The notes under the pieces: generated by a model
What the model was told of the DNA's origin: nothing
Databases searched by the model: none
What the model saw: the letters and a program-made list of their open reading frames with translations, nothing else
Made by a program: the position numbers and the translations under genes
In this document: positions 1-64,000 of the stretch, piece after piece
Layout of the letters: the number at the start of each line of letters is the position of its first letter
Numbering within the stretch: the first letter of the stretch is position 1
IMG/VR virus record: IMGVR_UViG_3300044608_000291
DNA from: an uncultured virus (IMG/VR IMGVR_UViG_3300044608_000291)
Lineage: Duplodnaviria > Heunggongvirae > Uroviricota > Caudoviricetes
Reading direction: 5' to 3' (one strand)
DNA length: 64,000 nucleotides

Positions 1-126
1 GAATCTCTTCTTCCTCGACCGGAATCTCTTCTTCCTCGACCGGAATCTCTTCTTCCTCGACCGGAATCTCTTCTTCCTCGACCGGAATCTCTTCTTCCTC
101 GACCGGAATCTCTTCTTCCTCGACCG
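1..126. repeat. 21-bp perfect tandem repeat x6 (encodes PVEEEEI on the minus strand)
   Basis: Unit gaatctcttcttcctcgaccg repeated six times from base 1. Confidence 0.97.
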
Positions 127-3100
127 GGGGAGGTGGGGGCGGAGGCGGTGGTGGTGCAATCAGATCCGACAATGCAACATCAAGCTCATCACTTGATAGC
201 CCGCCCGGAACAGTAGAAGTAAGGTCATCGAGAACTTCCGACAGATCACCAACATCTACGTCGAAATCAGAGAGACCCGCCAGCAAAGTACCGGATGAGG
301 GGGCGTTACTAACCGCAGTCGATACGTCGGGCGCAACCTGTGAAATATCTAGCGGCTGATCTTCAACGATAGGTAAGTCAGGTTCGGGTGGGGGCGGCTG
401 CTGCGACGTGTCTGTTGGCTTGAAAATGCTTTCAGTCACATCTGCAAGAAGATCAGGTTGCCCCTCAGGTGGAGGCGGTGGCTGCTGCGACGTGTCTTCA
501 GGTTTAAAGACGCTCTCAGTCACATCCGCAAGAAGATCAGGTTCATCCTCAGGCGGGGGAGGCGGCTGCGTTGTGTCTGTCGGCTTGAAGACGCTCTCAG
601 TCACATCCGCAAGAAGATCAGGTTCATCCTCAGGCGGGGGAGGCGGCTGTGCTGTGTCTTCAGGTTTAAAGACACCCTCGGTCACGTCTGCAAGGGGCGG
701 CTTCTTTTGTGTCGCGTCATAGAAGATCTCGCCAACCCGATCCAATACGTCTGCTTCGCTACCCACACCAGAGTATCGAGCGATGTCTTCGGGAGTCAAC
801 GTGTACCCATATTCCGCTGCTTTAGCGCGGAGTTCATCCGCGTCAACCATAAGTGGGTCAACAAATCTCTCGATACGCCCCGCTAAGCCAGCTTCATCCG
901 CACGGCCGACGAACTCCGCGAGTTCTTGGTTAGATGGTTCATAACCAAGTTCAGAAAAAATAGCTCGTGCTTCGTCAATTGATACGGAAGAGTCATCAAA
1001 GTATCTGGACGCTTGCGAAGTCAGATCTGATTCTTTACCCTGACCAACAAACCGAGCAATATCTTCTGGGGTAATCGTGTAGTTTTCTTTACCCGCAAGT
1101 TCTTGAAGCTCAGTCAAATCAAGCGTGTTTGCGTCAACATAACTCTTCAGTTGGTTGAGGCGGATATCTTCCCCGCCACTGCCAACAAACTGCGCGATTT
1201 CTTCGGGAGTCGGGGTATAGCCAGCAGCTTTAAAAGCTTGCTCGGCTTCATCGGCGTTTGTGTATAGCGGGTCATACTGCGCACCGATATTAGAAAATAT
1301 TGCGTCTTCACGCGGTGCCGAGTTTGAAACTCTAGTAAAGCTGTAGCCAGTATTGGGGTCTGTAGTAGTTGTCCGCTGGATATAATCAGAACGAACGAAC
1401 GGCGTGACCATTTCATCGGTGATCGCAGAAGCGGGGACACCTTGTGCGATAAGCTGTTCGCGGACTTCTTCCGGTGTAACAATTACTTTATCAACATAAT
1501 CCCGCGCAGCTTGTAGTTTAGTAGCCTCGTCGCCTACACCCGTAAATTTAGCGGTCTCACCGCTTAAAATTTGGTCAACAGGAACACCCGCCTTTATTAA
1601 TTCGTCGTATGCTTCTGAGCTTGACACTGCATTGCGGTCAAACTCTTGCTGAAGTTGCGCCCCCACAGTTCCTTCAAGATTAACTCCGGGCTGACTGATT
1701 GGCTGAAAACTAGCCGCAACTGCCGCAGCCGTTGCTGCGTCATATCCCTGATCTAGCGCCCACTGCTTGACTTCATCGCTGTCAATTCTAGTAGAGTCAA
1801 TATAACCAAATACGCCCTGAGGCTTGGTTGGGTCTTGGGCATTACCTAACGCGTAATAATCCGCGCCGCGATTAAGAAGGTTATAAGTCCCGTATGGATT
1901 CTTAGCCGCTGTTGTAAGCTGGCTGATAGTAGGCGGGGTAAAGTTCTTCTGAATAGCCGCCACTTCATCATCGGTCGGCTCGTAGCCGTATGACTTAAAC
2001 GCATCCCGAATCTCATCCGCCGTAACAGTTTGCGCGTCAAGAACGGCGGGCAAATAATTATTTTCTACGTAGCCAAGAGTTTTATCAGGCGTTGTAGTCT
2101 CAAGCGCGGACTTTAAATTTGTCGCATCAGTATCGGTAAGCGTATAACCGTAGTTCGCGGCCTCTGCTTTAACCTCGGGGATCGATAAAGCCCGTCGATC
2201 GAATTCAGCCTTGTACTGCGGTAGATACGTAGCCTCGTCCTGCTTCCCAACAAACCCCATCGACTGAAGTTGGCTATCCGTGGGATACCAGCCTTCAGCG
2301 TTTGCAGCAGCACGCGCTTCGGTAAGATCAATATAGCGCGGATCCGTGTAGTCGATCATCCTTTGTAAAAGGCCCGACTCTGGAGACATCCCCATAAAAT
2401 TACGGATTTCTTGATCAGAGAGCACATAGCCAGTTCTAGCTCTGACAGAGTCAGCAGCCGCTTTCGCCTCACTGTAATCAACAGCCTCGGCGTCGGGCAA
2501 TTTTGTAAGCCAGTCAGCATATTGCGAGGAAAGATTCTGCGCTTCTTCACGCGTCATCTCTGGGTCATTATAGTCCCAGCGCAATTCGTTTAATTCGGCA
2601 TCGGTTATACCTTTTGCGGCGAACATGCCCTGCACGCCTTTCAAGGTTTCAGCCTCGTTACGTCGTCCGGTATAAGCCGCGATATCTTCGGGGGTTAATG
2701 TGTAACCTTCTTGTTTTGCGAGCGCTTGCAGTTCATCAAGATCGACGATGTTCGGGTCGGAGAATTTAGCATTAGCCCGTTCAAATACCGTATCCTGATC
2801 ATCAACTTTACCGCTAAAAGCGCTGTAGTCAGCCGAAGTTAGTGTATAGCCTTCTTGTTTTGCGAGAGCTTGCAGTTCAGTACGCGTGATATATCGGTCA
2901 TCAAAATAGTCTTGCGCAAGATCAAGCGTGTCAACCTCATCTTGCTGCCCAGTAAACCGAGCGATATCTGCGTCAGTTAGCGTATAGCCTTCAGCTTTAG
3001 CCCGCGCTTCAAGTTCAGCACGGTCAACGGTCTGACGGTCAAAATCAGCACTAGCCTGTCCAAGTACCGCAGACTCGCCCCCACGCCCGACATAATTTTC

Positions 3101-6100
3101 GATATCCTCATCGGATAACGTATAGCCATATTTCTTAGCTTCTGCGCGTAGCTCAGCTTCATCAATGTAATTTTGATCGACATAGCTTTCGAGGCGACTG
3201 CGGATAGTAGCTTCGTCTCCACTGCCTAGTTGTTGGATCTCGGTATCAGATAATTCAAATCCTTCAGGCACGAGCGTAGCTGCATAGCTCCGCACCTCGT
3301 CAGGCGTCATTACAGCGTCATCGACAAGTGCCTCGACCTGTGACTCATCGAGGGTAGCGAATTTTGCTGCATCCTCGTCAGTTAAGGTATAGCCTTGATT
3401 TTCAGCGATGGCCTGTATTTCTTCTTGCGACGCGGTTGATTTATCAAATTCTTGTTGAATATCCTGAATATTGTCATCAGACTGTAAGTATTTATTCAGA
3501 TTTTCTTCAGAAAGTTTAACGCCTTCTTCAACAGCGATCGCTTGCAAATCCACTAATCTTTTCGCGGCTGCTTCCGCTTCGTCTGATAACACTGGAATAT
3601 CTAGCCCAGATTCCGCCGCTTCTGTATATTTATCGACAGTCTGTTTAACCGCAGCAGTACGATCCCCCGCGCCTGATGCAAACCAAGCTTCCTCTTCAGC
3701 TTGTTCCTCTGATAACCCCGCATCTAAAAGAAGTTGTTTAGCTTCATCCTCGGTCGTGTATTTATCGTCAGCGTAACTTTGAACCTGTGCTAACAAGTCG
3801 GTTTCAGACCCAGCTTTGCCTGCAAATTGCTTAAACTCTTCATCAGTTAACGTATAACCTTCAGCCGCTGCGGCATTTTTAGCCTCAGCGAGTGTTAAAC
3901 CAAGAGCATCTAAATCTGGTGTGATCCCACGTTCAAGTTCATATGCATAACCGACGCCCGCTCGATCGGCTATTTCTTGAGCTTGTTCACGAGTAAGTGT
4001 CGCGCCTTCCTTGGCCGCGATAGCTAGGACTTCATCAGCGTCGAGGGTGTATTTGTTAACAGTTTCTTGGATGTTGCCTTCACCCGCACCTTGAGCGTAA
4101 TAAGCCTGCGACTTAGCGAATTCTGGATCAAATCCAGCATCAATAAGAGCCTGTTCGGCTTCGGCTCGTGTCGTATATTTATTGTCCGCGTAGCCTTGAA
4201 CTTGGGCTAACAAGTCAGCTTCAGACCCAGCTTTGCCAGCAAACTGTTTAAATTCCTCATCAGTTAACGTATAGCCTTCAGCCGCTGCGGCGTTCTTAGC
4301 TTCAGCAAGTGTTAAACCAAGAGTATCTAAATCTGGTGTGATCCCACGTTCGAGTTCGTAGGCATAACCAACGCCCGCTTTATCAGCTATTTCTTGAGCT
4401 TGTTCGCGGGTAAGTGTCGCGCCTTCCTTGGCTGCGATAGCTAGAACTTCATCAGCATCGAGAGTGTACTGATTAATAGTTTGTTGGACCCGACCTTCCC
4501 CCGCGCCTTGGGCGAAAAGAGCTTGTTGTTTAGCAAACTCGGGGTCAAACCCGGCGTTAAGAAGGGCTTGTTCAGCTTCAGCTCGTGTAGTGTAAAGAGG
4601 ATCTGCATAGTCTTGGACTTGTTTTAACAGATCGGCTTCAGACCCAGCTTTGCCAGCAAATTGCTGAAATTCTTTATCAGTTAACGTATAGCCTTCAGCC
4701 GCTGCGGCATTCTTAGCCTCAGCAAGTGTTAAACCAAGAGCGTCGAGATTAGGGGTAATTTTGCCCTCAAGATCATACGCAGAACCAACCCCCGCGCGGT
4801 TCGCGATTTCTTGAGCCTGCTCACGAGTAAGTGTCGCACCTTCCTTAGCCGCGATAGCTAGAACTTCATCAGCGTCAAGGGTGTATTTGTTAACAGTTTC
4901 TTGGACTTTGCCTTCACCCGCGCCTTGAGCAAAAAAAGCTTGCGACTTAGCGAATTCTGGATCAAACCCAGCGTCAATAAGAGCCTGTTCGGCCTCGGCT
5001 CGTGTCGTATATTTATTGTCAGCGTAGCCTTGCACTTGGGCTAATAAGTCGGTTTCAGACCCAGCTTTGCCAGCAAATTGTTTATTAAATTCATCCTCAG
5101 TTAACCGATATCCTTCAGCGGCTGCGGCGTTATAAGCTTCGTTATAGGTTACCCCCCGTGCATCTAAGACAGGAGTAACTTTTTTCTCTAAATTATATTC
5201 GGACGATGAAGACCCCGCTGATTTAGCGATTTCTTGAGCTTCTTCGCGTGTAAGTGTCAAACCTTCTCGTTTGGCGATGGCCAAAACTTCGTCAGCATCT
5301 AAAGTTAAATTATCAACAGCCTCTGCCAACTTACTGTCGTCTTGACCAGAAGCCCGCCAAGCTTGATCTTTAGCTAACGTGGGGTCAACTCCAGCCTCAA
5401 TTAAGGCTTGCTCAGCTTCAGACTTAGAAAAATAGCGCGGGTCAAGAATCCCACGAACTTTAGACGCGAGTTCTTCTTCCGTCCCACCTGTTTTAAGGAG
5501 CGCATCCCGTTCCGCATATGTTAGTCTAATACCTTCTTCCGCTTCAATCTGACTTAATTCGGAAGACGTTAAAACTTTTTTATCAAGCTGTTCTGTTAGA
5601 TCAGCGGCAACATCCGCCTTATCCGGATTATCAAACTCACGGTACAACTTGATATCTTCGGGCTTTAACGTATAACCTTCTTTTGCCGCGATTTCCTTGA
5701 GCTGATTATATTTCGCTAAATCTTCAGCATTAGTTGGTATATCAAGATCTTTGCCTGTCTCTAAAAAATGCGCATACGGATTAAATGATTTATCCCATGA
5801 CGATACCCCCATCGCTGCTTTATATGAGGCTTCGTCGAAATCAGGTACTTCTTTACGAACATTAATTTCTTGAACTAGCCCATTAATACTCGTCGGGTCG
5901 TTAGCGACGTTTTTAGCGGGATCAATAGCCGGTAGATACTCAGCTAAAAGACTATCCGGGATATCGACCCCTTTTGCTTCTTTATAGAGATCTTTAATCT
6001 CCGCGACCGCATTAAATGCCGCACTTACTTTAGCGGCGTTAGCAAGTTCTTGGACTTGAAACTCGGATATAGCGGTAGTTAATTCTTTTTGTAGTCCGCC

Positions 6101-7099
6101 AAGAGACTCCGTTAGGTCATCGTAGTCATCTTTGTAGTCTGCGATTTTAGCTTCAAGTGCCGGTCTTGTTGTAGTCTTATATTCTTCTACGTCTGCTTGT
6201 AACTCATTGGCGCGCACTCTAAGACGTGCAGCATAACGCCCATCATAATCATAAGGGGCTTCATTCGCGTTGTAGTAGTCGATACTTCTCTGTAAATAAG
6301 CAGCTTCTCTTTGGAGAGACTCCCTAATTTTTGTATCTTGAGCAACGACTGAATTCTGCTTATAGATATTTTCGCGGATATCCGATTCGACATCATTAAA
6401 CCGTGTAACAACGTCACTTACACCAGCAGAAGCGTCTTTCAATACCGAATTAAAAGTCCCGCCAAGATACCGCCCAACTGTGTCAATCGCAGAAGATGTC
6501 AAAGACCCAAGAAATGCTTTTTCTGTGGAGCCGCCAAGAAGCTCTGAAGCGATTGCAGCAGATGCAGCGCGGGTGAATGTGTTCGTCGCAAACGAACTAT
6601 CAATCCCAAGCCCTTTCAGGGTCTCGTTAAGTGTAGAGCCGACTCCCGCTGTGACCCCGGCAGTAAGCCCACCTTTTAGTAATGCCTGTATCGGGTCTTT
6701 ACCCGCTGCTAAAGCTTGGAAACCAGATACGAACGCCCCAGAAGCCATCGCGCCAGCCATATTGCCAGCAACATCGCTCATGGCTTTTGCAGTAGCGCCA
6801 CTGACATCGTTTCCGATGGCTTGGAAAAATACATCCGAGGAGATTGACTGCGACACCTCGGCCGCAATAGCGCCCCCCGCATAGGATGTCACGCCGCCGA
6901 TCACCGCCGACTTCAGGATATTACTAACACTGCCCCCCTGAATAGCGGTCAACCCACCAGACAGCGCCGCCGTACCAATCGCCGTGGCGGCGACCGTACC
7001 AATCGAACTCACGCCAATAGCTGCCGCAAGACTTGTACCAATCGCCGCTGTAAAGCCAGAGGCACCAGCATAAGCGAGGATCAGCGGAGCGGCGGGCAT
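1..7099 (-). CDS. Giant repeat-rich putative virion/ejection protein (>2366 aa, 3' end outside window)
   Basis: ATG at 7099 overlaps the TAA of the upstream gene (TAATG). Manual translation (MPAAPLILAYAGASGFTAAIGTSLAAAIG...) reads open to base 2 and is in frame with the PVEEEEI repeat. It is missing from the ORF track, consistent with no stop in the window. Gly/Ala-rich hydrophobic N-terminus, acidic helical repeats, Pro/Glu-rich end. Confidence 0.85.
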   Translation of the reverse strand, partial: MPAAPLILAYAGASGFTAAIGTSLAAAIGVSSIGTVAATAIGTAALSGGLTAIQGGSVSNILKSAVIGGVTSYAGGAIAAEVSQSISSDVFFQAIGNDVSGATAKAMSDVAGNMAGAMASGAFVSGFQALAAGKDPIQALLKGGLTAGVTAGVGSTLNETLKGLGIDSSFATNTFTRAASAAIASELLGGSTEKAFLGSLTSSAIDTVGRYLGGTFNSVLKDASAGVSDVVTRFNDVESDIRENIYKQNSVVAQDTKIRESLQREAAYLQRSIDYYNANEAPYDYDGRYAARLRVRANELQADVEEYKTTTRPALEAKIADYKDDYDDLTESLGGLQKELTTAISEFQVQELANAAKVSAAFNAVAEIKDLYKEAKGVDIPDSLLAEYLPAIDPAKNVANDPTSINGLVQEINVRKEVPDFDEASYKAAMGVSSWDKSFNPYAHFLETGKDLDIPTNAEDLAKYNQLKEIAAKEGYTLKPEDIKLYREFDNPDKADVAADLTEQLDKKVLTSSELSQIEAEEGIRLTYAERDALLKTGGTEEELASKVRGILDPRYFSKSEAEQALIEAGVDPTLAKDQAWRASGQDDSKLAEAVDNLTLDADEVLAIAKREGLTLTREEAQEIAKSAGSSSSEYNLEKKVTPVLDARGVTYNEAYNAAAAEGYRLTEDEFNKQFAGKAGSETDLLAQVQGYADNKYTTRAEAEQALIDAGFDPEFAKSQAFFAQGAGEGKVQETVNKYTLDADEVLAIAAKEGATLTREQAQEIANRAGVGSAYDLEGKITPNLDALGLTLAEAKNAAAAEGYTLTDKEFQQFAGKAGSEADLLKQVQDYADPLYTTRAEAEQALLNAGFDPEFAKQQALFAQGAGEGRVQQTINQYTLDADEVLAIAAKEGATLTREQAQEIADKAGVGYAYELERGITPDLDTLGLTLAEAKNAAAAEGYTLTDEEFKQFAGKAGSEADLLAQVQGYADNKYTTRAEAEQALIDAGFDPEFAKSQAYYAQGAGEGNIQETVNKYTLDADEVLAIAAKEGATLTREQAQEIADRAGVGYAYELERGITPDLDALGLTLAEAKNAAAAEGYTLTDEEFKQFAGKAGSETDLLAQVQSYADDKYTTEDEAKQLLLDAGLSEEQAEEEAWFASGAGDRTAAVKQTVDKYTEAAESGLDIPVLSDEAEAAAKRLVDLQAIAVEEGVKLSEENLNKYLQSDDNIQDIQQEFDKSTASQEEIQAIAENQGYTLTDEDAAKFATLDESQVEALVDDAVMTPDEVRSYAATLVPEGFELSDTEIQQLGSGDEATIRSRLESYVDQNYIDEAELRAEAKKYGYTLSDEDIENYVGRGGESAVLGQASADFDRQTVDRAELEARAKAEGYTLTDADIARFTGQQDEVDTLDLAQDYFDDRYITRTELQALAKQEGYTLTSADYSAFSGKVDDQDTVFERANAKFSDPNIVDLDELQALAKQEGYTLTPEDIAAYTGRRNEAETLKGVQGMFAAKGITDAELNELRWDYNDPEMTREEAQNLSSQYADWLTKLPDAEAVDYSEAKAAADSVRARTGYVLSDQEIRNFMGMSPESGLLQRMIDYTDPRYIDLTEARAAANAEGWYPTDSQLQSMGFVGKQDEATYLPQYKAEFDRRALSIPEVKAEAANYGYTLTDTDATNLKSALETTTPDKTLGYVENNYLPAVLDAQTVTADEIRDAFKSYGYEPTDDEVAAIQKNFTPPTISQLTTAAKNPYGTYNLLNRGADYYALGNAQDPTKPQGVFGYIDSTRIDSDEVKQWALDQGYDAATAAAVAASFQPISQPGVNLEGTVGAQLQQEFDRNAVSSSEAYDELIKAGVPVDQILSGETAKFTGVGDEATKLQAARDYVDKVIVTPEEVREQLIAQGVPASAITDEMVTPFVRSDYIQRTTTTDPNTGYSFTRVSNSAPREDAIFSNIGAQYDPLYTNADEAEQAFKAAGYTPTPEEIAQFVGSGGEDIRLNQLKSYVDANTLDLTELQELAGKENYTITPEDIARFVGQGKESDLTSQASRYFDDSSVSIDEARAIFSELGYEPSNQELAEFVGRADEAGLAGRIERFVDPLMVDADELRAKAAEYGYTLTPEDIARYSGVGSEADVLDRVGEIFYDATQKKPPLADVTEGVFKPEDTAQPPPPPEDEPDLLADVTESVFKPTDTTQPPPPPEDEPDLLADVTESVFKPEDTSQQPPPPPEGQPDLLADVTESIFKPTDTSQQPPPPEPDLPIVEDQPLDISQVAPDVSTAVSNAPSSGTLLAGLSDFDVDVGDLSEVLDDLTSTVPGGLSSDELDVALSDLIAPPPPPPPPPPVEEEEIPVEEEEIPVEEEEIPVEEEEIPVEEEEIPVEEEEI
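390..700. repeat. 81-84 bp imperfect tandem repeat x4 (LLADVTESVFKPEDTxQPPPPPEDEPD)
   Basis: Anchor cagtcacatc recurs at 433, 517 and 598, with a variant at 679. Confidence 0.92.
3720..5440. repeat. 417-420 bp (139-140 aa) tandem repeat, about 4 copies, in the giant ORF
   Basis: Anchor cagttaac recurs at 3844, 4261, 4678 and 5098. Peptide: YTTRAEAEQALIDAGFDPEFAK...YTLDADEVLAIAAKEGATLTREQAQEIA...LTLAEAKNAAAAEGYTLTDEEFKQFAGKAGSE. Confidence 0.92.
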
Positions 7100-7515
7100 T
7101 AGAGTTTTACCAAGAAGACGTTTATGGGTTTGCCATTCGCTGTAGATTTATATTGTTCAACTTCTAAATCTACCATTTTCGCTAGTTTAAGAAACTTCTT
7201 GTCTTCTGCATAGGTGTAAGCAATTTTTACATCAATGCCTTTTAAGTATGCAGCAAGCATTTTGATGCTTTTCGCAAGCTCACGGGGGCTATTTGTATCC
7301 CCCATCGTATGAATCTCAACTACCCCCTTAGCACGCACCAAGACTAAGAAAACGTAGTCACCGAGATGGACTAACTTGGCGCTATCTTCTTGTATGGTCT
7401 GCACGAGTGCAGCCAGCATCTTCTGCGTCTCTTCTTCTGACCCCGTAACTTTACGAAAGTACGCGGTAATTATACGAATAATCTCTTCAGTCTCTTGGGG
7501 ATCGAGTCCGTCCAT
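7099..7515 (-). CDS. Hypothetical protein preceding the ejection-type gene
   Basis: 138-aa ORF translationally coupled to the giant ORF. Confidence 0.7.
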   Translation of the reverse strand: MDGLDPQETEEIIRIITAYFRKVTGSEEETQKMLAALVQTIQEDSAKLVHLGDYVFLVLVRAKGVVEIHTMGDTNSPRELAKSIKMLAAYLKGIDVKIAYTYAEDKKFLKLAKMVDLEVEQYKSTANGKPINVFLVKL

Positions 7516-7554
7516 CAGGATGTGCTCACAAAGATTATTGGGTCAGATCTCTGA

Positions 7555-8940
7555 TTACCGGCTGATCTCTTCCCAGTCCAAAGAACCGAGAACTTGATTG
7601 CCGTTGGACGCCCCCGTGCAGGCTAGCGTAATCTCATAAGCGGTTGCTGTGAAGGGGTCGCGCTCAAGCTGGGTGGTGAACAGTGCAGCCTTCAAAATGT
7701 CCACGCTAGTCGCCCCTTGGTTAGAGCCTTGAAAATAGCCAGTTGCCAAGATGCGGCCCCCGGTAGCAGAGAACGATGCGCCAGTAATATTGTACTCAAC
7801 AGAAGAGTTTGCACCTGCACTGACCCAAGTGCCGCCTGTTGTGGTGCCGTTTACCACCACTGACCATTGATAGTTGGCGTTGTTTGTGATGCCCAAAATT
7901 GATATTGCGGTCAGGATGGCGATTCCATCCAACCGCGTTGATTTGAGGCGGAATGAGACAACTGGGTAGAGCGTACCAGCAGTGGTCAGCGTTCTGGGGC
8001 TTGTGATGGGGTTCCCGGCAGACAACTGAGCACCACGCAACTCGTACCCGCCCTCAGAGATCACCGTCGAGCAGACTTGCTTGAGAGTGCTGGCCCCGGT
8101 CGTTGCGGCCACGTTGGTCATCTCATACCGCAGCGGCAAAGAAGCGGTGGTGATGTACGTGGTGGTAACCAAATTGGCGTGGTCAAAGTTGTGAGCAGGG
8201 ACGAAAGCCCCGTCGATGATGAACCCGGTGCGCACCGTACCAAGCCCCAGCCACTCAATGTCAAGGTAAAGAATCTGCGCCTTGGAAGAGTCCAGCGTCA
8301 GACCCGACGGGCCGGTACCGTCCAGCGGGTCTTGGTTCCAATTTGCTTGTGCAACACGGGTGTTGATTGGAGCGCCTGTCACGCTGCTGCGCTCGACCAT
8401 ATAGTTGATGGAGCCTTCGCGTTCGAAGTAGATCCCGTTGGCCGCACCGTAGTAGCCAGCACGTTGGCGAAGGTTGGCTTTAGCATCGCCAAAAACGAAC
8501 GTGTTCATCACCAGCAAACTTTTACCCGGCTGGTACGAAAAGACTTTGATGGTCTCGCGGATGATTTGATCGCCGCTGGCCGAGCCAACCGTCAAGTCAA
8601 CCAACCCTTCATTAGCGTTAAATGTCGCCGCAGCGGTCCCAGTGATACTGTTGGCCCACAGGTTGTTGTCCGCGTAACGGTGCGATGAGTCAAACAACGT
8701 CAGGGGGTTGCTGACCCGCAACCGCCCAAAAGCATCTACGTTAGTGCCACCGATTGAAACCGGGATCGACGTATCAATAGCCATTAGCTGCCCCAGAATA
8801 CTGTTCAGGCGGTTGAAGTACAGACGCAGTACGTTATTAAGCTGGTCTTGGTACGCCTGCGAGTATATCGGGGTAGCCTGTGGTAATGCAGGTGGCGCTA
8901 CTTTCTGAAGTTCGTAGTTTGAGGTGACAATAAGGGACAT
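7555..8940 (-). CDS. Putative virion structural/tail-associated protein
   Basis: 461 aa. Short helical N-domain (PPALPQATPIY...LRLYFNRL) followed by a beta-rich domain starting DAFGRLRVSNP, a type seen in phage virion proteins. Coupled to the upstream gene. Confidence 0.65.
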   Translation of the reverse strand: MSLIVTSNYELQKVAPPALPQATPIYSQAYQDQLNNVLRLYFNRLNSILGQLMAIDTSIPVSIGGTNVDAFGRLRVSNPLTLFDSSHRYADNNLWANSITGTAAATFNANEGLVDLTVGSASGDQIIRETIKVFSYQPGKSLLVMNTFVFGDAKANLRQRAGYYGAANGIYFEREGSINYMVERSSVTGAPINTRVAQANWNQDPLDGTGPSGLTLDSSKAQILYLDIEWLGLGTVRTGFIIDGAFVPAHNFDHANLVTTTYITTASLPLRYEMTNVAATTGASTLKQVCSTVISEGGYELRGAQLSAGNPITSPRTLTTAGTLYPVVSFRLKSTRLDGIAILTAISILGITNNANYQWSVVVNGTTTGGTWVSAGANSSVEYNITGASFSATGGRILATGYFQGSNQGATSVDILKAALFTTQLERDPFTATAYEITLACTGASNGNQVLGSLDWEEISR

Positions 8941-10853
8941 CAGCGCCGTCCATCATTACGCATGTCAAGCCGCATTGAACCGAGCTGCCAGTTTACCCCA
9001 AGCCCGGTTGATTCGAACTTCATGATCATCTGCCGTCCACGCACGCGCGTGAAGACTTGGCCGGTAAACGCCTCTATAGGTATAGTTGCAGTACGCACGA
9101 CTGTGTTTGCGTTATTACCACCAACAGAAGCGGGCGTCGTATAACCAGAGCCAGAATTAACCATTGGCTGTAACGTCAAGACCCCGCTCGGACTGGTCGC
9201 GGTAGACCCACGGAAAGTCAAATCTGGCAGCACCCGCCAGATGAACATGAAGTTGTGCCCGTCGTCTAGGTCAAATTCTGAAGACTCAATGGTCGCCACA
9301 ATCGGCGCAACAGCCGGAGTCTCTGCGTCATCTACCCCATTTTCGTGCTCAACAAGGTTGTAGCTATACGTAGCAGCAATCGGATAATCTTGTAACCCAG
9401 AGTCGAGCCACGCGGTACGCCCTAAGTTCCCGTAGTACCAGATGTCCTCTAGATAGTTATAGATGACATATCGGTCAATCTGGTTGGAGTTTGCTGAACA
9501 ATAAAACCACCAGACTTCATTAAATCCTTCGTTGGTACCAGCAAAAATCTGTGGGCTTTGAAGGATGTTAAGATCTTGGAAGATATACTGCCGAAGGTCG
9601 CAGCGAAGCGTTTGAGTACGACCGTCGTACTTGTAAAACTTATCCACACCCATCCAATACGACACCCCGTTTGCGAAAGCAACCGCGTTCTGCCCCGCGA
9701 TAGAGATGTTATCGCCTTGGAGCTGCGCCCCCCAAATATCAGGAGCCCCAAGGTACTGTAAAGAATAAAGCGCGGTATCAGTCCAAACAAGTATCTCTTG
9801 CCGTGATTGAAGCGCCGTTATGATTTCGGAGCCCCGCGACAACAAAATACTCCCAGCTTGGCTTGTTGCGCTTGGAGTCCAGTCTAGCGCGTCTTCTTGA
9901 TCAGACCAACGAATAAGCATTGGGTTTTGCGTTGGCGACCCGTAATCATTGGCCCCAAACGCGAAAACAAACCGGTAAACGTCAGAAATTACTACATAGT
10001 TCTGGATGATCGGGACATTAGCAGCACCGGGGAGTGTAGCGAGATCTTTCCCGCGAACAGATGGGCCGAGCGTGGCGTCCCAGTAATAAATACGACCACC
10101 ACGTGGGGCAAAAACTAAGTCCTCACCGAAGTTACCCTGACTCCACACCCGCAGCGGCAAAACTGTGTTTGACCCACCGCCCCACGGACCGGTGCCCCAC
10201 GGGCCTAACCCCCACGAAGCTGTACTTGACGGGCTGGGCGTAGTAGCTACTACGTTACCGGTATTAATCTGAAACGCAGCGACAGTAAGCGTGCCGCCAT
10301 TCCCAGTATCAGCCGCGTTTGACGTGACCGGTAACCCGGTAACCGGGTCTTTAGCAGTGATAACGAATGTATTGTTATCGATAATGGAAGCGATCTGATA
10401 CTCTTGGTTGAGCACCGCTGCCGTGATATTCCCGCCAAGGCTAACCGCACCACTAAAAGTCACAAAGTCATTGATTAGCGCGCCATGCGCGGGGCAAGTA
10501 ACTGTAATCGTAGAGCTAAACGGCGGAACAGTTACCGCCGAAAAAGTAGCCCCACCCGCAGCAGTTGTGTATCGGATCGGGGTAATGTCGTAATACTGCG
10601 TGCCACGGGTCAAGTAATACTTTAAGTTAGTCCCAACCGCGATCCAATTACTCTGGTTAAGATCAAACCAGTTAAACAGCGCCCGGCAAACACCGAGAAA
10701 AGTATAGTTATTAATACGCAACCATCCACCGATCTTCTCAGGCGTACCCTGACGAAAGCGCACCTTATCGCTAACATACCAACCCTGTTCGTTGGTGTAG
10801 CGGGTATTTTCCCGGTTGACGCCGGGTTTAGGTAAAACTTTCTTGAGTGGCAT
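8940..10853 (-). CDS. Podovirus-type tail nozzle / DNA stabilisation protein
   Basis: 637 aa, beta-propeller-like repeats (IRWSDQED, YWMG, FNEVWWFY). Lies between fibre and ejection genes. Confidence 0.7.
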   Translation of the reverse strand: MPLKKVLPKPGVNRENTRYTNEQGWYVSDKVRFRQGTPEKIGGWLRINNYTFLGVCRALFNWFDLNQSNWIAVGTNLKYYLTRGTQYYDITPIRYTTAAGGATFSAVTVPPFSSTITVTCPAHGALINDFVTFSGAVSLGGNITAAVLNQEYQIASIIDNNTFVITAKDPVTGLPVTSNAADTGNGGTLTVAAFQINTGNVVATTPSPSSTASWGLGPWGTGPWGGGSNTVLPLRVWSQGNFGEDLVFAPRGGRIYYWDATLGPSVRGKDLATLPGAANVPIIQNYVVISDVYRFVFAFGANDYGSPTQNPMLIRWSDQEDALDWTPSATSQAGSILLSRGSEIITALQSRQEILVWTDTALYSLQYLGAPDIWGAQLQGDNISIAGQNAVAFANGVSYWMGVDKFYKYDGRTQTLRCDLRQYIFQDLNILQSPQIFAGTNEGFNEVWWFYCSANSNQIDRYVIYNYLEDIWYYGNLGRTAWLDSGLQDYPIAATYSYNLVEHENGVDDAETPAVAPIVATIESSEFDLDDGHNFMFIWRVLPDLTFRGSTATSPSGVLTLQPMVNSGSGYTTPASVGGNNANTVVRTATIPIEAFTGQVFTRVRGRQMIMKFESTGLGVNWQLGSMRLDMRNDGRR

Positions 10854-10859
10854 GATTAC

Positions 10860-11975
10860 TTAATTTAGTAAGATAGGAAATCCAGTCGAACCAAAATCCC
10901 AGTTCGTATTATTACCTCCATCAACACAACCATTACTAGTAAACGCCGGAATTCGCCGCGAAGGATTAACAACATTTATATCTTTTACATAGAGCCGGTA
11001 TGCGACTGGTTCTGATAATGTACCGAAAGTTGTAGCTGAATTAACCGTGATATTTCTTGTAACAGCAGCGGGGGCCGAAATTAATTTTTGCTGATATGTG
11101 GTAGTAGCGGCTAACTGTGTAAAAGCTATATTATCAGTAACTGTCATATTACTCTGTAACTCAAGGCCCAAATCTATTTTATTCCCCAGCTCCATCTGTA
11201 ATCTATACAATGTTGGATTGCCCAGTAACACTAAGAACACACTAGTACCCGCTGGGTATGTAGATGATATACTTGTTGTACTTAAATATAACGCCGGATA
11301 TGAATGCCCACCGCCGTCAAAGACTAAATACTGTGGTAAATCAGCATCTGTCGGACGAAAGAAAATACCCGCAATCGTATAACTGCTAACGACAACTGAA
11401 CCGGTATTAGTTACTGCAAAAACCTGCCTAAAATACACCCGCCCAGAATTCCCAAAAACTAACTGTGTCGTATCATTACAACTAAGTACAGTCGTATAAA
11501 GAAAAATATTAATTGTTAACTTACTAGCGCCGAAGCAAATGACTGATTCCACTGTCCAAACAACAGTTGGAGCAATATATGGGAATGTTACATCAGCATC
11601 AACCAATGCAACCCCCGAGAAAGTATTTGATGACACAGTTGCCATCGTTCGGGGTGTCAGTGAGGGGGTAAAAGTTATATATACATTCTGCCCAAGGTTG
11701 TAATCACAAAACCCAGCTTTTTGGATCGAACAATTCGCAGATATATCAATAGAATGTTTGGACGTGGCTGCAATAATCGAGGTAGTAGAAGTTACAGTTA
11801 AAGACGCACAAGTGGTATACCCAAAGTCGATAGTCCCAGACCCAGAATTACTATCAATTACAATATCATCTGCAAGAGTTGGAACCCCCGCACCACCGGG
11901 GCCGCCCGAAAATGCCGCCCAATTCGTAGATAGAGTGGCGTCACCCGTACCGCCCACCCAATAGTATGTTGCCAT
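10860..11975 (-). CDS. Putative distal tail fibre / receptor-binding protein
   Basis: N-terminal YYWVGGTG...NWA..SGG.GGAGVPT..DD and C-terminal DGGNNTNW motifs of fibre-associated beta proteins. Visibly AT-richer DNA. Confidence 0.65.
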   Translation of the reverse strand: MATYYWVGGTGDATLSTNWAAFSGGPGGAGVPTLADDIVIDSNSGSGTIDFGYTTCASLTVTSTTSIIAATSKHSIDISANCSIQKAGFCDYNLGQNVYITFTPSLTPRTMATVSSNTFSGVALVDADVTFPYIAPTVVWTVESVICFGASKLTINIFLYTTVLSCNDTTQLVFGNSGRVYFRQVFAVTNTGSVVVSSYTIAGIFFRPTDADLPQYLVFDGGGHSYPALYLSTTSISSTYPAGTSVFLVLLGNPTLYRLQMELGNKIDLGLELQSNMTVTDNIAFTQLAATTTYQQKLISAPAAVTRNITVNSATTFGTLSEPVAYRLYVKDINVVNPSRRIPAFTSNGCVDGGNNTNWDFGSTGFPILLN

Positions 11976-13481
11976 TTAAGCCTCTTGCGCTACTGCAACA
12001 ACATCCCAACGTGATTCGTTAGCGTTGTAAATAGCCCCAACATATAAAACTTTATTAGCAACGGTTGTTGTCGGCAAAACTACGCCAACCGCACGGAAAC
12101 TATTAACAAGCCCAGTTGTGAATGTAAGCGATCGACTGATACCGTTATCTTTAATACGGAAAATAATCACTTGGCCGTTTGTGGGCGCACCAGCATCAAC
12201 ATCGATTACTAAATTGGTGGTCTGCCCAGTGCTTACGTACTGGTCAAAATTATTACTATTCCAAGATAGCGGGCTCGCGATAGTAGCTGCGGAAGAAACG
12301 CGTTTTGTGATTTTCTTATTCGTTAGCGTTTGCGTCGCAGCAATCCCAGCTACAGTGTCCGGGCCAGTAGGGTAAGTTAAATCGGTCCGTCCACTACCCC
12401 CATTAGCGGTACCTAAAGTGCCCGCAAGTGTAACTGCGCCAGTTGTAGAAACTGATGGGGTGAGTCCGGTTGTACCGGCTGAAAAAGATGAAACCGAAGC
12501 GGGTAAAGCTGCCCAGACTAAAGCGGACCCACTCCATTGTAAGTATGTACTAGCAACGGTGGGCGCGGCTAAAAACGCTGTAACGCCGGGGTTCGTGTTG
12601 TAGACGAGCTGATTAGCAGCGCCACCAGCTACATTAGAAGCTGAGCCGACAGACACGTTAGAAAGACTGGTCTGCCCGGTGCCGCCATTGGCAACCGCTA
12701 ATGTGCCCCCAAGAGTTACCACCCCCGTTGTGGCGGAATTGGGAGTTAATCCAGTAGTACCAGCGGAAAAAGAAGTAACTCCACCTCCGCCACCTCCGGC
12801 TGCTGCCCATGTAAACGCAGTACCATCCCATTGCAAGAAGGTGCTAGCTACAGTAGGAGCAACGATAAACGATGTAGCACCCGCACCAGTGTTATACGGA
12901 ATCTGATTCGCAGTACCACCTGCTACGTTAGTAGCGGTAGTCGCAGTAGTCGCAGTAGTCGCCGACCCAACAGACACGCTGGCAAGGTTAGTTTGTCCTG
13001 TACCCCCACTTGAGACAGGTAGCGCGGTATCAAGCGTAGCAACCCCGGCACGCAGCGTCGGGAAATAGTCAACCACTGCAACAACATCAGTGCCGTTAAC
13101 AAACAAGTGCGCTCGCTGCCCATTTGGAACAGTGATACCAGTACCTGCTAGAGTCTTTACAACGATCGACTGCGCACCGATTGTGTTGTTGTAAACGAGG
13201 TACTGCTTTTCAATGGTTGGGACAATAAAGTTCCGCGTCGCCGAAATCGTGCCAGTAACTTCAATGACTAGATTACGTTGGGCCTGTGAACCAACAGAGT
13301 CCACGTATCCCGCAGCCCAGTCATAGTCATTATCAAGCGGGAACGTAGCAGTTGCCATCCCAGTGATGGCTTCCTCAAAGACGTTCTCGAAGTTGTCGTT
13401 GGTCGTAGTACCCCAAGCATCAGTCTGCTCACCGATACCGATAAGCTCAATCTTAAGGTTCGGGGAGTATGAACTGGGCAT
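11976..13481 (-). CDS. Tail fibre protein
   Basis: N-terminus MPSSYSPNLKIELI..GEQ..AWG.TTN.N, GGTG fibre repeats, internal duplication, C-terminal WDVVAV. Confidence 0.8.
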   Translation of the reverse strand: MPSSYSPNLKIELIGIGEQTDAWGTTTNDNFENVFEEAITGMATATFPLDNDYDWAAGYVDSVGSQAQRNLVIEVTGTISATRNFIVPTIEKQYLVYNNTIGAQSIVVKTLAGTGITVPNGQRAHLFVNGTDVVAVVDYFPTLRAGVATLDTALPVSSGGTGQTNLASVSVGSATTATTATTATNVAGGTANQIPYNTGAGATSFIVAPTVASTFLQWDGTAFTWAAAGGGGGGVTSFSAGTTGLTPNSATTGVVTLGGTLAVANGGTGQTSLSNVSVGSASNVAGGAANQLVYNTNPGVTAFLAAPTVASTYLQWSGSALVWAALPASVSSFSAGTTGLTPSVSTTGAVTLAGTLGTANGGSGRTDLTYPTGPDTVAGIAATQTLTNKKITKRVSSAATIASPLSWNSNNFDQYVSTGQTTNLVIDVDAGAPTNGQVIIFRIKDNGISRSLTFTTGLVNSFRAVGVVLPTTTVANKVLYVGAIYNANESRWDVVAVAQEA

Positions 13482-13483
13482 GA

Positions 13484-13900
13484 TTAAATCCTGATGATTG
13501 CTTGGCTAGAATTATTTTCCGGGAACTGTAGAACAAAATTACCGGCTGAGGTAGTAGTGGAACCAAAGTTATAGACAAACACCGCCCTATTGGCTTTCGA
13601 GAAGTTGTAGACTAAAACGCCAACAGCAGTGAAGTTAGTGGACACCCACACCGCATTCGCAAAGTCAACAAACGCGGTGCCGTTAGATAAACTAACCGTC
13701 GCCCCAGTTAACGTAAGCCCGCCCGTCGAATAGCCCCCACCAGCAGGAAGCTCACCAGCAGTGGTATATACCGCCGTATTCGGGCCGATATTAGCCGCGC
13801 TTGTGTATAGCGCAGCCTTGAATGTGTCTGTATTGAAGTCGTGGATAGCTTCGAACAGTTCTTTCTTGAAACTAAAGCACAACCCAGTCGTGATAGCCAT
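13484..13900 (-). CDS. Conserved virion structural protein
   Basis: 138 aa; SFKKEL..IHDF..DTFKAALYT motif typical of small phage tail-region proteins. Confidence 0.65.
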   Translation of the reverse strand: MAITTGLCFSFKKELFEAIHDFNTDTFKAALYTSAANIGPNTAVYTTAGELPAGGGYSTGGLTLTGATVSLSNGTAFVDFANAVWVSTNFTAVGVLVYNFSKANRAVFVYNFGSTTTSAGNFVLQFPENNSSQAIIRI

Positions 13901-14538
13901 TAGCTGACCTTCATCCGAACTTGACCAGAACGGTACGTATCCTGACGCAGCTTGCCGTCACCCAGCACTTTGATCAGCCCAACAGCTTGTACATACAACT
14001 GCTGATACATCGCCACAAGGTCCGCTTCGCCTTTCATGAACCGGATCGCTTCAACCAACGCCCCGTTCAATAGCGCGGAGTCGAACTCCTCTCCAAGCCA
14101 CGTGGTACCACCACTTAACGGATCAGAGATCGAAAGAGGGTACGCGGCATAGGTTAAAGTAGACGTATAGGCGATGTTCGGGGTGGGGGCGACGAAGACC
14201 GTGATTTCATCTTGAAACGCGTAGTATTGCGGCACCCCGGTCGTTGAAGCAGAGGGATACGCTTCCCGCATGAAGTCCGTATCTTTGTTCAACAAAAACT
14301 CAAAGCTGCCCGTACCTGTGTTAACAGCGAACGAAAACGCGTAGAGAAAATCTAGCGGCAGAGTCAGTAGAGGGTTACCCGGCGTAAACGTCAAAGTTGT
14401 CGTCTGACGTAAAACGGGAAGCTGGACAGTGTTGTAGATCTTCTGTTCAGCTTGCTTCGTGAACATAGCAAGCTGAGACGACGTAAATGTCGTCTCACAG
14501 ACTTCCTGAATGTTTGCACAAAGCTCTACGTAGTTCAT
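13900..14538 (-). CDS. Putative head-tail adaptor / tail tubular protein
   Basis: 212 aa; GVPQYYA, APTP and LLNGALVEA motifs; position before tail genes. Confidence 0.65.
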   Translation of the reverse strand: MNYVELCANIQEVCETTFTSSQLAMFTKQAEQKIYNTVQLPVLRQTTTLTFTPGNPLLTLPLDFLYAFSFAVNTGTGSFEFLLNKDTDFMREAYPSASTTGVPQYYAFQDEITVFVAPTPNIAYTSTLTYAAYPLSISDPLSGGTTWLGEEFDSALLNGALVEAIRFMKGEADLVAMYQQLYVQAVGLIKVLGDGKLRQDTYRSGQVRMKVS

Positions 14539-14541
14539 AGC

Positions 14542-14709
14542 TTACGCCATCGGTCCACGGGCCATCTTGCCCTTAGTCTGTGCTTTACCGCCACGAACCT
14601 TGATCCCGCTTGTCTTGGTCGGGTTGGGTTCCTTAGCGGCAAGCAGCGTATCAAGATTCTGGATAGTCACAGGCGTACTGGACTTCCACGATTCTTTCTT
14701 CGTTGCCAT
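14542..14709 (-). CDS. Small basic protein (55 aa, not in ORF track)
   Basis: Manual translation MATKKESWKSSTPVTIQNLDTLLAAKEPNPTKTSGIKVRGGKAQTKGKMARGPMA; fills the gap between coupled genes. Confidence 0.7.
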   Translation of the reverse strand: MATKKESWKSSTPVTIQNLDTLLAAKEPNPTKTSGIKVRGGKAQTKGKMARGPMA

Positions 14710-14710
14710 C

Positions 14711-14893
14711 TCAAGCCCCTTTCTTGTACGTAAAGGAGGACTTTTTCTGGTTCATAGCACGAGCAAGGTTGCGACCGTACTTCTTCATGTTAGCGCTCGT
14801 GACACCGCCTTTAGCAAGCTTAGTCATCGGCTTGCCGGGGTGCATCGCTTTCTCATGTTTGTGAACCGCTGTTTTGGCAGACATATCTTTCAT
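14711..14893 (-). CDS. Small basic protein with LAKGG motif
   Basis: 60 aa, Lys/Met-rich; GAGG SD upstream. Confidence 0.7.
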   Translation of the reverse strand: MKDMSAKTAVHKHEKAMHPGKPMTKLAKGGVTSANMKKYGRNLARAMNQKKSSFTYKKGA

Positions 14894-14901
14894 GGTGACC
14901 T

Positions 14902-15213
14902 CTAAGGAGTATAGACGTTGATGACCCCGAGACGCGGGACGGTTGCAAAGCCAAATAGCGGTCTGACCTGTGCTCGACTCTGCGGATAACCAGTAAAGTC
15001 AGGACGAGGATTGCGAATTGCCTGCGGATCCTCAACCGGGAACGTACCAAGCTTTAACTGCGGATGACTCGGATTCCAGCACTCCATACATGCCAGAATC
15101 TGCGTCGGGGTATCTTTAACAATCAGTTCTTTCAACTGCTTCAGTTTATACCGAAACCCACAAATATCACACTCCGCAATCGCCCGTTTACTGGACGCAA
15201 ACTTGCTGCTCAT
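14902..15213 (-). CDS. Zn-ribbon-like conserved phage protein
   Basis: CDICG...CMECW...HPQL. Confidence 0.7.
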   Translation of the reverse strand: MSSKFASSKRAIAECDICGFRYKLKQLKELIVKDTPTQILACMECWNPSHPQLKLGTFPVEDPQAIRNPRPDFTGYPQSRAQVRPLFGFATVPRLGVINVYTP

Positions 15214-15905
15214 GACCGGATCCCATACATACGCGGGACAAACCGGACAGACGCTTTCTCGCGGTCTTCCCCAGCAGCCAAGTTGAACTGCTCGTCATAC
15301 GCCTCTTTCAGCATCGGAACGCGCTCGGCAAGCTCGGGCACTTTCATTGCAATGTGGTACGCAAGCCCTGCAACAATTGCGGGTAAGAACCGGAACGGAG
15401 CATCCTGTGTATAAGCCCCAGACCCTGCATTCTGAATACGACGTAAGCGGTAATATGCGAGAACATATGGAGTAGACGAGTCCGGTACAGGCCAAAGAAC
15501 GATTTCAGGGGCATCACGAAGACGACGCACAAAAATCTGGATAGGCCGCCCCTGTGCTAATTTCGCAGGGATGGCTGAATAGGTAGAAACACTGATACGA
15601 GAAATTGTTAGATCAGACTGTGTAGTGGGGTTGCCCGCACCGGTACGAATCGTGTGTTCAAGAATATCAATCGTATCTGCGGGCAGTGGGTATGTAGAGA
15701 CGCCGGGAGTCAAGTTGATCGTCCCCGGCTCGATCGTCCACATGTTGATGCCACGATTGGCAAACTCAATCGTCAACAGATTCATCGACCGGCGAGCCGT
15801 ACGCAGGTCATAGCCAGACCGCATCTCGCGACCCGCACGTTCCCACGCGTCTTCTGCAATCTCGTTGAAGTCGAGATTAAAATCGGCAACACCAGTGGTA
15901 GCCAT
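15210..15905 (-). CDS. Putative head-tail connector protein
   Basis: 231 aa; GYDLRTARRSMNL, NRGINMWT, GRP and LWPVPD motifs. Confidence 0.65.
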   Translation of the reverse strand: MATTGVADFNLDFNEIAEDAWERAGREMRSGYDLRTARRSMNLLTIEFANRGINMWTIEPGTINLTPGVSTYPLPADTIDILEHTIRTGAGNPTTQSDLTISRISVSTYSAIPAKLAQGRPIQIFVRRLRDAPEIVLWPVPDSSTPYVLAYYRLRRIQNAGSGAYTQDAPFRFLPAIVAGLAYHIAMKVPELAERVPMLKEAYDEQFNLAAGEDREKASVRFVPRMYGIRS

Positions 15906-15911
15906 TACAGA

Positions 15912-16154
15912 TTACCTCTTTGCCGTCTTAGCAGACTCTCGGAATGCTTTGGCAGTAGGAGCACCGGGACTACCCGGTTTACGCATCTTTTCCCCGGAAC
16001 CGGCTTTGATTCGGTTACGCTTAGCATGGATGTTGGCGTAGAGACCAACAGGGCCACCCTCTGCGTACATGTTGAATTCATCACCGTCTTTACGATGCTT
16101 GCGCTTGGGCATCTTGCGAGGGGAGATGATGCCCATCCCCCTCGACGCCATCAC
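15912..16154 (-). CDS. Small basic protein
   Basis: 80 aa; YAEGG, GLYANIHAKR.RIKAGSGEKMRK. Confidence 0.7.
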   Translation of the reverse strand: MMASRGMGIISPRKMPKRKHRKDGDEFNMYAEGGPVGLYANIHAKRNRIKAGSGEKMRKPGSPGAPTAKAFRESAKTAKR

Positions 16155-16837
16155 AGTACACGTCCCTTGGTCTTACCACGTTTAGCGATCCCGTCTGCAC
16201 GACTCGACGCCGAACTGACAGAGCCGCCCTTCGCATAACCGGGGCTCCCCGCTACCGCAGCAGCTTGATATGGAGTCCGCCTACGAGACTGGAACATGCG
16301 CTGTGACCGAGGCGTCGGCAACTGCCGGGCAGCGGCTGCGGCTTCACGCTCAGCACGAGGCTTACCATAATCACGGCTGTAGATCGAGCCCTTCTTCTCC
16401 ATCTGCTCCGCAGCCCGCTCACCCATCCGGTTCCGGTTAGAGACAAGCCGATCAGGCTCAGGCTGCGGCGGGGAGACAAGGGGCGGCACATCAGCGGGGG
16501 CCGGTGCGGCAGCGCGGGGCGTGGGAGCAGCAGCGCGAGGGGCGGGTGCAGCGGGAGCCATCGCTCGCGACCGCGCAGCTTGACTCTCTGCGGCAGCACG
16601 ACGATCGTCAGCTTCCGCTCCACTCGTATCTACCGTACGAGTAATGGCCGGGCCTTCATCACCCTCGACAGTCTTAATCGGGGGACGCGAGACAGAACGC
16701 GCAGCACGTTTACTCGCAAGAATTTCATCTAGCGCGGGGGTCTCGCCCTCGGCACCAGACTGTTGCAAGAAGCGTTTTGCCCGCTCGTAAGTATCTTCTT
16801 CGAACCGACCACCGTCGGAGAATTTACGCTTTTTCAT
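16151..16837 (-). CDS. Disordered protein with C-terminal AKGG..SASSRADGIA.RGKTKG motif
   Basis: 228 aa, Ala/Pro/Arg-rich; ATGA coupling at both ends. Confidence 0.75.
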   Translation of the reverse strand: MKKRKFSDGGRFEEDTYERAKRFLQQSGAEGETPALDEILASKRAARSVSRPPIKTVEGDEGPAITRTVDTSGAEADDRRAAAESQAARSRAMAPAAPAPRAAAPTPRAAAPAPADVPPLVSPPQPEPDRLVSNRNRMGERAAEQMEKKGSIYSRDYGKPRAEREAAAAARQLPTPRSQRMFQSRRRTPYQAAAVAGSPGYAKGGSVSSASSRADGIAKRGKTKGRVL

Positions 16838-17214
16838 ACGAACCGTCCTTTAGTCTTGCCGCGTTGAGCGCAACCGTCAGCGCGACTGGAAGCGGAACTC
16901 ACCGAGCCACCTTTAGCTAGGCCCATCGACCGACGCGGAGCATCTTGTGCTGCTTTATCAGTCGCGGTGTCCATGTCGGACTCTTCTTTCTGGCGACGCA
17001 TACGCTCTTGCTGTTCGAGCGTAGGAATCATGTTTTGGTCCGCCCGACGCGATTCCATCAGTCGGTTGATATTGGCCTGCACTTGAGCGTCATCTTGCGA
17101 CGTATCAGGCGGGGTCGCGGCTTGCATCGGACCCAGCGTCTTCGGCTTCATACGCTTGGGCATCATCTTAGCGGGCTGCATTTTCTTCGACTCCTGTTTA
17201 TTAGGACGGTCCAT
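16834..17214 (-). CDS. Disordered protein with the same C-terminal motif
   Basis: 126 aa ending LAKGGSVSSASSRADGCAQRGKTKGRFV. Confidence 0.75.
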   Translation of the reverse strand: MDRPNKQESKKMQPAKMMPKRMKPKTLGPMQAATPPDTSQDDAQVQANINRLMESRRADQNMIPTLEQQERMRRQKEESDMDTATDKAAQDAPRRSMGLAKGGSVSSASSRADGCAQRGKTKGRFV

Positions 17215-17215
17215 C

Positions 17216-17593
17216 TCAGCACTTGCCGCCGTAATTCATTTTGACCATCTTAGTTTTGGTCTTGCCTTGTTTAGCAATACCGTCTGCGGCTTTGTGACCA
17301 GAAGCAAGCCCACCACCCGCATAAGCTTTGCCACCTTTCTTCATGCCCTTCATCTCAGCCATTTCATGCTTGACCATCGACTTCGGAGCGCCCTTTTTCT
17401 TCATGAAGGCTACTTCTTTGCCCATCATAGCTTTAGATTCTTTCATGTCACCACCTTGGTTAAATTTGCGGCCTTTATCAGCCTCGACGTAATCACGACC
17501 TACTTTTTGCGGAATACCAACACGTTTAGCGGCAGCGGGGTCGTTAGCGACCATCGCCATCAGATTGTGTTGAGCTTTGCTCTTGCTCGGCAT
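17216..17593 (-). CDS. Small basic protein with multiple xxGG motifs
   Basis: 125 aa; MPSKSKAQHNLM, FNQGG, MKKGG, YAGGG, ADGIAKQGKTK, MNYGG. Confidence 0.75.
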   Translation of the reverse strand: MPSKSKAQHNLMAMVANDPAAAKRVGIPQKVGRDYVEADKGRKFNQGGDMKESKAMMGKEVAFMKKKGAPKSMVKHEMAEMKGMKKGGKAYAGGGLASGHKAADGIAKQGKTKTKMVKMNYGGKC

Positions 17594-17765
17594 CTTTTTT
17601 CCGTCCTAACATCCGCTGCACCGTGTCGGTTTCCCAAATACGGATACCGGTCCACAGGATAGTAAACACAGCCGCGATAGATGGCAACATATCAACAAGA
17701 GTACCGATAACTGTGATAACAGACAAGCCATCTAGAATTGTCTTTCCGACTTCTGCATCTCTCAT
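17544..17765 (-). CDS. Small membrane protein (holin-like)
   Basis: Two hydrophobic segments and a charged C-terminus; close to the endolysin. Confidence 0.5.
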   Translation of the reverse strand: MRDAEVGKTILDGLSVITVIGTLVDMLPSIAAVFTILWTGIRIWETDTVQRMLGRKKDAEQEQSSTQSDGDGR

Positions 17766-17766
17766 G

Positions 17767-18021
17767 TCAGCAATTCCACGCCCGCAGAGATTTGTTAATC
17801 CGACTGTTTGGGTCGCTCGCAGTCTTAGCTGAAGTCAGCTTTTTCTTCATCCCCTTCATGCGGGCGCAGAATGAGTCCCGTCGGGGACCGCCTTCAGGTT
17901 GGGGAGCTTTGAGTCCGGGCTTGCCGGGGTTTGCTTTGTTGTAGCTAGCGCGACCTTTGGCGTTGAGACCGCCTTCAGGGTTCTTGCCTTCTTTGCGCTG
18001 CCACGCGGGTGACTTAGCCAT
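17767..18021 (-). CDS. Conserved small basic phage protein
   Basis: AWQRKEGKNP.GGLNAKGRASY...RRDSFCARM...SRINKSLRAWNC. Confidence 0.75.
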   Translation of the reverse strand: MAKSPAWQRKEGKNPEGGLNAKGRASYNKANPGKPGLKAPQPEGGPRRDSFCARMKGMKKKLTSAKTASDPNSRINKSLRAWNC

Positions 18022-18493
18022 TTACAGCTCCAAGGTAGAGAGCACGTTCGTCCTTGCGACGAACTTCGAGGCCAGCTAATACTTTACCAGCAGACAGATT
18101 CCACTTCAAGAACTCGTCTGCGGCACCAGAATAATCCTCGCGGTTATGTTTCATGCGCAAGGTTGAGTTCTGAAGATTACCTAGCCCAACATTGAAAGCG
18201 AACGAAGCGAGTGCCAGATGGCGAGGCCCAAGAGGATCCACAGAACATAGTCTGAGTACCCCCGCCAGAAACCGTGAAAGATCTTGCTGGAGAAGGCTGT
18301 TAACTTCTTCATCGGTCAGTCTCCGATTCCAACCTTCTGGTATAGACAGCTCAAGTCGTCGATCAAACGGGACACGGATGTGATTAGGGTCGATAACGTG
18401 GCCCACACCAATAGTCCACAGACGAGCAGGACAGCGGTAAGGAGCATGACGTACCCCCTCGTGATGCCTGAGCATGTCGATCAGGACCTTCAT
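18014..18493 (-). CDS. Endolysin, GH24 phage lysozyme
   Basis: HEG.R..PY.CPA..WTIGVGH catalytic region, SFAFNVGLG, GL..RR.DERALYL. Confidence 0.93.
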   Translation of the reverse strand: MKVLIDMLRHHEGVRHAPYRCPARLWTIGVGHVIDPNHIRVPFDRRLELSIPEGWNRRLTDEEVNSLLQQDLSRFLAGVLRLCSVDPLGPRHLALASFAFNVGLGNLQNSTLRMKHNREDYSGAADEFLKWNLSAGKVLAGLEVRRKDERALYLGAVNG

Positions 18494-18996
18494 TTCTTGC
18501 TGAAAGCCTGACTACCAAACCAGAAGCTGATAACCGACGCCCAGATGATCTGAGTATCAGCATCCCACAAAGTAGCAATCACTTCTGCGAACGGGGTACC
18601 GAGCTTCCATGCGTAGAAAGCGCCGAAGATGTTGATGAAGCACAGCAGGGCGAACATGCCGTACGTGATCGCAGGACGGACCATTGCCCGAGCATTAATG
18701 ACCCAAGTGCTTGCACCTTGCCCAATAGCGATATCGTGTGCGTAGAGGGCTTGCTTTTCTTGTAGTGCGGCTTGCGTCATCGAGACATCGGCGTTGATCT
18801 GAAGCTGATCCGTCCGAATCTCTTCTACCTTGGCTTGGGCCTCAAATCCAGCCTTGCGCAGCTCAAGCTCCCGCTCAATCTGCATCCGGGCCAGCGCAAT
18901 CTCATGGGCCTTGTCTGCACGGTCTTGGAAGAACCCCAGCAGCTTAGGCAAGCCGCCAGCGAGGAACGAGAGCAGGGTAGTCAGTAGTGTGATCAT
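18490..18996 (-). CDS. Putative holin (3-TM type)
   Basis: RA.VRP.ITY and ISFWFG motifs, hydrophobic segments, directly upstream of the lysozyme. Confidence 0.7.
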   Translation of the reverse strand: MITLLTTLLSFLAGGLPKLLGFFQDRADKAHEIALARMQIERELELRKAGFEAQAKVEEIRTDQLQINADVSMTQAALQEKQALYAHDIAIGQGASTWVINARAMVRPAITYGMFALLCFINIFGAFYAWKLGTPFAEVIATLWDADTQIIWASVISFWFGSQAFSKK

Positions 18997-19421
18997 GCTT
19001 TGTCTCGGCTGGTTGAGATGGTGTCTTCGCCCTTGGTCACGGTCACGCGTCCGTCTGTAACATCAACTTTCATGGACGGCTCTTTCCGGTCAAGCTTGTC
19101 GAGGCGTTCAATGAGCGACTTGATGACCTCAAACTCAGGCTTCTCCTGTTTTGGATTTGCCCCGGCGATACCGTTCAGCATGGCGATTAGCGCAGTCAGC
19201 GCAGCCGACACAAGACCAATGACCGCAGCGATCTTGGACTCTTCAAGCATTAGACTGGCACCTACGCCCACTACAACGATGAGCGTGATGTAGAAGAGAC
19301 CGTGCTTGCCAATTGCCTTACCAGCGACTTCTTTAGCCGAGGACTCTGCCTCCAGCCGTTGAAGCTCGGCATTGGCTTGCGCCTTTAACATCCGGATCTC
19401 GTTTCTCACGGCGGACCCCAT
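18993..19421 (-). CDS. Two-TM membrane protein in the lysis cluster
   Basis: Two hydrophobic helices (LFYITLIVVVGVGASLML; IAAVIGLVSAALTALIAML). Confidence 0.65.
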   Translation of the reverse strand: MGSAVRNEIRMLKAQANAELQRLEAESSAKEVAGKAIGKHGLFYITLIVVVGVGASLMLEESKIAAVIGLVSAALTALIAMLNGIAGANPKQEKPEFEVIKSLIERLDKLDRKEPSMKVDVTDGRVTVTKGEDTISTSRDKA

Positions 19422-19423
19422 AT

Positions 19424-20170
19424 CTAATTAATATATACAGCTTTAGAAAGACAAAGTTTATTGTAGTCGTTTGTGCCTACAAACCCCATGTAGTCGATAC
19501 GTCCAAATTGCGTGTCGTCTTTACCGTATATAGCGACCAGCTTGCCGCCAAGGGTCAAGTGCCCTTTTAAGTTATCTGGGCGATAATATTCGCCAAAGGC
19601 AAATCTATTGCGTATTTCCGTGGCTTGTCTAGGGGCGTCTTGAGTCAAATACTTGATATACACGTTACGTACGAACAATGGGCCAGTAATGTTCAAGCTG
19701 GCTTGACCCCTATATCTTAATGGATCGCCGTAACTACGCTTCTTAATATTTGCAACAACCGCGTTAATCACTTTTTCGTAGAATGGTTCGCGTCCACATG
19801 AATACAAATTCATGTTTTCAAAATATTTCCCCGGCCTACTTAGAAACACGATGTTTTTGGTAGTAGGCTCAACTTTAACAACGGGGATGATGGACTGATC
19901 AAAGTACCATCCCCCATACTCATACAACAAGCAGTAGCGTAGTAGATCGGCGCGGAACGCATATGAGGCTAACGAGTTAAACGCCGTCAGAGTTTCTCGA
20001 CCAAACTTCTTCAAGAATTCCTGTGCTTCCGGGTTCGTATAAAGCTGATAGTTACAGTCGCCGTATACGTCTAGGACAGCTTTTTTCTTAGCAGCGAAAA
20101 CACCCGCACACTGCGTCAGGTTGATCTGAAGCTTATCCGGGTCGCACAGGAATATCTGAAAAACGTTCAT
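19424..20170 (-). CDS. Glycosyltransferase, GT32/Och1-like
   Basis: RADLLRYCLLYEYGGWYFD and ITGP motifs; DxD degenerate (DQS). Confidence 0.8.
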   Translation of the reverse strand: MNVFQIFLCDPDKLQINLTQCAGVFAAKKKAVLDVYGDCNYQLYTNPEAQEFLKKFGRETLTAFNSLASYAFRADLLRYCLLYEYGGWYFDQSIIPVVKVEPTTKNIVFLSRPGKYFENMNLYSCGREPFYEKVINAVVANIKKRSYGDPLRYRGQASLNITGPLFVRNVYIKYLTQDAPRQATEIRNRFAFGEYYRPDNLKGHLTLGGKLVAIYGKDDTQFGRIDYMGFVGTNDYNKLCLSKAVYIN

Positions 20171-20436
20171 CCGTAGAAGACGGTAGCCGTAGCGTTACTG
20201 ACGGTCGCGTACAGCAAGCTCGATACAAGAACGCCGTCTTCAGGAATTACGACCGAAAACGGGGTGCCGTTCGCAAGCGTAGTGACCGACAGGATCGTAG
20301 CGCCACCATCGCCATTGGTGAAGACGATTAACCCAGCGGTATCGCCGGGCACAATCAGAGCACCACGAAGCCGCGTCCGCGCCCCATAGACAACTCCGGT
20401 AGCTGAGACGTAAGCGGATTTAACGTCAGTTTTCAT
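20167..20436 (-). CDS. Small conserved beta-rich virion protein
   Basis: 89 aa; TDVKS...RTRLRG...IPEDGVL...TVFYG. Confidence 0.7.
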   Translation of the reverse strand: MKTDVKSAYVSATGVVYGARTRLRGALIVPGDTAGLIVFTNGDGGATILSVTTLANGTPFSVVIPEDGVLVSSLLYATVSNATATVFYG

Positions 20437-20570
20437 GGCTGGTTACCCGTGGGTTGTTGGGGTTGCGCGGGTGGGGGCGCAGGTTTGTTCAACAATTTAG
20501 CAAACGCTGCTTTAATTTGCTCTTGCTTTTCTTTTGGGTAGCTATCAAATATTTCTTTCATATTGTTCAT
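20433..20570 (-). CDS. 45-aa micro-ORF, copy 2 (not in ORF track)
   Basis: MNNMKEIFDSYPKEKQEQIKAAFAKLLNKPAPPPAQPQQPTGNQP; paralog of 22776-22916; ATGA-coupled to the next gene. Confidence 0.7.
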   Translation of the reverse strand: MNNMKEIFDSYPKEKQEQIKAAFAKLLNKPAPPPAQPQQPTGNQP

Positions 20571-20575
20571 AATAA

Positions 20576-21025
20576 TTACCCCGCAAGAATGGTGTTAATC
20601 ACGTTCAAGTTAATTATTGCATATACGTTGCCGCCGTATTCCCAAATGCCAGAAAAAGACGCAACAATATAACTAGCGGATGTACTAGTGCCTGTGACAG
20701 TTGCAATATTTAAATCTTGGATATTAGAATTGCTATTAAAATTAATTTCGACCCCAGTAAAAATTACCGCATCAAAACCCGCCATCGGCGCAATTGTTAG
20801 AGTAAGGTTGCCATCTGGGTAATGAAATTCCCAAAGAAACGTCGCAGTTTGACCAACTTCTGTAAACGCCGGTAATGTGTAAGTAGTACCTCCGGGCGTA
20901 ACCGGGATGATAGTAGGCGAACTGCCCCCGCCACCGCCACCACCTACAGGCGTCCAGACTCCATTAACTAGTTCTTGAAAGCCATTCTGTGACCGAAACG
21001 GTCCTGATACCGTTGAAGTACCCAT
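20576..21025 (-). CDS. Putative capsid decoration protein, paralog 3
   Basis: Begins MGTSTVSGPFRSQNGFQELVNG, poly-Gly linker, beta-rich C-domain related to paralog 1. Confidence 0.7.
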   Translation of the reverse strand: MGTSTVSGPFRSQNGFQELVNGVWTPVGGGGGGGSSPTIIPVTPGGTTYTLPAFTEVGQTATFLWEFHYPDGNLTLTIAPMAGFDAVIFTGVEINFNSNSNIQDLNIATVTGTSTSASYIVASFSGIWEYGGNVYAIINLNVINTILAG

Positions 21026-21027
21026 GA

Positions 21028-21507
21028 TTACTCCGTAAAGGTAATTCGTTTCTTAAACACCGCTGGGTTGCCAGCGTATATACATCCGCCTTCGTACTCG
21101 CCCGCCGGTACAACAGACCCAGCTCCAATTACTGCGTGATCACCAATCCTGCATGGGCCTAAAACTATCGACCCCGCCCCGATGAACACGCCTTTACCGA
21201 TTGTGATGTCGTAGCCCGTTTCTATAACACCATCTTTGCGCAGCTTACCTTTCTTGGCGATGTCATGCGTACCTGCGATTAACATACACCGCTGCCCAAG
21301 AAAGCTGTACTCGCCCATCGTAATACTGCCCGACGCTACATTCAGCACCGCCTCACCGTCGCAATCTACTGTTTCGTGGACATTGATCCGAGGGTGGTTG
21401 CGCCAATCTCTATCAAATCTGTTTGCCTTATGATGATCTTGAACGCGCGGGTACTTCCATAAAAAGTTAAACACCTGCTCCAACAATTGGGCAATCGTGT
21501 TATGCAC
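21028..21507 (-). CDS. Hexapeptide-repeat (LbH) sugar O-acyltransferase
   Basis: ITIGKGVFIGAGSIVLGPCRIGDHAVIGAGSVV...YAGNPA. Confidence 0.9.
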   Translation of the reverse strand: MHNTIAQLLEQVFNFLWKYPRVQDHHKANRFDRDWRNHPRINVHETVDCDGEAVLNVASGSITMGEYSFLGQRCMLIAGTHDIAKKGKLRKDGVIETGYDITIGKGVFIGAGSIVLGPCRIGDHAVIGAGSVVPAGEYEGGCIYAGNPAVFKKRITFTE

Positions 21508-22303
21508 TGGCAGCTACCTGTTTTCTTCGAAGTGCGTTTTCGTGAATTGCGTACGCGGTATCTAAAATCCAATGCTGTTTCCGCACTGGTTCTGCATTAC
21601 CAATAATAGGATGCGAGAACCGCGAGTAATGCACGTTGTCTTTATTGTTATACAAAAAGAAGTGCCCCGTGTGCCCGCCGGGCATGATGGTGTAGACCAG
21701 CCCAGCGTCGTTGTCTGTGCGGTACCGGGTGTACGGATGCTTGTGCAGGATCGGCATGATTGCCCGCGTGTATGGCACAGGGCCAGTGAGGCGGATCACG
21801 CCTAGCTTCCCACTGAGTTCACGGTTTGCCGGGTCGTGGATGTTACGCACCACGCGCTCGATGACTGCCTCTAGGAACGGATGCTTAGGCGCTGCGATCA
21901 CGTGCCACTGCTGGAACTCACCGTGCTCTGGTGCATCCCCATCAAACATACCTTTTGGTACATCTGCCCAATGGGACAGGATGTACTCACTGTTTGCAGT
22001 GAGCTTATCAAGCGGCATGATTACCGAACTCTTGATGTCCAGATATACGCCGCCCACTGCGTAGATCAGCAGATACCGAAACAGATCCGATCTCGCCGCG
22101 CCGTAGCTAGGATTAATCAGGTTGTACGTGTCCAACATCTCCTGACCGTAGTGCTGCTTGATAAACTCCACGCAGTCATCGTCGGTATAGAAGTTGTGCG
22201 TCCACCCCGGATTTTTAGCTACAAGCGAGGCGATGTTCTCTTCAATTTTCGGGTGTAATCCCGTCCGTTTGAAGAATGTCTGATGGATCTGTTTCGGGAT
22301 CAT
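21500..22303 (-). CDS. Glycosyltransferase, GT32/Och1-like
   Basis: IPKQIHQT, NPGW, AARSDLFRYLLIYAVGGVYLD, PKHPFL and LTGP motifs; DxD degenerate (DIK). Confidence 0.9.
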   Translation of the reverse strand: MIPKQIHQTFFKRTGLHPKIEENIASLVAKNPGWTHNFYTDDDCVEFIKQHYGQEMLDTYNLINPSYGAARSDLFRYLLIYAVGGVYLDIKSSVIMPLDKLTANSEYILSHWADVPKGMFDGDAPEHGEFQQWHVIAAPKHPFLEAVIERVVRNIHDPANRELSGKLGVIRLTGPVPYTRAIMPILHKHPYTRYRTDNDAGLVYTIMPGGHTGHFFLYNNKDNVHYSRFSHPIIGNAEPVRKQHWILDTAYAIHENALRRKQVAASA

Positions 22304-22310
22304 GGTTTAA

Positions 22311-22766
22311 TCAAGGAGGAGTGGTAACAGAACCGTTGATGACATCAATGACTGCCATCCAGTTAATGCTAGACGACATGCCGTAAGGCGTACTGTTAAT
22401 ACGAACAAACGTACAATTCACCATTAACGCAATACCGGGCAAGCTTCCGTCATCATTATCCCCATAAAAAATGAACGACGGGGTAATTGAGTTAAATCGT
22501 TTTAACAAGCTGCCATCTTCAGCGGAAATAATAAAACCGCCTTCGGCATCGGCGTTTGTCGGGCTGACAATTTGCACCGTAATTCTATCGCCAACAGCGG
22601 CGCTAGCCGGTAGCTGGTACGTGCCGGGGAAATCTGCGGTATTAATAGTTACAACAGCGCCACCACCGCCACCGCCACCGCCACCGATGGGGGTCCAGAC
22701 GCCATTAACTAATTCTTGGAAGCCGTTTTGTGACCGGAACGGGCCGGATACCGTTGAAGTACCCAT
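22311..22766 (-). CDS. Putative capsid decoration protein, paralog 2
   Basis: Same 22-aa N-terminus, Gly9 linker, divergent C-domain; AAGGA SD. Confidence 0.7.
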   Translation of the reverse strand: MGTSTVSGPFRSQNGFQELVNGVWTPIGGGGGGGGGAVVTINTADFPGTYQLPASAAVGDRITVQIVSPTNADAEGGFIISAEDGSLLKRFNSITPSFIFYGDNDDGSLPGIALMVNCTFVRINSTPYGMSSSINWMAVIDVINGSVTTPP

Positions 22767-22775
22767 GATTTATCC

Positions 22776-22916
22776 TTAAGTCGGTTGTTGGGGTTGCGTT
22801 GTGGCAGGAGGAACGGTGGGGGTAGAAAGCTTACCGAACAGCTTTTCTACGTTTGCCTTGATCCGTTCTTGCTTTTCTTTTGAGTAGCTCTCAAAAACTT
22901 CTTTCATGTTGTTCAT
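22776..22916 (-). CDS. 46-aa micro-ORF, copy 1 (not in ORF track)
   Basis: MNNMKEVFESYSKEKQERIKANVEKLFGKLSTPTVPPATTQPQQPT. Confidence 0.7.
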   Translation of the reverse strand: MNNMKEVFESYSKEKQERIKANVEKLFGKLSTPTVPPATTQPQQPT

Positions 22917-22921
22917 AATTA

Positions 22922-23482
22922 TTAACCCCCGCCAATTAAATTGGCCGCAGTTATGCCAATGATCGCGTATGTATCGCCTGAGTATACAATTGTGCTTACA
23001 AAAGTAGCGGTAAAAAGAGACGTAGCCATCGTCGGGTTTGCAACCCCGACTGAGTTCATGCCTGTGTTTTGAGAAATGTTATTGAAAGAATCAGAAGTAA
23101 TAGCAAAAAAGAATATTACATCTACCCCGGGCATGGGCGCCATTGTTACTTCTAGGTAATCGCCTGACCCACTAGAATTATGAAACTCCCAAGCAAAACT
23201 AGCAGTTTGTCCGGGTGCTGTAAACGCCGGGAGTGTATAAATAGTTGGGGAATTACCGCCGACCCACGGAATAATAGTCGTATTACCCCCGCCGCCACCG
23301 CCGCCGGTGGCGTAGTTCGGAATATTTAGATTGCTACCAACAAGGGTAGCAGGGCCTGAAGTGCCAGTGGTGGTAAGAGACAGGGGACTACCGCCCCCGC
23401 TTACGGGCACCCATTCGCCATTAACTAATTCTTGGAAACCGTTCTGAGACCTAAAAGGCCCGGATACCGTTGAAGTACCCAT
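22922..23482 (-). CDS. Putative capsid decoration protein, paralog 1
   Basis: First gene after the MCP; same N-terminus; extra LTTTGTSGPATLVGSNLNIPNY segment; GAGG SD. Confidence 0.72.
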   Translation of the reverse strand: MGTSTVSGPFRSQNGFQELVNGEWVPVSGGGSPLSLTTTGTSGPATLVGSNLNIPNYATGGGGGGGNTTIIPWVGGNSPTIYTLPAFTAPGQTASFAWEFHNSSGSGDYLEVTMAPMPGVDVIFFFAITSDSFNNISQNTGMNSVGVANPTMATSLFTATFVSTIVYSGDTYAIIGITAANLIGGG

Positions 23483-23487
23483 TTTGA

Positions 23488-23565
23488 AACCTCACATGCG
23501 AGTCGCGTATCAGTCTGCATGTCGTCGCCGGGTCGTCTGATACGCTGGGCTTGAATACCCCGGAT
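23488..23565 (-). ncRNA. Candidate structured 5' leader (three interleaved helices)
   Basis: Transcript CCGGG..GCGUAUCAG..CCCGG..ACAUGC..CUGAUACGC..GCAUGU-GAGG: three perfectly complementary pairs in pseudoknot order. Confidence 0.6.
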
Positions 23566-23590
23566 GGCAGAGTTTTATCACATAATATAT

Positions 23591-23620
23591 AAAAAAGAAA
23601 GGGGGCCGAAGCCCCCCTTC
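23591..23620 (-). terminator. Rho-independent terminator after the major capsid gene
   Basis: Minus strand GGGGGC-UUCG-GCCCCC followed by UUUCUUUUUU. Confidence 0.9.
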
Positions 23621-23632
23621 CCTACACCCCGA

Positions 23633-24559
23633 TTAGGCCGGGGGAGTCGGCGCTGCACCAGCCGAGCCATAGACGCCCAGCGGATCCGAAACACCGAACG
23701 AATAACGCTCACGGGCCTTGTACCGAGCATTGCCGGTGTCGAAGTCTGCGTCCATACCCGTTTGCATCGGGGTACGAATGAAGTGCTTCAGACCGTTGGG
23801 CACGTCGGTGGTCAGGAACCACGCGTTGTTATCAGTCAAGAAGTGGTTAATCGTGTAACCCTCGGGGATCGACCCGTTGTTCTTCAGGGCGTTGATGTCG
23901 TTATCCGTCGTACCGACACGAAGCTCGGTCTCAAGAATACGAGTTGCAACGAACTGAAGCGACGGCGGGATGATCAGTTTCCGGGGCTTAGCAGCGATCA
24001 GCAGACCACGTTCGTCAGTCCACGCAGCGATCTGAATAACCGCATCTTCAAGCGCAGTCTCATTCAGATCCGTGGCAACGGCCGGGACGTTGCTGTTAAC
24101 ACCACCATTGACCAGCGGGTGATTAGCCGAGAAGAGCGACTGACCGTCGCCGTACACCACAGCAGGATCAAAGCCATTGTTCAGAATCGCAGCGGCTTTA
24201 ACTTGCTTGGTGTACGCCATCGCGCGAGCGAGCGCTTTGGTATAACGCGACGAGAGCGTGTCGTACAGGTTGTCCTCCATCGCCTCTTCGGTGAGGGAGA
24301 AGCCCATAGCGATCGTCTCGTGGTTGTACCGAGCGGTCCATGCCTCTTGTGCGTTGTCGTAAGCGATGGCAGCACCCTCGCTCTTGACCGGCGCAGCCGA
24401 GAAGCCCGACAGCTTGGTTTCCTCTTCGAACGAACGCTCAGAGGTCTCGGTGGCAAAGATTTCTTTATGCTCTTCGCCGTACCGCTTGTACTCCATACCA
24501 AACAGGGCATTAAGTCCCGGGAGGAGTTCTTTCAGTAGTTGTGCGCGTGAAATAGCCAT
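23633..24559 (-). CDS. Major capsid protein
   Basis: 308 aa; MAISRAQLLKELLPGLNALFG...EEAMEDNLY...RYKARERYSFG; GGAG SD; follows scaffold; terminator after. Confidence 0.92.
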   Translation of the reverse strand: MAISRAQLLKELLPGLNALFGMEYKRYGEEHKEIFATETSERSFEEETKLSGFSAAPVKSEGAAIAYDNAQEAWTARYNHETIAMGFSLTEEAMEDNLYDTLSSRYTKALARAMAYTKQVKAAAILNNGFDPAVVYGDGQSLFSANHPLVNGGVNSNVPAVATDLNETALEDAVIQIAAWTDERGLLIAAKPRKLIIPPSLQFVATRILETELRVGTTDNDINALKNNGSIPEGYTINHFLTDNNAWFLTTDVPNGLKHFIRTPMQTGMDADFDTGNARYKARERYSFGVSDPLGVYGSAGAAPTPPA

Positions 24560-24572
24560 TTTTTAGAACTCC

Positions 24573-25334
24573 TTAGAGGATAATACTGCCGGTCGAACCG
24601 GGCCAGTAATACTCGTGACCGCCGCCCCACTGCTGGCCGCTGTACCCGGTTGCCGAGTACCCGGGCATGTTCCACTTGACGATCAGCTCCACAAAGCCTG
24701 CCGAAGTGGCGGTCTCAGGAACCACATCGACAACACGGACAGGCATAAGCGGCTGTTGAACAATATAGAGCGGGTTGGCTACGTCCGCCACGCCATACAG
24801 ACTGTTGCCAGTCGTGGTATCGCCTGCGTTAACCGCAACCAGAAGATTGCGCCCAACGTAATATGCGTTCGCATACGCCGGAGTCGTACCAGCAGCGTTG
24901 TACGGATCTTCGTAGTACGAAGGTACGTTCTCTACGAACACAACCTTGAACAGCGCGTCCGGATCATCCACAACGTAAGCTTGGATGTCATCAGCAACCG
25001 TACCTGCGGGGTAGTATTGCGAGAACATCTTCTGCTTGGTGTACGGGTTCGTGAACGAGCAACCCATGAACACGCCAATGGTGTACGGGGGTAAAGCCTG
25101 CTCTGGTCCTGTGACGCTCGCGCCAAACCAAGACATACCTTGGACAACCACAGTGCCGTCAATAGGCAACATGCTGCCGCTGTCACGAAGGATCTTGACC
25201 GGATCGCCGTAGAAGATATTGGTGTTGTACCCGCTTGCGATCTTGAACATGCGGGTGCTACCAGCGTACGGTTGACCACCAATTAGATTGATGGGCCGGA
25301 AACCGTACGGCTTAGTTACCTGAGGGTAAGCCAT
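24573..25334 (-). CDS. Capsid-associated (cement-like) protein
   Basis: PYGFRPI...IASGY.TNIFYGD.V...GVFMGC...YVVDDPD; immediately upstream of the MCP. Confidence 0.65.
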   Translation of the reverse strand: MAYPQVTKPYGFRPINLIGGQPYAGSTRMFKIASGYNTNIFYGDPVKILRDSGSMLPIDGTVVVQGMSWFGASVTGPEQALPPYTIGVFMGCSFTNPYTKQKMFSQYYPAGTVADDIQAYVVDDPDALFKVVFVENVPSYYEDPYNAAGTTPAYANAYYVGRNLLVAVNAGDTTTGNSLYGVADVANPLYIVQQPLMPVRVVDVVPETATSAGFVELIVKWNMPGYSATGYSGQQWGGGHEYYWPGSTGSIIL

Positions 25335-25358
25335 AGTTAGCTCCAAAATTGATGAAAG

Positions 25359-25817
25359 TTATTCGCCTTTGCCGAAAACAACCTTCGATTTACGCTCATT
25401 GAAAAGCGGCATACGGGGGTCATTCTCACGCATCAGACTGTTATCGACCGCCTGCATCTGAGAATCAGTAATCCCCTTGAAATGCGCGTTTCGGTCTTTA
25501 ACAAACTCGACGGGAGTCTTGCACAACATCAGGCCACCAACCACGATATTGTCTTTGAACCGGTCATTTTCGCCGGGTAGAGTGAAAATCTCGGGGTGAT
25601 CTGAAGCTCGTACAGGTTCCCATCCCTCACGGAACTTTGAGGACACATTCTTGGCATCGACTTGTCCACCCATACTTAGACGAACCCAGCGATACGCCCA
25701 GCCCGGTTCTTGATTCGGAATAGGTAGCCCATCAGCACTCTGCCACTTTTGACGGCGGACAAAGTTATTGCGGGTATCTTGTTCACGATTCGTGCGGTTT
25801 TCTCTAGTCTCAGCCAT
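25359..25817 (-). CDS. Conserved head-morphogenesis protein
   Basis: YRWVR...REGWEPV...GGLMLCK motif; between scaffold and capsid genes. Confidence 0.7.
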   Translation of the reverse strand: MAETRENRTNREQDTRNNFVRRQKWQSADGLPIPNQEPGWAYRWVRLSMGGQVDAKNVSSKFREGWEPVRASDHPEIFTLPGENDRFKDNIVVGGLMLCKTPVEFVKDRNAHFKGITDSQMQAVDNSLMRENDPRMPLFNERKSKVVFGKGE

Positions 25818-26883
25818 TTTGTTTCCTCAGTTCTAATGCAACCTGTTTGGCGTACTCTTCCAGCGGAACTCCAAGCTTCTTAGCCAGAGCTACCTGTGTA
25901 CTGGTCAGCGTGATTTTCTTGGGCGCAACGCTGCGGCTCGCGGGAGCGACAGGATTACTCTTTTGGCGCGGCTTGGGGGCCGGTTTTTCATCTTCTTCGT
26001 CGTCTAAGTTCGAGTCCTCGAACTTATCCGGGAAGAGCTGCCGCATCCGAGTATCGATGCGTTGGTAATAATCGTCGCTGCGAGTGTCTACACCCTCGCG
26101 GACCAACTTTTGATGCAACCCCAGCGCGAGGCTGGTCATCTCATCGTCCTGTCCAAACCACGTATTAGCGCGTTGCCACGCTTCCGCTTTTGGATCCGGA
26201 GCGACTGCTGGGGCGGATTGTGTTTCTTGTTTTACATCAGTTTTTGGCGTTTGTAAAGGGGCTGTTTTAGGCGGCTTGTAATTAGCCAGCTTATCGAGCT
26301 TGATTTTCGCATCAGCGATAGCTTCTTGCGCAGCGGTTAGTTTCTCCGCTTCACCCGAGTCATACGCCTCTTTGAATTCTTTCTTCGCTTTCTCAAGCTC
26401 AGCAGTAACCCGAACTTTCGCCTGTTGGACCACCATTTCCTGCGTCTTGGTGGCGCGTTGTTTTAGCGCATTATTCTCATCGATGAGTTTCTGCGCGTAT
26501 CGGATAGCCTCTTCTTTTTCCCGCATCGCAGCTTCTGCTGCGCGACGCTGGTCGTGGTAACCCTTGGAGAAATGCTGGATCCGCTTCTTGACTTTCTCGG
26601 AATACTCAGCAAGCTCGTCGTCAGTTACCTCATCAGGGGGAGTGGACGGTTTGCGGTTTCGATCTTTGGCGGGTGTGTCATCAACCACCTCAATCTCAAT
26701 CTCGTCCTTCGGATCGTCCTTAACCGCAACTTCGGGTCGTGGTTTGGCTTCCGGCTTGGGTTTAGCCTCCGGCTTATCCTCGACATCAAGCAGAACCTCT
26801 GACGCCTTAACTTCGATCTCGTCAGGCTTCTGATCTTTGGCGATCTCGTCCGGAAACTTAAATTCAACTTTTTCGAATGGCAT
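25810..26883 (-). CDS. Putative scaffolding protein
   Basis: Acidic coiled coil; W...N.WFG.D.EMT; C-terminal LT..QVALAKKLGVPLEEYAK. Confidence 0.75.
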   Translation of the reverse strand: MPFEKVEFKFPDEIAKDQKPDEIEVKASEVLLDVEDKPEAKPKPEAKPRPEVAVKDDPKDEIEIEVVDDTPAKDRNRKPSTPPDEVTDDELAEYSEKVKKRIQHFSKGYHDQRRAAEAAMREKEEAIRYAQKLIDENNALKQRATKTQEMVVQQAKVRVTAELEKAKKEFKEAYDSGEAEKLTAAQEAIADAKIKLDKLANYKPPKTAPLQTPKTDVKQETQSAPAVAPDPKAEAWQRANTWFGQDDEMTSLALGLHQKLVREGVDTRSDDYYQRIDTRMRQLFPDKFEDSNLDDEEDEKPAPKPRQKSNPVAPASRSVAPKKITLTSTQVALAKKLGVPLEEYAKQVALELRKQNG

Positions 26884-26891
26884 AGTTCACC

Positions 26892-27269
26892 TCATGCACG
26901 CGTGATGCCACGCGGATCATCAACAACAGCCTCGATGCCGTCGTCGTTCATAAGCCGATACTCGACCCCACCAACCTTGAACCGAGTGCCTGTGTTGGCC
27001 CTAAACAATACATACTGACCAACTTTGCACCACGGACCCGTGGGATATCGCTCGGGGTCTTTGTACGCTTGCTCGCCCATATCTAGAACAAGTCCAACCA
27101 TACTAAGGACATGTTCGTAGTACATCGTCTTATCGGCCTTAATCAGCCCAGACTCGTACGTTTCTTCGATCTGAGGTAGAGCAATTAACAGCTTGTAGCC
27201 GACCGGTCGTGGAATATTACTTTCAAGCTCCTCGTCGGTCATCGGGACTTCAGTAGTATCAGTCATCAT
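26892..27269 (-). CDS. groES: Co-chaperonin GroES-like
   Basis: PVGYKLLI, ESGLI, WCKVGQYVLF, EYRLMNDDGIEAVV. Confidence 0.85.
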   Translation of the reverse strand: MMTDTTEVPMTDEELESNIPRPVGYKLLIALPQIEETYESGLIKADKTMYYEHVLSMVGLVLDMGEQAYKDPERYPTGPWCKVGQYVLFRANTGTRFKVGGVEYRLMNDDGIEAVVDDPRGITRA

Positions 27270-27456
27270 CAAGTTCCATTTGATGTTTCGCAAGGTCATA
27301 CACTTCACGCAGTGCGGTCTCTAGACCCCGGATCAAGCCGCACAGTTCGCGGTACTTAGCGTAGTCCGTTGCGGAACCCGCGCTAAGCATCTCGATAGCA
27401 GAAGAGCGATGCTCTTCGATTTTTTCTTTCAGCACGTCATAGACGGTCTTAGCCAC
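27259..27456 (-). CDS. Small conserved protein downstream of portal
   Basis: 65 aa; DYAKYRELCGLIRGL. Confidence 0.7.
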   Translation of the reverse strand: MAKTVYDVLKEKIEEHRSSAIEMLSAGSATDYAKYRELCGLIRGLETALREVYDLAKHQMELDDD

Positions 27457-27459
27457 GTA

Positions 27460-29985
27460 TTACTCCTTGGGTTTCTTCGGAGCCTTAGTCTTCGGGGCTT
27501 CTGCCGATTTACTTGCCATTAACTTGTCCAACACCGCCGCTCGGCGGTTTCCTCTTGCTTCATTCTGTTTATCTGTACGCGCAGTAGCGCCGTTTTGCAT
27601 CTCAATCGCTTTAGTCAGAAGCTCCATGCGTTGCTTGCTCTGCGACTCCTGCTGCTTGTTATCCATGTCGGCTTTTGATTTCTGCGCCTCGATAACAAGT
27701 TTGCGAGCCTCAAGCTCAAGCTTGCCCTTCGCAAGCTGGATGTCCGCCTGATCCTTCTGAGCCTTGCGCTGGACTTCTTGCTGCTGCGTCTGAAGTTTCT
27801 GCTGCTCGATCTGGAAGAGCGGATCTTGTGCTTGCTGCTGAGCTTGTTGTTGCTGAGCCTGCTGCGTGTGCTGCTGTGTAAGCTGACGAGCCGCTTGTGC
27901 GACGAGGCGGGACAACTCGACCTCAATGCTTTCTGGCAACTCTGCATCCGGCACAGTAAGGTCAGCGCCAAGCCGCTCTTCGATCTGTTTGCGATAGTTG
28001 AACCCAAGGTGCTCTGCGATGTGAGCTTGCAGCGCAGCCATAATCTGCTGGGCCTGCGGGTTCTGACCAATCGTCTGCATGATCATTGGATCTTGCATGA
28101 AGCTCATATGTGTTGCGATGTGAGCCTCGTGATCTTGGTAGATGAATGCCTTGAGAGGCTTGCCGACTAGTACAGACATGTTCTCACTGATCGGATCACG
28201 CGGCTTCTGGTCTTCCTGCATCGGGACAATCTTGTCCGCGTTCTTGATCCCAAGCACTTCCAGCATCTGTCGGTGTAAATACTGGAGGTCATAAATCTGC
28301 GGCGCGTCCTTCGCCATCATCATCGCGGCTTGGTACTGGACAACGCGCTGCGCCATCGTGGCACTATTGGGATCACTGACCGGAATGACTTCAACCTGTG
28401 CGTAGTCCGCAGCCCGCGCCCGACGGTCCACCCCCTCGGGGATGTAGTCATATGGCTCGTCCGCGTACTCAGCAATGATCGCCTTCAGGAGCTTGAACTC
28501 CTGCTTCATCGCGAAGTGAACACGCGCTTGGACCGCAGCCATCGGCTTGAGAGTCCGCTCCAGAATCGCCAGCGTGGTACCGACCGGTGCCTGCGCACTC
28601 ATGTCAGAGATATTTAAATCACTGATGGCGGCGAGCCTACGACCTTCTTGCGTGATCTTTTCGAGAAGTGCGGCCAACACTTGACTCGGCTCTTTGTACG
28701 GCAGCGGCAGGATGTTGTCTCGGATCGTGCCACTGGGCACATCCACATCTCGGAACTCGCCCGGTGCGACGGGGGTCTCGTCGCCCTTGATCCTCAGTCC
28801 ACGAGATTTAAGACCTCCCGGAAGATTTGAAAGAGTGCCAGCGTCAACGAGTTGGCGAAGGATAGAAGTACCTGCTCTAGCGTATCCACCCACAATGTGA
28901 ATGAGGCCGAGATGGTAGAAACCAAATCCGGGAATGTATCCATAGTGTACGAAGAACTGCCGTTTAAGTTGTAGATCATCATCGGGTTCCCAGTTGCGGC
29001 GGATCGCCAAGACAGTACCGGTACCCTTCTCAATCGTCACGATATAGGGCTTGGCAAGCCCGTCCTCATCATCGACGCCTTCAATAATCAGATCCGCGTG
29101 GATCTCATAGAGCATGTACCGATCATCAGAGGTCAGGGTATAGCCGTTTTCTTCTGCCTTGCGCTTCTCAATATCAGAGAAGAACGACACCGGCTCGCCA
29201 AGCTCAACGTCGCGGTAGAACCCGCTTGACTGCATGAAAGCCATCTCGTTCTTGGTCTTACGCATCGTATGCGTGACCCGCTCAGCCATCTCGATGTGAG
29301 ACGCCCCGTATGGGACGATGACTTCTTCTGCTGCTATATAAACAGAGACCTGCCGACGCAAGCGGGGGTCGTAGTAGACCTTCTTGAACGCAGACCCAGC
29401 CAGACTCAAGCTAAACAACATCCGCTCATGCTCTGAGCGGTACTCCACCATCCGCTCAGTCAACTGATAATTCATGTCCGCGCGAACGCGTTCAGCGGCA
29501 GCTTCCTTCTCTTTCGTTACTTCCCCCAGAATCTTGGCCTTGACCGGACCCGCAGCCGGGAACGTCTCGCTCATTGTCTCGGCTTGGAACCGGATCGCAG
29601 CTTCAGACAAGACAGTGGAATACACACCACACGCGTCCTCCCACGGGTCCGTCCGCTCCTCGTACTTGAAGCCTAGAACCTCAAGTCCCTTGACATATGT
29701 ATCAGACCAATCCTTGCGGGAAGTAATGTCGGCTTCAACCAGCTCGGTGAGTTCAGAAGAAAGGTTAGTAAGAATGCGCTCGTCAAGTTTTTCAGCAAGG
29801 TTTGAGTTGAACTCATCTTCTTCTCCGGCTTCGGCTTCCGGCATGAGTGTGATTTCCACACTGCCGTCGTCGAGCGTCACCATCTCCGGGTTTACGATCT
29901 CAATATCAAGAGTCTCGCCATTTAGCGGCATACCGGTCGGAGCCTGATAGACGCTTTTATCAATCATGTTCGTTGCCATGACCAT
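27460..29985 (-). CDS. Portal protein
   Basis: 841 aa after TerL; GSAFKKVYYD, LRQLVDAGTLSNLP, PGEFRDVD, Gln-rich C-terminal coiled coil. Confidence 0.9.
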   Translation of the reverse strand: MVMATNMIDKSVYQAPTGMPLNGETLDIEIVNPEMVTLDDGSVEITLMPEAEAGEEDEFNSNLAEKLDERILTNLSSELTELVEADITSRKDWSDTYVKGLEVLGFKYEERTDPWEDACGVYSTVLSEAAIRFQAETMSETFPAAGPVKAKILGEVTKEKEAAAERVRADMNYQLTERMVEYRSEHERMLFSLSLAGSAFKKVYYDPRLRRQVSVYIAAEEVIVPYGASHIEMAERVTHTMRKTKNEMAFMQSSGFYRDVELGEPVSFFSDIEKRKAEENGYTLTSDDRYMLYEIHADLIIEGVDDEDGLAKPYIVTIEKGTGTVLAIRRNWEPDDDLQLKRQFFVHYGYIPGFGFYHLGLIHIVGGYARAGTSILRQLVDAGTLSNLPGGLKSRGLRIKGDETPVAPGEFRDVDVPSGTIRDNILPLPYKEPSQVLAALLEKITQEGRRLAAISDLNISDMSAQAPVGTTLAILERTLKPMAAVQARVHFAMKQEFKLLKAIIAEYADEPYDYIPEGVDRRARAADYAQVEVIPVSDPNSATMAQRVVQYQAAMMMAKDAPQIYDLQYLHRQMLEVLGIKNADKIVPMQEDQKPRDPISENMSVLVGKPLKAFIYQDHEAHIATHMSFMQDPMIMQTIGQNPQAQQIMAALQAHIAEHLGFNYRKQIEERLGADLTVPDAELPESIEVELSRLVAQAARQLTQQHTQQAQQQQAQQQAQDPLFQIEQQKLQTQQQEVQRKAQKDQADIQLAKGKLELEARKLVIEAQKSKADMDNKQQESQSKQRMELLTKAIEMQNGATARTDKQNEARGNRRAAVLDKLMASKSAEAPKTKAPKKPKE

Positions 29986-29992
29986 TTCCTAA

Positions 29993-31513
29993 TCAGTAGT
30001 ACGCGCCACGTCGGCGACGGAACCCACGCGGCTCTTCAGGCTCATCGTTGGGCAGGCGAATGAACCCCCCTTGCCGGAACCGCATCAATGCTAGTGTAGT
30101 TGAATCAACGAGGTCGTCGTTAGCCCCGCTTGGGAAATCATTACATTCCTCGATTACTTCTTTAGCCCACCTGCGGTCGGGTGCCCACACAATACCGGAT
30201 GCAAATAAATCCGAGACAGCATTCACGCGACTGATCTTATCCTGACCTTTACCCGGCGTAAACTCGCCCACGGGCACACCCATGCGACGAAGCTCCTGAT
30301 ACAACGCTGCGCCGTTGGACTTCTTCTCAACCATGAACGCATCAGGCTCCCACTCCTTATACTGCTCGATCACGAGCTTCTTTAAGTCCGGGAACTCCAA
30401 GCGCCGCTTAATCGAGTTGAGCAGGATGATGTTGTAGTTGTTGACCTCTTCATTAAAGAAGACGCCCCACGTCGTCAGCGCGTTATAGTCTGCACGTGTG
30501 TTGGTTTCTTGCGCCGCATCCAGACTCATGATCGTAAATTCACAGTCTGGTGGCTCTTCTTTATCCCAAATCTTCCACCACTCACGCTTAATCAGTGCGC
30601 CTTCTTCGGAAGTGGGGTTCTGCATGTACTGGGCTTGCCAGTACCGGATATCAAGGGCTGCTTTCTTGGCTAAAAGCTCTTGTAGTGACCAGAATTCAGG
30701 CCAAAGTGGCTCGCCGTCGTCCTTAATTGCCGGAAAATCGATCACTTCCCACTGATCTACCCCGGTTTCTCGCTGCATTTGGTTCAAAATCTGGCCTGTG
30801 AGGTCCAGTTTTGACCATCTTGTCATCACAACGATAATAGCCCCATTAGGCATAAGACGCTGGATAGGCCCAGATTGAAACCACTCCCATGCAGGTAGAA
30901 AAACTTCGGGTCGTCCGGTCTTGGCTTCCTGCTCAGAATGTGGATCATCGATAATAAATAGGTGAGCCCCCCGGCCAGCGAGAGCACCCCCAACGCCTGA
31001 TGCAAAGTATTCGCCACCAAAGTTCGTCCCCCATCTAGAAGCTGATTTTGAATCTTGTTGCAGGCTGATTTGCGGGAAAATGTCCTTGTATGAGTCGGAA
31101 TCCACTAGATTTCGGACTCTACGACCAAAAGTCTCGGCCAAACTCGCTGTATGCGAGGCCATAATGACCTTATTCTGGGGAAATTTACCCAAATACCACG
31201 CTGGCGCGAGATAAGAGATCAATTCAGACTTGCCATGACGGGGGGCGATATTAACAATCACCCGTTTTTTCTTGCCAGAGGCAATATCTTCGAAGATTTG
31301 GGCAAGTTTGAAGTGATGCGGGCCTACTTTATAGCCGGGATAGACGTGCCTGACGAAATCCAAGAAGGAAGTTCGCCCAAGTTGCTGTGTAACTTGGGTC
31401 TCGTAGGTCTTTAAAAGGTCTAAAACCCGCTTTTTCTCGTTCAGTGGCAGGTTTGGGGCGAGTTTTTTGAGCTTAAATATCTGCTCTGGACTGATTTTTA
31501 ACGCTTCACTCAT
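29993..31513 (-). CDS. terL: Terminase large subunit
   Basis: Walker A NIAPRHGKS, Walker B FIIDDPH, VMTRW coupling motif, nuclease SLD...DDLVD. Confidence 0.95.
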   Translation of the reverse strand: MSEALKISPEQIFKLKKLAPNLPLNEKKRVLDLLKTYETQVTQQLGRTSFLDFVRHVYPGYKVGPHHFKLAQIFEDIASGKKKRVIVNIAPRHGKSELISYLAPAWYLGKFPQNKVIMASHTASLAETFGRRVRNLVDSDSYKDIFPQISLQQDSKSASRWGTNFGGEYFASGVGGALAGRGAHLFIIDDPHSEQEAKTGRPEVFLPAWEWFQSGPIQRLMPNGAIIVVMTRWSKLDLTGQILNQMQRETGVDQWEVIDFPAIKDDGEPLWPEFWSLQELLAKKAALDIRYWQAQYMQNPTSEEGALIKREWWKIWDKEEPPDCEFTIMSLDAAQETNTRADYNALTTWGVFFNEEVNNYNIILLNSIKRRLEFPDLKKLVIEQYKEWEPDAFMVEKKSNGAALYQELRRMGVPVGEFTPGKGQDKISRVNAVSDLFASGIVWAPDRRWAKEVIEECNDFPSGANDDLVDSTTLALMRFRQGGFIRLPNDEPEEPRGFRRRRGAYY

Positions 31514-32078
31514 CGATTTCGGGCTCGGAGCGTACGATTTCGTTGGCTTCCACGTCAATTATCTTGTTCTCAAGGCTCTCCAGAGTCCGAGCAAGCTCTC
31601 TTTCCACCTCTTCAAGCGTCTGAACCTTGATGGTCGATTCAGTTCTGCGCTTGAAGGCGTCAACACCATCCACTTCTCCAAGTTTTGATAGTGCCGCGAC
31701 GCGGATCTTCGGATCCTTAGCATGTTCAATCTCTGCCACAAGCTTATTGACCACGTACATCTTCAATTCAGCGAGGTCGTGGACAATAGACTGATTCATC
31801 TGGGCCACCATACCGGCCAGATATGCGAGCGTTTCGTTGGGGTAATTAGTAAAGTTAGGGCGTAATTGGGGGTCTTTGGCCATCTGCTGAGCTAAGGCAG
31901 TGGCCTCCTCAATATTACTCTGCGTGGGAGAAAGGGGCTGGCCGGTCAGGTCCGACATCAGCTTCACCACGTTGGCCCGCATATTCAATTCTTCAGTCGG
32001 CGTCAGTTTTGGCATTGCCTCGGCTGCGTTCGACGGGAGCGGGATGTTCTCCTCGATCGGGGGAATCAACGTAATCAT
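31506..32078 (-). CDS. Putative terminase small subunit
   Basis: First late gene, overlaps TerL start; helical RVAALSKLGEVDGVDAF. Confidence 0.6.
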   Translation of the reverse strand: MITLIPPIEENIPLPSNAAEAMPKLTPTEELNMRANVVKLMSDLTGQPLSPTQSNIEEATALAQQMAKDPQLRPNFTNYPNETLAYLAGMVAQMNQSIVHDLAELKMYVVNKLVAEIEHAKDPKIRVAALSKLGEVDGVDAFKRRTESTIKVQTLEEVERELARTLESLENKIIDVEANEIVRSEPEIDE

Positions 32079-32105
32079 GTGGTTGATATATAAGTGGTGG
32101 GGGCC

Positions 32106-32135
32106 AGTATAAGACTAATTAAATAGAAATGTAAA
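32106..32135 (-). promoter_or_regulatory. Sigma70-like leftward (late arm) promoter
   Basis: Minus strand TTTACA-18 nt-TATACT upstream of TerS. Confidence 0.55.
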
Positions 32136-32316
32136 TATACCGGCATTTTGGGAGGAGGTTGGGACTCCTACCGGGGGGGTGTTTCTATAAATAAGGTTAG
32201 AACAGAGTGGGGGAAATGTGGAAAGTATTTGTGCAGATTTGGGGGTGTGGGGTGCGCGATGGAACCAGACCAGCTCAAGGGGGTGGCCGGGCGGGTGGGT
32301 CACGGCTAATTAGCAT

Positions 32317-32332
32317 CCTGACAAGTGTCAGG
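32317..32332. promoter_or_regulatory. Palindrome A site 1 (CCTGACAAGTGTCAGG)
   Basis: Perfect 7-bp arms; upstream of the first early gene. Confidence 0.8.
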
Positions 32333-32431
32333 AAACTAGACAAAGCCGCGCAGAATCAGGCATAAATAATACATCAGCGATCGCTGATGACTGTCCCGAT
32401 CCAGTCTGATCGGATACTTGGAGTGCCAACC

Positions 32432-33181
32432 ATGGCCACAAAGCAAACCCCCGCAGCTAACGCTGCCCTGTCCCTGTCCGTTTACTCTTCCGCCATCGCT
32501 CGCAAGATCGGCGATCAGGTAGCAGCCACGGGCGATCGTCTGGCCGAGATCGCGAGCGTAGTCCGGGCATGCCCCGACCTGATCGGGTTCGGCGATCAAG
32601 ACTTCGATTACAAGAAACCCGCTGCCGTGCTGTTTTACGACGATTTCAGCGCGGGCGTCGTCGATCGGTACTCGAACCAGCGCGGTGAAATGCTCTACCG
32701 GGCGATTATCCCTGCCGGTGCGGAAACGGCTGACGGTTTCGTCGCATTGACCCGCGACGAATTCGATGCGCTGCGTGAGCAAAAAGATCCGCCCGTTCTG
32801 CTGGCACTGACCTATCATCTTGCGTGGTCAATGTCTCGGTCTGATTTTGGTGCTCTAGAGAAACGTCCAGCGTCTGTCGGCGGATCGGGTCTGTTCGGTA
32901 AAGCATACAAGTCTCTGATCACGGAAATGCGAGACCGGGCGAACAACTACCGAGATCAAAACTGGAAACGTCTGCGCCTTGCATGTAGCACTGCGAAGCG
33001 TACACGGACAGCAGCAGCGTCTGACTTCGAGACGTGGCTGATGGGCGAGACCGGCAAACCCGGAGTGCTTGATCAGATCGAGACCCGCGCAGCGAACGCA
33101 GCAAAACGGGGCGATGCGGCAGCAGACATCGCCAAAGTAAAAGAGGCGGTCGCAGCGTTCCGCAAAGTCTGGGACAAGTAA
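32432..33181 (+). CDS. First early gene, hypothetical protein
   Basis: GGAG SD then ATG at 32432; 249 aa; own terminator. Confidence 0.8.
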   Translation: MATKQTPAANAALSLSVYSSAIARKIGDQVAATGDRLAEIASVVRACPDLIGFGDQDFDYKKPAAVLFYDDFSAGVVDRYSNQRGEMLYRAIIPAGAETADGFVALTRDEFDALREQKDPPVLLALTYHLAWSMSRSDFGALEKRPASVGGSGLFGKAYKSLITEMRDRANNYRDQNWKRLRLACSTAKRTRTAAASDFETWLMGETGKPGVLDQIETRAANAAKRGDAAADIAKVKEAVAAFRKVWDK

Positions 33182-33195
33182 ACCCTAGACCACCC

Positions 33196-33229
33196 AGCCC
33201 GGCAGACGCAAGTCTGCCGGGCTTTTTTT
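33196..33229 (+). terminator. Rho-independent terminator
   Basis: AGCCCGGCAGAC-GCAA-GTCTGCCGGGCT followed by a T run. Confidence 0.93.
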
Positions 33230-33364
33230 GCGCCCTCGCCCCGCGATGCCAGTTCTTCGTCGTCGCGCGCATGCTAGGCTCGTGCGTGTAATACACGGCT
33301 GACGCGTCACGATCGCACTGAGTAGCTAAATAACAGCGTTTTACTTCATTTAGCTAAATAGTTT

Positions 33365-33380
33365 CCTGACAGTTGTCAGG
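33365..33380. promoter_or_regulatory. Palindrome A site 2 (CCTGACAGTTGTCAGG)
   Basis: Perfect arms; left edge of the origin-like region. Confidence 0.8.
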
Positions 33381-33399
33381 GAAATTTCGGCGGTTTTTT

Positions 33400-33790
<391 letters not shown>

Positions 33791-33830
33791 AATCCCCCGC
33801 CGACCCCCGCTATAACTAAACTATTTCATT

Positions 33831-33900
33831 TAGACGCTTGACGTATACGTCAAGTTATGGTAGAATACGCTTTGGGGCAGGCTGATCTTTGCTTTCCCCT
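33831..33900 (+). promoter_or_regulatory. Early promoter module copy 1 with palindrome B
   Basis: TTGACG(33838)-17-TAGAAT(33861) with extended TG; CTTGACGTATACGTCAAG at 33837-33854. Confidence 0.85.
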
Positions 33901-33927
33901 ACCCGGCGCAGTTGCGCTATTTACTTC

Positions 33928-33943
33928 CCTGACAACTGTCAGG
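33928..33943. promoter_or_regulatory. Palindrome A site 3 (CCTGACAACTGTCAGG)
   Basis: Perfect arms; about 10 nt before a GAGGAG SD. Confidence 0.8.
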
Positions 33944-33964
33944 ATTTCAACTGAGGAGCAGACC

Positions 33965-34390
33965 ATGAAGCAACCCGACCACATCTCTCACCCCGACCAC
34001 ACCGCTGTCCCCCGTTGCCCCGAAGAAGCAACCCTCTTCCTTTTGATGGAGAGATTTATTGAGCGAGGTTACGCAATCGTCGCATTCACCCCCGAGGAAC
34101 TCGGCGAGGCAGATCCCGACGCGGTTGCCTCACACATGATTGAACACGGCTGGCAGATGATTGATGTAGAGAATGCACCCAAGACCGAGGAACGCGCGGG
34201 GCAAACTATCATGTTCAGCAAACCATCTGCTCACAAGATCGCTCAGAAGCAACTTGATGACGCTCAACGCTTGCTGCTCGAACATCAGAGCGCAGCGGAG
34301 TATCACGCTCACATGGCTGCGTACTACACCGAGGCAATCGTACGGTTGGAGAAATTCTTAGGTCCGCAGGAGCCGTATGTTGCGCCGTGA
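33965..34390 (+). CDS. Hypothetical early protein
   Basis: GAGGAG SD before ATG 33965. Confidence 0.7.
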   Translation: MKQPDHISHPDHTAVPRCPEEATLFLLMERFIERGYAIVAFTPEELGEADPDAVASHMIEHGWQMIDVENAPKTEERAGQTIMFSKPSAHKIAQKQLDDAQRLLLEHQSAAEYHAHMAAYYTEAIVRLEKFLGPQEPYVAP

Positions 34391-34766
34391 GGATGTCTTG
34401 CGTATCGCCCGCGAAGCAGGCGGGCGTTGGGAACAGGGTACGCAGCGCTCTGCGTACCCCGTCAAATTCAACATCGACACGTTGCTGCGGTTCGCCGCAA
34501 AGATAGAGGAGCACATCAATGAGCTACACCAAAGAAAAGTGGAAGCTGTCACTCAACCACAACTGGAAGACCCACCCATTCAGCATCATCGTGCAGGGCA
34601 AGTACGGGGTGCATTCCACGACGATCGCGAACATCCCCACGCGGATGACGATCCCACCGCAGGAGCAGAAGGCAAACGCCCAGCTAATCGCTGCTGCACC
34701 TGCCATGTACGAAGCTCTGCAAACCATCCTGAACATGGCTCTAATGGACAAAGGGCACTGGGCTAA
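34377..34766 (+). CDS. Hypothetical protein (N-terminal part plausible; overlaps next ORF)
   Basis: AGGAG SD; MLRREDVLRIAREAG is a common small phage protein start; the long 3' overlap is doubtful. Confidence 0.45.
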   Translation: MLRREDVLRIAREAGGRWEQGTQRSAYPVKFNIDTLLRFAAKIEEHINELHQRKVEAVTQPQLEDPPIQHHRAGQVRGAFHDDREHPHADDDPTAGAEGKRPANRCCTCHVRSSANHPEHGSNGQRALG

Positions 34767-34818
34767 GACCATCGAGACAGAAGCCTTGGCTGCACTTGCT
34801 AAAGCACAGAGTTCATGA
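34519..34818 (+). CDS. Hypothetical phage protein
   Basis: GAGGAG SD; ANAQLIAAAP.MYEAL motif common in phage early genes. Confidence 0.75.
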   Translation: MSYTKEKWKLSLNHNWKTHPFSIIVQGKYGVHSTTIANIPTRMTIPPQEQKANAQLIAAAPAMYEALQTILNMALMDKGHWAKTIETEALAALAKAQSS

Positions 34819-34836
34819 ACTACCGGAGGGATTGAA

Positions 34837-35055
34837 ATGAGCGACGAGAGCGACACCAAGATCCGCCCGCATTGTTTGCTTTGTGGAGAGGTTTTCTCCG
34901 CCAAGCGTCGCAAGAACGGGTACACGCTGTGTCTACCCTGTGGAGAGGAGGAGTCGCGCAAGACCCGACACACGATTGCCCCCCTGCACAAAAGCAACTA
35001 CATTCACGTGAGAAATCCCGCCGACCTGATCGGTATAAACCTCAAGCAAAGGTAA
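34837..35055 (+). CDS. Small C4 zinc-finger protein
   Basis: CLLCGE...GY.LCLPCGE...PLHKSNY; GGAGG SD. Confidence 0.8.
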   Translation: MSDESDTKIRPHCLLCGEVFSAKRRKNGYTLCLPCGEEESRKTRHTIAPLHKSNYIHVRNPADLIGINLKQR

Positions 35056-35058
35056 GTC

Positions 35059-35379
35059 ATGGAAAAGATCGGAGTGCACACAATCAACCCCGAGACCACA
35101 ACCCCCGAGGAGGCCGAGATGTACAACCGCTCGCGCATGATGGAAATGTTGGTCAACAGGCTGTTCAATACTGAGATGGAAGTCAATGACACAACGCGCA
35201 TCTTTTCGCTTCAAGAAGAAATTTCATTGCTGGCTACGATGTTGACCATCCGGCTGATCTACGTAGGGATAACCCCTGAACAAGTATGCGAACACATGAC
35301 CGAGCGCTATCGCTTGATAGAGAAGGACCTGAAAGCCAGCATGAAAGCAACCCATGCCCCCTCGCAGGTGGTTCAGTGA
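35059..35379 (+). CDS. Hypothetical protein
   Basis: 106-aa ORF in operon. Confidence 0.65.
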   Translation: MEKIGVHTINPETTTPEEAEMYNRSRMMEMLVNRLFNTEMEVNDTTRIFSLQEEISLLATMLTIRLIYVGITPEQVCEHMTERYRLIEKDLKASMKATHAPSQVVQ

Positions 35380-35397
35380 TAGATAAAGTTTTTGTTG

Positions 35398-35465
35398 TAG
35401 ACGCTTGACGTATACGTCAAGTTATGGTACACTTCGGTTTGGGGCAGGCTACTCTTTGCTGCCCT
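35398..35465 (+). promoter_or_regulatory. Early promoter module copy 2 with palindrome B
   Basis: TTGACG(35405)-17-TACACT(35428); CTTGACGTATACGTCAAG at 35404-35421. Confidence 0.85.
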
Positions 35466-35505
35466 GTGGTTAGTTCAGTTTGCCTCGCTCTTTCGCAGTT
35501 AGCGT

Positions 35506-35521
35506 CCTGACAAATGTCAGG
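35506..35521. promoter_or_regulatory. Palindrome A site 4 (CCTGACAAATGTCAGG)
   Basis: Perfect arms; in the leader of the 35571 gene. Confidence 0.8.
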
Positions 35522-35570
35522 AAACAAATCAGTCACCATTTAGTCAATTCATCAGTCAGGAGTAGTCATC

Positions 35571-36500
35571 ATGTTGCAAAAGCCAGCCCATCTCATCTCG
35601 CTCGCCTCCAGTGGCGTCCTCGTCAACGTCGAGATGAAGATCCCCACCTTCACCGCTGCCGCGCGTAGTGCAAGCGCAGAACTCACCGCTGCCAAGAAGG
35701 CGGACAAGAACGCAGCCAAGGTCACGCAGTTTTTGCTCGCAGGTCACCCGCTGCACAAAGCATTGATGAACCACCGTCAGACAGTGGACAACTGGATGAA
35801 CCGCGTGGCGTTCGAATGGACAAAGAAGCAATACTTTCTCCCGTTCATGCTCTTGCCCAAGTTCAACGCAGAGTACAAACAACTAAAGGCGGACTGGGAC
35901 TTGATGCTCCAGAACTTCTATAACGCCTATGACGGGATCATCTCGGACATGGCGTTCAAGCAAGGCGACATGTTCAACCGCAACGCCTACCCGCACAGGG
36001 ACAAGATGATCAAGCGGTTTTCGATGGAGCTTTTCACATGCGACGTGCCGATGCAGGACTACCGCTGTTCGATTGCGCAGGAGATCGCCGAAGACTTGCA
36101 CGAGACATACAGCCGACAGACCAAGGCAATCATCGATAGGCTGGCATCCGATCAACTCAAGCGCATGGGTGACGTGATGCGTTCAATCTCTTATTGTTGC
36201 GAGACTGAGGAGGTGACGGACGACAAGGGGAACGTGAAGACCAAGAAGCGCAGGATCTACGACGCAACGATCACCAAAGCGCGTGACATGATCAACACGT
36301 TCAAGGAGTTCAACCCATCAAACAACCCCGAGGTCGAGGCCGCGCGTAGTGAGCTAGAGCAGGCACTGGCATCATTTACGGCAGAGGACATCCGCGAATC
36401 GGAGGCCGTTCGCAGCATCGTCAAGGAGGGTGTGGACAACATCCTCAACAAATACGCAGTGTTTTCATCCATGAGCGAAGAGGAGGAGATCGACGAGTAA
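35571..36500 (+). CDS. DUF3150-like protein
   Basis: 309-aa helical protein upstream of the AAA/VWA pair; AGGAG SD; acidic tail. Confidence 0.6.
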   Translation: MLQKPAHLISLASSGVLVNVEMKIPTFTAAARSASAELTAAKKADKNAAKVTQFLLAGHPLHKALMNHRQTVDNWMNRVAFEWTKKQYFLPFMLLPKFNAEYKQLKADWDLMLQNFYNAYDGIISDMAFKQGDMFNRNAYPHRDKMIKRFSMELFTCDVPMQDYRCSIAQEIAEDLHETYSRQTKAIIDRLASDQLKRMGDVMRSISYCCETEEVTDDKGNVKTKKRRIYDATITKARDMINTFKEFNPSNNPEVEAARSELEQALASFTAEDIRESEAVRSIVKEGVDNILNKYAVFSSMSEEEEIDE

Positions 36501-36553
36501 CCCCGCGCTAACCAACCACATCAACACTGATCACACAAACCACTAACCAACGC

Positions 36554-36569
36554 CCTGACATCTGTCAGG
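36554..36569. promoter_or_regulatory. Palindrome A site 5 (CCTGACATCTGTCAGG)
   Basis: Perfect arms; about 10 nt before a GAGGA SD. Confidence 0.8.
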
Positions 36570-36587
36570 AAACTAATTGAGGACATC

Positions 36588-37694
36588 ATGCAGATCAACA
36601 CCGTTCCCCTGATGACAATCGCCGACCTGCGTCGTGCTATCCCGGTGATCACGCCCTCACTGACAATGGTCATCCAATCCGAGCCCGGCTGCGGTAAGAC
36701 TTCACTACTTGCTATGGTCGCAGAAGACATGGGTGACCGTTGGCGCAAGCCCGGTGATGACTATCCGGACGACAAGTATGACTATATCTACGTGGACTGC
36801 CCAGTGAAGGACATGCAGGACATCGGCATGGTCGTGCCCAACCACGAGAAGCAGAGCCTTGAGTATTACGTCGCGTCGCTGTTCAAGATGGGTAGCGGCA
36901 AGCCGAAGTTCATCTTTCTGGATGAGCTATTGAAAGCACCGAAGATGCTGCAAGTCATCTTCACTCGGCTAATGTTGGAGCGGATGATCGGCGACGTGCC
37001 GCTGCCGAAGGGTTCGATGGTTGCTGCCACATCTAACAATGCTTCAGATGGTGTCGGTGACACGATGCTCGCCCATGCAGGTAATCGCGTGTGTCGTGTG
37101 GAGATGAAGAAGCCTGACCATGACGAGTGGGGACTCTGGGCGGCAGAGAACAATATCCATCGCTCTATCCGTACGTTCGTTGCTCTCACGCCGCGCTGTT
37201 TGAATTCATACCGTGACGGTGGGCAAGAGAATAACGAGTTCATCTTCAAGCCAAACATGGGGACGCTTTCGTTTGTCTCGCCGCGCTCGCTTGCCAAGTC
37301 GGATGTGATCGTGCGCAACCGTGATGTGTTCGGGCCACAGGCAACGCAAGCAATGCTCGCTGGCACAATCGGCGCGGCTGCGGCTGCACAGATGAGTGCG
37401 CTGATGGCTATGGATAAATCATTGGACGACGTGAAGGACATCGTGCGCGACCCGGACAACGTGTCTGTGCCTGATGACATCGCCGCGCAGTTGATGATCA
37501 TGTTGCAGGCGGTGGATACGCTCGACAATCACGATGATCTAGAGAAGTTTATGGTGTGGGTCAATCGTGTGCCGTCAGCCGAGGTCCAATCGATCTTCTT
37601 TACACAGATGGTACGCACACCCCGCGCTTCCAAACTCGCACGTCGCAACGAGGCCATCAAGAATTGGTGCATCAAGAATCACGTGTTGCTGTAA
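36588..37694 (+). CDS. MoxR-like AAA+ ATPase
   Basis: Walker A SEPGCGKT, Walker B FIFLDE, ATSN, NR finger, SPRS sensor II. Confidence 0.88.
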   Translation: MQINTVPLMTIADLRRAIPVITPSLTMVIQSEPGCGKTSLLAMVAEDMGDRWRKPGDDYPDDKYDYIYVDCPVKDMQDIGMVVPNHEKQSLEYYVASLFKMGSGKPKFIFLDELLKAPKMLQVIFTRLMLERMIGDVPLPKGSMVAATSNNASDGVGDTMLAHAGNRVCRVEMKKPDHDEWGLWAAENNIHRSIRTFVALTPRCLNSYRDGGQENNEFIFKPNMGTLSFVSPRSLAKSDVIVRNRDVFGPQATQAMLAGTIGAAAAAQMSALMAMDKSLDDVKDIVRDPDNVSVPDDIAAQLMIMLQAVDTLDNHDDLEKFMVWVNRVPSAEVQSIFFTQMVRTPRASKLARRNEAIKNWCIKNHVLL

Positions 37695-37785
37695 TGCCTG
37701 AGGCTCGGGGGAGACATTAGCGTTTCCCCTAATAGTCAAGTTGTGTTTTTGTAGTGAAAATGTAGTCCCAACGTAGGAGTCAGTC

Positions 37786-39102
37786 ATGCAAGACGTTATG
37801 TCCATAGTCGAAGAGCAGTCGATGCGTATCAAGAAAGCGCACATCGCGCTAATGCGCCAGCCAAGTACCGCGCTGTACAGTGGTGTCTTACTCATGGGTA
37901 AGAACGAGGTGATCGAGGGTAACTTCACTGCCTACACTGATGGTTTGAACAAGCGTTACTGTGCGCAGTTCCTCGCCACGCTAAGTGACCCAGAGGTACG
38001 TGCGCTGGTGCTGCACGAGAACCTGCACGTCGCACTCAATCAGTTGCTGCGCGGCAAGCACTTGTTCGAGGAGTCACGTCAGCTAGCGAATATCGCAGCG
38101 GACTTCGTTGTGAACGGGATCATCTGCAACATCCGTGTGAAGTTGCAAGGCACAGAAGAACCATTGCTCAGGTTACCCGCTGGTGGTGTGTTCGACCCGA
38201 TGTTCAACGATTGGTCTTTCCCCGAGGTATTCGCGTATCTCAAGCAGCACTGCCAGCCGAAGAACAGCGAGGGGAGCGGCAACCCCAAGCCCAGTGGTCA
38301 AGGAGATAGCGAGGGTAATCAGTCTCCTGACAGCCGTCAGGACTCTAATCAGTCAGAGAAGAACGAGATCACAGTCAATGGTCAGACGCATGACCTGACC
38401 AACGCCGACGAGCATGACATCGAGCGTGCGCAGTCGATGGATGCTGAGGCAGTGAAGAAACAATCCAAGCAGATCGAAGACGCACTGCGGCAAGGCGGTA
38501 TCCTCGCTGGTAGGCTCGGCGCAAAGATGCCACGTGCGATCACCGAGGCACTTGAGTCTGCGGTGTCGTGGCAAGACGTGCTGCGTGAGTTTGTATCCTC
38601 ACACACCAAAGGCAAGGATGAGTACACATGGCGTCGGTACAACCGTCGCTTGCTCGCTAATGATCTATACATTCCTAGCGTAATGAACGAGACAGTGGGC
38701 GAGATCGTCGTCGCCATCGACACATCAGGTTCAATCGGTCAGAAGCAACTCAACGAGATGGCAACAGAGCTTGCGTCGATATGCGAGATGTGCGAGCCCG
38801 AGACTGTGCGTGTGCTGTGGTGGGACACAAAGGTCCACTCGGAGCAGAAATTTCTACCCGAGCAATACCATCAGATCCGTACGCTCCTCAAGCCCGAGGG
38901 GGGTGGGGGTACACGGGTCAGTTGTGTCGCTGACTACATTGGGAAGAACAAGATCCCTGCCGAGTGCGTCGTCGTGTTCACTGACGGGTACGTGGAGAAT
39001 TCACCACAGTGGACGATAACGATCCCGACGCTGTGGCTTGTTACAGAGAATCGTCACTTCACCCCGCCCGCTGGTGGGCGTTCTGTTCGCATGGAGAAAT
39101 AA
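37786..39102 (+). CDS. DUF2201-type metallopeptidase plus VWA domain protein
   Basis: TAYTDG, HENLH zincin motif, N.AAD..VN, MIDAS DTSGS, GGGGT, FTDGY. Confidence 0.88.
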   Translation: MQDVMSIVEEQSMRIKKAHIALMRQPSTALYSGVLLMGKNEVIEGNFTAYTDGLNKRYCAQFLATLSDPEVRALVLHENLHVALNQLLRGKHLFEESRQLANIAADFVVNGIICNIRVKLQGTEEPLLRLPAGGVFDPMFNDWSFPEVFAYLKQHCQPKNSEGSGNPKPSGQGDSEGNQSPDSRQDSNQSEKNEITVNGQTHDLTNADEHDIERAQSMDAEAVKKQSKQIEDALRQGGILAGRLGAKMPRAITEALESAVSWQDVLREFVSSHTKGKDEYTWRRYNRRLLANDLYIPSVMNETVGEIVVAIDTSGSIGQKQLNEMATELASICEMCEPETVRVLWWDTKVHSEQKFLPEQYHQIRTLLKPEGGGGTRVSCVADYIGKNKIPAECVVVFTDGYVENSPQWTITIPTLWLVTENRHFTPPAGGRSVRMEK

Positions 39103-39106
39103 ATGA

Positions 39107-39691
39107 ATGGCTACGAACAACGAGAAGAAACGCGCAAAGAAGAATCAGATGACCGAATCATCGGTTATGTCTGTGTGGGATGCATCATTGTCAGCTTCAT
39201 CTTTATCTATCTTGGATGGTAATACCACACCGATAGGAGAGTACAGACGTGAGTACCGCAGACATCGACAGCACTACAAGAATCACATGATGGCTGCACA
39301 CGCATTCATTAAAACCATACCAAGTGAGGAAGAGATTGCTGATCTGATCATCGAGGTGTTCGGCCAGCATTCGGCGAACTTTCTTGACTTGTCGCAGTCA
39401 GACCGAGAGGAGTATGCATTCAATCTACTAGAGAAGTCCCCGCTTGAGTCTTGCATCATTCAGTTGTTTTGTGCCATGCCACATATGACATCGGTAGCCA
39501 AGTTGACGCATCGTTCATACATTCTGCCGTTCTTAGCCAACGTCGTGCGAGTTGGCTCCAAGAGTAACGACATCAATACTCTGAGGACGAGCAGCTTGCA
39601 TGATATTGCGATCTCCATCATGGATGCGATGACATACAGTTATATCAAACGTCAAATGCCGTCAGGTAAATTCGAGGAGTTAATGCCATGA
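39107..39691 (+). CDS. Hypothetical protein
   Basis: 194-aa ORF in operon. Confidence 0.65.
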   Translation: MATNNEKKRAKKNQMTESSVMSVWDASLSASSLSILDGNTTPIGEYRREYRRHRQHYKNHMMAAHAFIKTIPSEEEIADLIIEVFGQHSANFLDLSQSDREEYAFNLLEKSPLESCIIQLFCAMPHMTSVAKLTHRSYILPFLANVVRVGSKSNDINTLRTSSLHDIAISIMDAMTYSYIKRQMPSGKFEELMP

Positions 39692-40689
39692 ACATGACCA
39701 ATCCGTCCATCTTGTCCGTCACCCGTTTTGCCCACCCTCATTGCGCGGGGGAACTCAAGCATGACCCTGAGACTCTGAAACTGTGGCCCGAGCTTCAGAT
39801 CTTCGTGGCCGAGCTATGTGTTCGTTTCAATCTGTCAATTCATAGTTCAACGCTAGACGGTCTATTCTATTTGTGTACGCCCGATGGTTTCTCCGTGGGC
39901 CGCGCGTATTGCAGTCGTACCGTGAACGATAACAATGAGCAAAAAGTGATCTATCACTTTTATAGCCCATACATCTCGAAGTCACGTGGCTCTGATTCTG
40001 AGGACAAGCATACGTTTCGTAGCGAGCGTTTGCCGTATCTGATCGCCGCGCTAAAGAAAACATCCGCTTGCGACCACGCATCAGCAAGTCACTGGTTTCG
40101 CAAATTCGCAGAAGGCGCATACACCGGCGGATATTCATACATAACCCCACCGAATGTATCGAAACCAAGCGAGGGGGAGATCAAGTCACTCACGCCTGAA
40201 GACATGCTGTCACTGCTAGAGTTCATCAACGTAGTGAAACAAGGTCAGAATCCGCATCCATATGCGCTAGCCATTTCCGATGATAGGTTTAATGATCACC
40301 TGAACCACTATCGGAAACACACGATCTATCAAGATGCTGTCAGGGCAGAACGAGAGAAATTCAAGCAGTGTACGGTGCTCGCAGTAGATTCTCTGGATCA
40401 GATTGTTGTGGCTGAAGTTACCACTGAGAAAGGTCCGTACGCTGACCACAAGCTCACGATCCATTCTTCTCGACGTGTGCCGTCCGCCGTTATCGCAGAG
40501 GTCATGCCTGACATCGGCGCAACCCTCGCCATGATGCGTGTCGCTTATGAGCATGAGACTGCACACGCCAAGTATGCCCGTGGGGCGCTGCCGGTGATGG
40601 ATCGCTACAACGATGATCTAGAGATCCTGCATTATTTCCGTACAAGCGTAGGGCCGTTCTCGCCCGCACACGCTTTCATTGCCAAGTAG
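39688..40689 (+). CDS. Hypothetical protein
   Basis: 333 aa; GAGGAG SD; ATGA coupling. Confidence 0.75.
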   Translation: MNMTNPSILSVTRFAHPHCAGELKHDPETLKLWPELQIFVAELCVRFNLSIHSSTLDGLFYLCTPDGFSVGRAYCSRTVNDNNEQKVIYHFYSPYISKSRGSDSEDKHTFRSERLPYLIAALKKTSACDHASASHWFRKFAEGAYTGGYSYITPPNVSKPSEGEIKSLTPEDMLSLLEFINVVKQGQNPHPYALAISDDRFNDHLNHYRKHTIYQDAVRAEREKFKQCTVLAVDSLDQIVVAEVTTEKGPYADHKLTIHSSRRVPSAVIAEVMPDIGATLAMMRVAYEHETAHAKYARGALPVMDRYNDDLEILHYFRTSVGPFSPAHAFIAK

Positions 40690-40690
40690 C

Positions 40691-41041
40691 ATGGCGCAAA
40701 CCCCAGAAGGAAAGGTAAAGGCTAAGGTCGATAAGATCTTAGCCAAGTTCAACTGTTACTGCGTCAAGCCGGTGACGGGGGGCTACGGGTCAAGTGGTGT
40801 CCCAGACATACTTGTATTGCTTGACGGTAAGTTTATCGGTATCGAATGCAAAGCCGGGAAAGGAGAGCCCACGCTATTACAGATACATCATCTGAAACAA
40901 ATCGTAGCCAATGGTGGCTACAGCATGATCATCAGTGAGACCAACCTTCCACAACTTGAGGAAGTGCTATGCAAGATCCAGCAAAAACAAATACCACCGA
41001 GCATGGTGCTGACCGCATCTATGCGAAGTGGCGATCTGTAA
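40691..41041 (+). CDS. VRR-NUC nuclease / resolvase
   Basis: TPEGKVK...GVPDIL...FIGIECKAG..PT.LQ. Confidence 0.9.
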   Translation: MAQTPEGKVKAKVDKILAKFNCYCVKPVTGGYGSSGVPDILVLLDGKFIGIECKAGKGEPTLLQIHHLKQIVANGGYSMIISETNLPQLEEVLCKIQQKQIPPSMVLTASMRSGDL

Positions 41042-41147
41042 CCGACGTACAGAAAACATGGCGCATGTACGGTTGGGTTCCCCCGACCGAGTACCGTGAT
41101 GACTATCTGTTCAAAACTAATCGTGAGTTCTTTCAAGGAGTTTAATC

Positions 41148-41687
41148 ATGCCTCGCCCAAGTATTGCAGTAGCTAAAGTCAAAGCGTTGCTTGTGGATAA
41201 CCCAAACGCGACGATCGATGACGTACATAAACATCTTGGTTCAGGTACGCGCCATCGTGCGGGTCTGGTCTTGGAGGTTGCGAAAGGTATTCGCCCGACC
41301 ATCAAGGTATCCAAGAAAACGAAGAAGGTAAAGAAAGTTAAGGCTGATCCAGTACAACTTTCGTTGCCGCTCAACCTGCCTAAATTGCCTCCTGACAAGC
41401 GTCAGGAGACTAATTCGATCACCAAGATCCTCACTGAGCGAGGCAAACAGTACGGCTCGTTCGTCGGTCATGCGTACATCACGCAGAAGCTGAAGGCGCT
41501 GATGATTGACCACGCCAATGCAAACGCTGTGACTCTGGAAGCGGATCAGCAAGAAGCGTTGGAGATGATCGCGCACAAGATCGGGCGCATCGTCAACGGC
41601 AATCCCAACTATGCCGACTCGTGGACGGACATCGCTGGCTACGCACAGCTCGTGGCTGACCGTCTTCTCACCAATACAATCCGCTAA
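41148..41687 (+). CDS. Conserved phage protein (DUF6378-like C-terminus)
   Basis: LTERGKQYG.F...KIGRIVNG...DSW.DIAGYA. Confidence 0.75.
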   Translation: MPRPSIAVAKVKALLVDNPNATIDDVHKHLGSGTRHRAGLVLEVAKGIRPTIKVSKKTKKVKKVKADPVQLSLPLNLPKLPPDKRQETNSITKILTERGKQYGSFVGHAYITQKLKALMIDHANANAVTLEADQQEALEMIAHKIGRIVNGNPNYADSWTDIAGYAQLVADRLLTNTIR

Positions 41688-41696
41688 CGACGGACA

Positions 41697-41781
41697 GCGA
41701 CAGTGACGGAATAGGTAGACGTGGCGGACTTAAAATCCGCCGCCCTTGGGCGTGCCGGTTCGACTCCGGCCTGTCGCACCA
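41697..41781 (+). tRNA. tRNA-Leu (UAA)
   Basis: Acceptor GCGACAG/CTGTCGC, GGTAGAC D-loop, anticodon stem GCGGA/TCCGC with TAA at 41731-41733, long variable arm, GTTCGAC, encoded CCA. Confidence 0.95.
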
Positions 41782-41794
41782 TGAGGAGTAAGCC

Positions 41795-41959
41795 ATGAAA
41801 CTCTACGACGTACCCCGCAACACCCGGATCAAGGTCGAGGACTTGGAACTCGACTTCCACCACATCGATGGGATGTACAGCTATTGCAAGACAGACGACG
41901 GCGAGGTTGTGCATCTCGCTGCATGGACTGAAGTAGAGATTGTGGAGACGAAGAAATGA
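41795..41959 (+). CDS. 54-aa hypothetical protein (not in ORF track)
   Basis: GAGGAG SD; MKLYDVPRNTRIKV...HIDGMYSYC; ATGA-coupled to the next gene. Confidence 0.7.
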   Translation: MKLYDVPRNTRIKVEDLELDFHHIDGMYSYCKTDDGEVVHLAAWTEVEIVETKK

Positions 41960-42270
41960 AACATCCAATAAACGTCGAGCTCATCAAACTTGCGCAAAGA
42001 TGGGGCTATTGGGACGGCAATACAGCAGAGTTCAACGATGTCGGACTAGAAGAATTCGCCGCTGCGATCGCAGAACCTCTGCAAGCCCGGATCAAAGATC
42101 TGTACCGCCAGCTTGACGAGGCCGAGAAGCGGTTGGACCAGCAGTACAAGATGGGCATGGAATACAAGCTCGATGAGTGCATTCTAATCTTAGAACGCTT
42201 GTATGAGCGATCGGGAGAGCAATACAAACAATACCTGCATGCAGCCAGAGTTTTGAAGGGGGAAGTATGA
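41956..42270 (+). CDS. Hypothetical protein
   Basis: Coupled ORF, 104 aa. Confidence 0.7.
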   Translation: MKHPINVELIKLAQRWGYWDGNTAEFNDVGLEEFAAAIAEPLQARIKDLYRQLDEAEKRLDQQYKMGMEYKLDECILILERLYERSGEQYKQYLHAARVLKGEV

Positions 42271-42479
42271 CCCGCAAAGAACTACTCGACGAGTTACAGG
42301 AACAAGCCCGCCTACTTGGCATGAGCGCAGAGCGTGAGCTTGCACTGTGGGCGAAGATTGACGAACTAGTGAAGATTCTTCGTGCGCTGGAAGCTGTGGA
42401 CTTTGGTGCTATCTGGTCAAAGGATGCAGAGCGAGCAGCGAATAAAGCGAGAAAGATACTGAAGGAGCTGGAGAAATGA
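42267..42479 (+). CDS. Hypothetical protein
   Basis: Coupled ORF; QARLLGMSAERE. Confidence 0.7.
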   Translation: MTRKELLDELQEQARLLGMSAERELALWAKIDELVKILRALEAVDFGAIWSKDAERAANKARKILKELEK

Positions 42480-42607
42480 CCGCTTACTTCTTCATCGGCT
42501 ACACAGTTGGTATCGTGCTTGGCTATGTTATCTGGGCACCTGAGACAAGGTTCAAGAAAAACTTTGTTGATGGTATGACGTTGCGGTTTTTGTGGAGGAA
42601 GAAATGA
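42476..42607 (+). CDS. 43-aa membrane peptide (not in ORF track)
   Basis: MTAYFFIGYTVGIVLGYVIWAP...; ATGA coupling on both sides. Confidence 0.55.
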   Translation: MTAYFFIGYTVGIVLGYVIWAPETRFKKNFVDGMTLRFLWRKK

Positions 42608-42792
42608 GACGCCGCCGGTATTGCGTCATGCTCTACAAGGCCCGCAAGTTTTCGTTCGGCTACAGCAACTTTATCGTCACCCCGTATCTTGGTCGCGCGC
42701 GGTACTACGCGAAACGGTTGAAGGTAAGGGACAGGCAGATTGATGTGCGGGAACGTGGACGAGCGTATGTCCTTGCATGGAGTTGGCTATGA
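42604..42792 (+). CDS. Small basic hypothetical protein
   Basis: GGAGG SD; ATGA coupling. Confidence 0.6.
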   Translation: MRRRRYCVMLYKARKFSFGYSNFIVTPYLGRARYYAKRLKVRDRQIDVRERGRAYVLAWSWL

Positions 42793-43289
42793 GCATCGAG
42801 GCAATGAAGATGGCATTGGAGTTTATTGAATCCACAAACAAAAGCGCCGCGCTGTGGATGGTGCCGGACACTCCGTTTACCAAAACAGTTACCGCTCTTC
42901 GTAATGCTATCGAGCAGGCTGCGAAGCCGGTAGCGTGGATGTTTGACTTTATGGCAGACAACCGAGACGAGGTAATCCGGGACTGGGTTACGCAATCTCA
43001 GGATGACATCGCACGGGAAAACGGTTTTAACGTGCGACCGCTCTACGCCACACCCCCTGCCATCATGCAGAAACCCGTTGCCTACGTTGATGAAAGAATT
43101 CACGGCTGGCCTGACTGCTTTGTAATGGAGCCAGACCCACCGCATACAGTGCCGCTTTACGCAGCACCGCGCCAATGGGTCGGGCTGACGAATAAGGACA
43201 TCATTGAGATGTGGCCTGAAACATCGACGGTCGGGTGGGATGACATTCGGCTAATCGAAGCAAAGCTAAAGGAGAAAAATCATGGTTGA
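42789..43289 (+). CDS. Mosaic PVAW/WVGLT-family hypothetical protein
   Basis: MSIEAMKMALE...PVAW...PLY...WVGLT...IEAKLKEKN. Confidence 0.7.
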   Translation: MSIEAMKMALEFIESTNKSAALWMVPDTPFTKTVTALRNAIEQAAKPVAWMFDFMADNRDEVIRDWVTQSQDDIARENGFNVRPLYATPPAIMQKPVAYVDERIHGWPDCFVMEPDPPHTVPLYAAPRQWVGLTNKDIIEMWPETSTVGWDDIRLIEAKLKEKNHG

Positions 43290-43363
43290 ACTTCACTGGG
43301 CAACAATCACTTTAATTGGAATGATGTGTTTTCTTGCAGGCTACCGAATTGGGGGTATGTGAC

Positions 43364-43591
43364 ATGGCGAACATCAAACCTGTAGACATCCCCAACCAAT
43401 ACAAAGAGTCTGCACACGAGGTTTTGCAAGAGGCGATGGACGAGAACCCGGACACGGTGGTCGTGTTGTTGTTCTGGAAAGCCCAGAATCAATTCATGAT
43501 TAAGACATCTATGCAGCAAGACAGGCTGAGTCTGATCGGTGCGATTGAAGAGGCGAAGGCGAAGGTTATTAAGGATGGGTACGCATCATGA
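43364..43591 (+). CDS. Hypothetical protein
   Basis: ORF in the early cluster, ATGA-coupled downstream. Confidence 0.6.
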   Translation: MANIKPVDIPNQYKESAHEVLQEAMDENPDTVVVLLFWKAQNQFMIKTSMQQDRLSLIGAIEEAKAKVIKDGYAS

Positions 43592-43854
43592 GTGGGGATC
43601 ACAACATGAATCAGAAACCTGTGGCGTGGTTTCATGAGGAAAAATACAAGACGCATTTCACCACCGATCCCAGCGAAGACATGATTGGGAAGTATTGGCA
43701 ACCGCTTTATACCGCACCGCGAGAATGGGTCGAACTGACGGACGACGAAGCGCGTGCGCTGGTTAATCGAGCGACTTTCGGCGATAGAACCAACTGGCAG
43801 GCGTTGGTTTATATGGTCGATGCAAAGCTAAAGGAAAAGAATCATGCTGGTTAG
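43588..43854 (+). CDS. PVAW/WVGLT-family hypothetical protein
   Basis: PVAW...PLYTAPREWVELT...DAKLKEKN. Confidence 0.7.
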   Translation: MSGDHNMNQKPVAWFHEEKYKTHFTTDPSEDMIGKYWQPLYTAPREWVELTDDEARALVNRATFGDRTNWQALVYMVDAKLKEKNHAG

Positions 43855-44032
43855 CAAAGAATGCTGGGAACGAGGATGTTCCTGCTACGACGACAGAGTA
43901 GACAAAGATCCGGTAGAGGTTGTGAAACGTGAGTGGGTCGGGCTGACGGATGAGGAAGTGAACGAGTTTTATTGGATTAGCGCCTCAACTCTTGAGGCTA
44001 TCGAGGCAAAGCTGAAAAGGAGAAACACATGA
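43844..44032 (+). CDS. WVGLT-family hypothetical protein
   Basis: REWVGLTDEE...IEAKLK. Confidence 0.65.
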   Translation: MLVSKECWERGCSCYDDRVDKDPVEVVKREWVGLTDEEVNEFYWISASTLEAIEAKLKRRNT

Positions 44033-44538
44033 GCAAAGAATTTATTTCTCGTGGCGACGAGATTTACAAACCACGCTTGGCGCAGCCCGGTAAAGATGTC
44101 ATATGGGTGCCGACGCCGAGCAAGCTGATCGCACAGACATTAGAGATCGCCAAAGTCAATGAGAACGATCTTCTATTTGATCTGGGTGCGGGGGATGGCT
44201 ACGCCGTCATTGCAGCCGCACGTGACCATAATGCACGAGCAGTCGGTATCGAATTTAATCCCGACATGGCAGCGCTTGCTAGGCGAAATGTCGAACGCGC
44301 AGGAGTCTCCGATCGCGTGACCATTATCAACGGCGACATACTTCAAGAAGATTTTACGCAAGCTACAGTCATCTTCATGAATCTACGCCCAGAGCTAAAC
44401 CGACGTTTACAGCCAGCCTTGTCGCGTATGCAACCCGGCACCAGAGTAATTTCTATTGGATACGCTCTGGAGGGCTGTGAACCGAGCGATTCAGTAACCG
44501 CAGACGGCGCCACCGGCTATGTATGGGTGGTCACATGA
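44029..44538 (+). CDS. Class I SAM-dependent methyltransferase
   Basis: WVPTP, DLGAGDG, GIEFN, GDI, PGTRVIS. Confidence 0.88.
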   Translation: MSKEFISRGDEIYKPRLAQPGKDVIWVPTPSKLIAQTLEIAKVNENDLLFDLGAGDGYAVIAAARDHNARAVGIEFNPDMAALARRNVERAGVSDRVTIINGDILQEDFTQATVIFMNLRPELNRRLQPALSRMQPGTRVISIGYALEGCEPSDSVTADGATGYVWVVT

Positions 44539-44726
44539 GCATGTGTATGCAGTGTGGCTCATGGACTTCCAAGACCAAAGAGACCCGCAAAGATACCCGC
44601 TACAACTGGAAATGGAGGTGGCGTGTCTGCAATGACTGCGGACACGATTGGTCTACGTATGAGATCCCTGTGGAAAATCTAGGCGAAGTTGAACCCGCTG
44701 ACCCCAACGGCAAACTTGAACGCTAA
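44535..44726 (+). CDS. Zn-ribbon protein (NrdR N-terminus-like)
   Basis: CMQCG...ETR...RWRVCNDCGHDWSTYE. Confidence 0.7.
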   Translation: MSMCMQCGSWTSKTKETRKDTRYNWKWRWRVCNDCGHDWSTYEIPVENLGEVEPADPNGKLER

Positions 44727-44733
44727 CTACCCC

Positions 44734-44749
44734 CCTGACAACTGTCAGG
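44734..44749. promoter_or_regulatory. Palindrome A site 8 (CCTGACAACTGTCAGG)
   Basis: Perfect arms; short intergenic gap before the polymerase cluster. Confidence 0.8.
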
Positions 44750-44767
44750 AGCCTAACTGAGAAAATC

Positions 44768-45007
44768 ATGACTGAAACCAAGTATGAACCTTTACCGCTC
44801 TACCAACTCACAACCAAGGACGATGAGTTCATCTTGAAGGCGAATGGGGGTTTCCCCCAATTGCTGAACAACACAAACGAAGTCACAGTGCGGTATTACA
44901 GCAAGACACAGAAAGAGACGATCACGATGGCCGCACTGTTCCGCAAAGAGTTGCATATTGCGTTAGACATCTTCCTAGACAGGATCCGCGATGGCAACGA
45001 AAAGTAA
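44768..45007 (+). CDS. Hypothetical protein
   Basis: 79-aa ORF. Confidence 0.6.
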   Translation: MTETKYEPLPLYQLTTKDDEFILKANGGFPQLLNNTNEVTVRYYSKTQKETITMAALFRKELHIALDIFLDRIRDGNEK

Positions 45008-45145
45008 ACCCCCTGCGCTTCAATGGCCGTTCCCTGCGGTCTTACCCAAGCACAGTGCAGCTAACCCACCCCCAACAACAGAGAAAGAACGTGCGAAGCG
45101 CAAGAAAGACTTTCAATCCATGCTCAATGAAACCGGGAGCCCCCC

Positions 45146-46996
45146 GTGGTAACTGACCTGATCACACTTGACTTCGAGACTTTCTACGATGACGAGACCG
45201 GCTTCAAGAAGCAGACGACAGAGGAATATCTCCGTGATCCACGCTTCCACGTCATCATGGTTGGTATCAAACGCAACGACGACCCACCCTTCTGGGTGCC
45301 GGGGCCACAGGTTGCCGAACGACTGAAAGAACTACCGTGGGACCGCAGTCTGCTTCTGTGCCACAACACGCTGTTCGATGGCGCGATCTTGGCATGGCTG
45401 TTTAAGATCGTACCCGCCGGATACCTTGATACGTTGAGCATGGCTCGCGCATTGCATGGTGTAGATGCCGGGGGGTCACTGGCATCATTAGCTGAGAGGT
45501 ATCAACTTGGCAAGAAAGGCGATGAGGTCATCAACGCGAAAGGCAAACGCTTCGTTGACTTTACCCCGGAAGAATTACAGACGTACGCAAACTACTGCAT
45601 AAACGACGTGCAGCTCACGTATGACCTGTTCATAAAGCTCGCCAAAAATTTCGACGAGTCCGAACTCAAGCTCATCGATCTCACGCTGCGGATGTACACG
45701 GAGCCGGTCCTTAAGCTCGACGACGCGCTACTGAATGGCCGATTAGAGCAAGTAAAAGAGGAGCGCAACGAGTTGCTGCGTGGGCTGATGACACAGCTCA
45801 AATGCGAGAGCGAAGAAGAGGTACGTAAGAAACTAGCCAGCAACAAGCAGTTCGCGTCTGTCCTAGACAGCTTCGGGGTTGACCCGCCTATGAAGGTTAG
45901 CCCCACCACTGGCAAGCCGACCTTCGCGCTAGCTAAAACGGACGAGGGTTTTATCGCGCTGCAAGAGCATGAGGACACATTCATCCAACATCTATGCGCT
46001 GTGCGTCTCGGCACGAAGTCCACGATGGAGGAGTCACGGATCAAGCGGTTCCTCGATATAGGGTTCCGCAACCGGGGGCATCTACCGGTCCCACTGAAAT
46101 ACTACGGTGCACACACAGGTCGATGGGCGGGGCAGGACAAGATCAACCTCCAGAACCTGCCGAGCCGCGACCCAAAGAAGAAGGCACTCAAGAACGCGCT
46201 GGTTGCACCAGAAGATCATTACATCATCAACGCCGACTCATCACAGATCGAGGCGCGGGTGCTTGCATGGCTAGCTGGTCAAGACGACGTGGTGCAGCAG
46301 TTTGCTAAGGGTGAGGATGTCTACTCGATCTTCGCGTCGAAGATTTACGGACGCCCGATCTCCAAGGCGGATCCCGTCGAGCGGTTCGTTGGCAAGACCT
46401 GCATCCTCGGACTCGGGTACGGCACAGGCGCAGCAAAGCTACAGCACACGCTCGCCACGGCGCAGCCAGTCAACAAGAACATGACTATCGACGAGTGCCA
46501 AGACATAGTAAAGATCTACCGCGATGCCAATGAGATGATCCCCCAACTATGGCAGGACGGGGACGACGCCATCCGAAGCATGTTCCACGGCGGGGGCGAC
46601 TACTACTTTGACCGGCGCGGGAGCCTGATCATCACGAAAGAGGGCATACGCTTGCCTAACGGACTTCATATCCGTTACCCGAACATCACGCTGGAACAGG
46701 GTAAGTTTACGTATAAATCTCGAAAAGGCCCGGTCTCGATCTGGGGCGGAGTGATCGTCGAGAACGTGGTGCAAGCCCTTGCCCGGATCATCGTGGCTAC
46801 ACAGATGCTCAAGGTCGCCGAGCGATACAAGGTGGCCTGTACTGTGCATGACTCGATCGTCGCTGTCGTTCACAAAGACAAGATCGATGAAGCCGTGGAC
46901 TACATCACTGAATGTATGTCTACACCACCAAATTGGGCGGAAGGTCTGCCCATCACATGCGAAGCAAAGTACGCGCAAGCGTATGGACAATGCTGA
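45146..46996 (+). CDS. Family A DNA polymerase with 3'-5' exonuclease
   Basis: Exo LDFETF, HN..FD, YCINDV; TGRW, NLQN; motif A DSSQIEARVLA, motif B R..GKTCILGLGYG, motif C VHDS. Confidence 0.95.
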   Translation: MVTDLITLDFETFYDDETGFKKQTTEEYLRDPRFHVIMVGIKRNDDPPFWVPGPQVAERLKELPWDRSLLLCHNTLFDGAILAWLFKIVPAGYLDTLSMARALHGVDAGGSLASLAERYQLGKKGDEVINAKGKRFVDFTPEELQTYANYCINDVQLTYDLFIKLAKNFDESELKLIDLTLRMYTEPVLKLDDALLNGRLEQVKEERNELLRGLMTQLKCESEEEVRKKLASNKQFASVLDSFGVDPPMKVSPTTGKPTFALAKTDEGFIALQEHEDTFIQHLCAVRLGTKSTMEESRIKRFLDIGFRNRGHLPVPLKYYGAHTGRWAGQDKINLQNLPSRDPKKKALKNALVAPEDHYIINADSSQIEARVLAWLAGQDDVVQQFAKGEDVYSIFASKIYGRPISKADPVERFVGKTCILGLGYGTGAAKLQHTLATAQPVNKNMTIDECQDIVKIYRDANEMIPQLWQDGDDAIRSMFHGGGDYYFDRRGSLIITKEGIRLPNGLHIRYPNITLEQGKFTYKSRKGPVSIWGGVIVENVVQALARIIVATQMLKVAERYKVACTVHDSIVAVVHKDKIDEAVDYITECMSTPPNWAEGLPITCEAKYAQAYGQC

Positions 46997-47026
46997 ACCA
47001 ACCCGATATAGTCAAAGGAAGTCGTT

Positions 47027-47266
47027 ATGTCAATCATGAAGCAGAATGAAAAAGCTGAAACGCACGAACAAATTGTCTACGATCTAAAAGGTATCACCTA
47101 CGTCCCACACTACCGAAACAGCTCAATCTTCGTCGGTCCCGGTTATCCAAGACATACCAACACACGGTATTCAAAGGCAGAACTGTTACTGCGTGGCGCA
47201 AAGCCACGGACTGAGTTCTTGTGGTCGCGTGGTACGACGGGAGAAGTTTCCGACCGTAACCCATAG
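47027..47266 (+). CDS. Hypothetical protein
   Basis: 79 aa; AAGGA SD. Confidence 0.6.
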   Translation: MSIMKQNEKAETHEQIVYDLKGITYVPHYRNSSIFVGPGYPRHTNTRYSKAELLLRGAKPRTEFLWSRGTTGEVSDRNP

Positions 47267-47273
47267 AGGATCT

Positions 47274-47936
47274 ATGTCAGCCACCGACTTCACTTGGTCA
47301 TACTCTTCGCTCAAGGACTACATCAATTGCCCTCGGCAGTATCACGAGGTCAAGGTTCTCAAGCGGTTTACTAAACGTGTCACGCCACAAATGCGGTATG
47401 GCACAGAAGTTCACTCAGCCATAGAAGATTATGTGCGTGAGGGTAAACCCCTAAAGAAGAACTATGAAATTTACAAACCAATGCTTGATGCGGTCCGTGA
47501 GATCCCCGGCGAGAAGTTTTGTGAATTCAAGATGGCGCTTGACCGAAACATGTCCCCGTGTAGTTATGGCAAGGATTACTGGGTACGTGGGATTGCGGAC
47601 TTGGTGGTCATCGACGGCGACAGTGGGTTTGTCATTGACTACAAGACTGGCAGTAACAAGTACCCGGATCCAAATCAGTTGAAGTTGATGGCTATCATGG
47701 CATTCGCGCATTTCCCCGAGCTTCAGAGCATCAAGGCTGGGCTACTGTTCGTAGCCCACGCTAGCTTTGTGACCGAGGAGTACACCCGCGACATGGTGTC
47801 GTCAATGTGGGAAAAATACTTTGCGCCCGATCTCGATCGCTTACGTGGTTCTTACACGAGTAATGTGTGGAACCCTAACCAAACCCCGCTGTGTGGCTGG
47901 TGCCCAGTGGACACATGCGAATACCACCGAGGATGA
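47274..47936 (+). CDS. PD-(D/E)XK (Cas4/RecB-like) exonuclease
   Basis: WSYSSL...CPR, G.EVH, RGIAD, IDYKTG, QL, C-terminal CGWCPV..C. Confidence 0.9.
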   Translation: MSATDFTWSYSSLKDYINCPRQYHEVKVLKRFTKRVTPQMRYGTEVHSAIEDYVREGKPLKKNYEIYKPMLDAVREIPGEKFCEFKMALDRNMSPCSYGKDYWVRGIADLVVIDGDSGFVIDYKTGSNKYPDPNQLKLMAIMAFAHFPELQSIKAGLLFVAHASFVTEEYTRDMVSSMWEKYFAPDLDRLRGSYTSNVWNPNQTPLCGWCPVDTCEYHRG

Positions 47937-48172
47937 ATATGGAAGAAGTAATTGATCATGCACTGCCGCTCATCAAGATCCGCGCGTTCATAAAAGCAAT
48001 TGAGCAGGAACTTCTCCGGAATGATTTCTTAGCCGCTCGTACTACAGCACTGAACATGATTGTGGAAGTGCGGGCTCTTAGCGTAATCATCCGACATATG
48101 CAGCAGCAAGAAGAGGCGCTGACGCAAGCGAGGGATAGAAATGCCGTACAAGAACAAACCGAGACCGTATAA
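47933..48172 (+). CDS. Hypothetical protein
   Basis: GAGG SD; ATGA overlap with the exonuclease stop. Confidence 0.55.
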   Translation: MNMEEVIDHALPLIKIRAFIKAIEQELLRNDFLAARTTALNMIVEVRALSVIIRHMQQQEEALTQARDRNAVQEQTETV

Positions 48173-48395
48173 AAAAGAGTATCAGCAACAGGTCGAGCGC
48201 GGCGAGCATGAAGACCGCATGGAACGCCAACGTGCAAGGCGGACGCTCGACAAGAAAGGTGTTAACCGAAAAGGCAAGGACGTGGCGCACGTCAAAGCCT
48301 TGAGCAAGGGTGGCACGAACGCTGATGGATACAAACTTGAATCGCCCAGTAAGAACCGATCGTTCCGTCGCAACTCTGACGGTTCGATGAAATGA
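48141..48395 (+). CDS. Small HNH-like protein
   Basis: GKDVAHVKALSKGG.N...S.NRS. Confidence 0.7.
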   Translation: MPYKNKPRPYKKEYQQQVERGEHEDRMERQRARRTLDKKGVNRKGKDVAHVKALSKGGTNADGYKLESPSKNRSFRRNSDGSMK

Positions 48396-48414
48396 GCAGT
48401 TGCAGGGCGTCGCT

Positions 48415-48514
48415 GTTAGGCGTGAGTGGGCGACTGGGGAAGGCTTCAAAACCGCGCCAGCTAATTAGCGGGACTCCTCTTCGCTGAATTAGCCGACTAA
48501 CCCCCGTAAGGGGT
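48415..48514 (+). ncRNA. Candidate structured RNA upstream of the helicase
   Basis: Stems GTTAG/CTAAC, GGCGTG/CGCGCC, GCTAATTAGCG/CGCTGAATTAGC, and CCCC-GTAA-GGGG. Confidence 0.45.
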
Positions 48515-48538
48515 CAGTACAACACGTAAAGGATCGTC

Positions 48539-50098
48539 ATGGAAGTCATTGATAACACCGCGTTGCGTATCGTTGTACCGACCGGTGATGTACCGTCAAT
48601 TAAAAATCACATCGAGCGATGTGAAGTTTTGCAAAGTAATACACAGCACTCTGAGCTGTTGGTCTACTGGGGTATCAACGAGATGCAACGTCTCGCAAGG
48701 CTGTATGCCGACATACCCTCACCAATCGAACGCGACTACAAGTGGCCGGGGCTCTACAAGCCCTTCAAACATCAGCGCGTCACTGCTGCGTTCCTGTCTA
48801 TGCGCGATCGTGCTTTCTGCTTCAACGAAGCGGGTACAGGCAAGACCTCCTCCGTAGTCTGGGCAGCGGATTATCTGATGCAAGAAAAGCAGATTAGACG
48901 TGTGCTGATCATCTGCCCGCTGTCGATCATGTACTCCGCATGGCAAGACGATATCTTCAAGACGGCAATGCATAGGACTGCGGCCGTAGCGCACGGTGAC
49001 ACGAAGAAGCGTCAGAAAGTTATTAGAGGAGAGTATGAGTTCGTCGTGATCAACTACGACGGGGTGGGCACGGTCGAGGACGATATCAAGGCATCAGGGT
49101 TTGACCTAATAGTCATCGACGAAGCAAATGCGTATAAGAACACTTCAACTAAACGGTGGAAGACCTTGAGTCGCTTGCTTACCCCCTCTACGCGCTTGTG
49201 GATGTTGACCGGCACACCAGCGTCACAGTCTCCTGAGGACGCCTTTGGCCTTGCCAAGCTCATCTGCCCCGGCAACGTACCGAAGTGGAAGACTACGTGG
49301 AAAGAGCAAGTGATGTATCAAGTCTCGCGCTTCCGCTGGCTCCCCAAAGCGAACTCCCGCAAGCTCGTGTACCAAGCTCTACAGCCCGCGATCAGGTTTG
49401 AAAAATCACAATGCCTTGATCTACCTAGCGTGACATATCAGACGCGCCATGTCGCACTGACTGCGCAGGTTGCGAGGTACTACAAACTGATCAAGGACCA
49501 AATGCTCGTCGAGACTGCGGGCGTACAGATCACAGCGGTCAACGCTGCCGCGAAGGTCAGCAAGCTGTTACAGATTTCAGGCGGCGCAGTGTATGCAGAG
49601 GGTAACGACATCGTTGAGTTCGACATCGGCCCAAGGCTCGACACACTGCTTGAGGTACTGGAAGAGACTGAGCACAAGGTCATCGTCTTTGTACCGTTCC
49701 GTCACACGATCGAACTCGTCAGCAAATTTTTAACTAGTAAAGGAGTGACCAATGAAATCATAAGCGGAGATGTAACCGCTCGTAATCGAGCAGACATCAT
49801 CAGTCGATTCCAAAAGCAAACTGACCCACGTGTACTTGTTATTCAACCTCAGGCGGCTTCGCACGGTGTAACACTGACTGCCGCTGATACCGTTGTCTTC
49901 TGGTCCCCCGTAACAAGTGTGGAGACATATCTGCAATGCATAGCGCGGATCGATCGTGTCGGTCAACAGAACAAGATGACCGTCGTACACCTGCAAGGGT
50001 CTGCGATCGAGAGACAGATGTACACAATGCTACGCAACAAAGTGGATCTGCATAGTCAGTTAGTCGATTTGTACAAACAGGAGTTAGAGAATGAGTGA
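48539..50098 (+). CDS. SNF2-family helicase
   Basis: EAGTGKT, IICPLS, VIDEA, LTGTP, HGVTLT, Q..ARIDRVGQ. Confidence 0.92.
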   Translation: MEVIDNTALRIVVPTGDVPSIKNHIERCEVLQSNTQHSELLVYWGINEMQRLARLYADIPSPIERDYKWPGLYKPFKHQRVTAAFLSMRDRAFCFNEAGTGKTSSVVWAADYLMQEKQIRRVLIICPLSIMYSAWQDDIFKTAMHRTAAVAHGDTKKRQKVIRGEYEFVVINYDGVGTVEDDIKASGFDLIVIDEANAYKNTSTKRWKTLSRLLTPSTRLWMLTGTPASQSPEDAFGLAKLICPGNVPKWKTTWKEQVMYQVSRFRWLPKANSRKLVYQALQPAIRFEKSQCLDLPSVTYQTRHVALTAQVARYYKLIKDQMLVETAGVQITAVNAAAKVSKLLQISGGAVYAEGNDIVEFDIGPRLDTLLEVLEETEHKVIVFVPFRHTIELVSKFLTSKGVTNEIISGDVTARNRADIISRFQKQTDPRVLVIQPQAASHGVTLTAADTVVFWSPVTSVETYLQCIARIDRVGQQNKMTVVHLQGSAIERQMYTMLRNKVDLHSQLVDLYKQELENE

Positions 50099-50522
50099 GA
50101 CCGCTGAAGTAAGCATGGAAAGTGATCTTGGCTTTGAGGATCTGGTCAAGGCATACATGAACATCCGCGAGGCACGTCAGCAACTGAAAGAGAAGTACGA
50201 GCTTGATGACGCCGCGCTGTCGAACGATATGAACACTATTGAGGGACTGCTGCTCAACAAGTGTAACGAGATCAACGCAAGTAGCATCCGCACAGGTTAT
50301 GGCACGGTCGTGCGCAAGTTGAACGAGAGGTTCTACTGCAACGATTGGCCGAACTTCAGAAACTTTGTTCTTGAACACGGCGCGATTGAATTGCTGGAGC
50401 GTCGCATTCACCAAAGTAACTTCAAGGAATTCATGGAAGGTCGGCTAGAGAAAGACGGTCTGCCTCCCGGAGTAAACGTCATGCGTGAGTATGGCGTAGT
50501 TGTTCGTAAACCCACCAAGTAA
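50091..50522 (+). CDS. Conserved coiled-coil replication-module protein
   Basis: SIRTGYGTV...DW..F...LLERRI.Q...PPGV; AGGAG SD. Confidence 0.7.
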   Translation: MSETAEVSMESDLGFEDLVKAYMNIREARQQLKEKYELDDAALSNDMNTIEGLLLNKCNEINASSIRTGYGTVVRKLNERFYCNDWPNFRNFVLEHGAIELLERRIHQSNFKEFMEGRLEKDGLPPGVNVMREYGVVVRKPTK

Positions 50523-50534
50523 GGAAAGTCAATC

Positions 50535-51365
50535 ATGGCTAATGAACTCGCAACCCTCATCGCTAACAACCCCGCACTCGTTCAAACCGGGCTTGATGAA
50601 GATACCGCCGCTATTGCAGGTGGTAATCGTGGGGGCACGAAGCGTATCTCGATCAAGGGCGGTGTCTTCCGCAAGTATGTTGGCGGTAAAGAGGTCGGCG
50701 CGATCGAAGACCGTCACATGAACATCATCTTCGTCAAGATGGCGCACAAGCCCGCGCGTACGTACTACGAGCAAGACTACGTGGAAGGCGAGCGGATCAG
50801 CCCGACTTGCTGGTCTACTGATTCCGATACCCCGGATGCGGAAGTCCCGAGTCCGATGTCCGACAAGTGCTCAAACTGCCCGAAGTCAATCAAAGGCTCG
50901 GGGCGGAACAACAGCGCGGCGTGCCGTTTGTCTTGGCGTACAGCAGTGGTTCTCCCCAATGATCCGTCGGGCGATGTGATGCACCTGACGCTTCCGGCTA
51001 CTTCTGTGTTCGGTGAGGAAGACAACGGTCGCTATCCGTTCCGTCCGTACATCATGTATCTCGCAGCACACAACGTCGCAGCGGGGCGCGTGATCACCCG
51101 CATGGCGTTTGATACTAAATCGCCAACTCCAAAGGTGATGTTCAGTGTGGCCGGAGTTGTACCGGACGAAGATCTCGCCGTGCTCGCTAACCAAGCGAAG
51201 ACCCCGGCAGCAGAGAGCGCGATCAAGATGACGGTCTATAAGGCGGACGAGGCCACAGGTGAAGCCACACGGGCGCAACCTGTGCTGCGCGAGAGCGCGG
51301 GACTCAACGAGACCAAGACCGCTGAGACGAGTGAAGTCATCAAGAAGTGGTCCAAGAAGAGCTGA
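50535..51365 (+). CDS. Putative ssDNA-binding protein
   Basis: KRISIKGGVFR, P.CWS.D, C..CP, LPATS; position between helicase and primase. Confidence 0.6.
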   Translation: MANELATLIANNPALVQTGLDEDTAAIAGGNRGGTKRISIKGGVFRKYVGGKEVGAIEDRHMNIIFVKMAHKPARTYYEQDYVEGERISPTCWSTDSDTPDAEVPSPMSDKCSNCPKSIKGSGRNNSAACRLSWRTAVVLPNDPSGDVMHLTLPATSVFGEEDNGRYPFRPYIMYLAAHNVAAGRVITRMAFDTKSPTPKVMFSVAGVVPDEDLAVLANQAKTPAAESAIKMTVYKADEATGEATRAQPVLRESAGLNETKTAETSEVIKKWSKKS

Positions 51366-51366
51366 T

Positions 51367-51684
51367 ATGTCGAGGTCATATAGTCAAGAGTTCGTAGACT
51401 ACGTGACCAAGACAGAACGCGAGAGCGCGGGTATTGATCTAGCAAGGCTATGTATCAAAGCTAATCTGCCCGCTGCTTTCGTGGCACAGTTTCTTGGTGT
51501 GTCACGCATGACAGTCTACACATGGTTCCGAGGGGAGAAACTTCGCTTCAAGAATATGTTGATGGTGGAGTCTCTGACCGCACGGGTTCAGAAAGATCTC
51601 GATGCCGGTAGGTTGCCGGTCGATAACAAGAAAGGAGCAAAGGCATACCTTGAAGAGCTAGGTATGCAAAGCAAGCAAGAGTAG
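51367..51684 (+). CDS. XRE/Cro-like HTH protein
   Basis: VAQFLGVSRMTVYTWFRG. Confidence 0.8.
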   Translation: MSRSYSQEFVDYVTKTERESAGIDLARLCIKANLPAAFVAQFLGVSRMTVYTWFRGEKLRFKNMLMVESLTARVQKDLDAGRLPVDNKKGAKAYLEELGMQSKQE

Positions 51685-51711
51685 GTGGCCCCCACCATCT
51701 ACGATCTTCAT

Positions 51712-51735
51712 AGGCGAGCGAGTCTCGCCTTTTTT
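51712..51735 (+). terminator. Rho-independent terminator before the primase gene
   Basis: AGGCGAG-CGAGT-CTCGCCT-TTTTT. Confidence 0.75.
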
Positions 51736-51749
51736 GACCCTGACAACAG

Positions 51750-54644
51750 ATGCTAAAACAATTTTATGAGAAAGCTCTTCCAGTCATGGAAGGAGGCATG
51801 TACTGCATCGGTGCAGCGGACTCGACAATGCGCGATCCGGATGCGCCACACAAGCCAAGCCCATACGCATGGAAACATCATTGGGTGGAATCACTAGAGG
51901 AGGCGTACGACAAAGTTGAACAACTGAAGAAGGCGGAGAAATATAATATCTACGTTGCGATGGGCATCTTCCCCGGCCCGAAGCGAGATGCCGAGACCTG
52001 CGCTTTTCTGAAGACGGTATTCCTCGACATCGATGTCGGCCCCGCTGCTGTCAAAGCGAAGATGGGGTACGCGACAAAAGAAGAAGCCATCGCCGCGCTA
52101 GATAGATTGATACAAGAAGCAGAGTTACCAGAACCGTTCCGCGTGGATTCAGGAGTTGGTATTCATGCTTATTGGGTCTTTGATACGCAGATCCCGAAAC
52201 ATGAGTTCATCCCATACGCCAAACTTTTCCGAGACCTGTGCAGAAAGCACATCGACTTCGACCCAAATGCAAACTCCACAGACGCCGCCCGCTGTATGCG
52301 ATGGATCGATTCCGTCAATTACTCCGCTGAAACCCCACAACATACGAAAGTTCTTAGCGACGAGCTGCACATATATTCTTTCGACGAGTTCAAAGAATTC
52401 TTAGGTGAGCCGCCGTTTGATGTCAAAGAAATCTTAGCCTCCGCGCACAAAGGGCTAGACGAAGAGACTAAGAAGTTTCTGAAGAACGACAACTTCGAAC
52501 GGTCGTTTGAACAACTCGCCGCAAAGAGTCTTGATGATGTTGGTTGTAATCAAATTAAGAACATCATCATTAACGCACGAGATTTGGTAGAGCCGCTGTG
52601 GTGGGCGGGGCTATCGATTGCGAGATTCTGCGACGACGGCGACACAGCAATCCACAAACTATCCGAAGACTACGACGGCTACAGCCATGAAGAGACAAAA
52701 CAAAAAGCAGAACGTCTCGATGCCCCCCGAACCTGCCAATGGTTCCTTGAGAACTACCCCGATCACTGTGATGGATGTCAACATCGAGGAAAGATCAACA
52801 GCCCTATTTCTCTCGCCCGAGTCTTTAAAGTTGCTCCCCCGTCCAATGAGACGGACCCAATTCGGACGGACGAGGATTCCCAAGGTATTCAAGGTTTCCC
52901 GAATGCCCTCTTCCCATTCATGAGGGGGGAGAAAGGTGGTATCTACTACCAGCCGCCACCGAAAATCGACAAAAAAGGGAAGAAGCTTGATCAAGATGTA
53001 GAGATGATCTTCCCGTACGACTTTTATCCAATTCGCAGGATCTATAGTCCGCACGACGGCGAGTGTTTGATGATGCATGTGGATCTACCACGTGACGCGC
53101 GTCGATCATTCCTGTTACCGATGAGGTCGGTGTATGCGCAAGAAACTTTCCGCTCACTTCTTACCTCAAACGGTGTATTGTTTTCACACCATAACTCGCA
53201 ATCAATCATGAACTACGTAATCAAATGGGGGCAGTATATGCAGACCTCGGGGCAAGCTGAAGTTATGCGGATGCAGATGGGCTGGACTGAAAATATCTTC
53301 GACGACTCGTGGGTCGATCGATCGTTCGTCATCGGCACACGCGAGATAAAAAAGACAGGCGAAGTTACAGACGCCCCAACATCACCGTTTGTGAAAGGCG
53401 TGTCACGACTACTGCATCCGCGCGGTACATACGAGAAGTGGCAGCAGTCGGCTCAAGAACTCAACGCGCCGGGGTTCGAGCTACATGCACTCGCCATGCT
53501 CGCTGGATTTGGGTCGCCGTTGATGTGCTATACATCAACTTCAGGTGTCACCATTTCCTTTACAGGCAAGTCAGGTGTAGCCAAGACCGGTGCTTTGTAC
53601 GGGGCGCTAAGCATCTGGGGCAACCCGAAAGAGCTAAGCGTGTGTGAGACGACGGAGAACGGATTTACTGGGCGTTATCTATCTTTACGCAATCTTCCAT
53701 TCGGTCTTGACGAGGCATCGAACCGTGAAGGTAAGTGGATCTCAGACATGATCCACAAAGTGTCGCATGGCAAGACGAAGATTCGTATGCAAGCATCTGT
53801 CAACGCTGAGCGTGAGTATGAAATGGCCGGGTCGATGATTGCCATCATCACGACTAACCAGCCGTTGTACGCAAAGCTGGAATCCTACAAGGTTAATCCA
53901 GACGGGGAAGCTGCGCGGCTCATGGAGTTCATGCTCGCAAAGCCCGAAGCACTTGAGATAGGTGGTGGCAGTATCGGTCGCATGATCTTCGACCCGTTTA
54001 ACTTTAACTACGGTCATGCGGGGCCGAAGTTTGTGCAAGCCTTGATGCAGTACACCGACAACGCTATCCGAGACATGATCAACAGATGGCTAGCGCGGTT
54101 CGCTGCTGACTTCGGACATGACTCTGCGTATCGCTTCCACGCTAACGGCGTAGCGTCGATGTTCACAGCAGGAGAGGTCGCGAACAACGCAGGCATCATC
54201 AACTACGATCTTGAACGCATATACAAAAGCACGATCAGAGAGTTGATCAACATCCGCGACACAGTGATCGAAGTCAATCGGACAGACTACAGCGCCTTGC
54301 TTGGCGAATACATCAACAAGAACCTCAACAGCATTTTGGTGTTGCACGACAAGCGAGTGAAAGTAGAGCCACGCAATCAGATCGTCGCTCGCATCTCTGT
54401 TGATGAGAACTTGCTACAAGTGTCGAAGACAGAGTTCAAGAAATATCTGCAAGACCGAAACATCTCGTCGCGTGAGTTCGAAGAGGATATGCGGCAACGT
54501 GGCTATCTCACCGAGGTCAAGAAAGGTAGGCTGACGACCGGATGGAACGGCGGGTTCGGTACAGACCCCGTGTACCTGTACATATTCAAGACACAGATCC
54601 CAGAGGAGTGGAAGAATGGACCCGCAGCAGATGCTGGAGCCTGA
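51750..54644 (+). CDS. Primase-helicase (AEP/RepB-like primase, Zn-binding region, DUF927-like helicase)
   Basis: FLDIDVG, DSGVGIHAYW, C....C..C, Walker-like GKSGVAKT, LDE. Confidence 0.85.
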   Translation: MLKQFYEKALPVMEGGMYCIGAADSTMRDPDAPHKPSPYAWKHHWVESLEEAYDKVEQLKKAEKYNIYVAMGIFPGPKRDAETCAFLKTVFLDIDVGPAAVKAKMGYATKEEAIAALDRLIQEAELPEPFRVDSGVGIHAYWVFDTQIPKHEFIPYAKLFRDLCRKHIDFDPNANSTDAARCMRWIDSVNYSAETPQHTKVLSDELHIYSFDEFKEFLGEPPFDVKEILASAHKGLDEETKKFLKNDNFERSFEQLAAKSLDDVGCNQIKNIIINARDLVEPLWWAGLSIARFCDDGDTAIHKLSEDYDGYSHEETKQKAERLDAPRTCQWFLENYPDHCDGCQHRGKINSPISLARVFKVAPPSNETDPIRTDEDSQGIQGFPNALFPFMRGEKGGIYYQPPPKIDKKGKKLDQDVEMIFPYDFYPIRRIYSPHDGECLMMHVDLPRDARRSFLLPMRSVYAQETFRSLLTSNGVLFSHHNSQSIMNYVIKWGQYMQTSGQAEVMRMQMGWTENIFDDSWVDRSFVIGTREIKKTGEVTDAPTSPFVKGVSRLLHPRGTYEKWQQSAQELNAPGFELHALAMLAGFGSPLMCYTSTSGVTISFTGKSGVAKTGALYGALSIWGNPKELSVCETTENGFTGRYLSLRNLPFGLDEASNREGKWISDMIHKVSHGKTKIRMQASVNAEREYEMAGSMIAIITTNQPLYAKLESYKVNPDGEAARLMEFMLAKPEALEIGGGSIGRMIFDPFNFNYGHAGPKFVQALMQYTDNAIRDMINRWLARFAADFGHDSAYRFHANGVASMFTAGEVANNAGIINYDLERIYKSTIRELINIRDTVIEVNRTDYSALLGEYINKNLNSILVLHDKRVKVEPRNQIVARISVDENLLQVSKTEFKKYLQDRNISSREFEEDMRQRGYLTEVKKGRLTTGWNGGFGTDPVYLYIFKTQIPEEWKNGPAADAGA

Positions 54645-54822
54645 GTGGATATTCCCGTTTCAAGGCATGGCAGTCGGGGATAGTTTCTTTATCCCCACTG
54701 CACGGGTCGCAGAGATGATGTACGCGATTGAGTCGGGGGCCAAGCGGGCGCAAGTCCGTGTTAAGGCTTACCCGACTATCAAGGATGAATGCTTAGGCGT
54801 ACGTGTGTGGCGAGTGCGCTAG
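54616..54822 (+). CDS. Small putative DNA-binding protein
   Basis: FPF..M.VGDSFFIP...GVRVWRV. Confidence 0.75.
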   Translation: MDPQQMLEPEWIFPFQGMAVGDSFFIPTARVAEMMYAIESGAKRAQVRVKAYPTIKDECLGVRVWRVR

Positions 54823-57800
54823 TCTTCCAGCCCGTATGCTTTCAGTGATTGAACAATCTCATTCTTGATCAGATTTTGTTCAAACATATTAATCTTGAGC
54901 AGGGCTTGACGATCGGCGGGCGAATAGGCAGTAGTCCGCCGAATCTCATTAGCTTCTTGGCGCAGAGCGCGTAGCCGTCCGTTCACGTTCTTGTTGTATG
55001 ACTCTACAATCGCCTCATCGAAAGGATGCTTGGATATGTAGTCGTCATACTTGGGCGGATTCGTAGCAAACATCTTCAAGCGCCGCTCTATGTCGGCAAC
55101 TTTCTGCTCAGCCTTTGCGAACTCACGTGCATCAACATTCCCGCGTGTGCCGAAGAAAGACCCAAGCAACGGAATGTCGTTCTTGGGGTTGAACGCTTTC
55201 TCGCCAGTGGAAAGCTGCGATATCCCGTATGGCATCTCAAATAGCAGTTTAGCAAAACCATCAAGATAGCTATTAGCTAGGAAATACATTGTGTTGGGGC
55301 TGATGTCGATGCCCCCATCGCTCTCGTCCGCCAAGAACCGCGCGGCATCCCGATAGATCCCCGGAATTTTGTCCCCGGCGGTATACGCATCACCAAAACG
55401 ACGGTTTCGGTCGTTGTAAATATCCTGCCCTAGACCATTCTTGTTCATCGCAAACTCAATCAGCGGACGTGCAAAGCTAGGCGTAATCGAGTCAATAGCG
55501 AACTGAAGCGGCATCTCTGTAGCAGGCATCCGCGAGATCGGCAATGGGATGAATGAGTCAAACGCGATCTGCGTGAATACATTAGCTAGCGCATCACTAA
55601 CCTTTGCTTCACCGAATGTCGCTGAAGCTAGCTGTGCCCCGGCTGAAGCAAACGCGCCAAGGCCAAAGCCCCACGGGATCTGGATGATCAAGGGTTCGTC
55701 AAGATTCAATCCGAGCGAGTCTGTTACTGCCTTCGGGATGTGGAACCGTGCGTACCGAGTCCACTGCTGCATGTTGTCGTAGGCGACAGTATTGCGACCG
55801 AGGTCATCGTCATCCGACATCATGAGTGCCATCATGTAGACCATGACTCCGGACATGAGTAGTCCAGTCGTGGCGACTCGGGCATTCTTTTGCCGCTCTC
55901 CGTAATTCTTCCGCCATTTAGCAAGAGCGGCCGGGTCAGTTTGAATTGATGTCGGAAGAGATTTCTCTACGCTTTTGATATCTCTAAACGCAGGCGCTAC
56001 CGCTTCAATCGCGCGGACCGCACCAGTTGCAGCGGGACGGAAGAACATGAAGAGAGACCCGAGGATCTTGCCCCACTGTCCGACTTGTTCAAAGTTTGCA
56101 AGGTTCTTCACGTAAGCAACCGCTTTAGCTGCGGCCTCATCACGTGACATGCCTTGCTTAATATAACGGTCTCGAACAGAAGCAAAAGCTGCGGAACGAC
56201 TGGCGATCTCAAACATGTCGTTCCAGATATCAATAAACTTGTTGATATCTTCGACCTTACGCACAACGCCGTTTCGACCAATGCTCTTGTAGAGTTCTTG
56301 AAACTGAGAACGCAGGCTCATGCCTGCGAGATATGACACCATACCCCCAGCGCGGATGTACTCCACCATATCGCGGATGTACGGATCTTTCTGCGCCATC
56401 GAGTTGAGAGCGAGTTCAGCCTGTGCGCCACCTTTACCGTATGTGGCTGCAACCATCATGGCTTTATACAAACCATTGTTGAACACGACTCTATTTGAAA
56501 GAGTGCGCAAGAAGTCTAAGCCCGCCTTCGGCCCCATCTCTGCGCCAAGCGTAAACGCATTCGTGAACGCATCAGTCACGAAGTTCTTCGGCGCGAATTG
56601 ATAGTTGTAGCGAGTATGGGTCTTACCGATAAAGCTCGTGATTCCATTTGCCGCCGTGATGATGCCTTGCACCAACGGGTCAGATTGTTGGAAAGTTTTA
56701 CGGATCGATTCAAGATAATTCTTGTCCGCGATCTTCAATACGTAGACCGTGCCGTCTCTGTCATAGTGGAAGATGTAGTCTGCATTCTTGCTGTACTTCT
56801 CTAAGTCACCACTCTCTCGTTCAGCAAACGGGATGACCTTATACACAGATCCGCCCAATAGATTCTGGCCGTCTGGGTTTTTCTTCGGGTTCGCATCCAG
56901 AGAATTTTTAATCGCAAGGGTCACATCTTTACGCCCTGCGCGAACGGAAGCCCGGACTGCATCCGAGAGAGCCTGCAAGATCGGGTTGTCAGAAACGGTA
57001 GCACGCCCTTCCATCGCGAAGGTCGAATCCTGCAACTCCGCGCCCATCTTGCGGCTATTGGGGTCAAGCATTTCATCAGCTTCGGTCGCACCAGCGACCT
57101 TTTTACGCTCTTTCCCCTTTAACGGGACATAGTGCTTGTAGCCGTAGAAATTGACATGGTTCGAAACCGGGTCTGACCAGTAGTTTGATTCTTTATCCAG
57201 CTTAGCTGAAACGTCGGTTACTTTTTTCAGAGCTTTTAAGATGTCATCGATTTCTTTTAGATTGACATTACGTTTGTATTCATCCGTGATCTGATCTACC
57301 GACGCTTTGTTCATAGCCGTGACTTGATAGACATCGGCATCATCTTTATTAACCGGATAGAAGTTTGTATCGACTCCCGCAACGGTGCCATCTTTCTTGA
57401 CGACTTGCAGCGGACTCTGCCCAAACTTATCTACGTATGCAGTCGTCTCATAATTAACCGGCATACCATCAGCGTCGATATTTTTGAATACAAGTTTGTT
57501 GAGCCGCTTGCGTAAGGCTTCAGCTTCAGCCTTAGTGAGTTTGTCCTCTTTCAGAGACTTAAAGATTGCATCGCGCCGCGCATTCGCTTGATCAGTAAGT
57601 GGGACAAGCCGCAAGTATTTAATCATCCGACGCTCAGGTTCATGCAAAGCCTCAGTGATCAAGTGCAGTTCAGCGAGCACATCATCAATTTTCTTACCGG
57701 CCTTCTTCGCGTAGACATCAATCGCTTGCTCAAGTTCACGATAGACCGGTGCAACCTCGCGCAAATAATAGTCTTTGGCTTTACCCGTCGCGGTCGTAAT

Positions 57801-60800
57801 CGCACTATAAATAGCCGTGGTTTTTGGCCCGCTATACGTCAGCTTCCCTGCCATCGCAAGGGCATCTTCCCAAAGCTTGATGAAGTAGCGATCGTTCTGA
57901 AGATTACGTGCAACCCGCTGCATCCCCGGCACACTGAGCAAAGTCTTCCGCCAGTCATTCACTGTACGTGGACGCTCTTTGTTGTTCAGTTGGTAGTCAT
58001 CTGGGATCTTATTCAAACTAAGGACGGCTGCGGGCGCAGCAGTTGTCTTCTTAGCGGCAAGCGGTTCAACCTCAACAAGAGCAGGGGCAGTAATGATATT
58101 GCGGAAGATTTCAGCGGTCTCGATCAGCGCGTTACCTTCAAAGCCGGGGAGTGTGGCTAAGAATGCTTTGCCTTGTTTCGGTACATAACGCTTACCTTTT
58201 GGTTTCTCTACCTCGTCAACAACCGCATTATCTTCAGGCGTGACTAACTCTTCGACCGTATACAAATCGCGCTTCTGCTCCGGCTTCAATCGAGAATTAA
58301 GATCGCTAGCAAAAGCCTTGAAAAATTCGGGCCGCAATTCCATCGCAGTAGCACCGGGGCGCAGAAGATCAAACATCTTCATGAACATCTTCGTAAATTG
58401 ATGGAAGAGGTTCGCGGCTTTCTTGGTGTACTTTGCAAGTGGACGTGACTGGATGTTAGCTAACTCAGTTTGAAACCGAGTGTCGGTCATTGCGTAGCTG
58501 ACAAACTCATACAGACTTTCAAACGCGGGCTTGAATCGTCCGTTTAACTTCGGTTTTGCAGCGTCAAAAATCTTCTGTAAGTGCTGCATTGCCTCGCGCT
58601 GCGCGTCAGTCAGCGCGGAGGGATTGGTCAGATACGTGTAAATCGTCTGAACAGTTACTGCATGAACAATCTCATGCAGGACCGTAGTCTCATCCATCCC
58701 GTCTTTAGACAGGTAAATCGTATTAGTCTTGGGATCATACTCAGCAAGTTTGCCAGCCGCCTTCAGCCGTGCGTCAACATCCGCGCCTGTCTTAAATTGA
58801 GGCGGGTTCTTCATCGCAAAAGCGCGAATCGAACTGGCGATGTGCGACGTAAGAGCGGCAGAGATCTGTTGGCGAAGAGCAAGGATGTCGGCAAAGTCGC
58901 TCGTTGCTCCGGTACCTTTCAACTCGTCTTTGCTAGGCTGATATATGCGTAGCCCAGTTGCTGTCTTGGCAATTGAATCTAATACACGACTAAGAATAAT
59001 TGCAGGCCGAGCTTTGTCTGCTGATTCTAGGTCTTGTTGCAGAGTCTCTTTAAGGCTAGCGCCTTTACCCTTTTCTTGTTCGCTCTTGCGTGTTTCTTCA
59101 GCCGCGCGTTCATCAGCGCGGCGTTTAGTTTCAGCCGCTTGATCTTGTTCCCGTGTAGTTTCAATCACCTGCTGTCGCTTAGCACCGCGCACACCGGGGA
59201 CATACTCGCCCGTCTTGACTAGTGCGTCGGCAATTTTATCAACCGCATTCGTTACGTCCTGTACAGTCGGTCGGAAGACATCAAAATCTTTGCCCGCCGA
59301 GACTTCATTGACTGGCACCCCAAGTCGCGCAGCAACATCCGCGTTTACCGAATCAGTAAATGTTTTTTGAAGCTCAGGCGATAGCTGCCCCCAAGCTGGC
59401 AGATCAAAATCCACTCGATCAGATTGTTCAGCGCGAAACAAATCGTAGTTAACAGCCGACCGCTGCTCAGGAACCGACTGTTTCTTAGACCGTAAATCTT
59501 CTAACTCAGCAATTGCAGTCTGATGTTCGTCATACGTGTTGCGACGAATGTTGTTCAGATAGAAATCACGCTCAGCAAGTGTCAACTCGCCCCATGACGG
59601 GAGCGGTTTCTTTGCTTCACCGAATTCTTCTCGGGCTTCCTCGTACAGATCAATTACCGGCTGAGGCGTAGCGCCGCGCTCAAGATCAAGTTGACCTTGT
59701 TCCTTTGGTACAGGAGGTTGACGGACTTCAGTCTCGGCAGTAACTGTCTCAACCGGTTTTGGTTTGCGCCCGCGACGCGGGAACATTTCAATCTGTTCAC
59801 CAAGTGGCGCAGGTAGATCCGCAACAATTGCAGTTGGGGGAGTCAGCTCGACTTTTGGCGCTGCTGTTCCTTGAGCAGCCGCTTCTGTTCTTGCTTCTTC
59901 TGTTTGGACGGCTTGGGGGGCTTCAGTGACACTGGGGGCTCCTTGAGGTGGGGTAGCAGGAGTTAAAAGTGTGCGCGAGCCATTTGCTCGCATCGGGGAA
60001 ACCAAACCAGCTTGTTCCATCTGTTCAAGCAATCGTGCGGCGTGGTTATATCCGATCCGGAGTTGCCGTTGAAGCAATGAAATTGAAGGCCGCCCCGTCT
60101 TCGTGACAACATCAACTGCCTGATCATAAAATTGCTCAGACGTAGCCGCAGGAGGAGTCGTAGCCGCAGGAGGAGTCGTAGCCGCAGGAGGAGTCGTAGC
60201 CGCAGGAGGAGTCGTAGCCGCAGGAGGCGCGGGGGGTGCAGGTGTAGTAACAGCAGGCGCAGGAGGAGCGGGCGGAGGACCGAGATCCTCGGATAACAAA
60301 CCGCTAACCTTTGCTTGACGTTCCGCTTCGGCTTTCTGTTCTTCTGGGGTTAACGCAGTCTGTGTCTGTGTTTGTGCAGCCGCTTCGGCTTCCGCCTTGG
60401 CTTGGAGTTCAGCGCCGCGCTTAGCTTCCTCTTCCTGACGAGCTGCCATACGGGTACGGGCACCACCAATACCCCCCGGACCAACAGACATGCCGAATGC
60501 AGCCGCGACTGTATCAATGTATTCTTTTAACGCCTCAGCATCTTGTAGAGAAAGCTTAGCGCCGTAGCGTTCAGCAGCAGTCTGGATCAACTCGACCGGC
60601 GTTTCTTTCGCGCCGGTAACAAGAATGCCTTTGGTGATGTCCGTGGCAAGGTTGCCAGTAGACTTGGGATTTAACTTAAACGCACCAAGCGCGATCTTAT
60701 CGCCGATGAATTCCGCAACTGTTGAAACAAGACCCGCAGGAAGGACACGCTCAAGTTCAATGTCTTCTGGGCGTCCTGTTTCTTCAATAGCCCGACCCGT

Positions 60801-61517
60801 GACCCCACCAAAGCCTTGCACACCTGCTTGTGCGCCAAGACCAATTGTGGACCCGGTGCGCTTAGCTGCTTGTGTCAATACTTGCTTGGCTTCGCGCTCA
60901 ACAAATTCTTTAGCAGCTTGTTCGCCGCTTTCTGCCGCAATCTTCTGCGCGGCTTCCATCACGCCTTTCTTGATGAGCGTCTTGCCCACCAGACCAGCAG
61001 CGGCACCGGGGATAGCCCCCACACCCCCGCCACCGATACCCCCCGCAGTAGCGCCCCCGGCCATAAACACAAGAGATTCAAGAACACTACCGAGACCCGC
61101 GCCCACCTGATACGGTAGCCAGTCGGTCAAGACAGTAGTGATTCCCTTATCCCACGCATTTGTGAACGAGTCAGACTCGCGGACGGTTTGACGGGCTTCC
61201 CCCGCCTTCATAGTCTGGACACCGGCCTGCATCATCTCCGGACTACCAGCAACTTTGCCCGTCAATGCTTTTACCGCGCCATATGCTTCCTGCAATTGGC
61301 CGGGGATATTAGCGACCCCACGGAACAGATCACTGGACTTGTCTTCATCTGACAACCGACGTGGGCCGGGGGGAGGTGGCGTGTATTTCTGATAAGACGG
61401 CGCAGAGCTTTCAAATTGACCACGAAGATATGTCAGCCCCTCAAGTGATACCCCGTCTAAGTTGCCCTCACGTAGCGCGAGAAGATCAGGTAGAGAAAGC
61501 CGATCATAATCAATCAC
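54819..61517 (-). CDS. Large polyvalent/ejection protein (2232 aa): Gly-rich hydrophobic N-region, FtsK-gamma domain, zincin peptidase, LPD38-like C-terminus
   Basis: HEIVH at 58662-58676; FtsK-gamma-like segment at about 59962-60135; C-terminal IPWGFG..F, P..E..MNK..G..IY motifs. Confidence 0.82.
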   Translation of the reverse strand: MIDYDRLSLPDLLALREGNLDGVSLEGLTYLRGQFESSAPSYQKYTPPPPGPRRLSDEDKSSDLFRGVANIPGQLQEAYGAVKALTGKVAGSPEMMQAGVQTMKAGEARQTVRESDSFTNAWDKGITTVLTDWLPYQVGAGLGSVLESLVFMAGGATAGGIGGGGVGAIPGAAAGLVGKTLIKKGVMEAAQKIAAESGEQAAKEFVEREAKQVLTQAAKRTGSTIGLGAQAGVQGFGGVTGRAIEETGRPEDIELERVLPAGLVSTVAEFIGDKIALGAFKLNPKSTGNLATDITKGILVTGAKETPVELIQTAAERYGAKLSLQDAEALKEYIDTVAAAFGMSVGPGGIGGARTRMAARQEEEAKRGAELQAKAEAEAAAQTQTQTALTPEEQKAEAERQAKVSGLLSEDLGPPPAPPAPAVTTPAPPAPPAATTPPAATTPPAATTPPAATTPPAATSEQFYDQAVDVVTKTGRPSISLLQRQLRIGYNHAARLLEQMEQAGLVSPMRANGSRTLLTPATPPQGAPSVTEAPQAVQTEEARTEAAAQGTAAPKVELTPPTAIVADLPAPLGEQIEMFPRRGRKPKPVETVTAETEVRQPPVPKEQGQLDLERGATPQPVIDLYEEAREEFGEAKKPLPSWGELTLAERDFYLNNIRRNTYDEHQTAIAELEDLRSKKQSVPEQRSAVNYDLFRAEQSDRVDFDLPAWGQLSPELQKTFTDSVNADVAARLGVPVNEVSAGKDFDVFRPTVQDVTNAVDKIADALVKTGEYVPGVRGAKRQQVIETTREQDQAAETKRRADERAAEETRKSEQEKGKGASLKETLQQDLESADKARPAIILSRVLDSIAKTATGLRIYQPSKDELKGTGATSDFADILALRQQISAALTSHIASSIRAFAMKNPPQFKTGADVDARLKAAGKLAEYDPKTNTIYLSKDGMDETTVLHEIVHAVTVQTIYTYLTNPSALTDAQREAMQHLQKIFDAAKPKLNGRFKPAFESLYEFVSYAMTDTRFQTELANIQSRPLAKYTKKAANLFHQFTKMFMKMFDLLRPGATAMELRPEFFKAFASDLNSRLKPEQKRDLYTVEELVTPEDNAVVDEVEKPKGKRYVPKQGKAFLATLPGFEGNALIETAEIFRNIITAPALVEVEPLAAKKTTAAPAAVLSLNKIPDDYQLNNKERPRTVNDWRKTLLSVPGMQRVARNLQNDRYFIKLWEDALAMAGKLTYSGPKTTAIYSAITTATGKAKDYYLREVAPVYRELEQAIDVYAKKAGKKIDDVLAELHLITEALHEPERRMIKYLRLVPLTDQANARRDAIFKSLKEDKLTKAEAEALRKRLNKLVFKNIDADGMPVNYETTAYVDKFGQSPLQVVKKDGTVAGVDTNFYPVNKDDADVYQVTAMNKASVDQITDEYKRNVNLKEIDDILKALKKVTDVSAKLDKESNYWSDPVSNHVNFYGYKHYVPLKGKERKKVAGATEADEMLDPNSRKMGAELQDSTFAMEGRATVSDNPILQALSDAVRASVRAGRKDVTLAIKNSLDANPKKNPDGQNLLGGSVYKVIPFAERESGDLEKYSKNADYIFHYDRDGTVYVLKIADKNYLESIRKTFQQSDPLVQGIITAANGITSFIGKTHTRYNYQFAPKNFVTDAFTNAFTLGAEMGPKAGLDFLRTLSNRVVFNNGLYKAMMVAATYGKGGAQAELALNSMAQKDPYIRDMVEYIRAGGMVSYLAGMSLRSQFQELYKSIGRNGVVRKVEDINKFIDIWNDMFEIASRSAAFASVRDRYIKQGMSRDEAAAKAVAYVKNLANFEQVGQWGKILGSLFMFFRPAATGAVRAIEAVAPAFRDIKSVEKSLPTSIQTDPAALAKWRKNYGERQKNARVATTGLLMSGVMVYMMALMMSDDDDLGRNTVAYDNMQQWTRYARFHIPKAVTDSLGLNLDEPLIIQIPWGFGLGAFASAGAQLASATFGEAKVSDALANVFTQIAFDSFIPLPISRMPATEMPLQFAIDSITPSFARPLIEFAMNKNGLGQDIYNDRNRRFGDAYTAGDKIPGIYRDAARFLADESDGGIDISPNTMYFLANSYLDGFAKLLFEMPYGISQLSTGEKAFNPKNDIPLLGSFFGTRGNVDAREFAKAEQKVADIERRLKMFATNPPKYDDYISKHPFDEAIVESYNKNVNGRLRALRQEANEIRRTTAYSPADRQALLKINMFEQNLIKNEIVQSLKAYGLED
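60141..60227. repeat. 18-bp tandem repeat x4.8 (AATTPP linker)
   Basis: Unit cgtagccgcaggaggagt. Confidence 0.95.
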
Positions 61518-61519
61518 GT

Positions 61520-63406
61520 TTATTGTCCTTGACCAGACTTACGAGCAATAGCTGCATTGATTGCGTTTAGATCCATACCGCCTGAAGAAGTGCCTAAGTT
61601 GATACCGGCGCGTTTAGCATACGCTGTATAGGTCTGCCGCGCGCGACTAATTTCATCTTGGAATTGCTTGTCGAGATTCGACAACCTTTGAGCAGCCGTG
61701 TTGTACATGGATTCGGCTGTCTTATTATTTGGCTCTTTTTCTAGCATAGCGCGGGCTCTCGCCAATTGCTGCGCACTTGCCGCGTATTCGCCATTCGGTT
61801 TATTTTTAACTTCCGCAATCTGCGTAAATAGTCGGCTAAGATTTTTGTCTGCTTCAAGGAAGTCACGGTATGCTCTATCTTCCTGACGGCCAGTCTCAGC
61901 AAACCTTTGTTTGGCTTGTTCAAGCGCAAAAGTACGATCACGGTCGAGAGCTTGCGCCATAATGCTGGACTGATCGAGGCGGTTCTTTTCCTCATTATTC
62001 AGGAACGACCCAGCAGAACTCAAAGCAGAAGTCCGGGCACGAGTAGTTTCAGTGCGCCCAGCAGCCCCTGCTTTCTCTGCTGCACCACGTCGGCCAGCCT
62101 CAAGCCCACGGGCTTGTTCTTCTAAATCGAAGATGTCACGCATCCCGCGCTCACGTGCGGACTCTTCGCGTAGCGCGGCGTTCAACCCACTAGCCCCAGC
62201 AGCAGTCAATGCGCCGAGTCCACTTGTACGGCCACCGGCACCGATCAACGCTTGAATCAATTCACGTCGAGGAGCGTTACGCTCAGATTCAGCTAACGTG
62301 CCCCGCCGACGCTCGACTTCAGCGGCCCGTGCTCTTGCTTCTTCCTCTGCTTTTGGCCCCGCAAGATATCTTTCGGTTTCCTCCCGAATACGCCTTGCTT
62401 CTGCGTTTGGATCCATCGAAATATCGGCTTGAGCCTGTTCTCGATATTTTAGACCCAGCGGATCCGGTGGTCCTGCTCGTTGTGCTGCTTGTTGCTGTAA
62501 ATATGCAAGACCGCTTTCACGCTGTGTGGGTGCTTCGGGGCGCGGTGCAGCGGGGCGTGGTGCTTCGGGACGCGGAGCAGATGGGGGAGGCGTCTGATTA
62601 TCCGTCGGGGGCGCTCCTTCATAGGTCGCTACACCACCGGGAACCGCAGTCGGATCACCAAGCGTTCTAGTCGCCGCTTCAGCCGCCTCACGCCGACGCA
62701 CCCTATCATAAGCCGGTGTCATACTTGAACGATCGCCGCCGTATGCTGCTTCCGGTAGATATGGTATTGGCACACCAAGCGCACGTAATGGGCGTGTAAC
62801 GCCGGTTTCAAACGCCCCCATAAGCCCGCGCGGTACAAGGGTCGCAATATCATACCCAGCAGCGGCAAGTTTACGTAGCGCATTTAACATAGCTTCACGA
62901 TCGCCACGAGCCTGCGCCGCTTCAACCTCCCGTTTTGCTTCTTCTGTGTCTCCAGCAGAACCGCCCGCTTGAAAGGCAACAATCCCACCTCCAGCCATCC
63001 GCACATTACCTGCGCCGGGAGCAGCAGCGATCCCACTCATCAACGGGCTTTGCTGACCTTGACCCTGCATAGCCTGCATGATTTGCTTTAGCGCGGCTTG
63101 CTGTTGACGTTGATTATTTTGGGCGACACCAGTTGCTTGCTGGGCTACGCCTTGTGAAGGATTTACTTCACTCTTCGCACCTTCAACGGCTTCTTGCTGA
63201 AGCGCTTCGACAACAGTTGGCTGTTGCCCTTGCTGCTGCGCCATATCCGCGATCATTTGATTTTTCGCGGACGCTTGCATCTCTTTAACTTTGGCGAGCG
63301 CAAGTGCGTCAAGGAGATTGTTGGACATGCCCAAGCGTTTCATCAACGCAGCAGGATTACCTTTAAAGGTTTGAACCCGCGAGTCAACGTCACTATAGAT
63401 AGACAT
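61520..63406 (-). CDS. Putative ejection/internal virion protein
   Basis: 628 aa, Ala/Gln/Arg-rich helical; PTVVE and MAGGGIVAFQAGG motifs. Confidence 0.7.
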   Translation of the reverse strand: MSIYSDVDSRVQTFKGNPAALMKRLGMSNNLLDALALAKVKEMQASAKNQMIADMAQQQGQQPTVVEALQQEAVEGAKSEVNPSQGVAQQATGVAQNNQRQQQAALKQIMQAMQGQGQQSPLMSGIAAAPGAGNVRMAGGGIVAFQAGGSAGDTEEAKREVEAAQARGDREAMLNALRKLAAAGYDIATLVPRGLMGAFETGVTRPLRALGVPIPYLPEAAYGGDRSSMTPAYDRVRRREAAEAATRTLGDPTAVPGGVATYEGAPPTDNQTPPPSAPRPEAPRPAAPRPEAPTQRESGLAYLQQQAAQRAGPPDPLGLKYREQAQADISMDPNAEARRIREETERYLAGPKAEEEARARAAEVERRRGTLAESERNAPRRELIQALIGAGGRTSGLGALTAAGASGLNAALREESARERGMRDIFDLEEQARGLEAGRRGAAEKAGAAGRTETTRARTSALSSAGSFLNNEEKNRLDQSSIMAQALDRDRTFALEQAKQRFAETGRQEDRAYRDFLEADKNLSRLFTQIAEVKNKPNGEYAASAQQLARARAMLEKEPNNKTAESMYNTAAQRLSNLDKQFQDEISRARQTYTAYAKRAGINLGTSSGGMDLNAINAAIARKSGQGQ

Positions 63407-63415
63407 AGCGCTACC

Positions 63416-64000
63416 TTAATTCTGTCTAAAGAGTGTATCCAACAGGCTCAAGATGCCGCCTGTGCCGCCAAGAATCTCGGACAGAGCACTGGGCGCTTGA
63501 TAGCCGTAGCTTTGCGCCGCAAGGGGAAGCCCCTGCAAGAGTGATTGCGTAAACTGCACTTGCTTGTACGGAAAGTCGCGCTGCTCTTTGAACTGTTCAT
63601 AGTCCGCAGTGATACCTTGCTGTTCGATATCGCGCTGTTGCCCGCCAAAATCAGCTTGCTTTTGTAGCGCCGCGAGACCGTACTGCTGCGCAGCTTGATT
63701 CGCAGCCATCTGACGTTGCTGCTCAGTATTGAACTGCCCTTGTGCCACGTCGTAAGCTGACTTATAGCCCTCGCCTAATGTACGTGCGATATTGGCCCCA
63801 AGTCCACGCTCAAGTTCACCCTCAAGAATCGCTTGCCGTCCGCCACCATAAGCACCGGCTCTAGACATCCGCGAAGCATTCTCCATCCTACGGATATCCG
63901 CTTGACGATTCATCTCGTCAATCTGAGGCTGCAATGCCGCCGTCAGATACGGGTTCATATATTTACTGGCTGTACCTTGATCAGTAAACGACCCCGGCGT
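63416..64000 (-). CDS. Putative DNA ejection protein (5' end outside window)
   Basis: Frame open to 64000 (TPGSFTDQGTASKYMNPY...); GAYGGGRQAI motif; Gln-rich; hydrophobic Gly-rich C-end. Confidence 0.72.
   Translation of the reverse strand, partial: TPGSFTDQGTASKYMNPYLTAALQPQIDEMNRQADIRRMENASRMSRAGAYGGGRQAILEGELERGLGANIARTLGEGYKSAYDVAQGQFNTEQQRQMAANQAAQQYGLAALQKQADFGGQQRDIEQQGITADYEQFKEQRDFPYKQVQFTQSLLQGLPLAAQSYGYQAPSALSEILGGTGGILSLLDTLFRQN

Follow-up and report, generated by a model that had tools for sequence, protein, structure and literature searches.

A pseudoknotted leader RNA over the translation start of capsid decoration genes in aquatic phages, related to the orphan motif Mu-gpT-DE

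The described RNA that comes closest to the one analyzed here is Mu-gpT-DE, a motif that reportedly originates from Weinberg et al. in 2017. Rfam types it as sRNA (RF03012) and draws it with two stems and an unpaired loop of 13 nt, without a lone C-G pair or any pairing to the AUG. In the part of Rivas 2020 consulted (PMC7657543), two extra covariations are given for RF03012, typed as loop or non-Watson-Crick contacts and not as a new pseudoknot; according to the same part, the ZWD version of the motif has 11 pairs versus 9 in Rfam and may be broader. Six rediscoveries of RF03012 appear in the accessible supplements of Fremin 2023 (PMC10690425), and the motif strings of the RNA described below were absent from three of these supplement files. 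The main-text passages available from PMC5737381 do not mention gpT. Within the literature searched, mainly open-access papers, we found no description of the long form, of its symmetric junction or of the pairing to the AUG, nor any case of decoration-protein control by a structured leader, although supplements of Weinberg 2017 and Fremin 2023 may hold the motif.

There are precedents for structured leaders in phage genes. The T4 genes 32 and 43, subject to autogenous translational repression by gp32 and gp43 (PMC3014915, the sections available), and the P22 scaffolding protein, which is autoregulated (bioRxiv 2022.12.13.520362, in the portion seen), have operators in which a structured leader is proposed to bind the product of its own gene once this outnumbers the primary target, and the one of gene 32 is pseudoknotted. 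We saw no homology with them, and in our case it is the RNA itself that pairs over the start, while the product is a predicted decoration trimer. The start hairpins of T4 e, soc, 49 and I-TevI, among them the decoration gene soc, likewise hold the SD or the AUG in a helix (same sections of PMC3014915). However, those are simple hairpins relieved by an internal late promoter, whereas the putative promoter of our RNA precedes the complete fold. Polynucleobacter-1 RNA (RF01718) is similar in being a freshwater and estuary motif, probably cis-regulatory (PMC2864571, partial text), but it has another sequence and size in the alignment rows compared, and Rfam gave no match to it in the window. Polynucleobacter-1, Ocean-VI and potC were all discarded as the identity of our RNA, their sequences in the portion of the PMC2864571 supplement consulted being different.

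The window, that is, the whole stretch of 64,000 nucleotides of an uncultured virus that was analyzed, carries a capsid gene whose product is 62% identical to the capsid protein of pelagiphage HTVC023P and 72% to that of Pag-Yong1. The leader RNA sits between the terminator of the capsid operon and a 186-aa gene that starts at 23482 (minus strand). The features of the locus are as follows.

23633..24559, minus strand: major capsid protein gene, HTVC023P-type group (PHROG 371 major head, E 4e-23)
23594..23623, minus strand: terminator-like intrinsic hairpin and U tract, end of the capsid operon
23572..23580, minus strand: putative extended -10 element, TG-A-TAAAAC
22922..23482, minus strand: regulated gene, 186-aa capsid spike/decoration protein (AlphaFold2 pLDDT 74, predicted homotrimer)
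22311..22766, minus strand: second paralogue, same N-terminal peptide, without leader RNA (the model has a single match in the window)
21500-22303 and 19424-20170, minus strand: DXD glycosyltransferases (PF04488)
21028-21507, minus strand: hexapeptide acyltransferase
20576..21025, minus strand: third paralogue, same N-terminal peptide, without leader RNA (again by the single model match)

Thus, from 19424 to 23482 on the minus strand, three spike paralogues with near-identical N-termini are interleaved with two DXD glycosyltransferases and an acyltransferase, an arrangement which suggests that the capsid spikes are glycosylated. The covariance model of the leader matches only once across the window. 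A repeat of 75 nt, with 84% identity between its copies, is found after both the first and the third spike gene (22854-22928 and 20508-20582), and each copy opens a short unlisted ORF starting MNNMKE. Elsewhere in the window we noted a perfect 21-nt tandem repeat and repeats of 81-84 nt at 1-147 and 384-694, probably a low-complexity coding region, and a lone tRNA-Leu(TAA) gene at 41697-41781 (plus strand).

A consensus scan gave no sigma-70 site at the leader promoter spot in the window. Among homologous leaders the most -10-like hexamer has its end 6-9 nt upstream of P1a, the first strand of the fold, in 134 of 231 (38 were too weak for scoring), which would put the transcription start, whatever the class, 1-3 nt 5' of the first helix; in the window it is predicted at A23565, 2 nt 5' of P1a. 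A start downstream of P1 and P2, which would have spoken against the sequence-only reading of this locus, is not what these positions point to, the likely start being just upstream of P1. In metatranscriptome contigs from 4 of 24 runs the capsid operon was covered and the leader and spike gene hardly, although such contigs lack start, strand and level and the spike gene is hypervariable.

The leader itself was first read as a chain of three helices, P1, P2 and P3. We confirmed all six arms on the minus strand in the order P1a-P2a-P1b-P3a-P2b-P3b and, as had been claimed, GAGG (23493-23490) downstream of P3b, followed by 7 nt and the ATG at 23482. That first reading had missed two hairpins, P4 and P5, and the conserved core. 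The complete set of elements, all on the minus strand, is listed in RNA order.

23559..23563, minus strand: P1a CCGGG, RNA 5' end, pairs into the P4 loop (homologue alignments)
23537..23545, minus strand: P2a, whose last G pairs with C23513 and closes the junction (homologue alignments)
23536, minus strand: junction A number 1, between P2 and P4
23526..23535, minus strand: P4 hairpin, arms 23535-34/23527-26, 2 bp here
23532-23528, minus strand: P1b CCCGG, inside the P4 loop
23524..23525, minus strand: junction A number 2 (23525) and C23524 of the lone C-G pair
23517..23522, minus strand: P3a ACAUGC, strand against the initiation region, in the loop closed by C23524-G23515
23514..23515, minus strand: G23515 of the lone pair and junction A number 3 (23514)
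23505..23513, minus strand: P2b
23491..23502, minus strand: P5 hairpin CUC/GAG, arms 23502-00/23493-91, its 6-nt loop being P3b (from the sequence)
23499-23494, minus strand: P3b GCAUGU, loop of P5
23490..23493, minus strand: Shine-Dalgarno GAGG, 3 of 4 bases paired in P5

To look at this structure in relatives we gathered 240 viral loci from three capsid queries, and in addition 50 loci from genome contigs, six annotated phage regions and 120 hits by DNA pattern alone. The pattern fixes several core bases, so core counts come from capsid-found loci only. A descriptor scored 59 of the 81 sequences of the first set (three false, two duplicates), and a covariance model, built without P1 or P3, matched 49 of 80 marine loci, 21 of 80 CRP-901-like loci (strongly) and 28 of 50 genome loci. 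The 187 distinct capsid-found cement starts gave 174 parsed leaders and 13 unparsed, the latter including 7 that could be anchored by hand, one model match and about 5 that seem to be devoid of the motif. From the start-region parse, 13 of 286 were dropped as false or mis-registered and 4 more were left out of the start-codon table. The 50 loci from genome collections are on MAG or single-cell contigs with scattered taxa, from which no host emerges. The leader is present in the cultured phages HTVC023P, HTVC027P and DSL-LC04, and cultured members infect Pelagibacter, Roseobacter and a gammaproteobacterium. It is absent from Pag-Yong1 and from Alcaligenes phage QDWS535; with these two and the approximately five motif-less starts, the leader is, by its distribution, not essential across the phage group. 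Pag-Yong1 has a different strong structure preceding its minor capsid gene (locus L082, 4905-5030, z -2.9, no model match), with a stretch complementary, by eye, to the SD of that gene. Two other loci (L124 and L148) have reduced leaders upstream of the cement start that keep only the hairpin flanked by A..AC. The nearest virus record found (G001) has a leader identical to that of the window and adds no variation.

The helices had been considered unlikely to arise by chance. Shuffling alone gives only modest support for a scan of 64 kb: when the 78 nt of 23565-23488 were dinucleotide-shuffled, 12 of 20,000 sequences could form three disjoint Watson-Crick helices, each with 5 bp or more, that together made up 20 bp or more. 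Nested folding of the leader is also unremarkable (z = 0.51). It is the homologues that confirm the helices. In a sequence-only MAFFT alignment of 57 rows (A1), including the three cultured phages, both-sided changes were seen at 22 of 23 pairs; its rows were picked by a descriptor that demands pairing, and the percent paired is hence not independent there. The second alignment (A2) holds the 49 model matches among the 80 marine loci, which were outside model building, and P1 is not one of the modelled pairs. There, paired cells amounted to 92.4% in P1, 96.3% in P2 and 90.5% in P4, and 4 of the 5 P1 pairs were doubly changed, while sliding the whole structure as a control left 23-38% paired versus the 92.4% of P1. 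With a parser for which P1 and P3 were optional, P1 was detected in 134 and the upstream P3 in 135 of 139 long leaders. The covariation expected of a real structure is thus present in both alignments; by this comparative evidence the three helices are real and covarying, and the leader RNA is common to hundreds of related aquatic phages.

The chain P1-P2-P3 does not hold as the motif itself: P1 is dispensable, minimal relatives being devoid of it, and what stays invariant is a junction with three As. This conserved core is a three-way junction of P2, P4 and the lone C23524-G23515 pair, with one unpaired A in each linker. Each junction strand reads R-A-Y (in the window, GAC three times), so that, as read from the alignments, the arrangement is pseudo-three-fold. 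With a parser that favours the consensus, junction positions 1, 2 and 3 are A in 171, 172 and 173 of the 174 parsed capsid-found leaders, and the lone pair is C-G in 172 and U-A in 2, with zero one-sided changes. Two more U-A pairs are found among the 7 hand-anchored leaders, making the swap apparent in four leaders of differing subtype (L100, L045, L076 and L396); the hand parse of another (L381) is ambiguous. A helix-only parse, which is noisy, recovers the junction in 74-83%, and junction A number 1 is A in 159 of 191. Five hand-anchored leaders of the RSTFEG class have a C-U mismatch at the P2-closing pair, which breaks the symmetry. P4 has in most relatives 3 bp, C-N-G, and its middle pair is seen as UA, AU, GC and CG and is paired in 57/57 rows of A1 and 49/49 of A2. 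P5 has at least 3 bp in 136 of 191 long leaders, in forms such as GUG/CAC, CUU/AAG and CUC/GAG, and shuffling partners among the 136 gave a mean of 56 and a maximum of 73.

How this RNA relates to Mu-gpT-DE depends on the form that is compared. The window did not match RF03012 at gathering (49 bits), nor at E up to 10 over 20400-23700, and Rfam on the window plus 20 long-form loci returned nothing except one tRNA. Related phages, on the other hand, do contain the known motif: RF03012 scored 53-72 bits in 6 of the 20 sources searched, all minimal forms, while a hybrid leader scored 19.7 bits and the long-form model weakly matched 10 near-identical minimal loci (E 0.049). The proposed Rfam search therefore came out negative for the window and positive for the minimal form of its relatives. 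Both RNAs follow a gpT-like capsid gene and directly precede the SD and AUG of a gene from one common family, and both share a core of stem, A, C-N-G hairpin, AC, loop, GA and stem, the RF03012 consensus being present in the window as G23537, A23536, C23535-G23526, A23525, C23524, G23515, A23514 and C23513. The differences are of size and of elements. The window form has about 80 nt versus 53 and adds P1, a P2 of 9 bp, P5 and an upstream P3b. Besides, the outer stem of Mu-gpT-DE is short and its 3' arm carries the SD, whereas in the window P2b ends 12 nt before the SD and it is P5 that covers it. By context and core features the window RNA is a relative of Mu-gpT-DE, although not a member by score. 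The minimal form was already known from Rfam, and the long, doubly pseudoknotted form appears to be an unrecorded variant in the literature found.

We can distinguish three forms: the long one of the window, the minimal and the hybrid. The junction loop of the long form pairs on the SD or immediately 5' of it; at least one SD base is paired in 155 of 191 long leaders and at least three in 131. The minimal form, without P1, has the SD within P2b and the loop paired over the AUG, and the hybrid combines P1 with the loop paired over the AUG. Pairing over the AUG reaches codon 2. In 37 capsid-found minimal or hybrid leaders the second codon is GCN wherever the loop carries GCC (25) and GGN wherever it does not (12), with zero exceptions; adding the pattern-found loci gives 63 and 14 with one register exception (n = 78). 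Long forms, which have no such codon need, show GCN without a GCC loop in 89 of 135. On the capsid tree 6 of 6 independent pairs agree in the match of loop and codon 2 (p 0.03), although leader and codon 2 are some 20 nt apart and can move as one cassette, so these six pairs may overstate independence. Minimal and long forms interleave on that tree (10 changes over 167 rows). The energies of the P3 duplex and of SD:anti-SD pairing are close in the long class (medians -7.3 vs -6.3 kcal/mol), as a switch would need; estimates of SD accessibility without pseudoknots were uninformative. The best evidence for translational repression is that the start site is covered in every form, and this pairing makes it likely that the folded RNA is a translational OFF structure.

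The RNA follows the cement gene rather than the capsid gene, judging from gene order. In 56 of 167 distinct leaders the distance to the capsid stop exceeds 200 nt, with other genes between, and the RNA stays with the cement/spike gene. Of the 120 pattern-found loci, 112 have a cement-like start by regular expression and 5 by eye; the rest are two truncated motifs beside the capsid gene and one chance match. The downstream gene is annotated as cement protein in DSL-LC04 and, in Pag-Yong1, as minor capsid protein. Homologues and gene linkage thus sustain the proposal that the RNA is conserved, acts in cis and occupies the region where translation of a capsid decoration gene begins. Between capsid gene and leader there is a hot spot for insertions (after the capsid stop in L004, L005, L006, L010, L012, L016, L018 and others), and many of the inserts resemble, by eye, homing endonucleases. 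One locus (L008, 1706-1777; L063 is similar) has there a PqqA peptide gene (PF08042, E 6e-11).

The 186-aa protein of the window has an N-terminal attachment peptide, a Gly linker and a beta knob in its AlphaFold2 model (pLDDT 74). Pfam, PHROGs and PDB sequence searches gave it no name, and Foldseek gave no match at E 0.001. The knob resembles trimeric phage spikes with Z of 6.6-7.5, below the tool's mark of 8; with the Pa223 capsid spike the values were Z 6.6 and rmsd 3.1 over 84 aligned residues. In Pa223 the N-terminal domain alone anchors the spike to the capsid, according to the part consulted of bioRxiv 2025.06.11.659172. The product is predicted to be homotrimeric: the trimer scored 0.86 versus 0.06 for the best control, the runs agree in at least 77% of contacts, partner pLDDT is at least 80 and residues 2-19 are in the interface. 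Of the solved structures, 20 of 30 dimers attained the mark used, as did 1 of 23 single chains; for three copies with an alignment of our own the mark is only rough, and the pass may reflect likeness to solved trimeric spikes. The commonest product family, a sister at the same position, folds like the cement proteins of Pam1, KHP40, KHP30 and GP4 (E 1e-4 to 3e-4). The only part common to the differing downstream products is the N-terminal peptide, which has few basic residues and comes in at least four classes under one unchanged junction.

What would hold the structure closed is more conjectural. The leader would be the 5' end of the cement/spike transcript, with its own putative promoter behind the capsid-operon terminator. 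Covariation shows that it folds into the pseudo-three-fold junction of P2, P4 and the one-pair arm, with a single A between each, and that this arm presents the loop that pairs over the ribosome-binding region, presumably turning translation off; in the long form P1 would lock the 5' end onto P4 and stabilise the fold. Trimers without a mature capsid might then bind the junction by their three free N-terminal arms and keep P3/P5 shut until DNA-filled capsids take them up and translation resumes, so that decoration protein would be metered to capsids. We favour autoregulation by the unassembled trimeric product as the trigger, at somewhat less than an even chance, on the grounds of the predicted trimer, of the N-terminal arm as the only part common across products and of the precedents of T4 gp32/gp43 and P22 scaffolding protein; the three-fold symmetry that product and junction would share makes it our best guess. 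The more specific version, in which the three R-A-Y strands would be read by the three arms of a cement homotrimer in a symmetry-matched count of mature capsids, is tentative and rather unlikely. Against autoregulation in general go the variation of the arm in at least four classes under one junction, its few basic residues and the C-U mismatch that breaks the symmetry in the RSTFEG class. That the junction is invariant although the protein encoded behind it differs in fold and in N-terminal class would suit another protein ligand acting on the same OFF structure, such as free major capsid protein (far more conserved), scaffold, or a host RNA-binding or ribosomal protein. We consider this improbable, and any ligand from the host would need broad conservation, given hosts as different as Pelagibacter, Roseobacter and a gammaproteobacterium.

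About equally improbable is that no ligand exists and the leader damps translation, kinetically or thermally, and shields the 5' end, with ribosomes loading only before P3/P5 closure or on breathing, P1 hiding the 5' end from decay and the three As being tertiary glue only. A transcription start predicted, in every class, only 1-3 nt upstream of the first helix agrees with such a shield, and so does a local hairpin in competition with P1 that P1a can form in 148 of 231 leaders (swap control mean 120, maximum 135); in T4, structure alone damps e, soc, 49 and I-TevI according to the sections of PMC3014915 available. Nevertheless, T4 obtains relief from a promoter inside the structure and here the -10 is upstream of the whole fold, the minimal class does without P1, and constant damping would be odd for a cement needed in capsid-like amounts (in GP4, by the abstract, 540 per 540). 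A compact, multistem, pseudoknotted junction with near-invariant nucleotides also has what the passages seen of PMC5737381 list for sophisticated RNAs. A phage riboswitch, with a metabolite or ion bound at the three-A junction to stabilise the lone C-G pair and P3 over the start, would fit this and the occlusion of the initiation region indicated by covariation, and sequestering the SD in a pseudoknot is a common riboswitch logic. It is nonetheless quite improbable, as the regulated gene is structural, no metabolic link appears at any locus examined and only about nine positions are conserved in the RNA. Least probable is an RNA that cleaves itself or serves in processing, a small RNA acting in trans or a 3' element that acts on the capsid mRNA, as the name gpT Downstream Element might evoke; the double pseudoknot and conserved junction have the size of a small ribozyme and RF03012 is typed as sRNA, but the capsid terminator precedes the RNA, insertions do not part it from the cement gene, and it pairs into the coding start and matches no ribozyme family in Rfam, in line with the early remark that it does not fit the hammerhead or HDV topologies. 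The covariance models of known small self-cleaving ribozymes (hammerhead, HDV-like, twister, pistol, hatchet) gave no match.

The HTVC023P-type phages are among the most abundant groups in the ocean. From its distribution, this RNA is widespread and structurally richer than first reported: the long form, missed by Rfam, is yet the commoner one in our sample (135 of 174 parsed leaders). An orphan Rfam motif becomes in this way a testable element of translational control, with a target gene, a probable repression mechanism and natural compensatory variants, and its occurrence in the cultured HTVC023P, HTVC027P and DSL-LC04 makes it testable in real infection. If the trimer reading were true, it would give the orphan Mu-gpT-DE a function and extend the motif across HTVC023P-type, Roseobacter CRP-901-type and freshwater phages.

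Follow-up and report, generated by a model that had tools for sequence, protein, structure and literature searches.

In cellular FtsK, the gamma domain forms the C-terminus of an alpha-beta translocase. The XerD/DNA contacts of the E. coli gamma are Q1288, R1289, R1292, I1293, G1294 and N1296 (Table 1, PMC5052618), and its KOPS-blind positions are R1300, E1303 and E1306 (PMC2680272). Our literature search for injected or virion-borne gamma domains returned only two papers, one by Iyer et al. (2017; PMC5512222) and one on the Bacillus phages Sam46 and Sam112 (PMC8190038), and no functional study. In the former, an FtsK winged helix (wHTH) is listed among the rare dsDNA-binding domains of polyvalent proteins, occurs without a motor in a large protein that also carries a zincin-like peptidase and LPD domains, and is predicted to bind dsDNA once the protein has been delivered. 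There, LPD38 counts as phage-only among polyvalent-protein domains, and the FtsK helix receives one sentence and one example (a Cupriavidus protein). In Sam46 and Sam112, the small terminase has an N-terminal FtsK_gamma, that is, a host-like gamma captured by a phage DNA-handling protein and, as here, with no clear KOPS excess; its authors regard what phages do with gamma genes that lack a motor as an unanswered question (PMC8190038). Their partner domain, however, belongs to a packaging initiator in phages of Gram-positive hosts, whereas the protein described below is a putative virion/ejection protein.

Two further systems are informative. The first is gp47 of phage phi24B, a 2811-aa protein with LPD5, LPD1, LPD38 and a MuF-C peptidase, which is found in virions by proteomics, is absent from cryo-EM maps and is proposed to be an encapsidated ejection protein (bioRxiv 10.64898/2026.04.10.717836). 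The second is XafT of the satellite phage TLC-phi, which reportedly activates Xer recombination without FtsK, much as had been imagined for the gamma analysed here, but which comes from an integrative element with a dif-like site (PMC6744903).

A giant polyvalent protein encoded last in the late block

The window, by which we mean the whole 64-kb stretch of phage DNA that was analysed, falls short of a whole genome, since ORFs overrun both of its ends. Its giant ORF P0001 (2232 aa, GTG start; see the table of features) combines a header, a gamma domain, an HExxH region and an LPD38 domain in one polypeptide. The header, which is rich in Gly and Ala and weakly hydrophobic over residues 138-156, is common to an LPD39 protein (P0002) and an InPase protein (P0231). 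The HExxH motif is kept in six of six aligned homologues, and a Pfam search of P0001 gave no peptidase model match over this region; the LPD38 match reaches 62.4 bits (E 7.6e-17) vs a cut-off of 27. With a phage-specific LPD domain and several unrelated domains, encoded among late/virion genes, P0001 is, by its sequence, a polyvalent protein of the phage type.

Features of the giant gene P0001 and its upstream neighbours (positions within the window)
Feature	Position	Strand	Evidence
Giant ORF P0001, LPD38-type polyvalent, putative ejection protein	54819..61517	-	ORF call, Pfam, homologues
N-terminal header module, residues 1-356	60450..61517	-	homologue alignment, composition
Charged helical stretch and Pro/Ala/Thr linker, residues 357-459	60141..60449	-	
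18-bp tandem repeat encoding PAATTP repeats	60141..60227	-	repeat search
FtsK gamma winged-helix domain, residues 460-519	59961..60140	-	Pfam, phmmer, AF2/Foldseek
Second low-complexity linker, residues 520-600	59718..59960	-	
Putative zincin-like metallopeptidase region, residues 789-1040	58398..59153	-	phrog_2206 match
HEIVH motif, residues 948-952	58662-58676	-	HExxH alignment
Strongly hydrophobic, transmembrane-like segment, residues 1881-1901	55815..55877	-	
LPD38 domain, residues 1912-2094	55236..55784	-	Pfam
Upstream gene, 628 aa, same operon; no family match, variable among relatives	61520..63406	-	
Upstream gene cut by window end, weakly similar to phrog_4287 'DNA ejection protein'	63416..64000	-	

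The P0001 gene closes the late block, in which terminase, portal, capsid and tail genes come first, and a phrog_4287-like gene is kept upstream of the giant gene in four of five related loci (L001, L002, L004 and L005). P0001 also resembles phi24B gp47, if distantly: residues 1460-2062, or 27% of the protein, match phi24B at about 24% identity. Both are giant LPD38 proteins, and the two SU10_adaptor genes that the window carries recall the SU10/GP4-like tail parts of phi24B, a short-tailed phage. However, Pfam found neither LPD5 nor LPD1 in P0001, and no FtsK gamma is reported for gp47. The original prediction of a giant ejection protein finds support in the position of P0001, an LPD38 polyvalent protein, as the last product of the late block, and in a distant, virion-borne homologue of its C-terminal part; injection itself is something that we infer. 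Judging from gp47 homology and gene position, P0001 is most likely packed into the capsid and ejected with the DNA.

No near-identical DNA to the window was found among GenBank phages, no cultured phage matches more than 28% of the length of P0001, and the nearest genome record (G001, a 32-kb fragment) has no match to P0001. Puniceispirillum phage HMO-2011 was considered as a model and set aside: one of its structural proteins is 67% identical, and the 30 kb inspected contain no giant gene.

A true gamma domain without its motor

The peptide that had first drawn attention (FYDQAVDVV...SRTLL) corresponds to residues 463-518 of P0001. The minus strand encodes it; the plus-strand frame at 59962..60227, where it had been placed, is full of stops, so that the coordinates were correct and the strand alone needed adding. 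The profile search proposed as a check gave a clear FtsK_gamma match (PF09397; residues 460-519, E 3e-21, 75.3 bits vs a cut-off of 30.6), which spans profile positions 3-62 of 63. Among PDB sequences, phmmer retrieved the P. aeruginosa FtsK gamma (2ve8/2ve9/2j5o, E 1.2e-17), to which the domain is 58% identical, as well as the E. coli gamma (2j5p, 5dcf); identity to solved cellular gammas is 52-58%. An AF2 model built with a 28-row alignment has three helices and a wing (core pLDDT 84-91), and Foldseek ranks 1-13 for this model are all FtsK gamma (2ve8/2ve9/2j5p), superposed with an rmsd of 0.8-2.2 A and a TM by target of 0.72-0.90. It replaced a single-sequence model of residues 440-530, in which the helices were merged (pLDDT 65). 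Profile, alignments and predicted structure thus identify the domain as a genuine gamma of FtsK, with a three-helix winged fold.

The setting of the domain also proved to be largely as first described. Low-complexity P/A/T/S/G/Q/E stretches lie on both flanks (residues 357-470 and 511-564), in agreement with the Pro/Ala/Thr linkers that had been reported, and the AATTPP repeats are real, being encoded by 4.8 tandem copies of an 18-bp unit that match one another at 100%. The absence of an FtsK motor was equally borne out: the translocase families PF01580 and PF17854 have no match in P0001 or the other scanned ORFs, whereas 90 of the 91 long gamma-bearing proteins compared do have a motor. The likeness to cellular gammas (2VE8/2VE9, 2J5P and the XerD-gamma fusion 5DCF) is one of fold, KOPS-reading residues and XerD-contact residues, but not of context, since the P0001 gamma is internal (residues 460-519 of 2232), lies between long linkers and is not the tip of a translocase.

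When the window gamma (pattern Q-R-x-x-R-I-G-x-N-H-x-x-R-x-x-E-x-x-E) is aligned to 2j5p/5dcf, all six XerD-contact residues are seen to be kept and the three KOPS-reading residues (R1300, E1303 and E1306) are all present. The sole change at a published residue is R1297H, a control position in PMC2680272, and this change occurs in cellular FtsKs as well. With this complete set, the activities originally proposed, which involved KOPS and XerD, are chemically possible. A complex prediction of the window gamma with residues 105-298 of E. coli XerD (score 0.06, mark 0.32) counts neither way.

An exchangeable cargo in a hypervariable slot

In the comparison with homologues, which the original prediction had called for, gamma is absent from 120 of the 120 best family members, and sister gammas are found elsewhere. 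All of these 120 best P0001 homologues have LPD38, and none has PF09397. A local HMM for gamma turned up no more than a weak copy (P0099, L003), and since this degenerate copy lacks Q1288, R1289, N1296, R1300 and E1303, specific reading would be dispensable in some lineages. In relatives the slot is occupied by ParB_N (in one of the 120 best homologues), by a kinase-like insert (P0093) or by a degenerate winged helix, or else it is empty. Its two anchors, both located in 112 of the 120 members, lie between 484 and 1333 aa apart there, and the slot of P0001 closes at a conserved LPSWGELT block near residue 640. On this comparative evidence, the gamma is an optional cargo in the P0001 slot, a point that was absent from the original prediction. 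Some of the cargos, such as the kinase-like insert, are not DNA binders, so the slot alone is uninformative about DNA.

We compared 115 unique gamma domains, sampled for their resemblance to the query, in a tree over ~65 residues. A clade of exactly four (support 0.889) unites those of the window, L001, P0231 and P0002. These four share the header and differ in their C-terminal domains (LPD38, InPase or LPD39). Header identity among the sharers has drifted to 26-35%, and the sister gammas have their key residues intact in three architectures. To the example of Iyer et al. (2017), the alignments add that the cargo occupies a well-delimited, hypervariable slot within the LPD38 family, that its contact residues are intact, and that LPD39 and InPase proteins carry sister copies.

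As for its origin, the nearest cellular gammas found are 63-72% identical to the window gamma, and the nearest named ones are betaproteobacterial, among candidates picked by shared words; 301 evenly sampled Pseudomonadota genomes yielded 286 gamma matches, with 43-69% identity among the matches listed. A betaproteobacterial donor is suggested, a wording that we keep because both searches for the nearest gamma choose their candidates by shared words. These figures also bear on whether the domain might be a functionless passenger, a piece of host ftsK recently caught by chance in a recombination-prone linker. The slot is indeed an insertion hot spot, and the 100% identical copies of the 18-bp repeat point to recent change. 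We nevertheless regard a passenger as highly improbable, since no cellular gamma found exceeds 72% identity to it, so that the capture is not recent, and since its sister copies persist, with key residues intact, in three architectures whose headers have diverged so far.

What might the gamma read?

Two ideas in the original prediction, namely that the gamma grips the phage's own genome through KOPS or switches on XerCD for the phage, find no partner sequence in the window. There, GGGNAGGG, an E. coli-type KOPS that may not suit whatever host this phage has, was seen two times vs 4.8 +/- 2.0 expected; both sites, 23615-23622 and 33897-33904, lie on the minus strand, so that the proposed count and strand map revealed no excess. 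In five related loci, too, the counts do not exceed those expected. A search of the window for a strongly skewed or repeated octamer that could serve as a private guide motif gave words due to coding bias, a single (TA)n run and nothing else. XerD-arm-like 11-mers with at most two mismatches occur 12 times (12.0 expected), and the best dif-like 28-mer agrees at 15 of 22 arm positions (30 shuffles give 14-17), so no dif-like site of the E. coli type stands above chance in the window. The lack of an integrase, also pointed out at the outset, was confirmed, with no integrase or lysogeny module found in the window, a replication module of lytic type and no sign of integration.

The proposal that the gamma reads KOPS-like sites on entering or packaged DNA in order to orient, clamp or pull it draws on the flexible linkers and the adjoining putative membrane-inserting module, an arrangement like that beside the FtsK pore, and the Sam46/Sam112 authors propose that their terminase-fused gamma recognises the phages' own DNA (PMC8190038). 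Because GGGNAGGG is not in excess in the window and related loci, no strongly skewed octamer stood out, and all of the 120 best relatives lack gamma although they face the same task of ejecting DNA, we find such a grip quite unlikely.

An injected gamma could instead switch on host XerCD, either for the benefit of the phage or to damage the host chromosome. All six contacts are kept, among them R1289, the residue at which a change had most effect, and an isolated, motor-less gamma activates XerCD-dif in vivo and in vitro, with topologically complex products. However, every residue that contacts XerD also contacts DNA, so the conservation of these residues is accounted for by DNA binding alone. 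Moreover, R1300 and E1303 are unneeded for XerCD activation (PMC2680272) and yet are conserved, as is the KOPS residue E1306. In vitro, appreciable recombination required free gamma at high concentration, but few copies of an ejection protein enter the cell, and the window offers no dif-like site, integrase or lysogeny module. Activation of XerD is, in our opinion, unlikely.

KOPS-reading residues that are kept across a diverged phage clade are also what one would expect of a decoy that occupies host KOPS or competes with the FtsK gamma, disturbing late segregation, and at 63-72% identity to the nearest cellular gammas the domain still resembles the host FtsK tip. Against this, KOPS sites are many and the injected molecules would be few. 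Polyvalent proteins are proposed to carry host-directed effectors (Iyer et al., 2017), but KOPS-blind E. coli grows normally (PMC2680272), which would make KOPS masking cheap for the host within one lytic cycle. We give a decoy little chance. More broadly, the idea that an injected, motor-less gamma acts on the host segregation machinery, whether through unregulated XerCD recombination at dif or by masking KOPS from FtsK, appears unlikely, although the XerD and KOPS contact residues are all intact and are conserved in the diverged clade of polyvalent-protein gammas; hijack of XerD or FtsK is possible, if unsupported.

We lean, without much conviction, towards the explanation that a captured, canonical FtsK gamma serves as an interchangeable dsDNA-reading cargo in the slot of an injected polyvalent protein. 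Packed in the capsid and ejected with the phage DNA, P0001 would expose its tethered gamma in the cytoplasm, where it may bind duplex DNA with a KOPS-type preference and so hold P0001, or a fragment freed by its putative metallopeptidase, on DNA. The likelier target would be the host chromosome rather than the entering genome, as phage DNA is not enriched in GGGNAGGG and the residues that confer specificity persist throughout a diverged clade of polyvalent-protein gammas; this is the weakest step.

Concluding remarks

Since the fusion of an FtsK gamma to a polyvalent protein is already published as a type and the role of the P0001 gamma is one that we infer, the present case is a solid annotation and no surprise. 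Its value is that of a well-bounded example of cargo trade in giant polyvalent virion proteins, with a fixed header, a linker-flanked slot and exchangeable content. Owing to its small size, its solubility and the existence of assays (KOPS EMSA, two-dif plasmid recombination), the gamma is among the easiest polyvalent cargos to test. If an activity on XerD or KOPS were true, the phage would deliver a mimic of a host segregation factor, and, if action on the host machinery were true, a piece of a housekeeping protein would be used as a delivered host-takeover effector.

Identity of the gamma domain

The original prediction of an FtsK gamma domain in a giant ORF, flanked by Pro/Ala/Thr linkers, is confirmed. 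The gamma peptide corresponds to residues 463-518 of a 2232-aa ORF with a GTG start, on the minus strand; positions 59962..60227 are interrupted by stops if read on the plus strand. PF09397 (FtsK_gamma) matches residues 460-519 (E 3e-21, 75.3 bits against a Pfam cut-off of 30.6), spanning profile positions 3-62 of 63, and 9 of the 10 PHROG families matching the giant protein map to this stretch. A PDB sequence search with gamma retrieves P. aeruginosa FtsK (2ve8, 2ve9 and 2j5o; E 1.2e-17) and E. coli FtsK gamma (2j5p and 5dcf). For the fold, residues 440-530 were modelled with AlphaFold2 from a 28-row alignment (core pLDDT 84-91), the model from a single sequence being poor; the alignment-based model displays three helices and a wing, and its Foldseek ranks 1-13 are FtsK gamma structures only (TM by target 0.72-0.90). 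The linkers are seen both in a perfect DNA repeat and in low-complexity stretches at residues 357-470 and 511-564.

Carrier protein and genome setting

The window is most of one tailed-phage genome, in which the giant gene comes last in a second leftward stretch, after a 628-aa gene and an ejection-like gene that weakly matches a PHROG annotated 'DNA ejection protein' and is kept upstream of the giant gene in four of five related viral loci. Its two SU10_adaptor genes point to a tail type like that of SU10/GP4/phi24B. As predicted, neither an FtsK motor nor an integrase was found among the ORFs scanned, nor was a repressor.

The giant protein carries LPD38, an HExxH motif kept in six of six aligned homologues and a strongly hydrophobic segment. 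Such a make-up defines 'polyvalent proteins' in Iyer et al. (2017; PMC5512222), where LPD38 is described as confined to phage-type members. No full-length homologue was found among cultured phages; residues 1460-2062 match the giant protein that vB_EcoP_24B and other Stx phages encode (~24% identity, E 4e-11). In a 2026 preprint (bioRxiv 10.64898/2026.04.10.717836) this protein, phi24B gp47, whose domains are LPD5, LPD1, LPD38 and MuF-C peptidase, is reported from proteomics as an abundant virion protein that cryo-EM maps do not show; its authors suggest that it is carried inside the capsid and ejected. Owing to the polyvalent make-up, LPD38 and the likeness to virion-borne gp47, 'giant polyvalent ejection protein' is a reasonable label, given here by homology and gene position alone.

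Several other features deserve mention. A second giant ORF continues past the window start and has a hydrophobic, Gly/Ala-rich N-terminus, proline runs, dozens of degenerate ~35-70-residue repeats with an 'EGYTLT' core and, at its C-terminus, an acidic heptad repeat encoded by 21-bp tandem repeats; it has sub-threshold HTH-like fragments only in Pfam, and no homologue in the five related loci. The DUF2201/VWA-like protein is annotated 'HNH endonuclease' in PHROGs. A run of ~15 TA dinucleotides sits where the leftward late and rightward replication blocks diverge, a possible origin or promoter; ~220 bp from it lies one copy of GGGNAGGG, the E. coli form of the KOPS motif read by FtsK gamma.

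Features of the window, the giant protein and two related loci
Feature	Position	Remarks
Giant ORF	54819..61517 (-)	2232 aa
Pro/Ala/Thr linker repeat	60141-60227	18-bp tandem repeat, 4.8 copies, perfect
HEIVH motif	giant protein residues 948-952	within region matching phrog_2206
Hydrophobic segment	giant protein residues 1881-1901	
LPD38 domain	giant protein residues 1912-2094	Pfam, 62.4 bits
Second giant ORF	2-7099 (-)	at least 2366 aa
21-bp tandem repeats	13-130	in second giant ORF
phrog_1645 gene	7555-8940 (-)	'virion structural protein', E 1e-142
SU10_adaptor paralogues	13900-14538 (-), 15210-15905 (-)	76 and 51 bits
Two DXD glycosyltransferase-like genes, hexapeptide acyltransferase gene	19424-22303 (-)	within structural block
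Leftward late block	terminase 29993-31558	also portal, capsid, two SU10-type adaptors, lysozyme, tail genes
Rightward block		family A DNA polymerase, PD-(D/E)XK nuclease, SNF2 helicase, DUF927 primase-helicase
GGGNAGGG copies	23615-23622, 33897-33904	both minus strand
TA run	33646-33675	in intergenic region 33297-33856
ATPase (phrog_1297), then DUF2201 metallopeptidase-like + VWA-like protein	36588-39102 (+)	
tRNA-Leu (anticodon TAA)	41697-41781 (+)	sole tRNA found in window
L002 giant gene	L002 9887-17353	ParB_N at protein residues 636-701
Gly-rich nonapeptide repeats, then degenerate gamma-like winged helix	L003 1-7203	P0099 residues 445-570

Optional cargo in a hypervariable slot

The giant protein carries gamma as an optional cargo, in a hypervariable slot bounded in alignments by the conserved GPGGIGGARTR (~residue 345) and LPSWGELT (~residue 640). 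Giant proteins of all five related loci have LPD38, and full gamma is present in one, L001, whose giant protein is 90% identical. L003 has a copy below threshold (22 bits), preceded by nonapeptide repeats that take the place of the Pro/Ala/Thr linker (weak, sub-cut-off RTX-type match, 17.5-17.9 bits), the slot is occupied by ParB_N in L002/P0209 (29.5 bits against a cut-off of 26.3), and nothing is recognisable in this region of L004 and L005. Searching with the giant protein (7999 candidates scored) gave 821 matches at E <= 1e-5. PF09397 is absent from the best 120 of these; LPD38 is found in 120/120, ParB_N and DUF6861 in one each, and a locally built gamma HMM detects a single weak copy, in the L003-type P0099 (11 bits). 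P0093 (58% identity), the nearest relative without gamma, fills the slot with an unlike insert of ~220 residues (451-670). By language-model features this insert comes closest to small kinases (YrbL, T7 kinase, OspG and Kinase-PolyVal; scores 0.92-0.94), a kinase-like character that is a lead only. Homologues P0094-P0097 have still other inserts. The distance from the N-terminal header to the peptidase anchor is 484-1333 residues in the 112/120 members where both anchors were found.

Relatives and origin of gamma

Among 91 gamma-matching proteins of 1227-3906 aa, 90 are FtsK translocases with a motor; the sole motor-less one, P0002 (1927 aa), has the header, a linker, gamma (454-513), HExxH and LPD39. 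Gamma-matching proteins >116 aa yielded P0231 (997 aa), in which an InPase domain accompanies the header (26% identity, E 3e-12) and gamma (64%). A FastTree tree of 115 unique gammas groups those of the window, L001, P0231 and P0002, and no others, in one clade (support 0.889); it is built on ~65 residues and on sequences sampled for likeness to the window gamma. IMG/VR holds nine loci with related gammas, one being L001's contig and the other eight having them in ORFs of 85-416 aa, and 284 GenBank phage records have a gamma-like match, mostly in genes annotated RdgC-like, FtsK-like or hypothetical. From these surveys, gamma without a motor is common in phages, yet rare in giant virion proteins.

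Gamma probably came from a betaproteobacterial ftsK: with candidates picked by shared words, identity to the nearest cellular gammas is 63-72%, the titles of the six best genome loci read Burkholderiales or beta proteobacterium, and those of the best 120 matches that have names belong to betaproteobacterial genera. Sampling 301 Pseudomonadota genomes evenly yielded 286 matches, at 43-69% identity among the matches listed (174 more). Judging from sequence divergence, the capture is not recent. Such an origin sits oddly with a marine-phage-like structural protein, the phrog_1645 product, which is 67% identical to a protein of the SAR116 phage HMO-2011 (Puniceispirillum) and 60-66% to Synechococcus myophage proteins, the remainder of the genome being unrelated to either.

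Contact residues, partner sites and possible function

In E. coli gamma, Q1288, R1289, R1292, I1293, G1294 and N1296 contact XerD, and all of them also belong to the larger set of DNA contacts; R1289 is critical, and R1297 served as a control with wild-type activity when changed (Keller et al., 2016; PMC5052618). R1300A, E1303A and E1306A are reported to make FtsK KOPS-blind, with XerCD recombination still supported by R1300A and E1303A (Sivanathan et al., 2009; PMC2680272). Aligned to 2j5p/5dcf, the window gamma has 9/9 of these XerD-contact and KOPS-reading residues, its sole change within the contact stretch being R1297H, which is present in cellular FtsKs too. All nine are kept in P0002, and P0231 differs only by the conservative R1292K. 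Most are lost in the L003/P0099 copy. That the window gamma is a passenger without function we consider very improbable.

Intact XerD contacts would suit the predicted switching on of XerCD for the phage, but the window offers no recognisable site: E. coli-type XerD arms (<=2 mismatches) number 12 against 12.0 expected, and the best dif-like 28-mer (15/22 arm positions) falls within the 14-17 range of 30 shuffles, making XerD activation unlikely. Similarly, intact KOPS-reading residues would allow a grip on the phage's own genome, but strand-mapping GGGNAGGG gave only two copies, both minus, against 4.8 +/- 2.0 expected, and none of the five related loci exceeds expectation; we regard this reading as quite improbable. 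Competition with FtsK is improbable to the same degree.

We favour, with a little better than even confidence, gamma as a still-canonical KOPS-type reader of double-stranded DNA and an interchangeable cargo, tethering an injected polyvalent protein to duplex DNA. The giant protein would be injected, gamma would read duplex DNA with KOPS-type specificity, and it would thus anchor the whole protein, or a peptidase-released fragment. Since the specificity residues are kept in the phage clade and phage DNA has no KOPS excess, its target would tentatively be the host chromosome rather than the entering genome.

Gamma in polyvalent proteins is itself already known, the FtsK wHTH being listed as a rare dsDNA-binding domain of such proteins (Iyer et al., 2017; PMC5512222), and Sam46/Sam112 have another phage gamma fusion, there to the small terminase (PMC8190038); a literature search turned up no functional work on gamma as an injected domain. 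What is new here is the slot anatomy, the intact residues and the sister clade.
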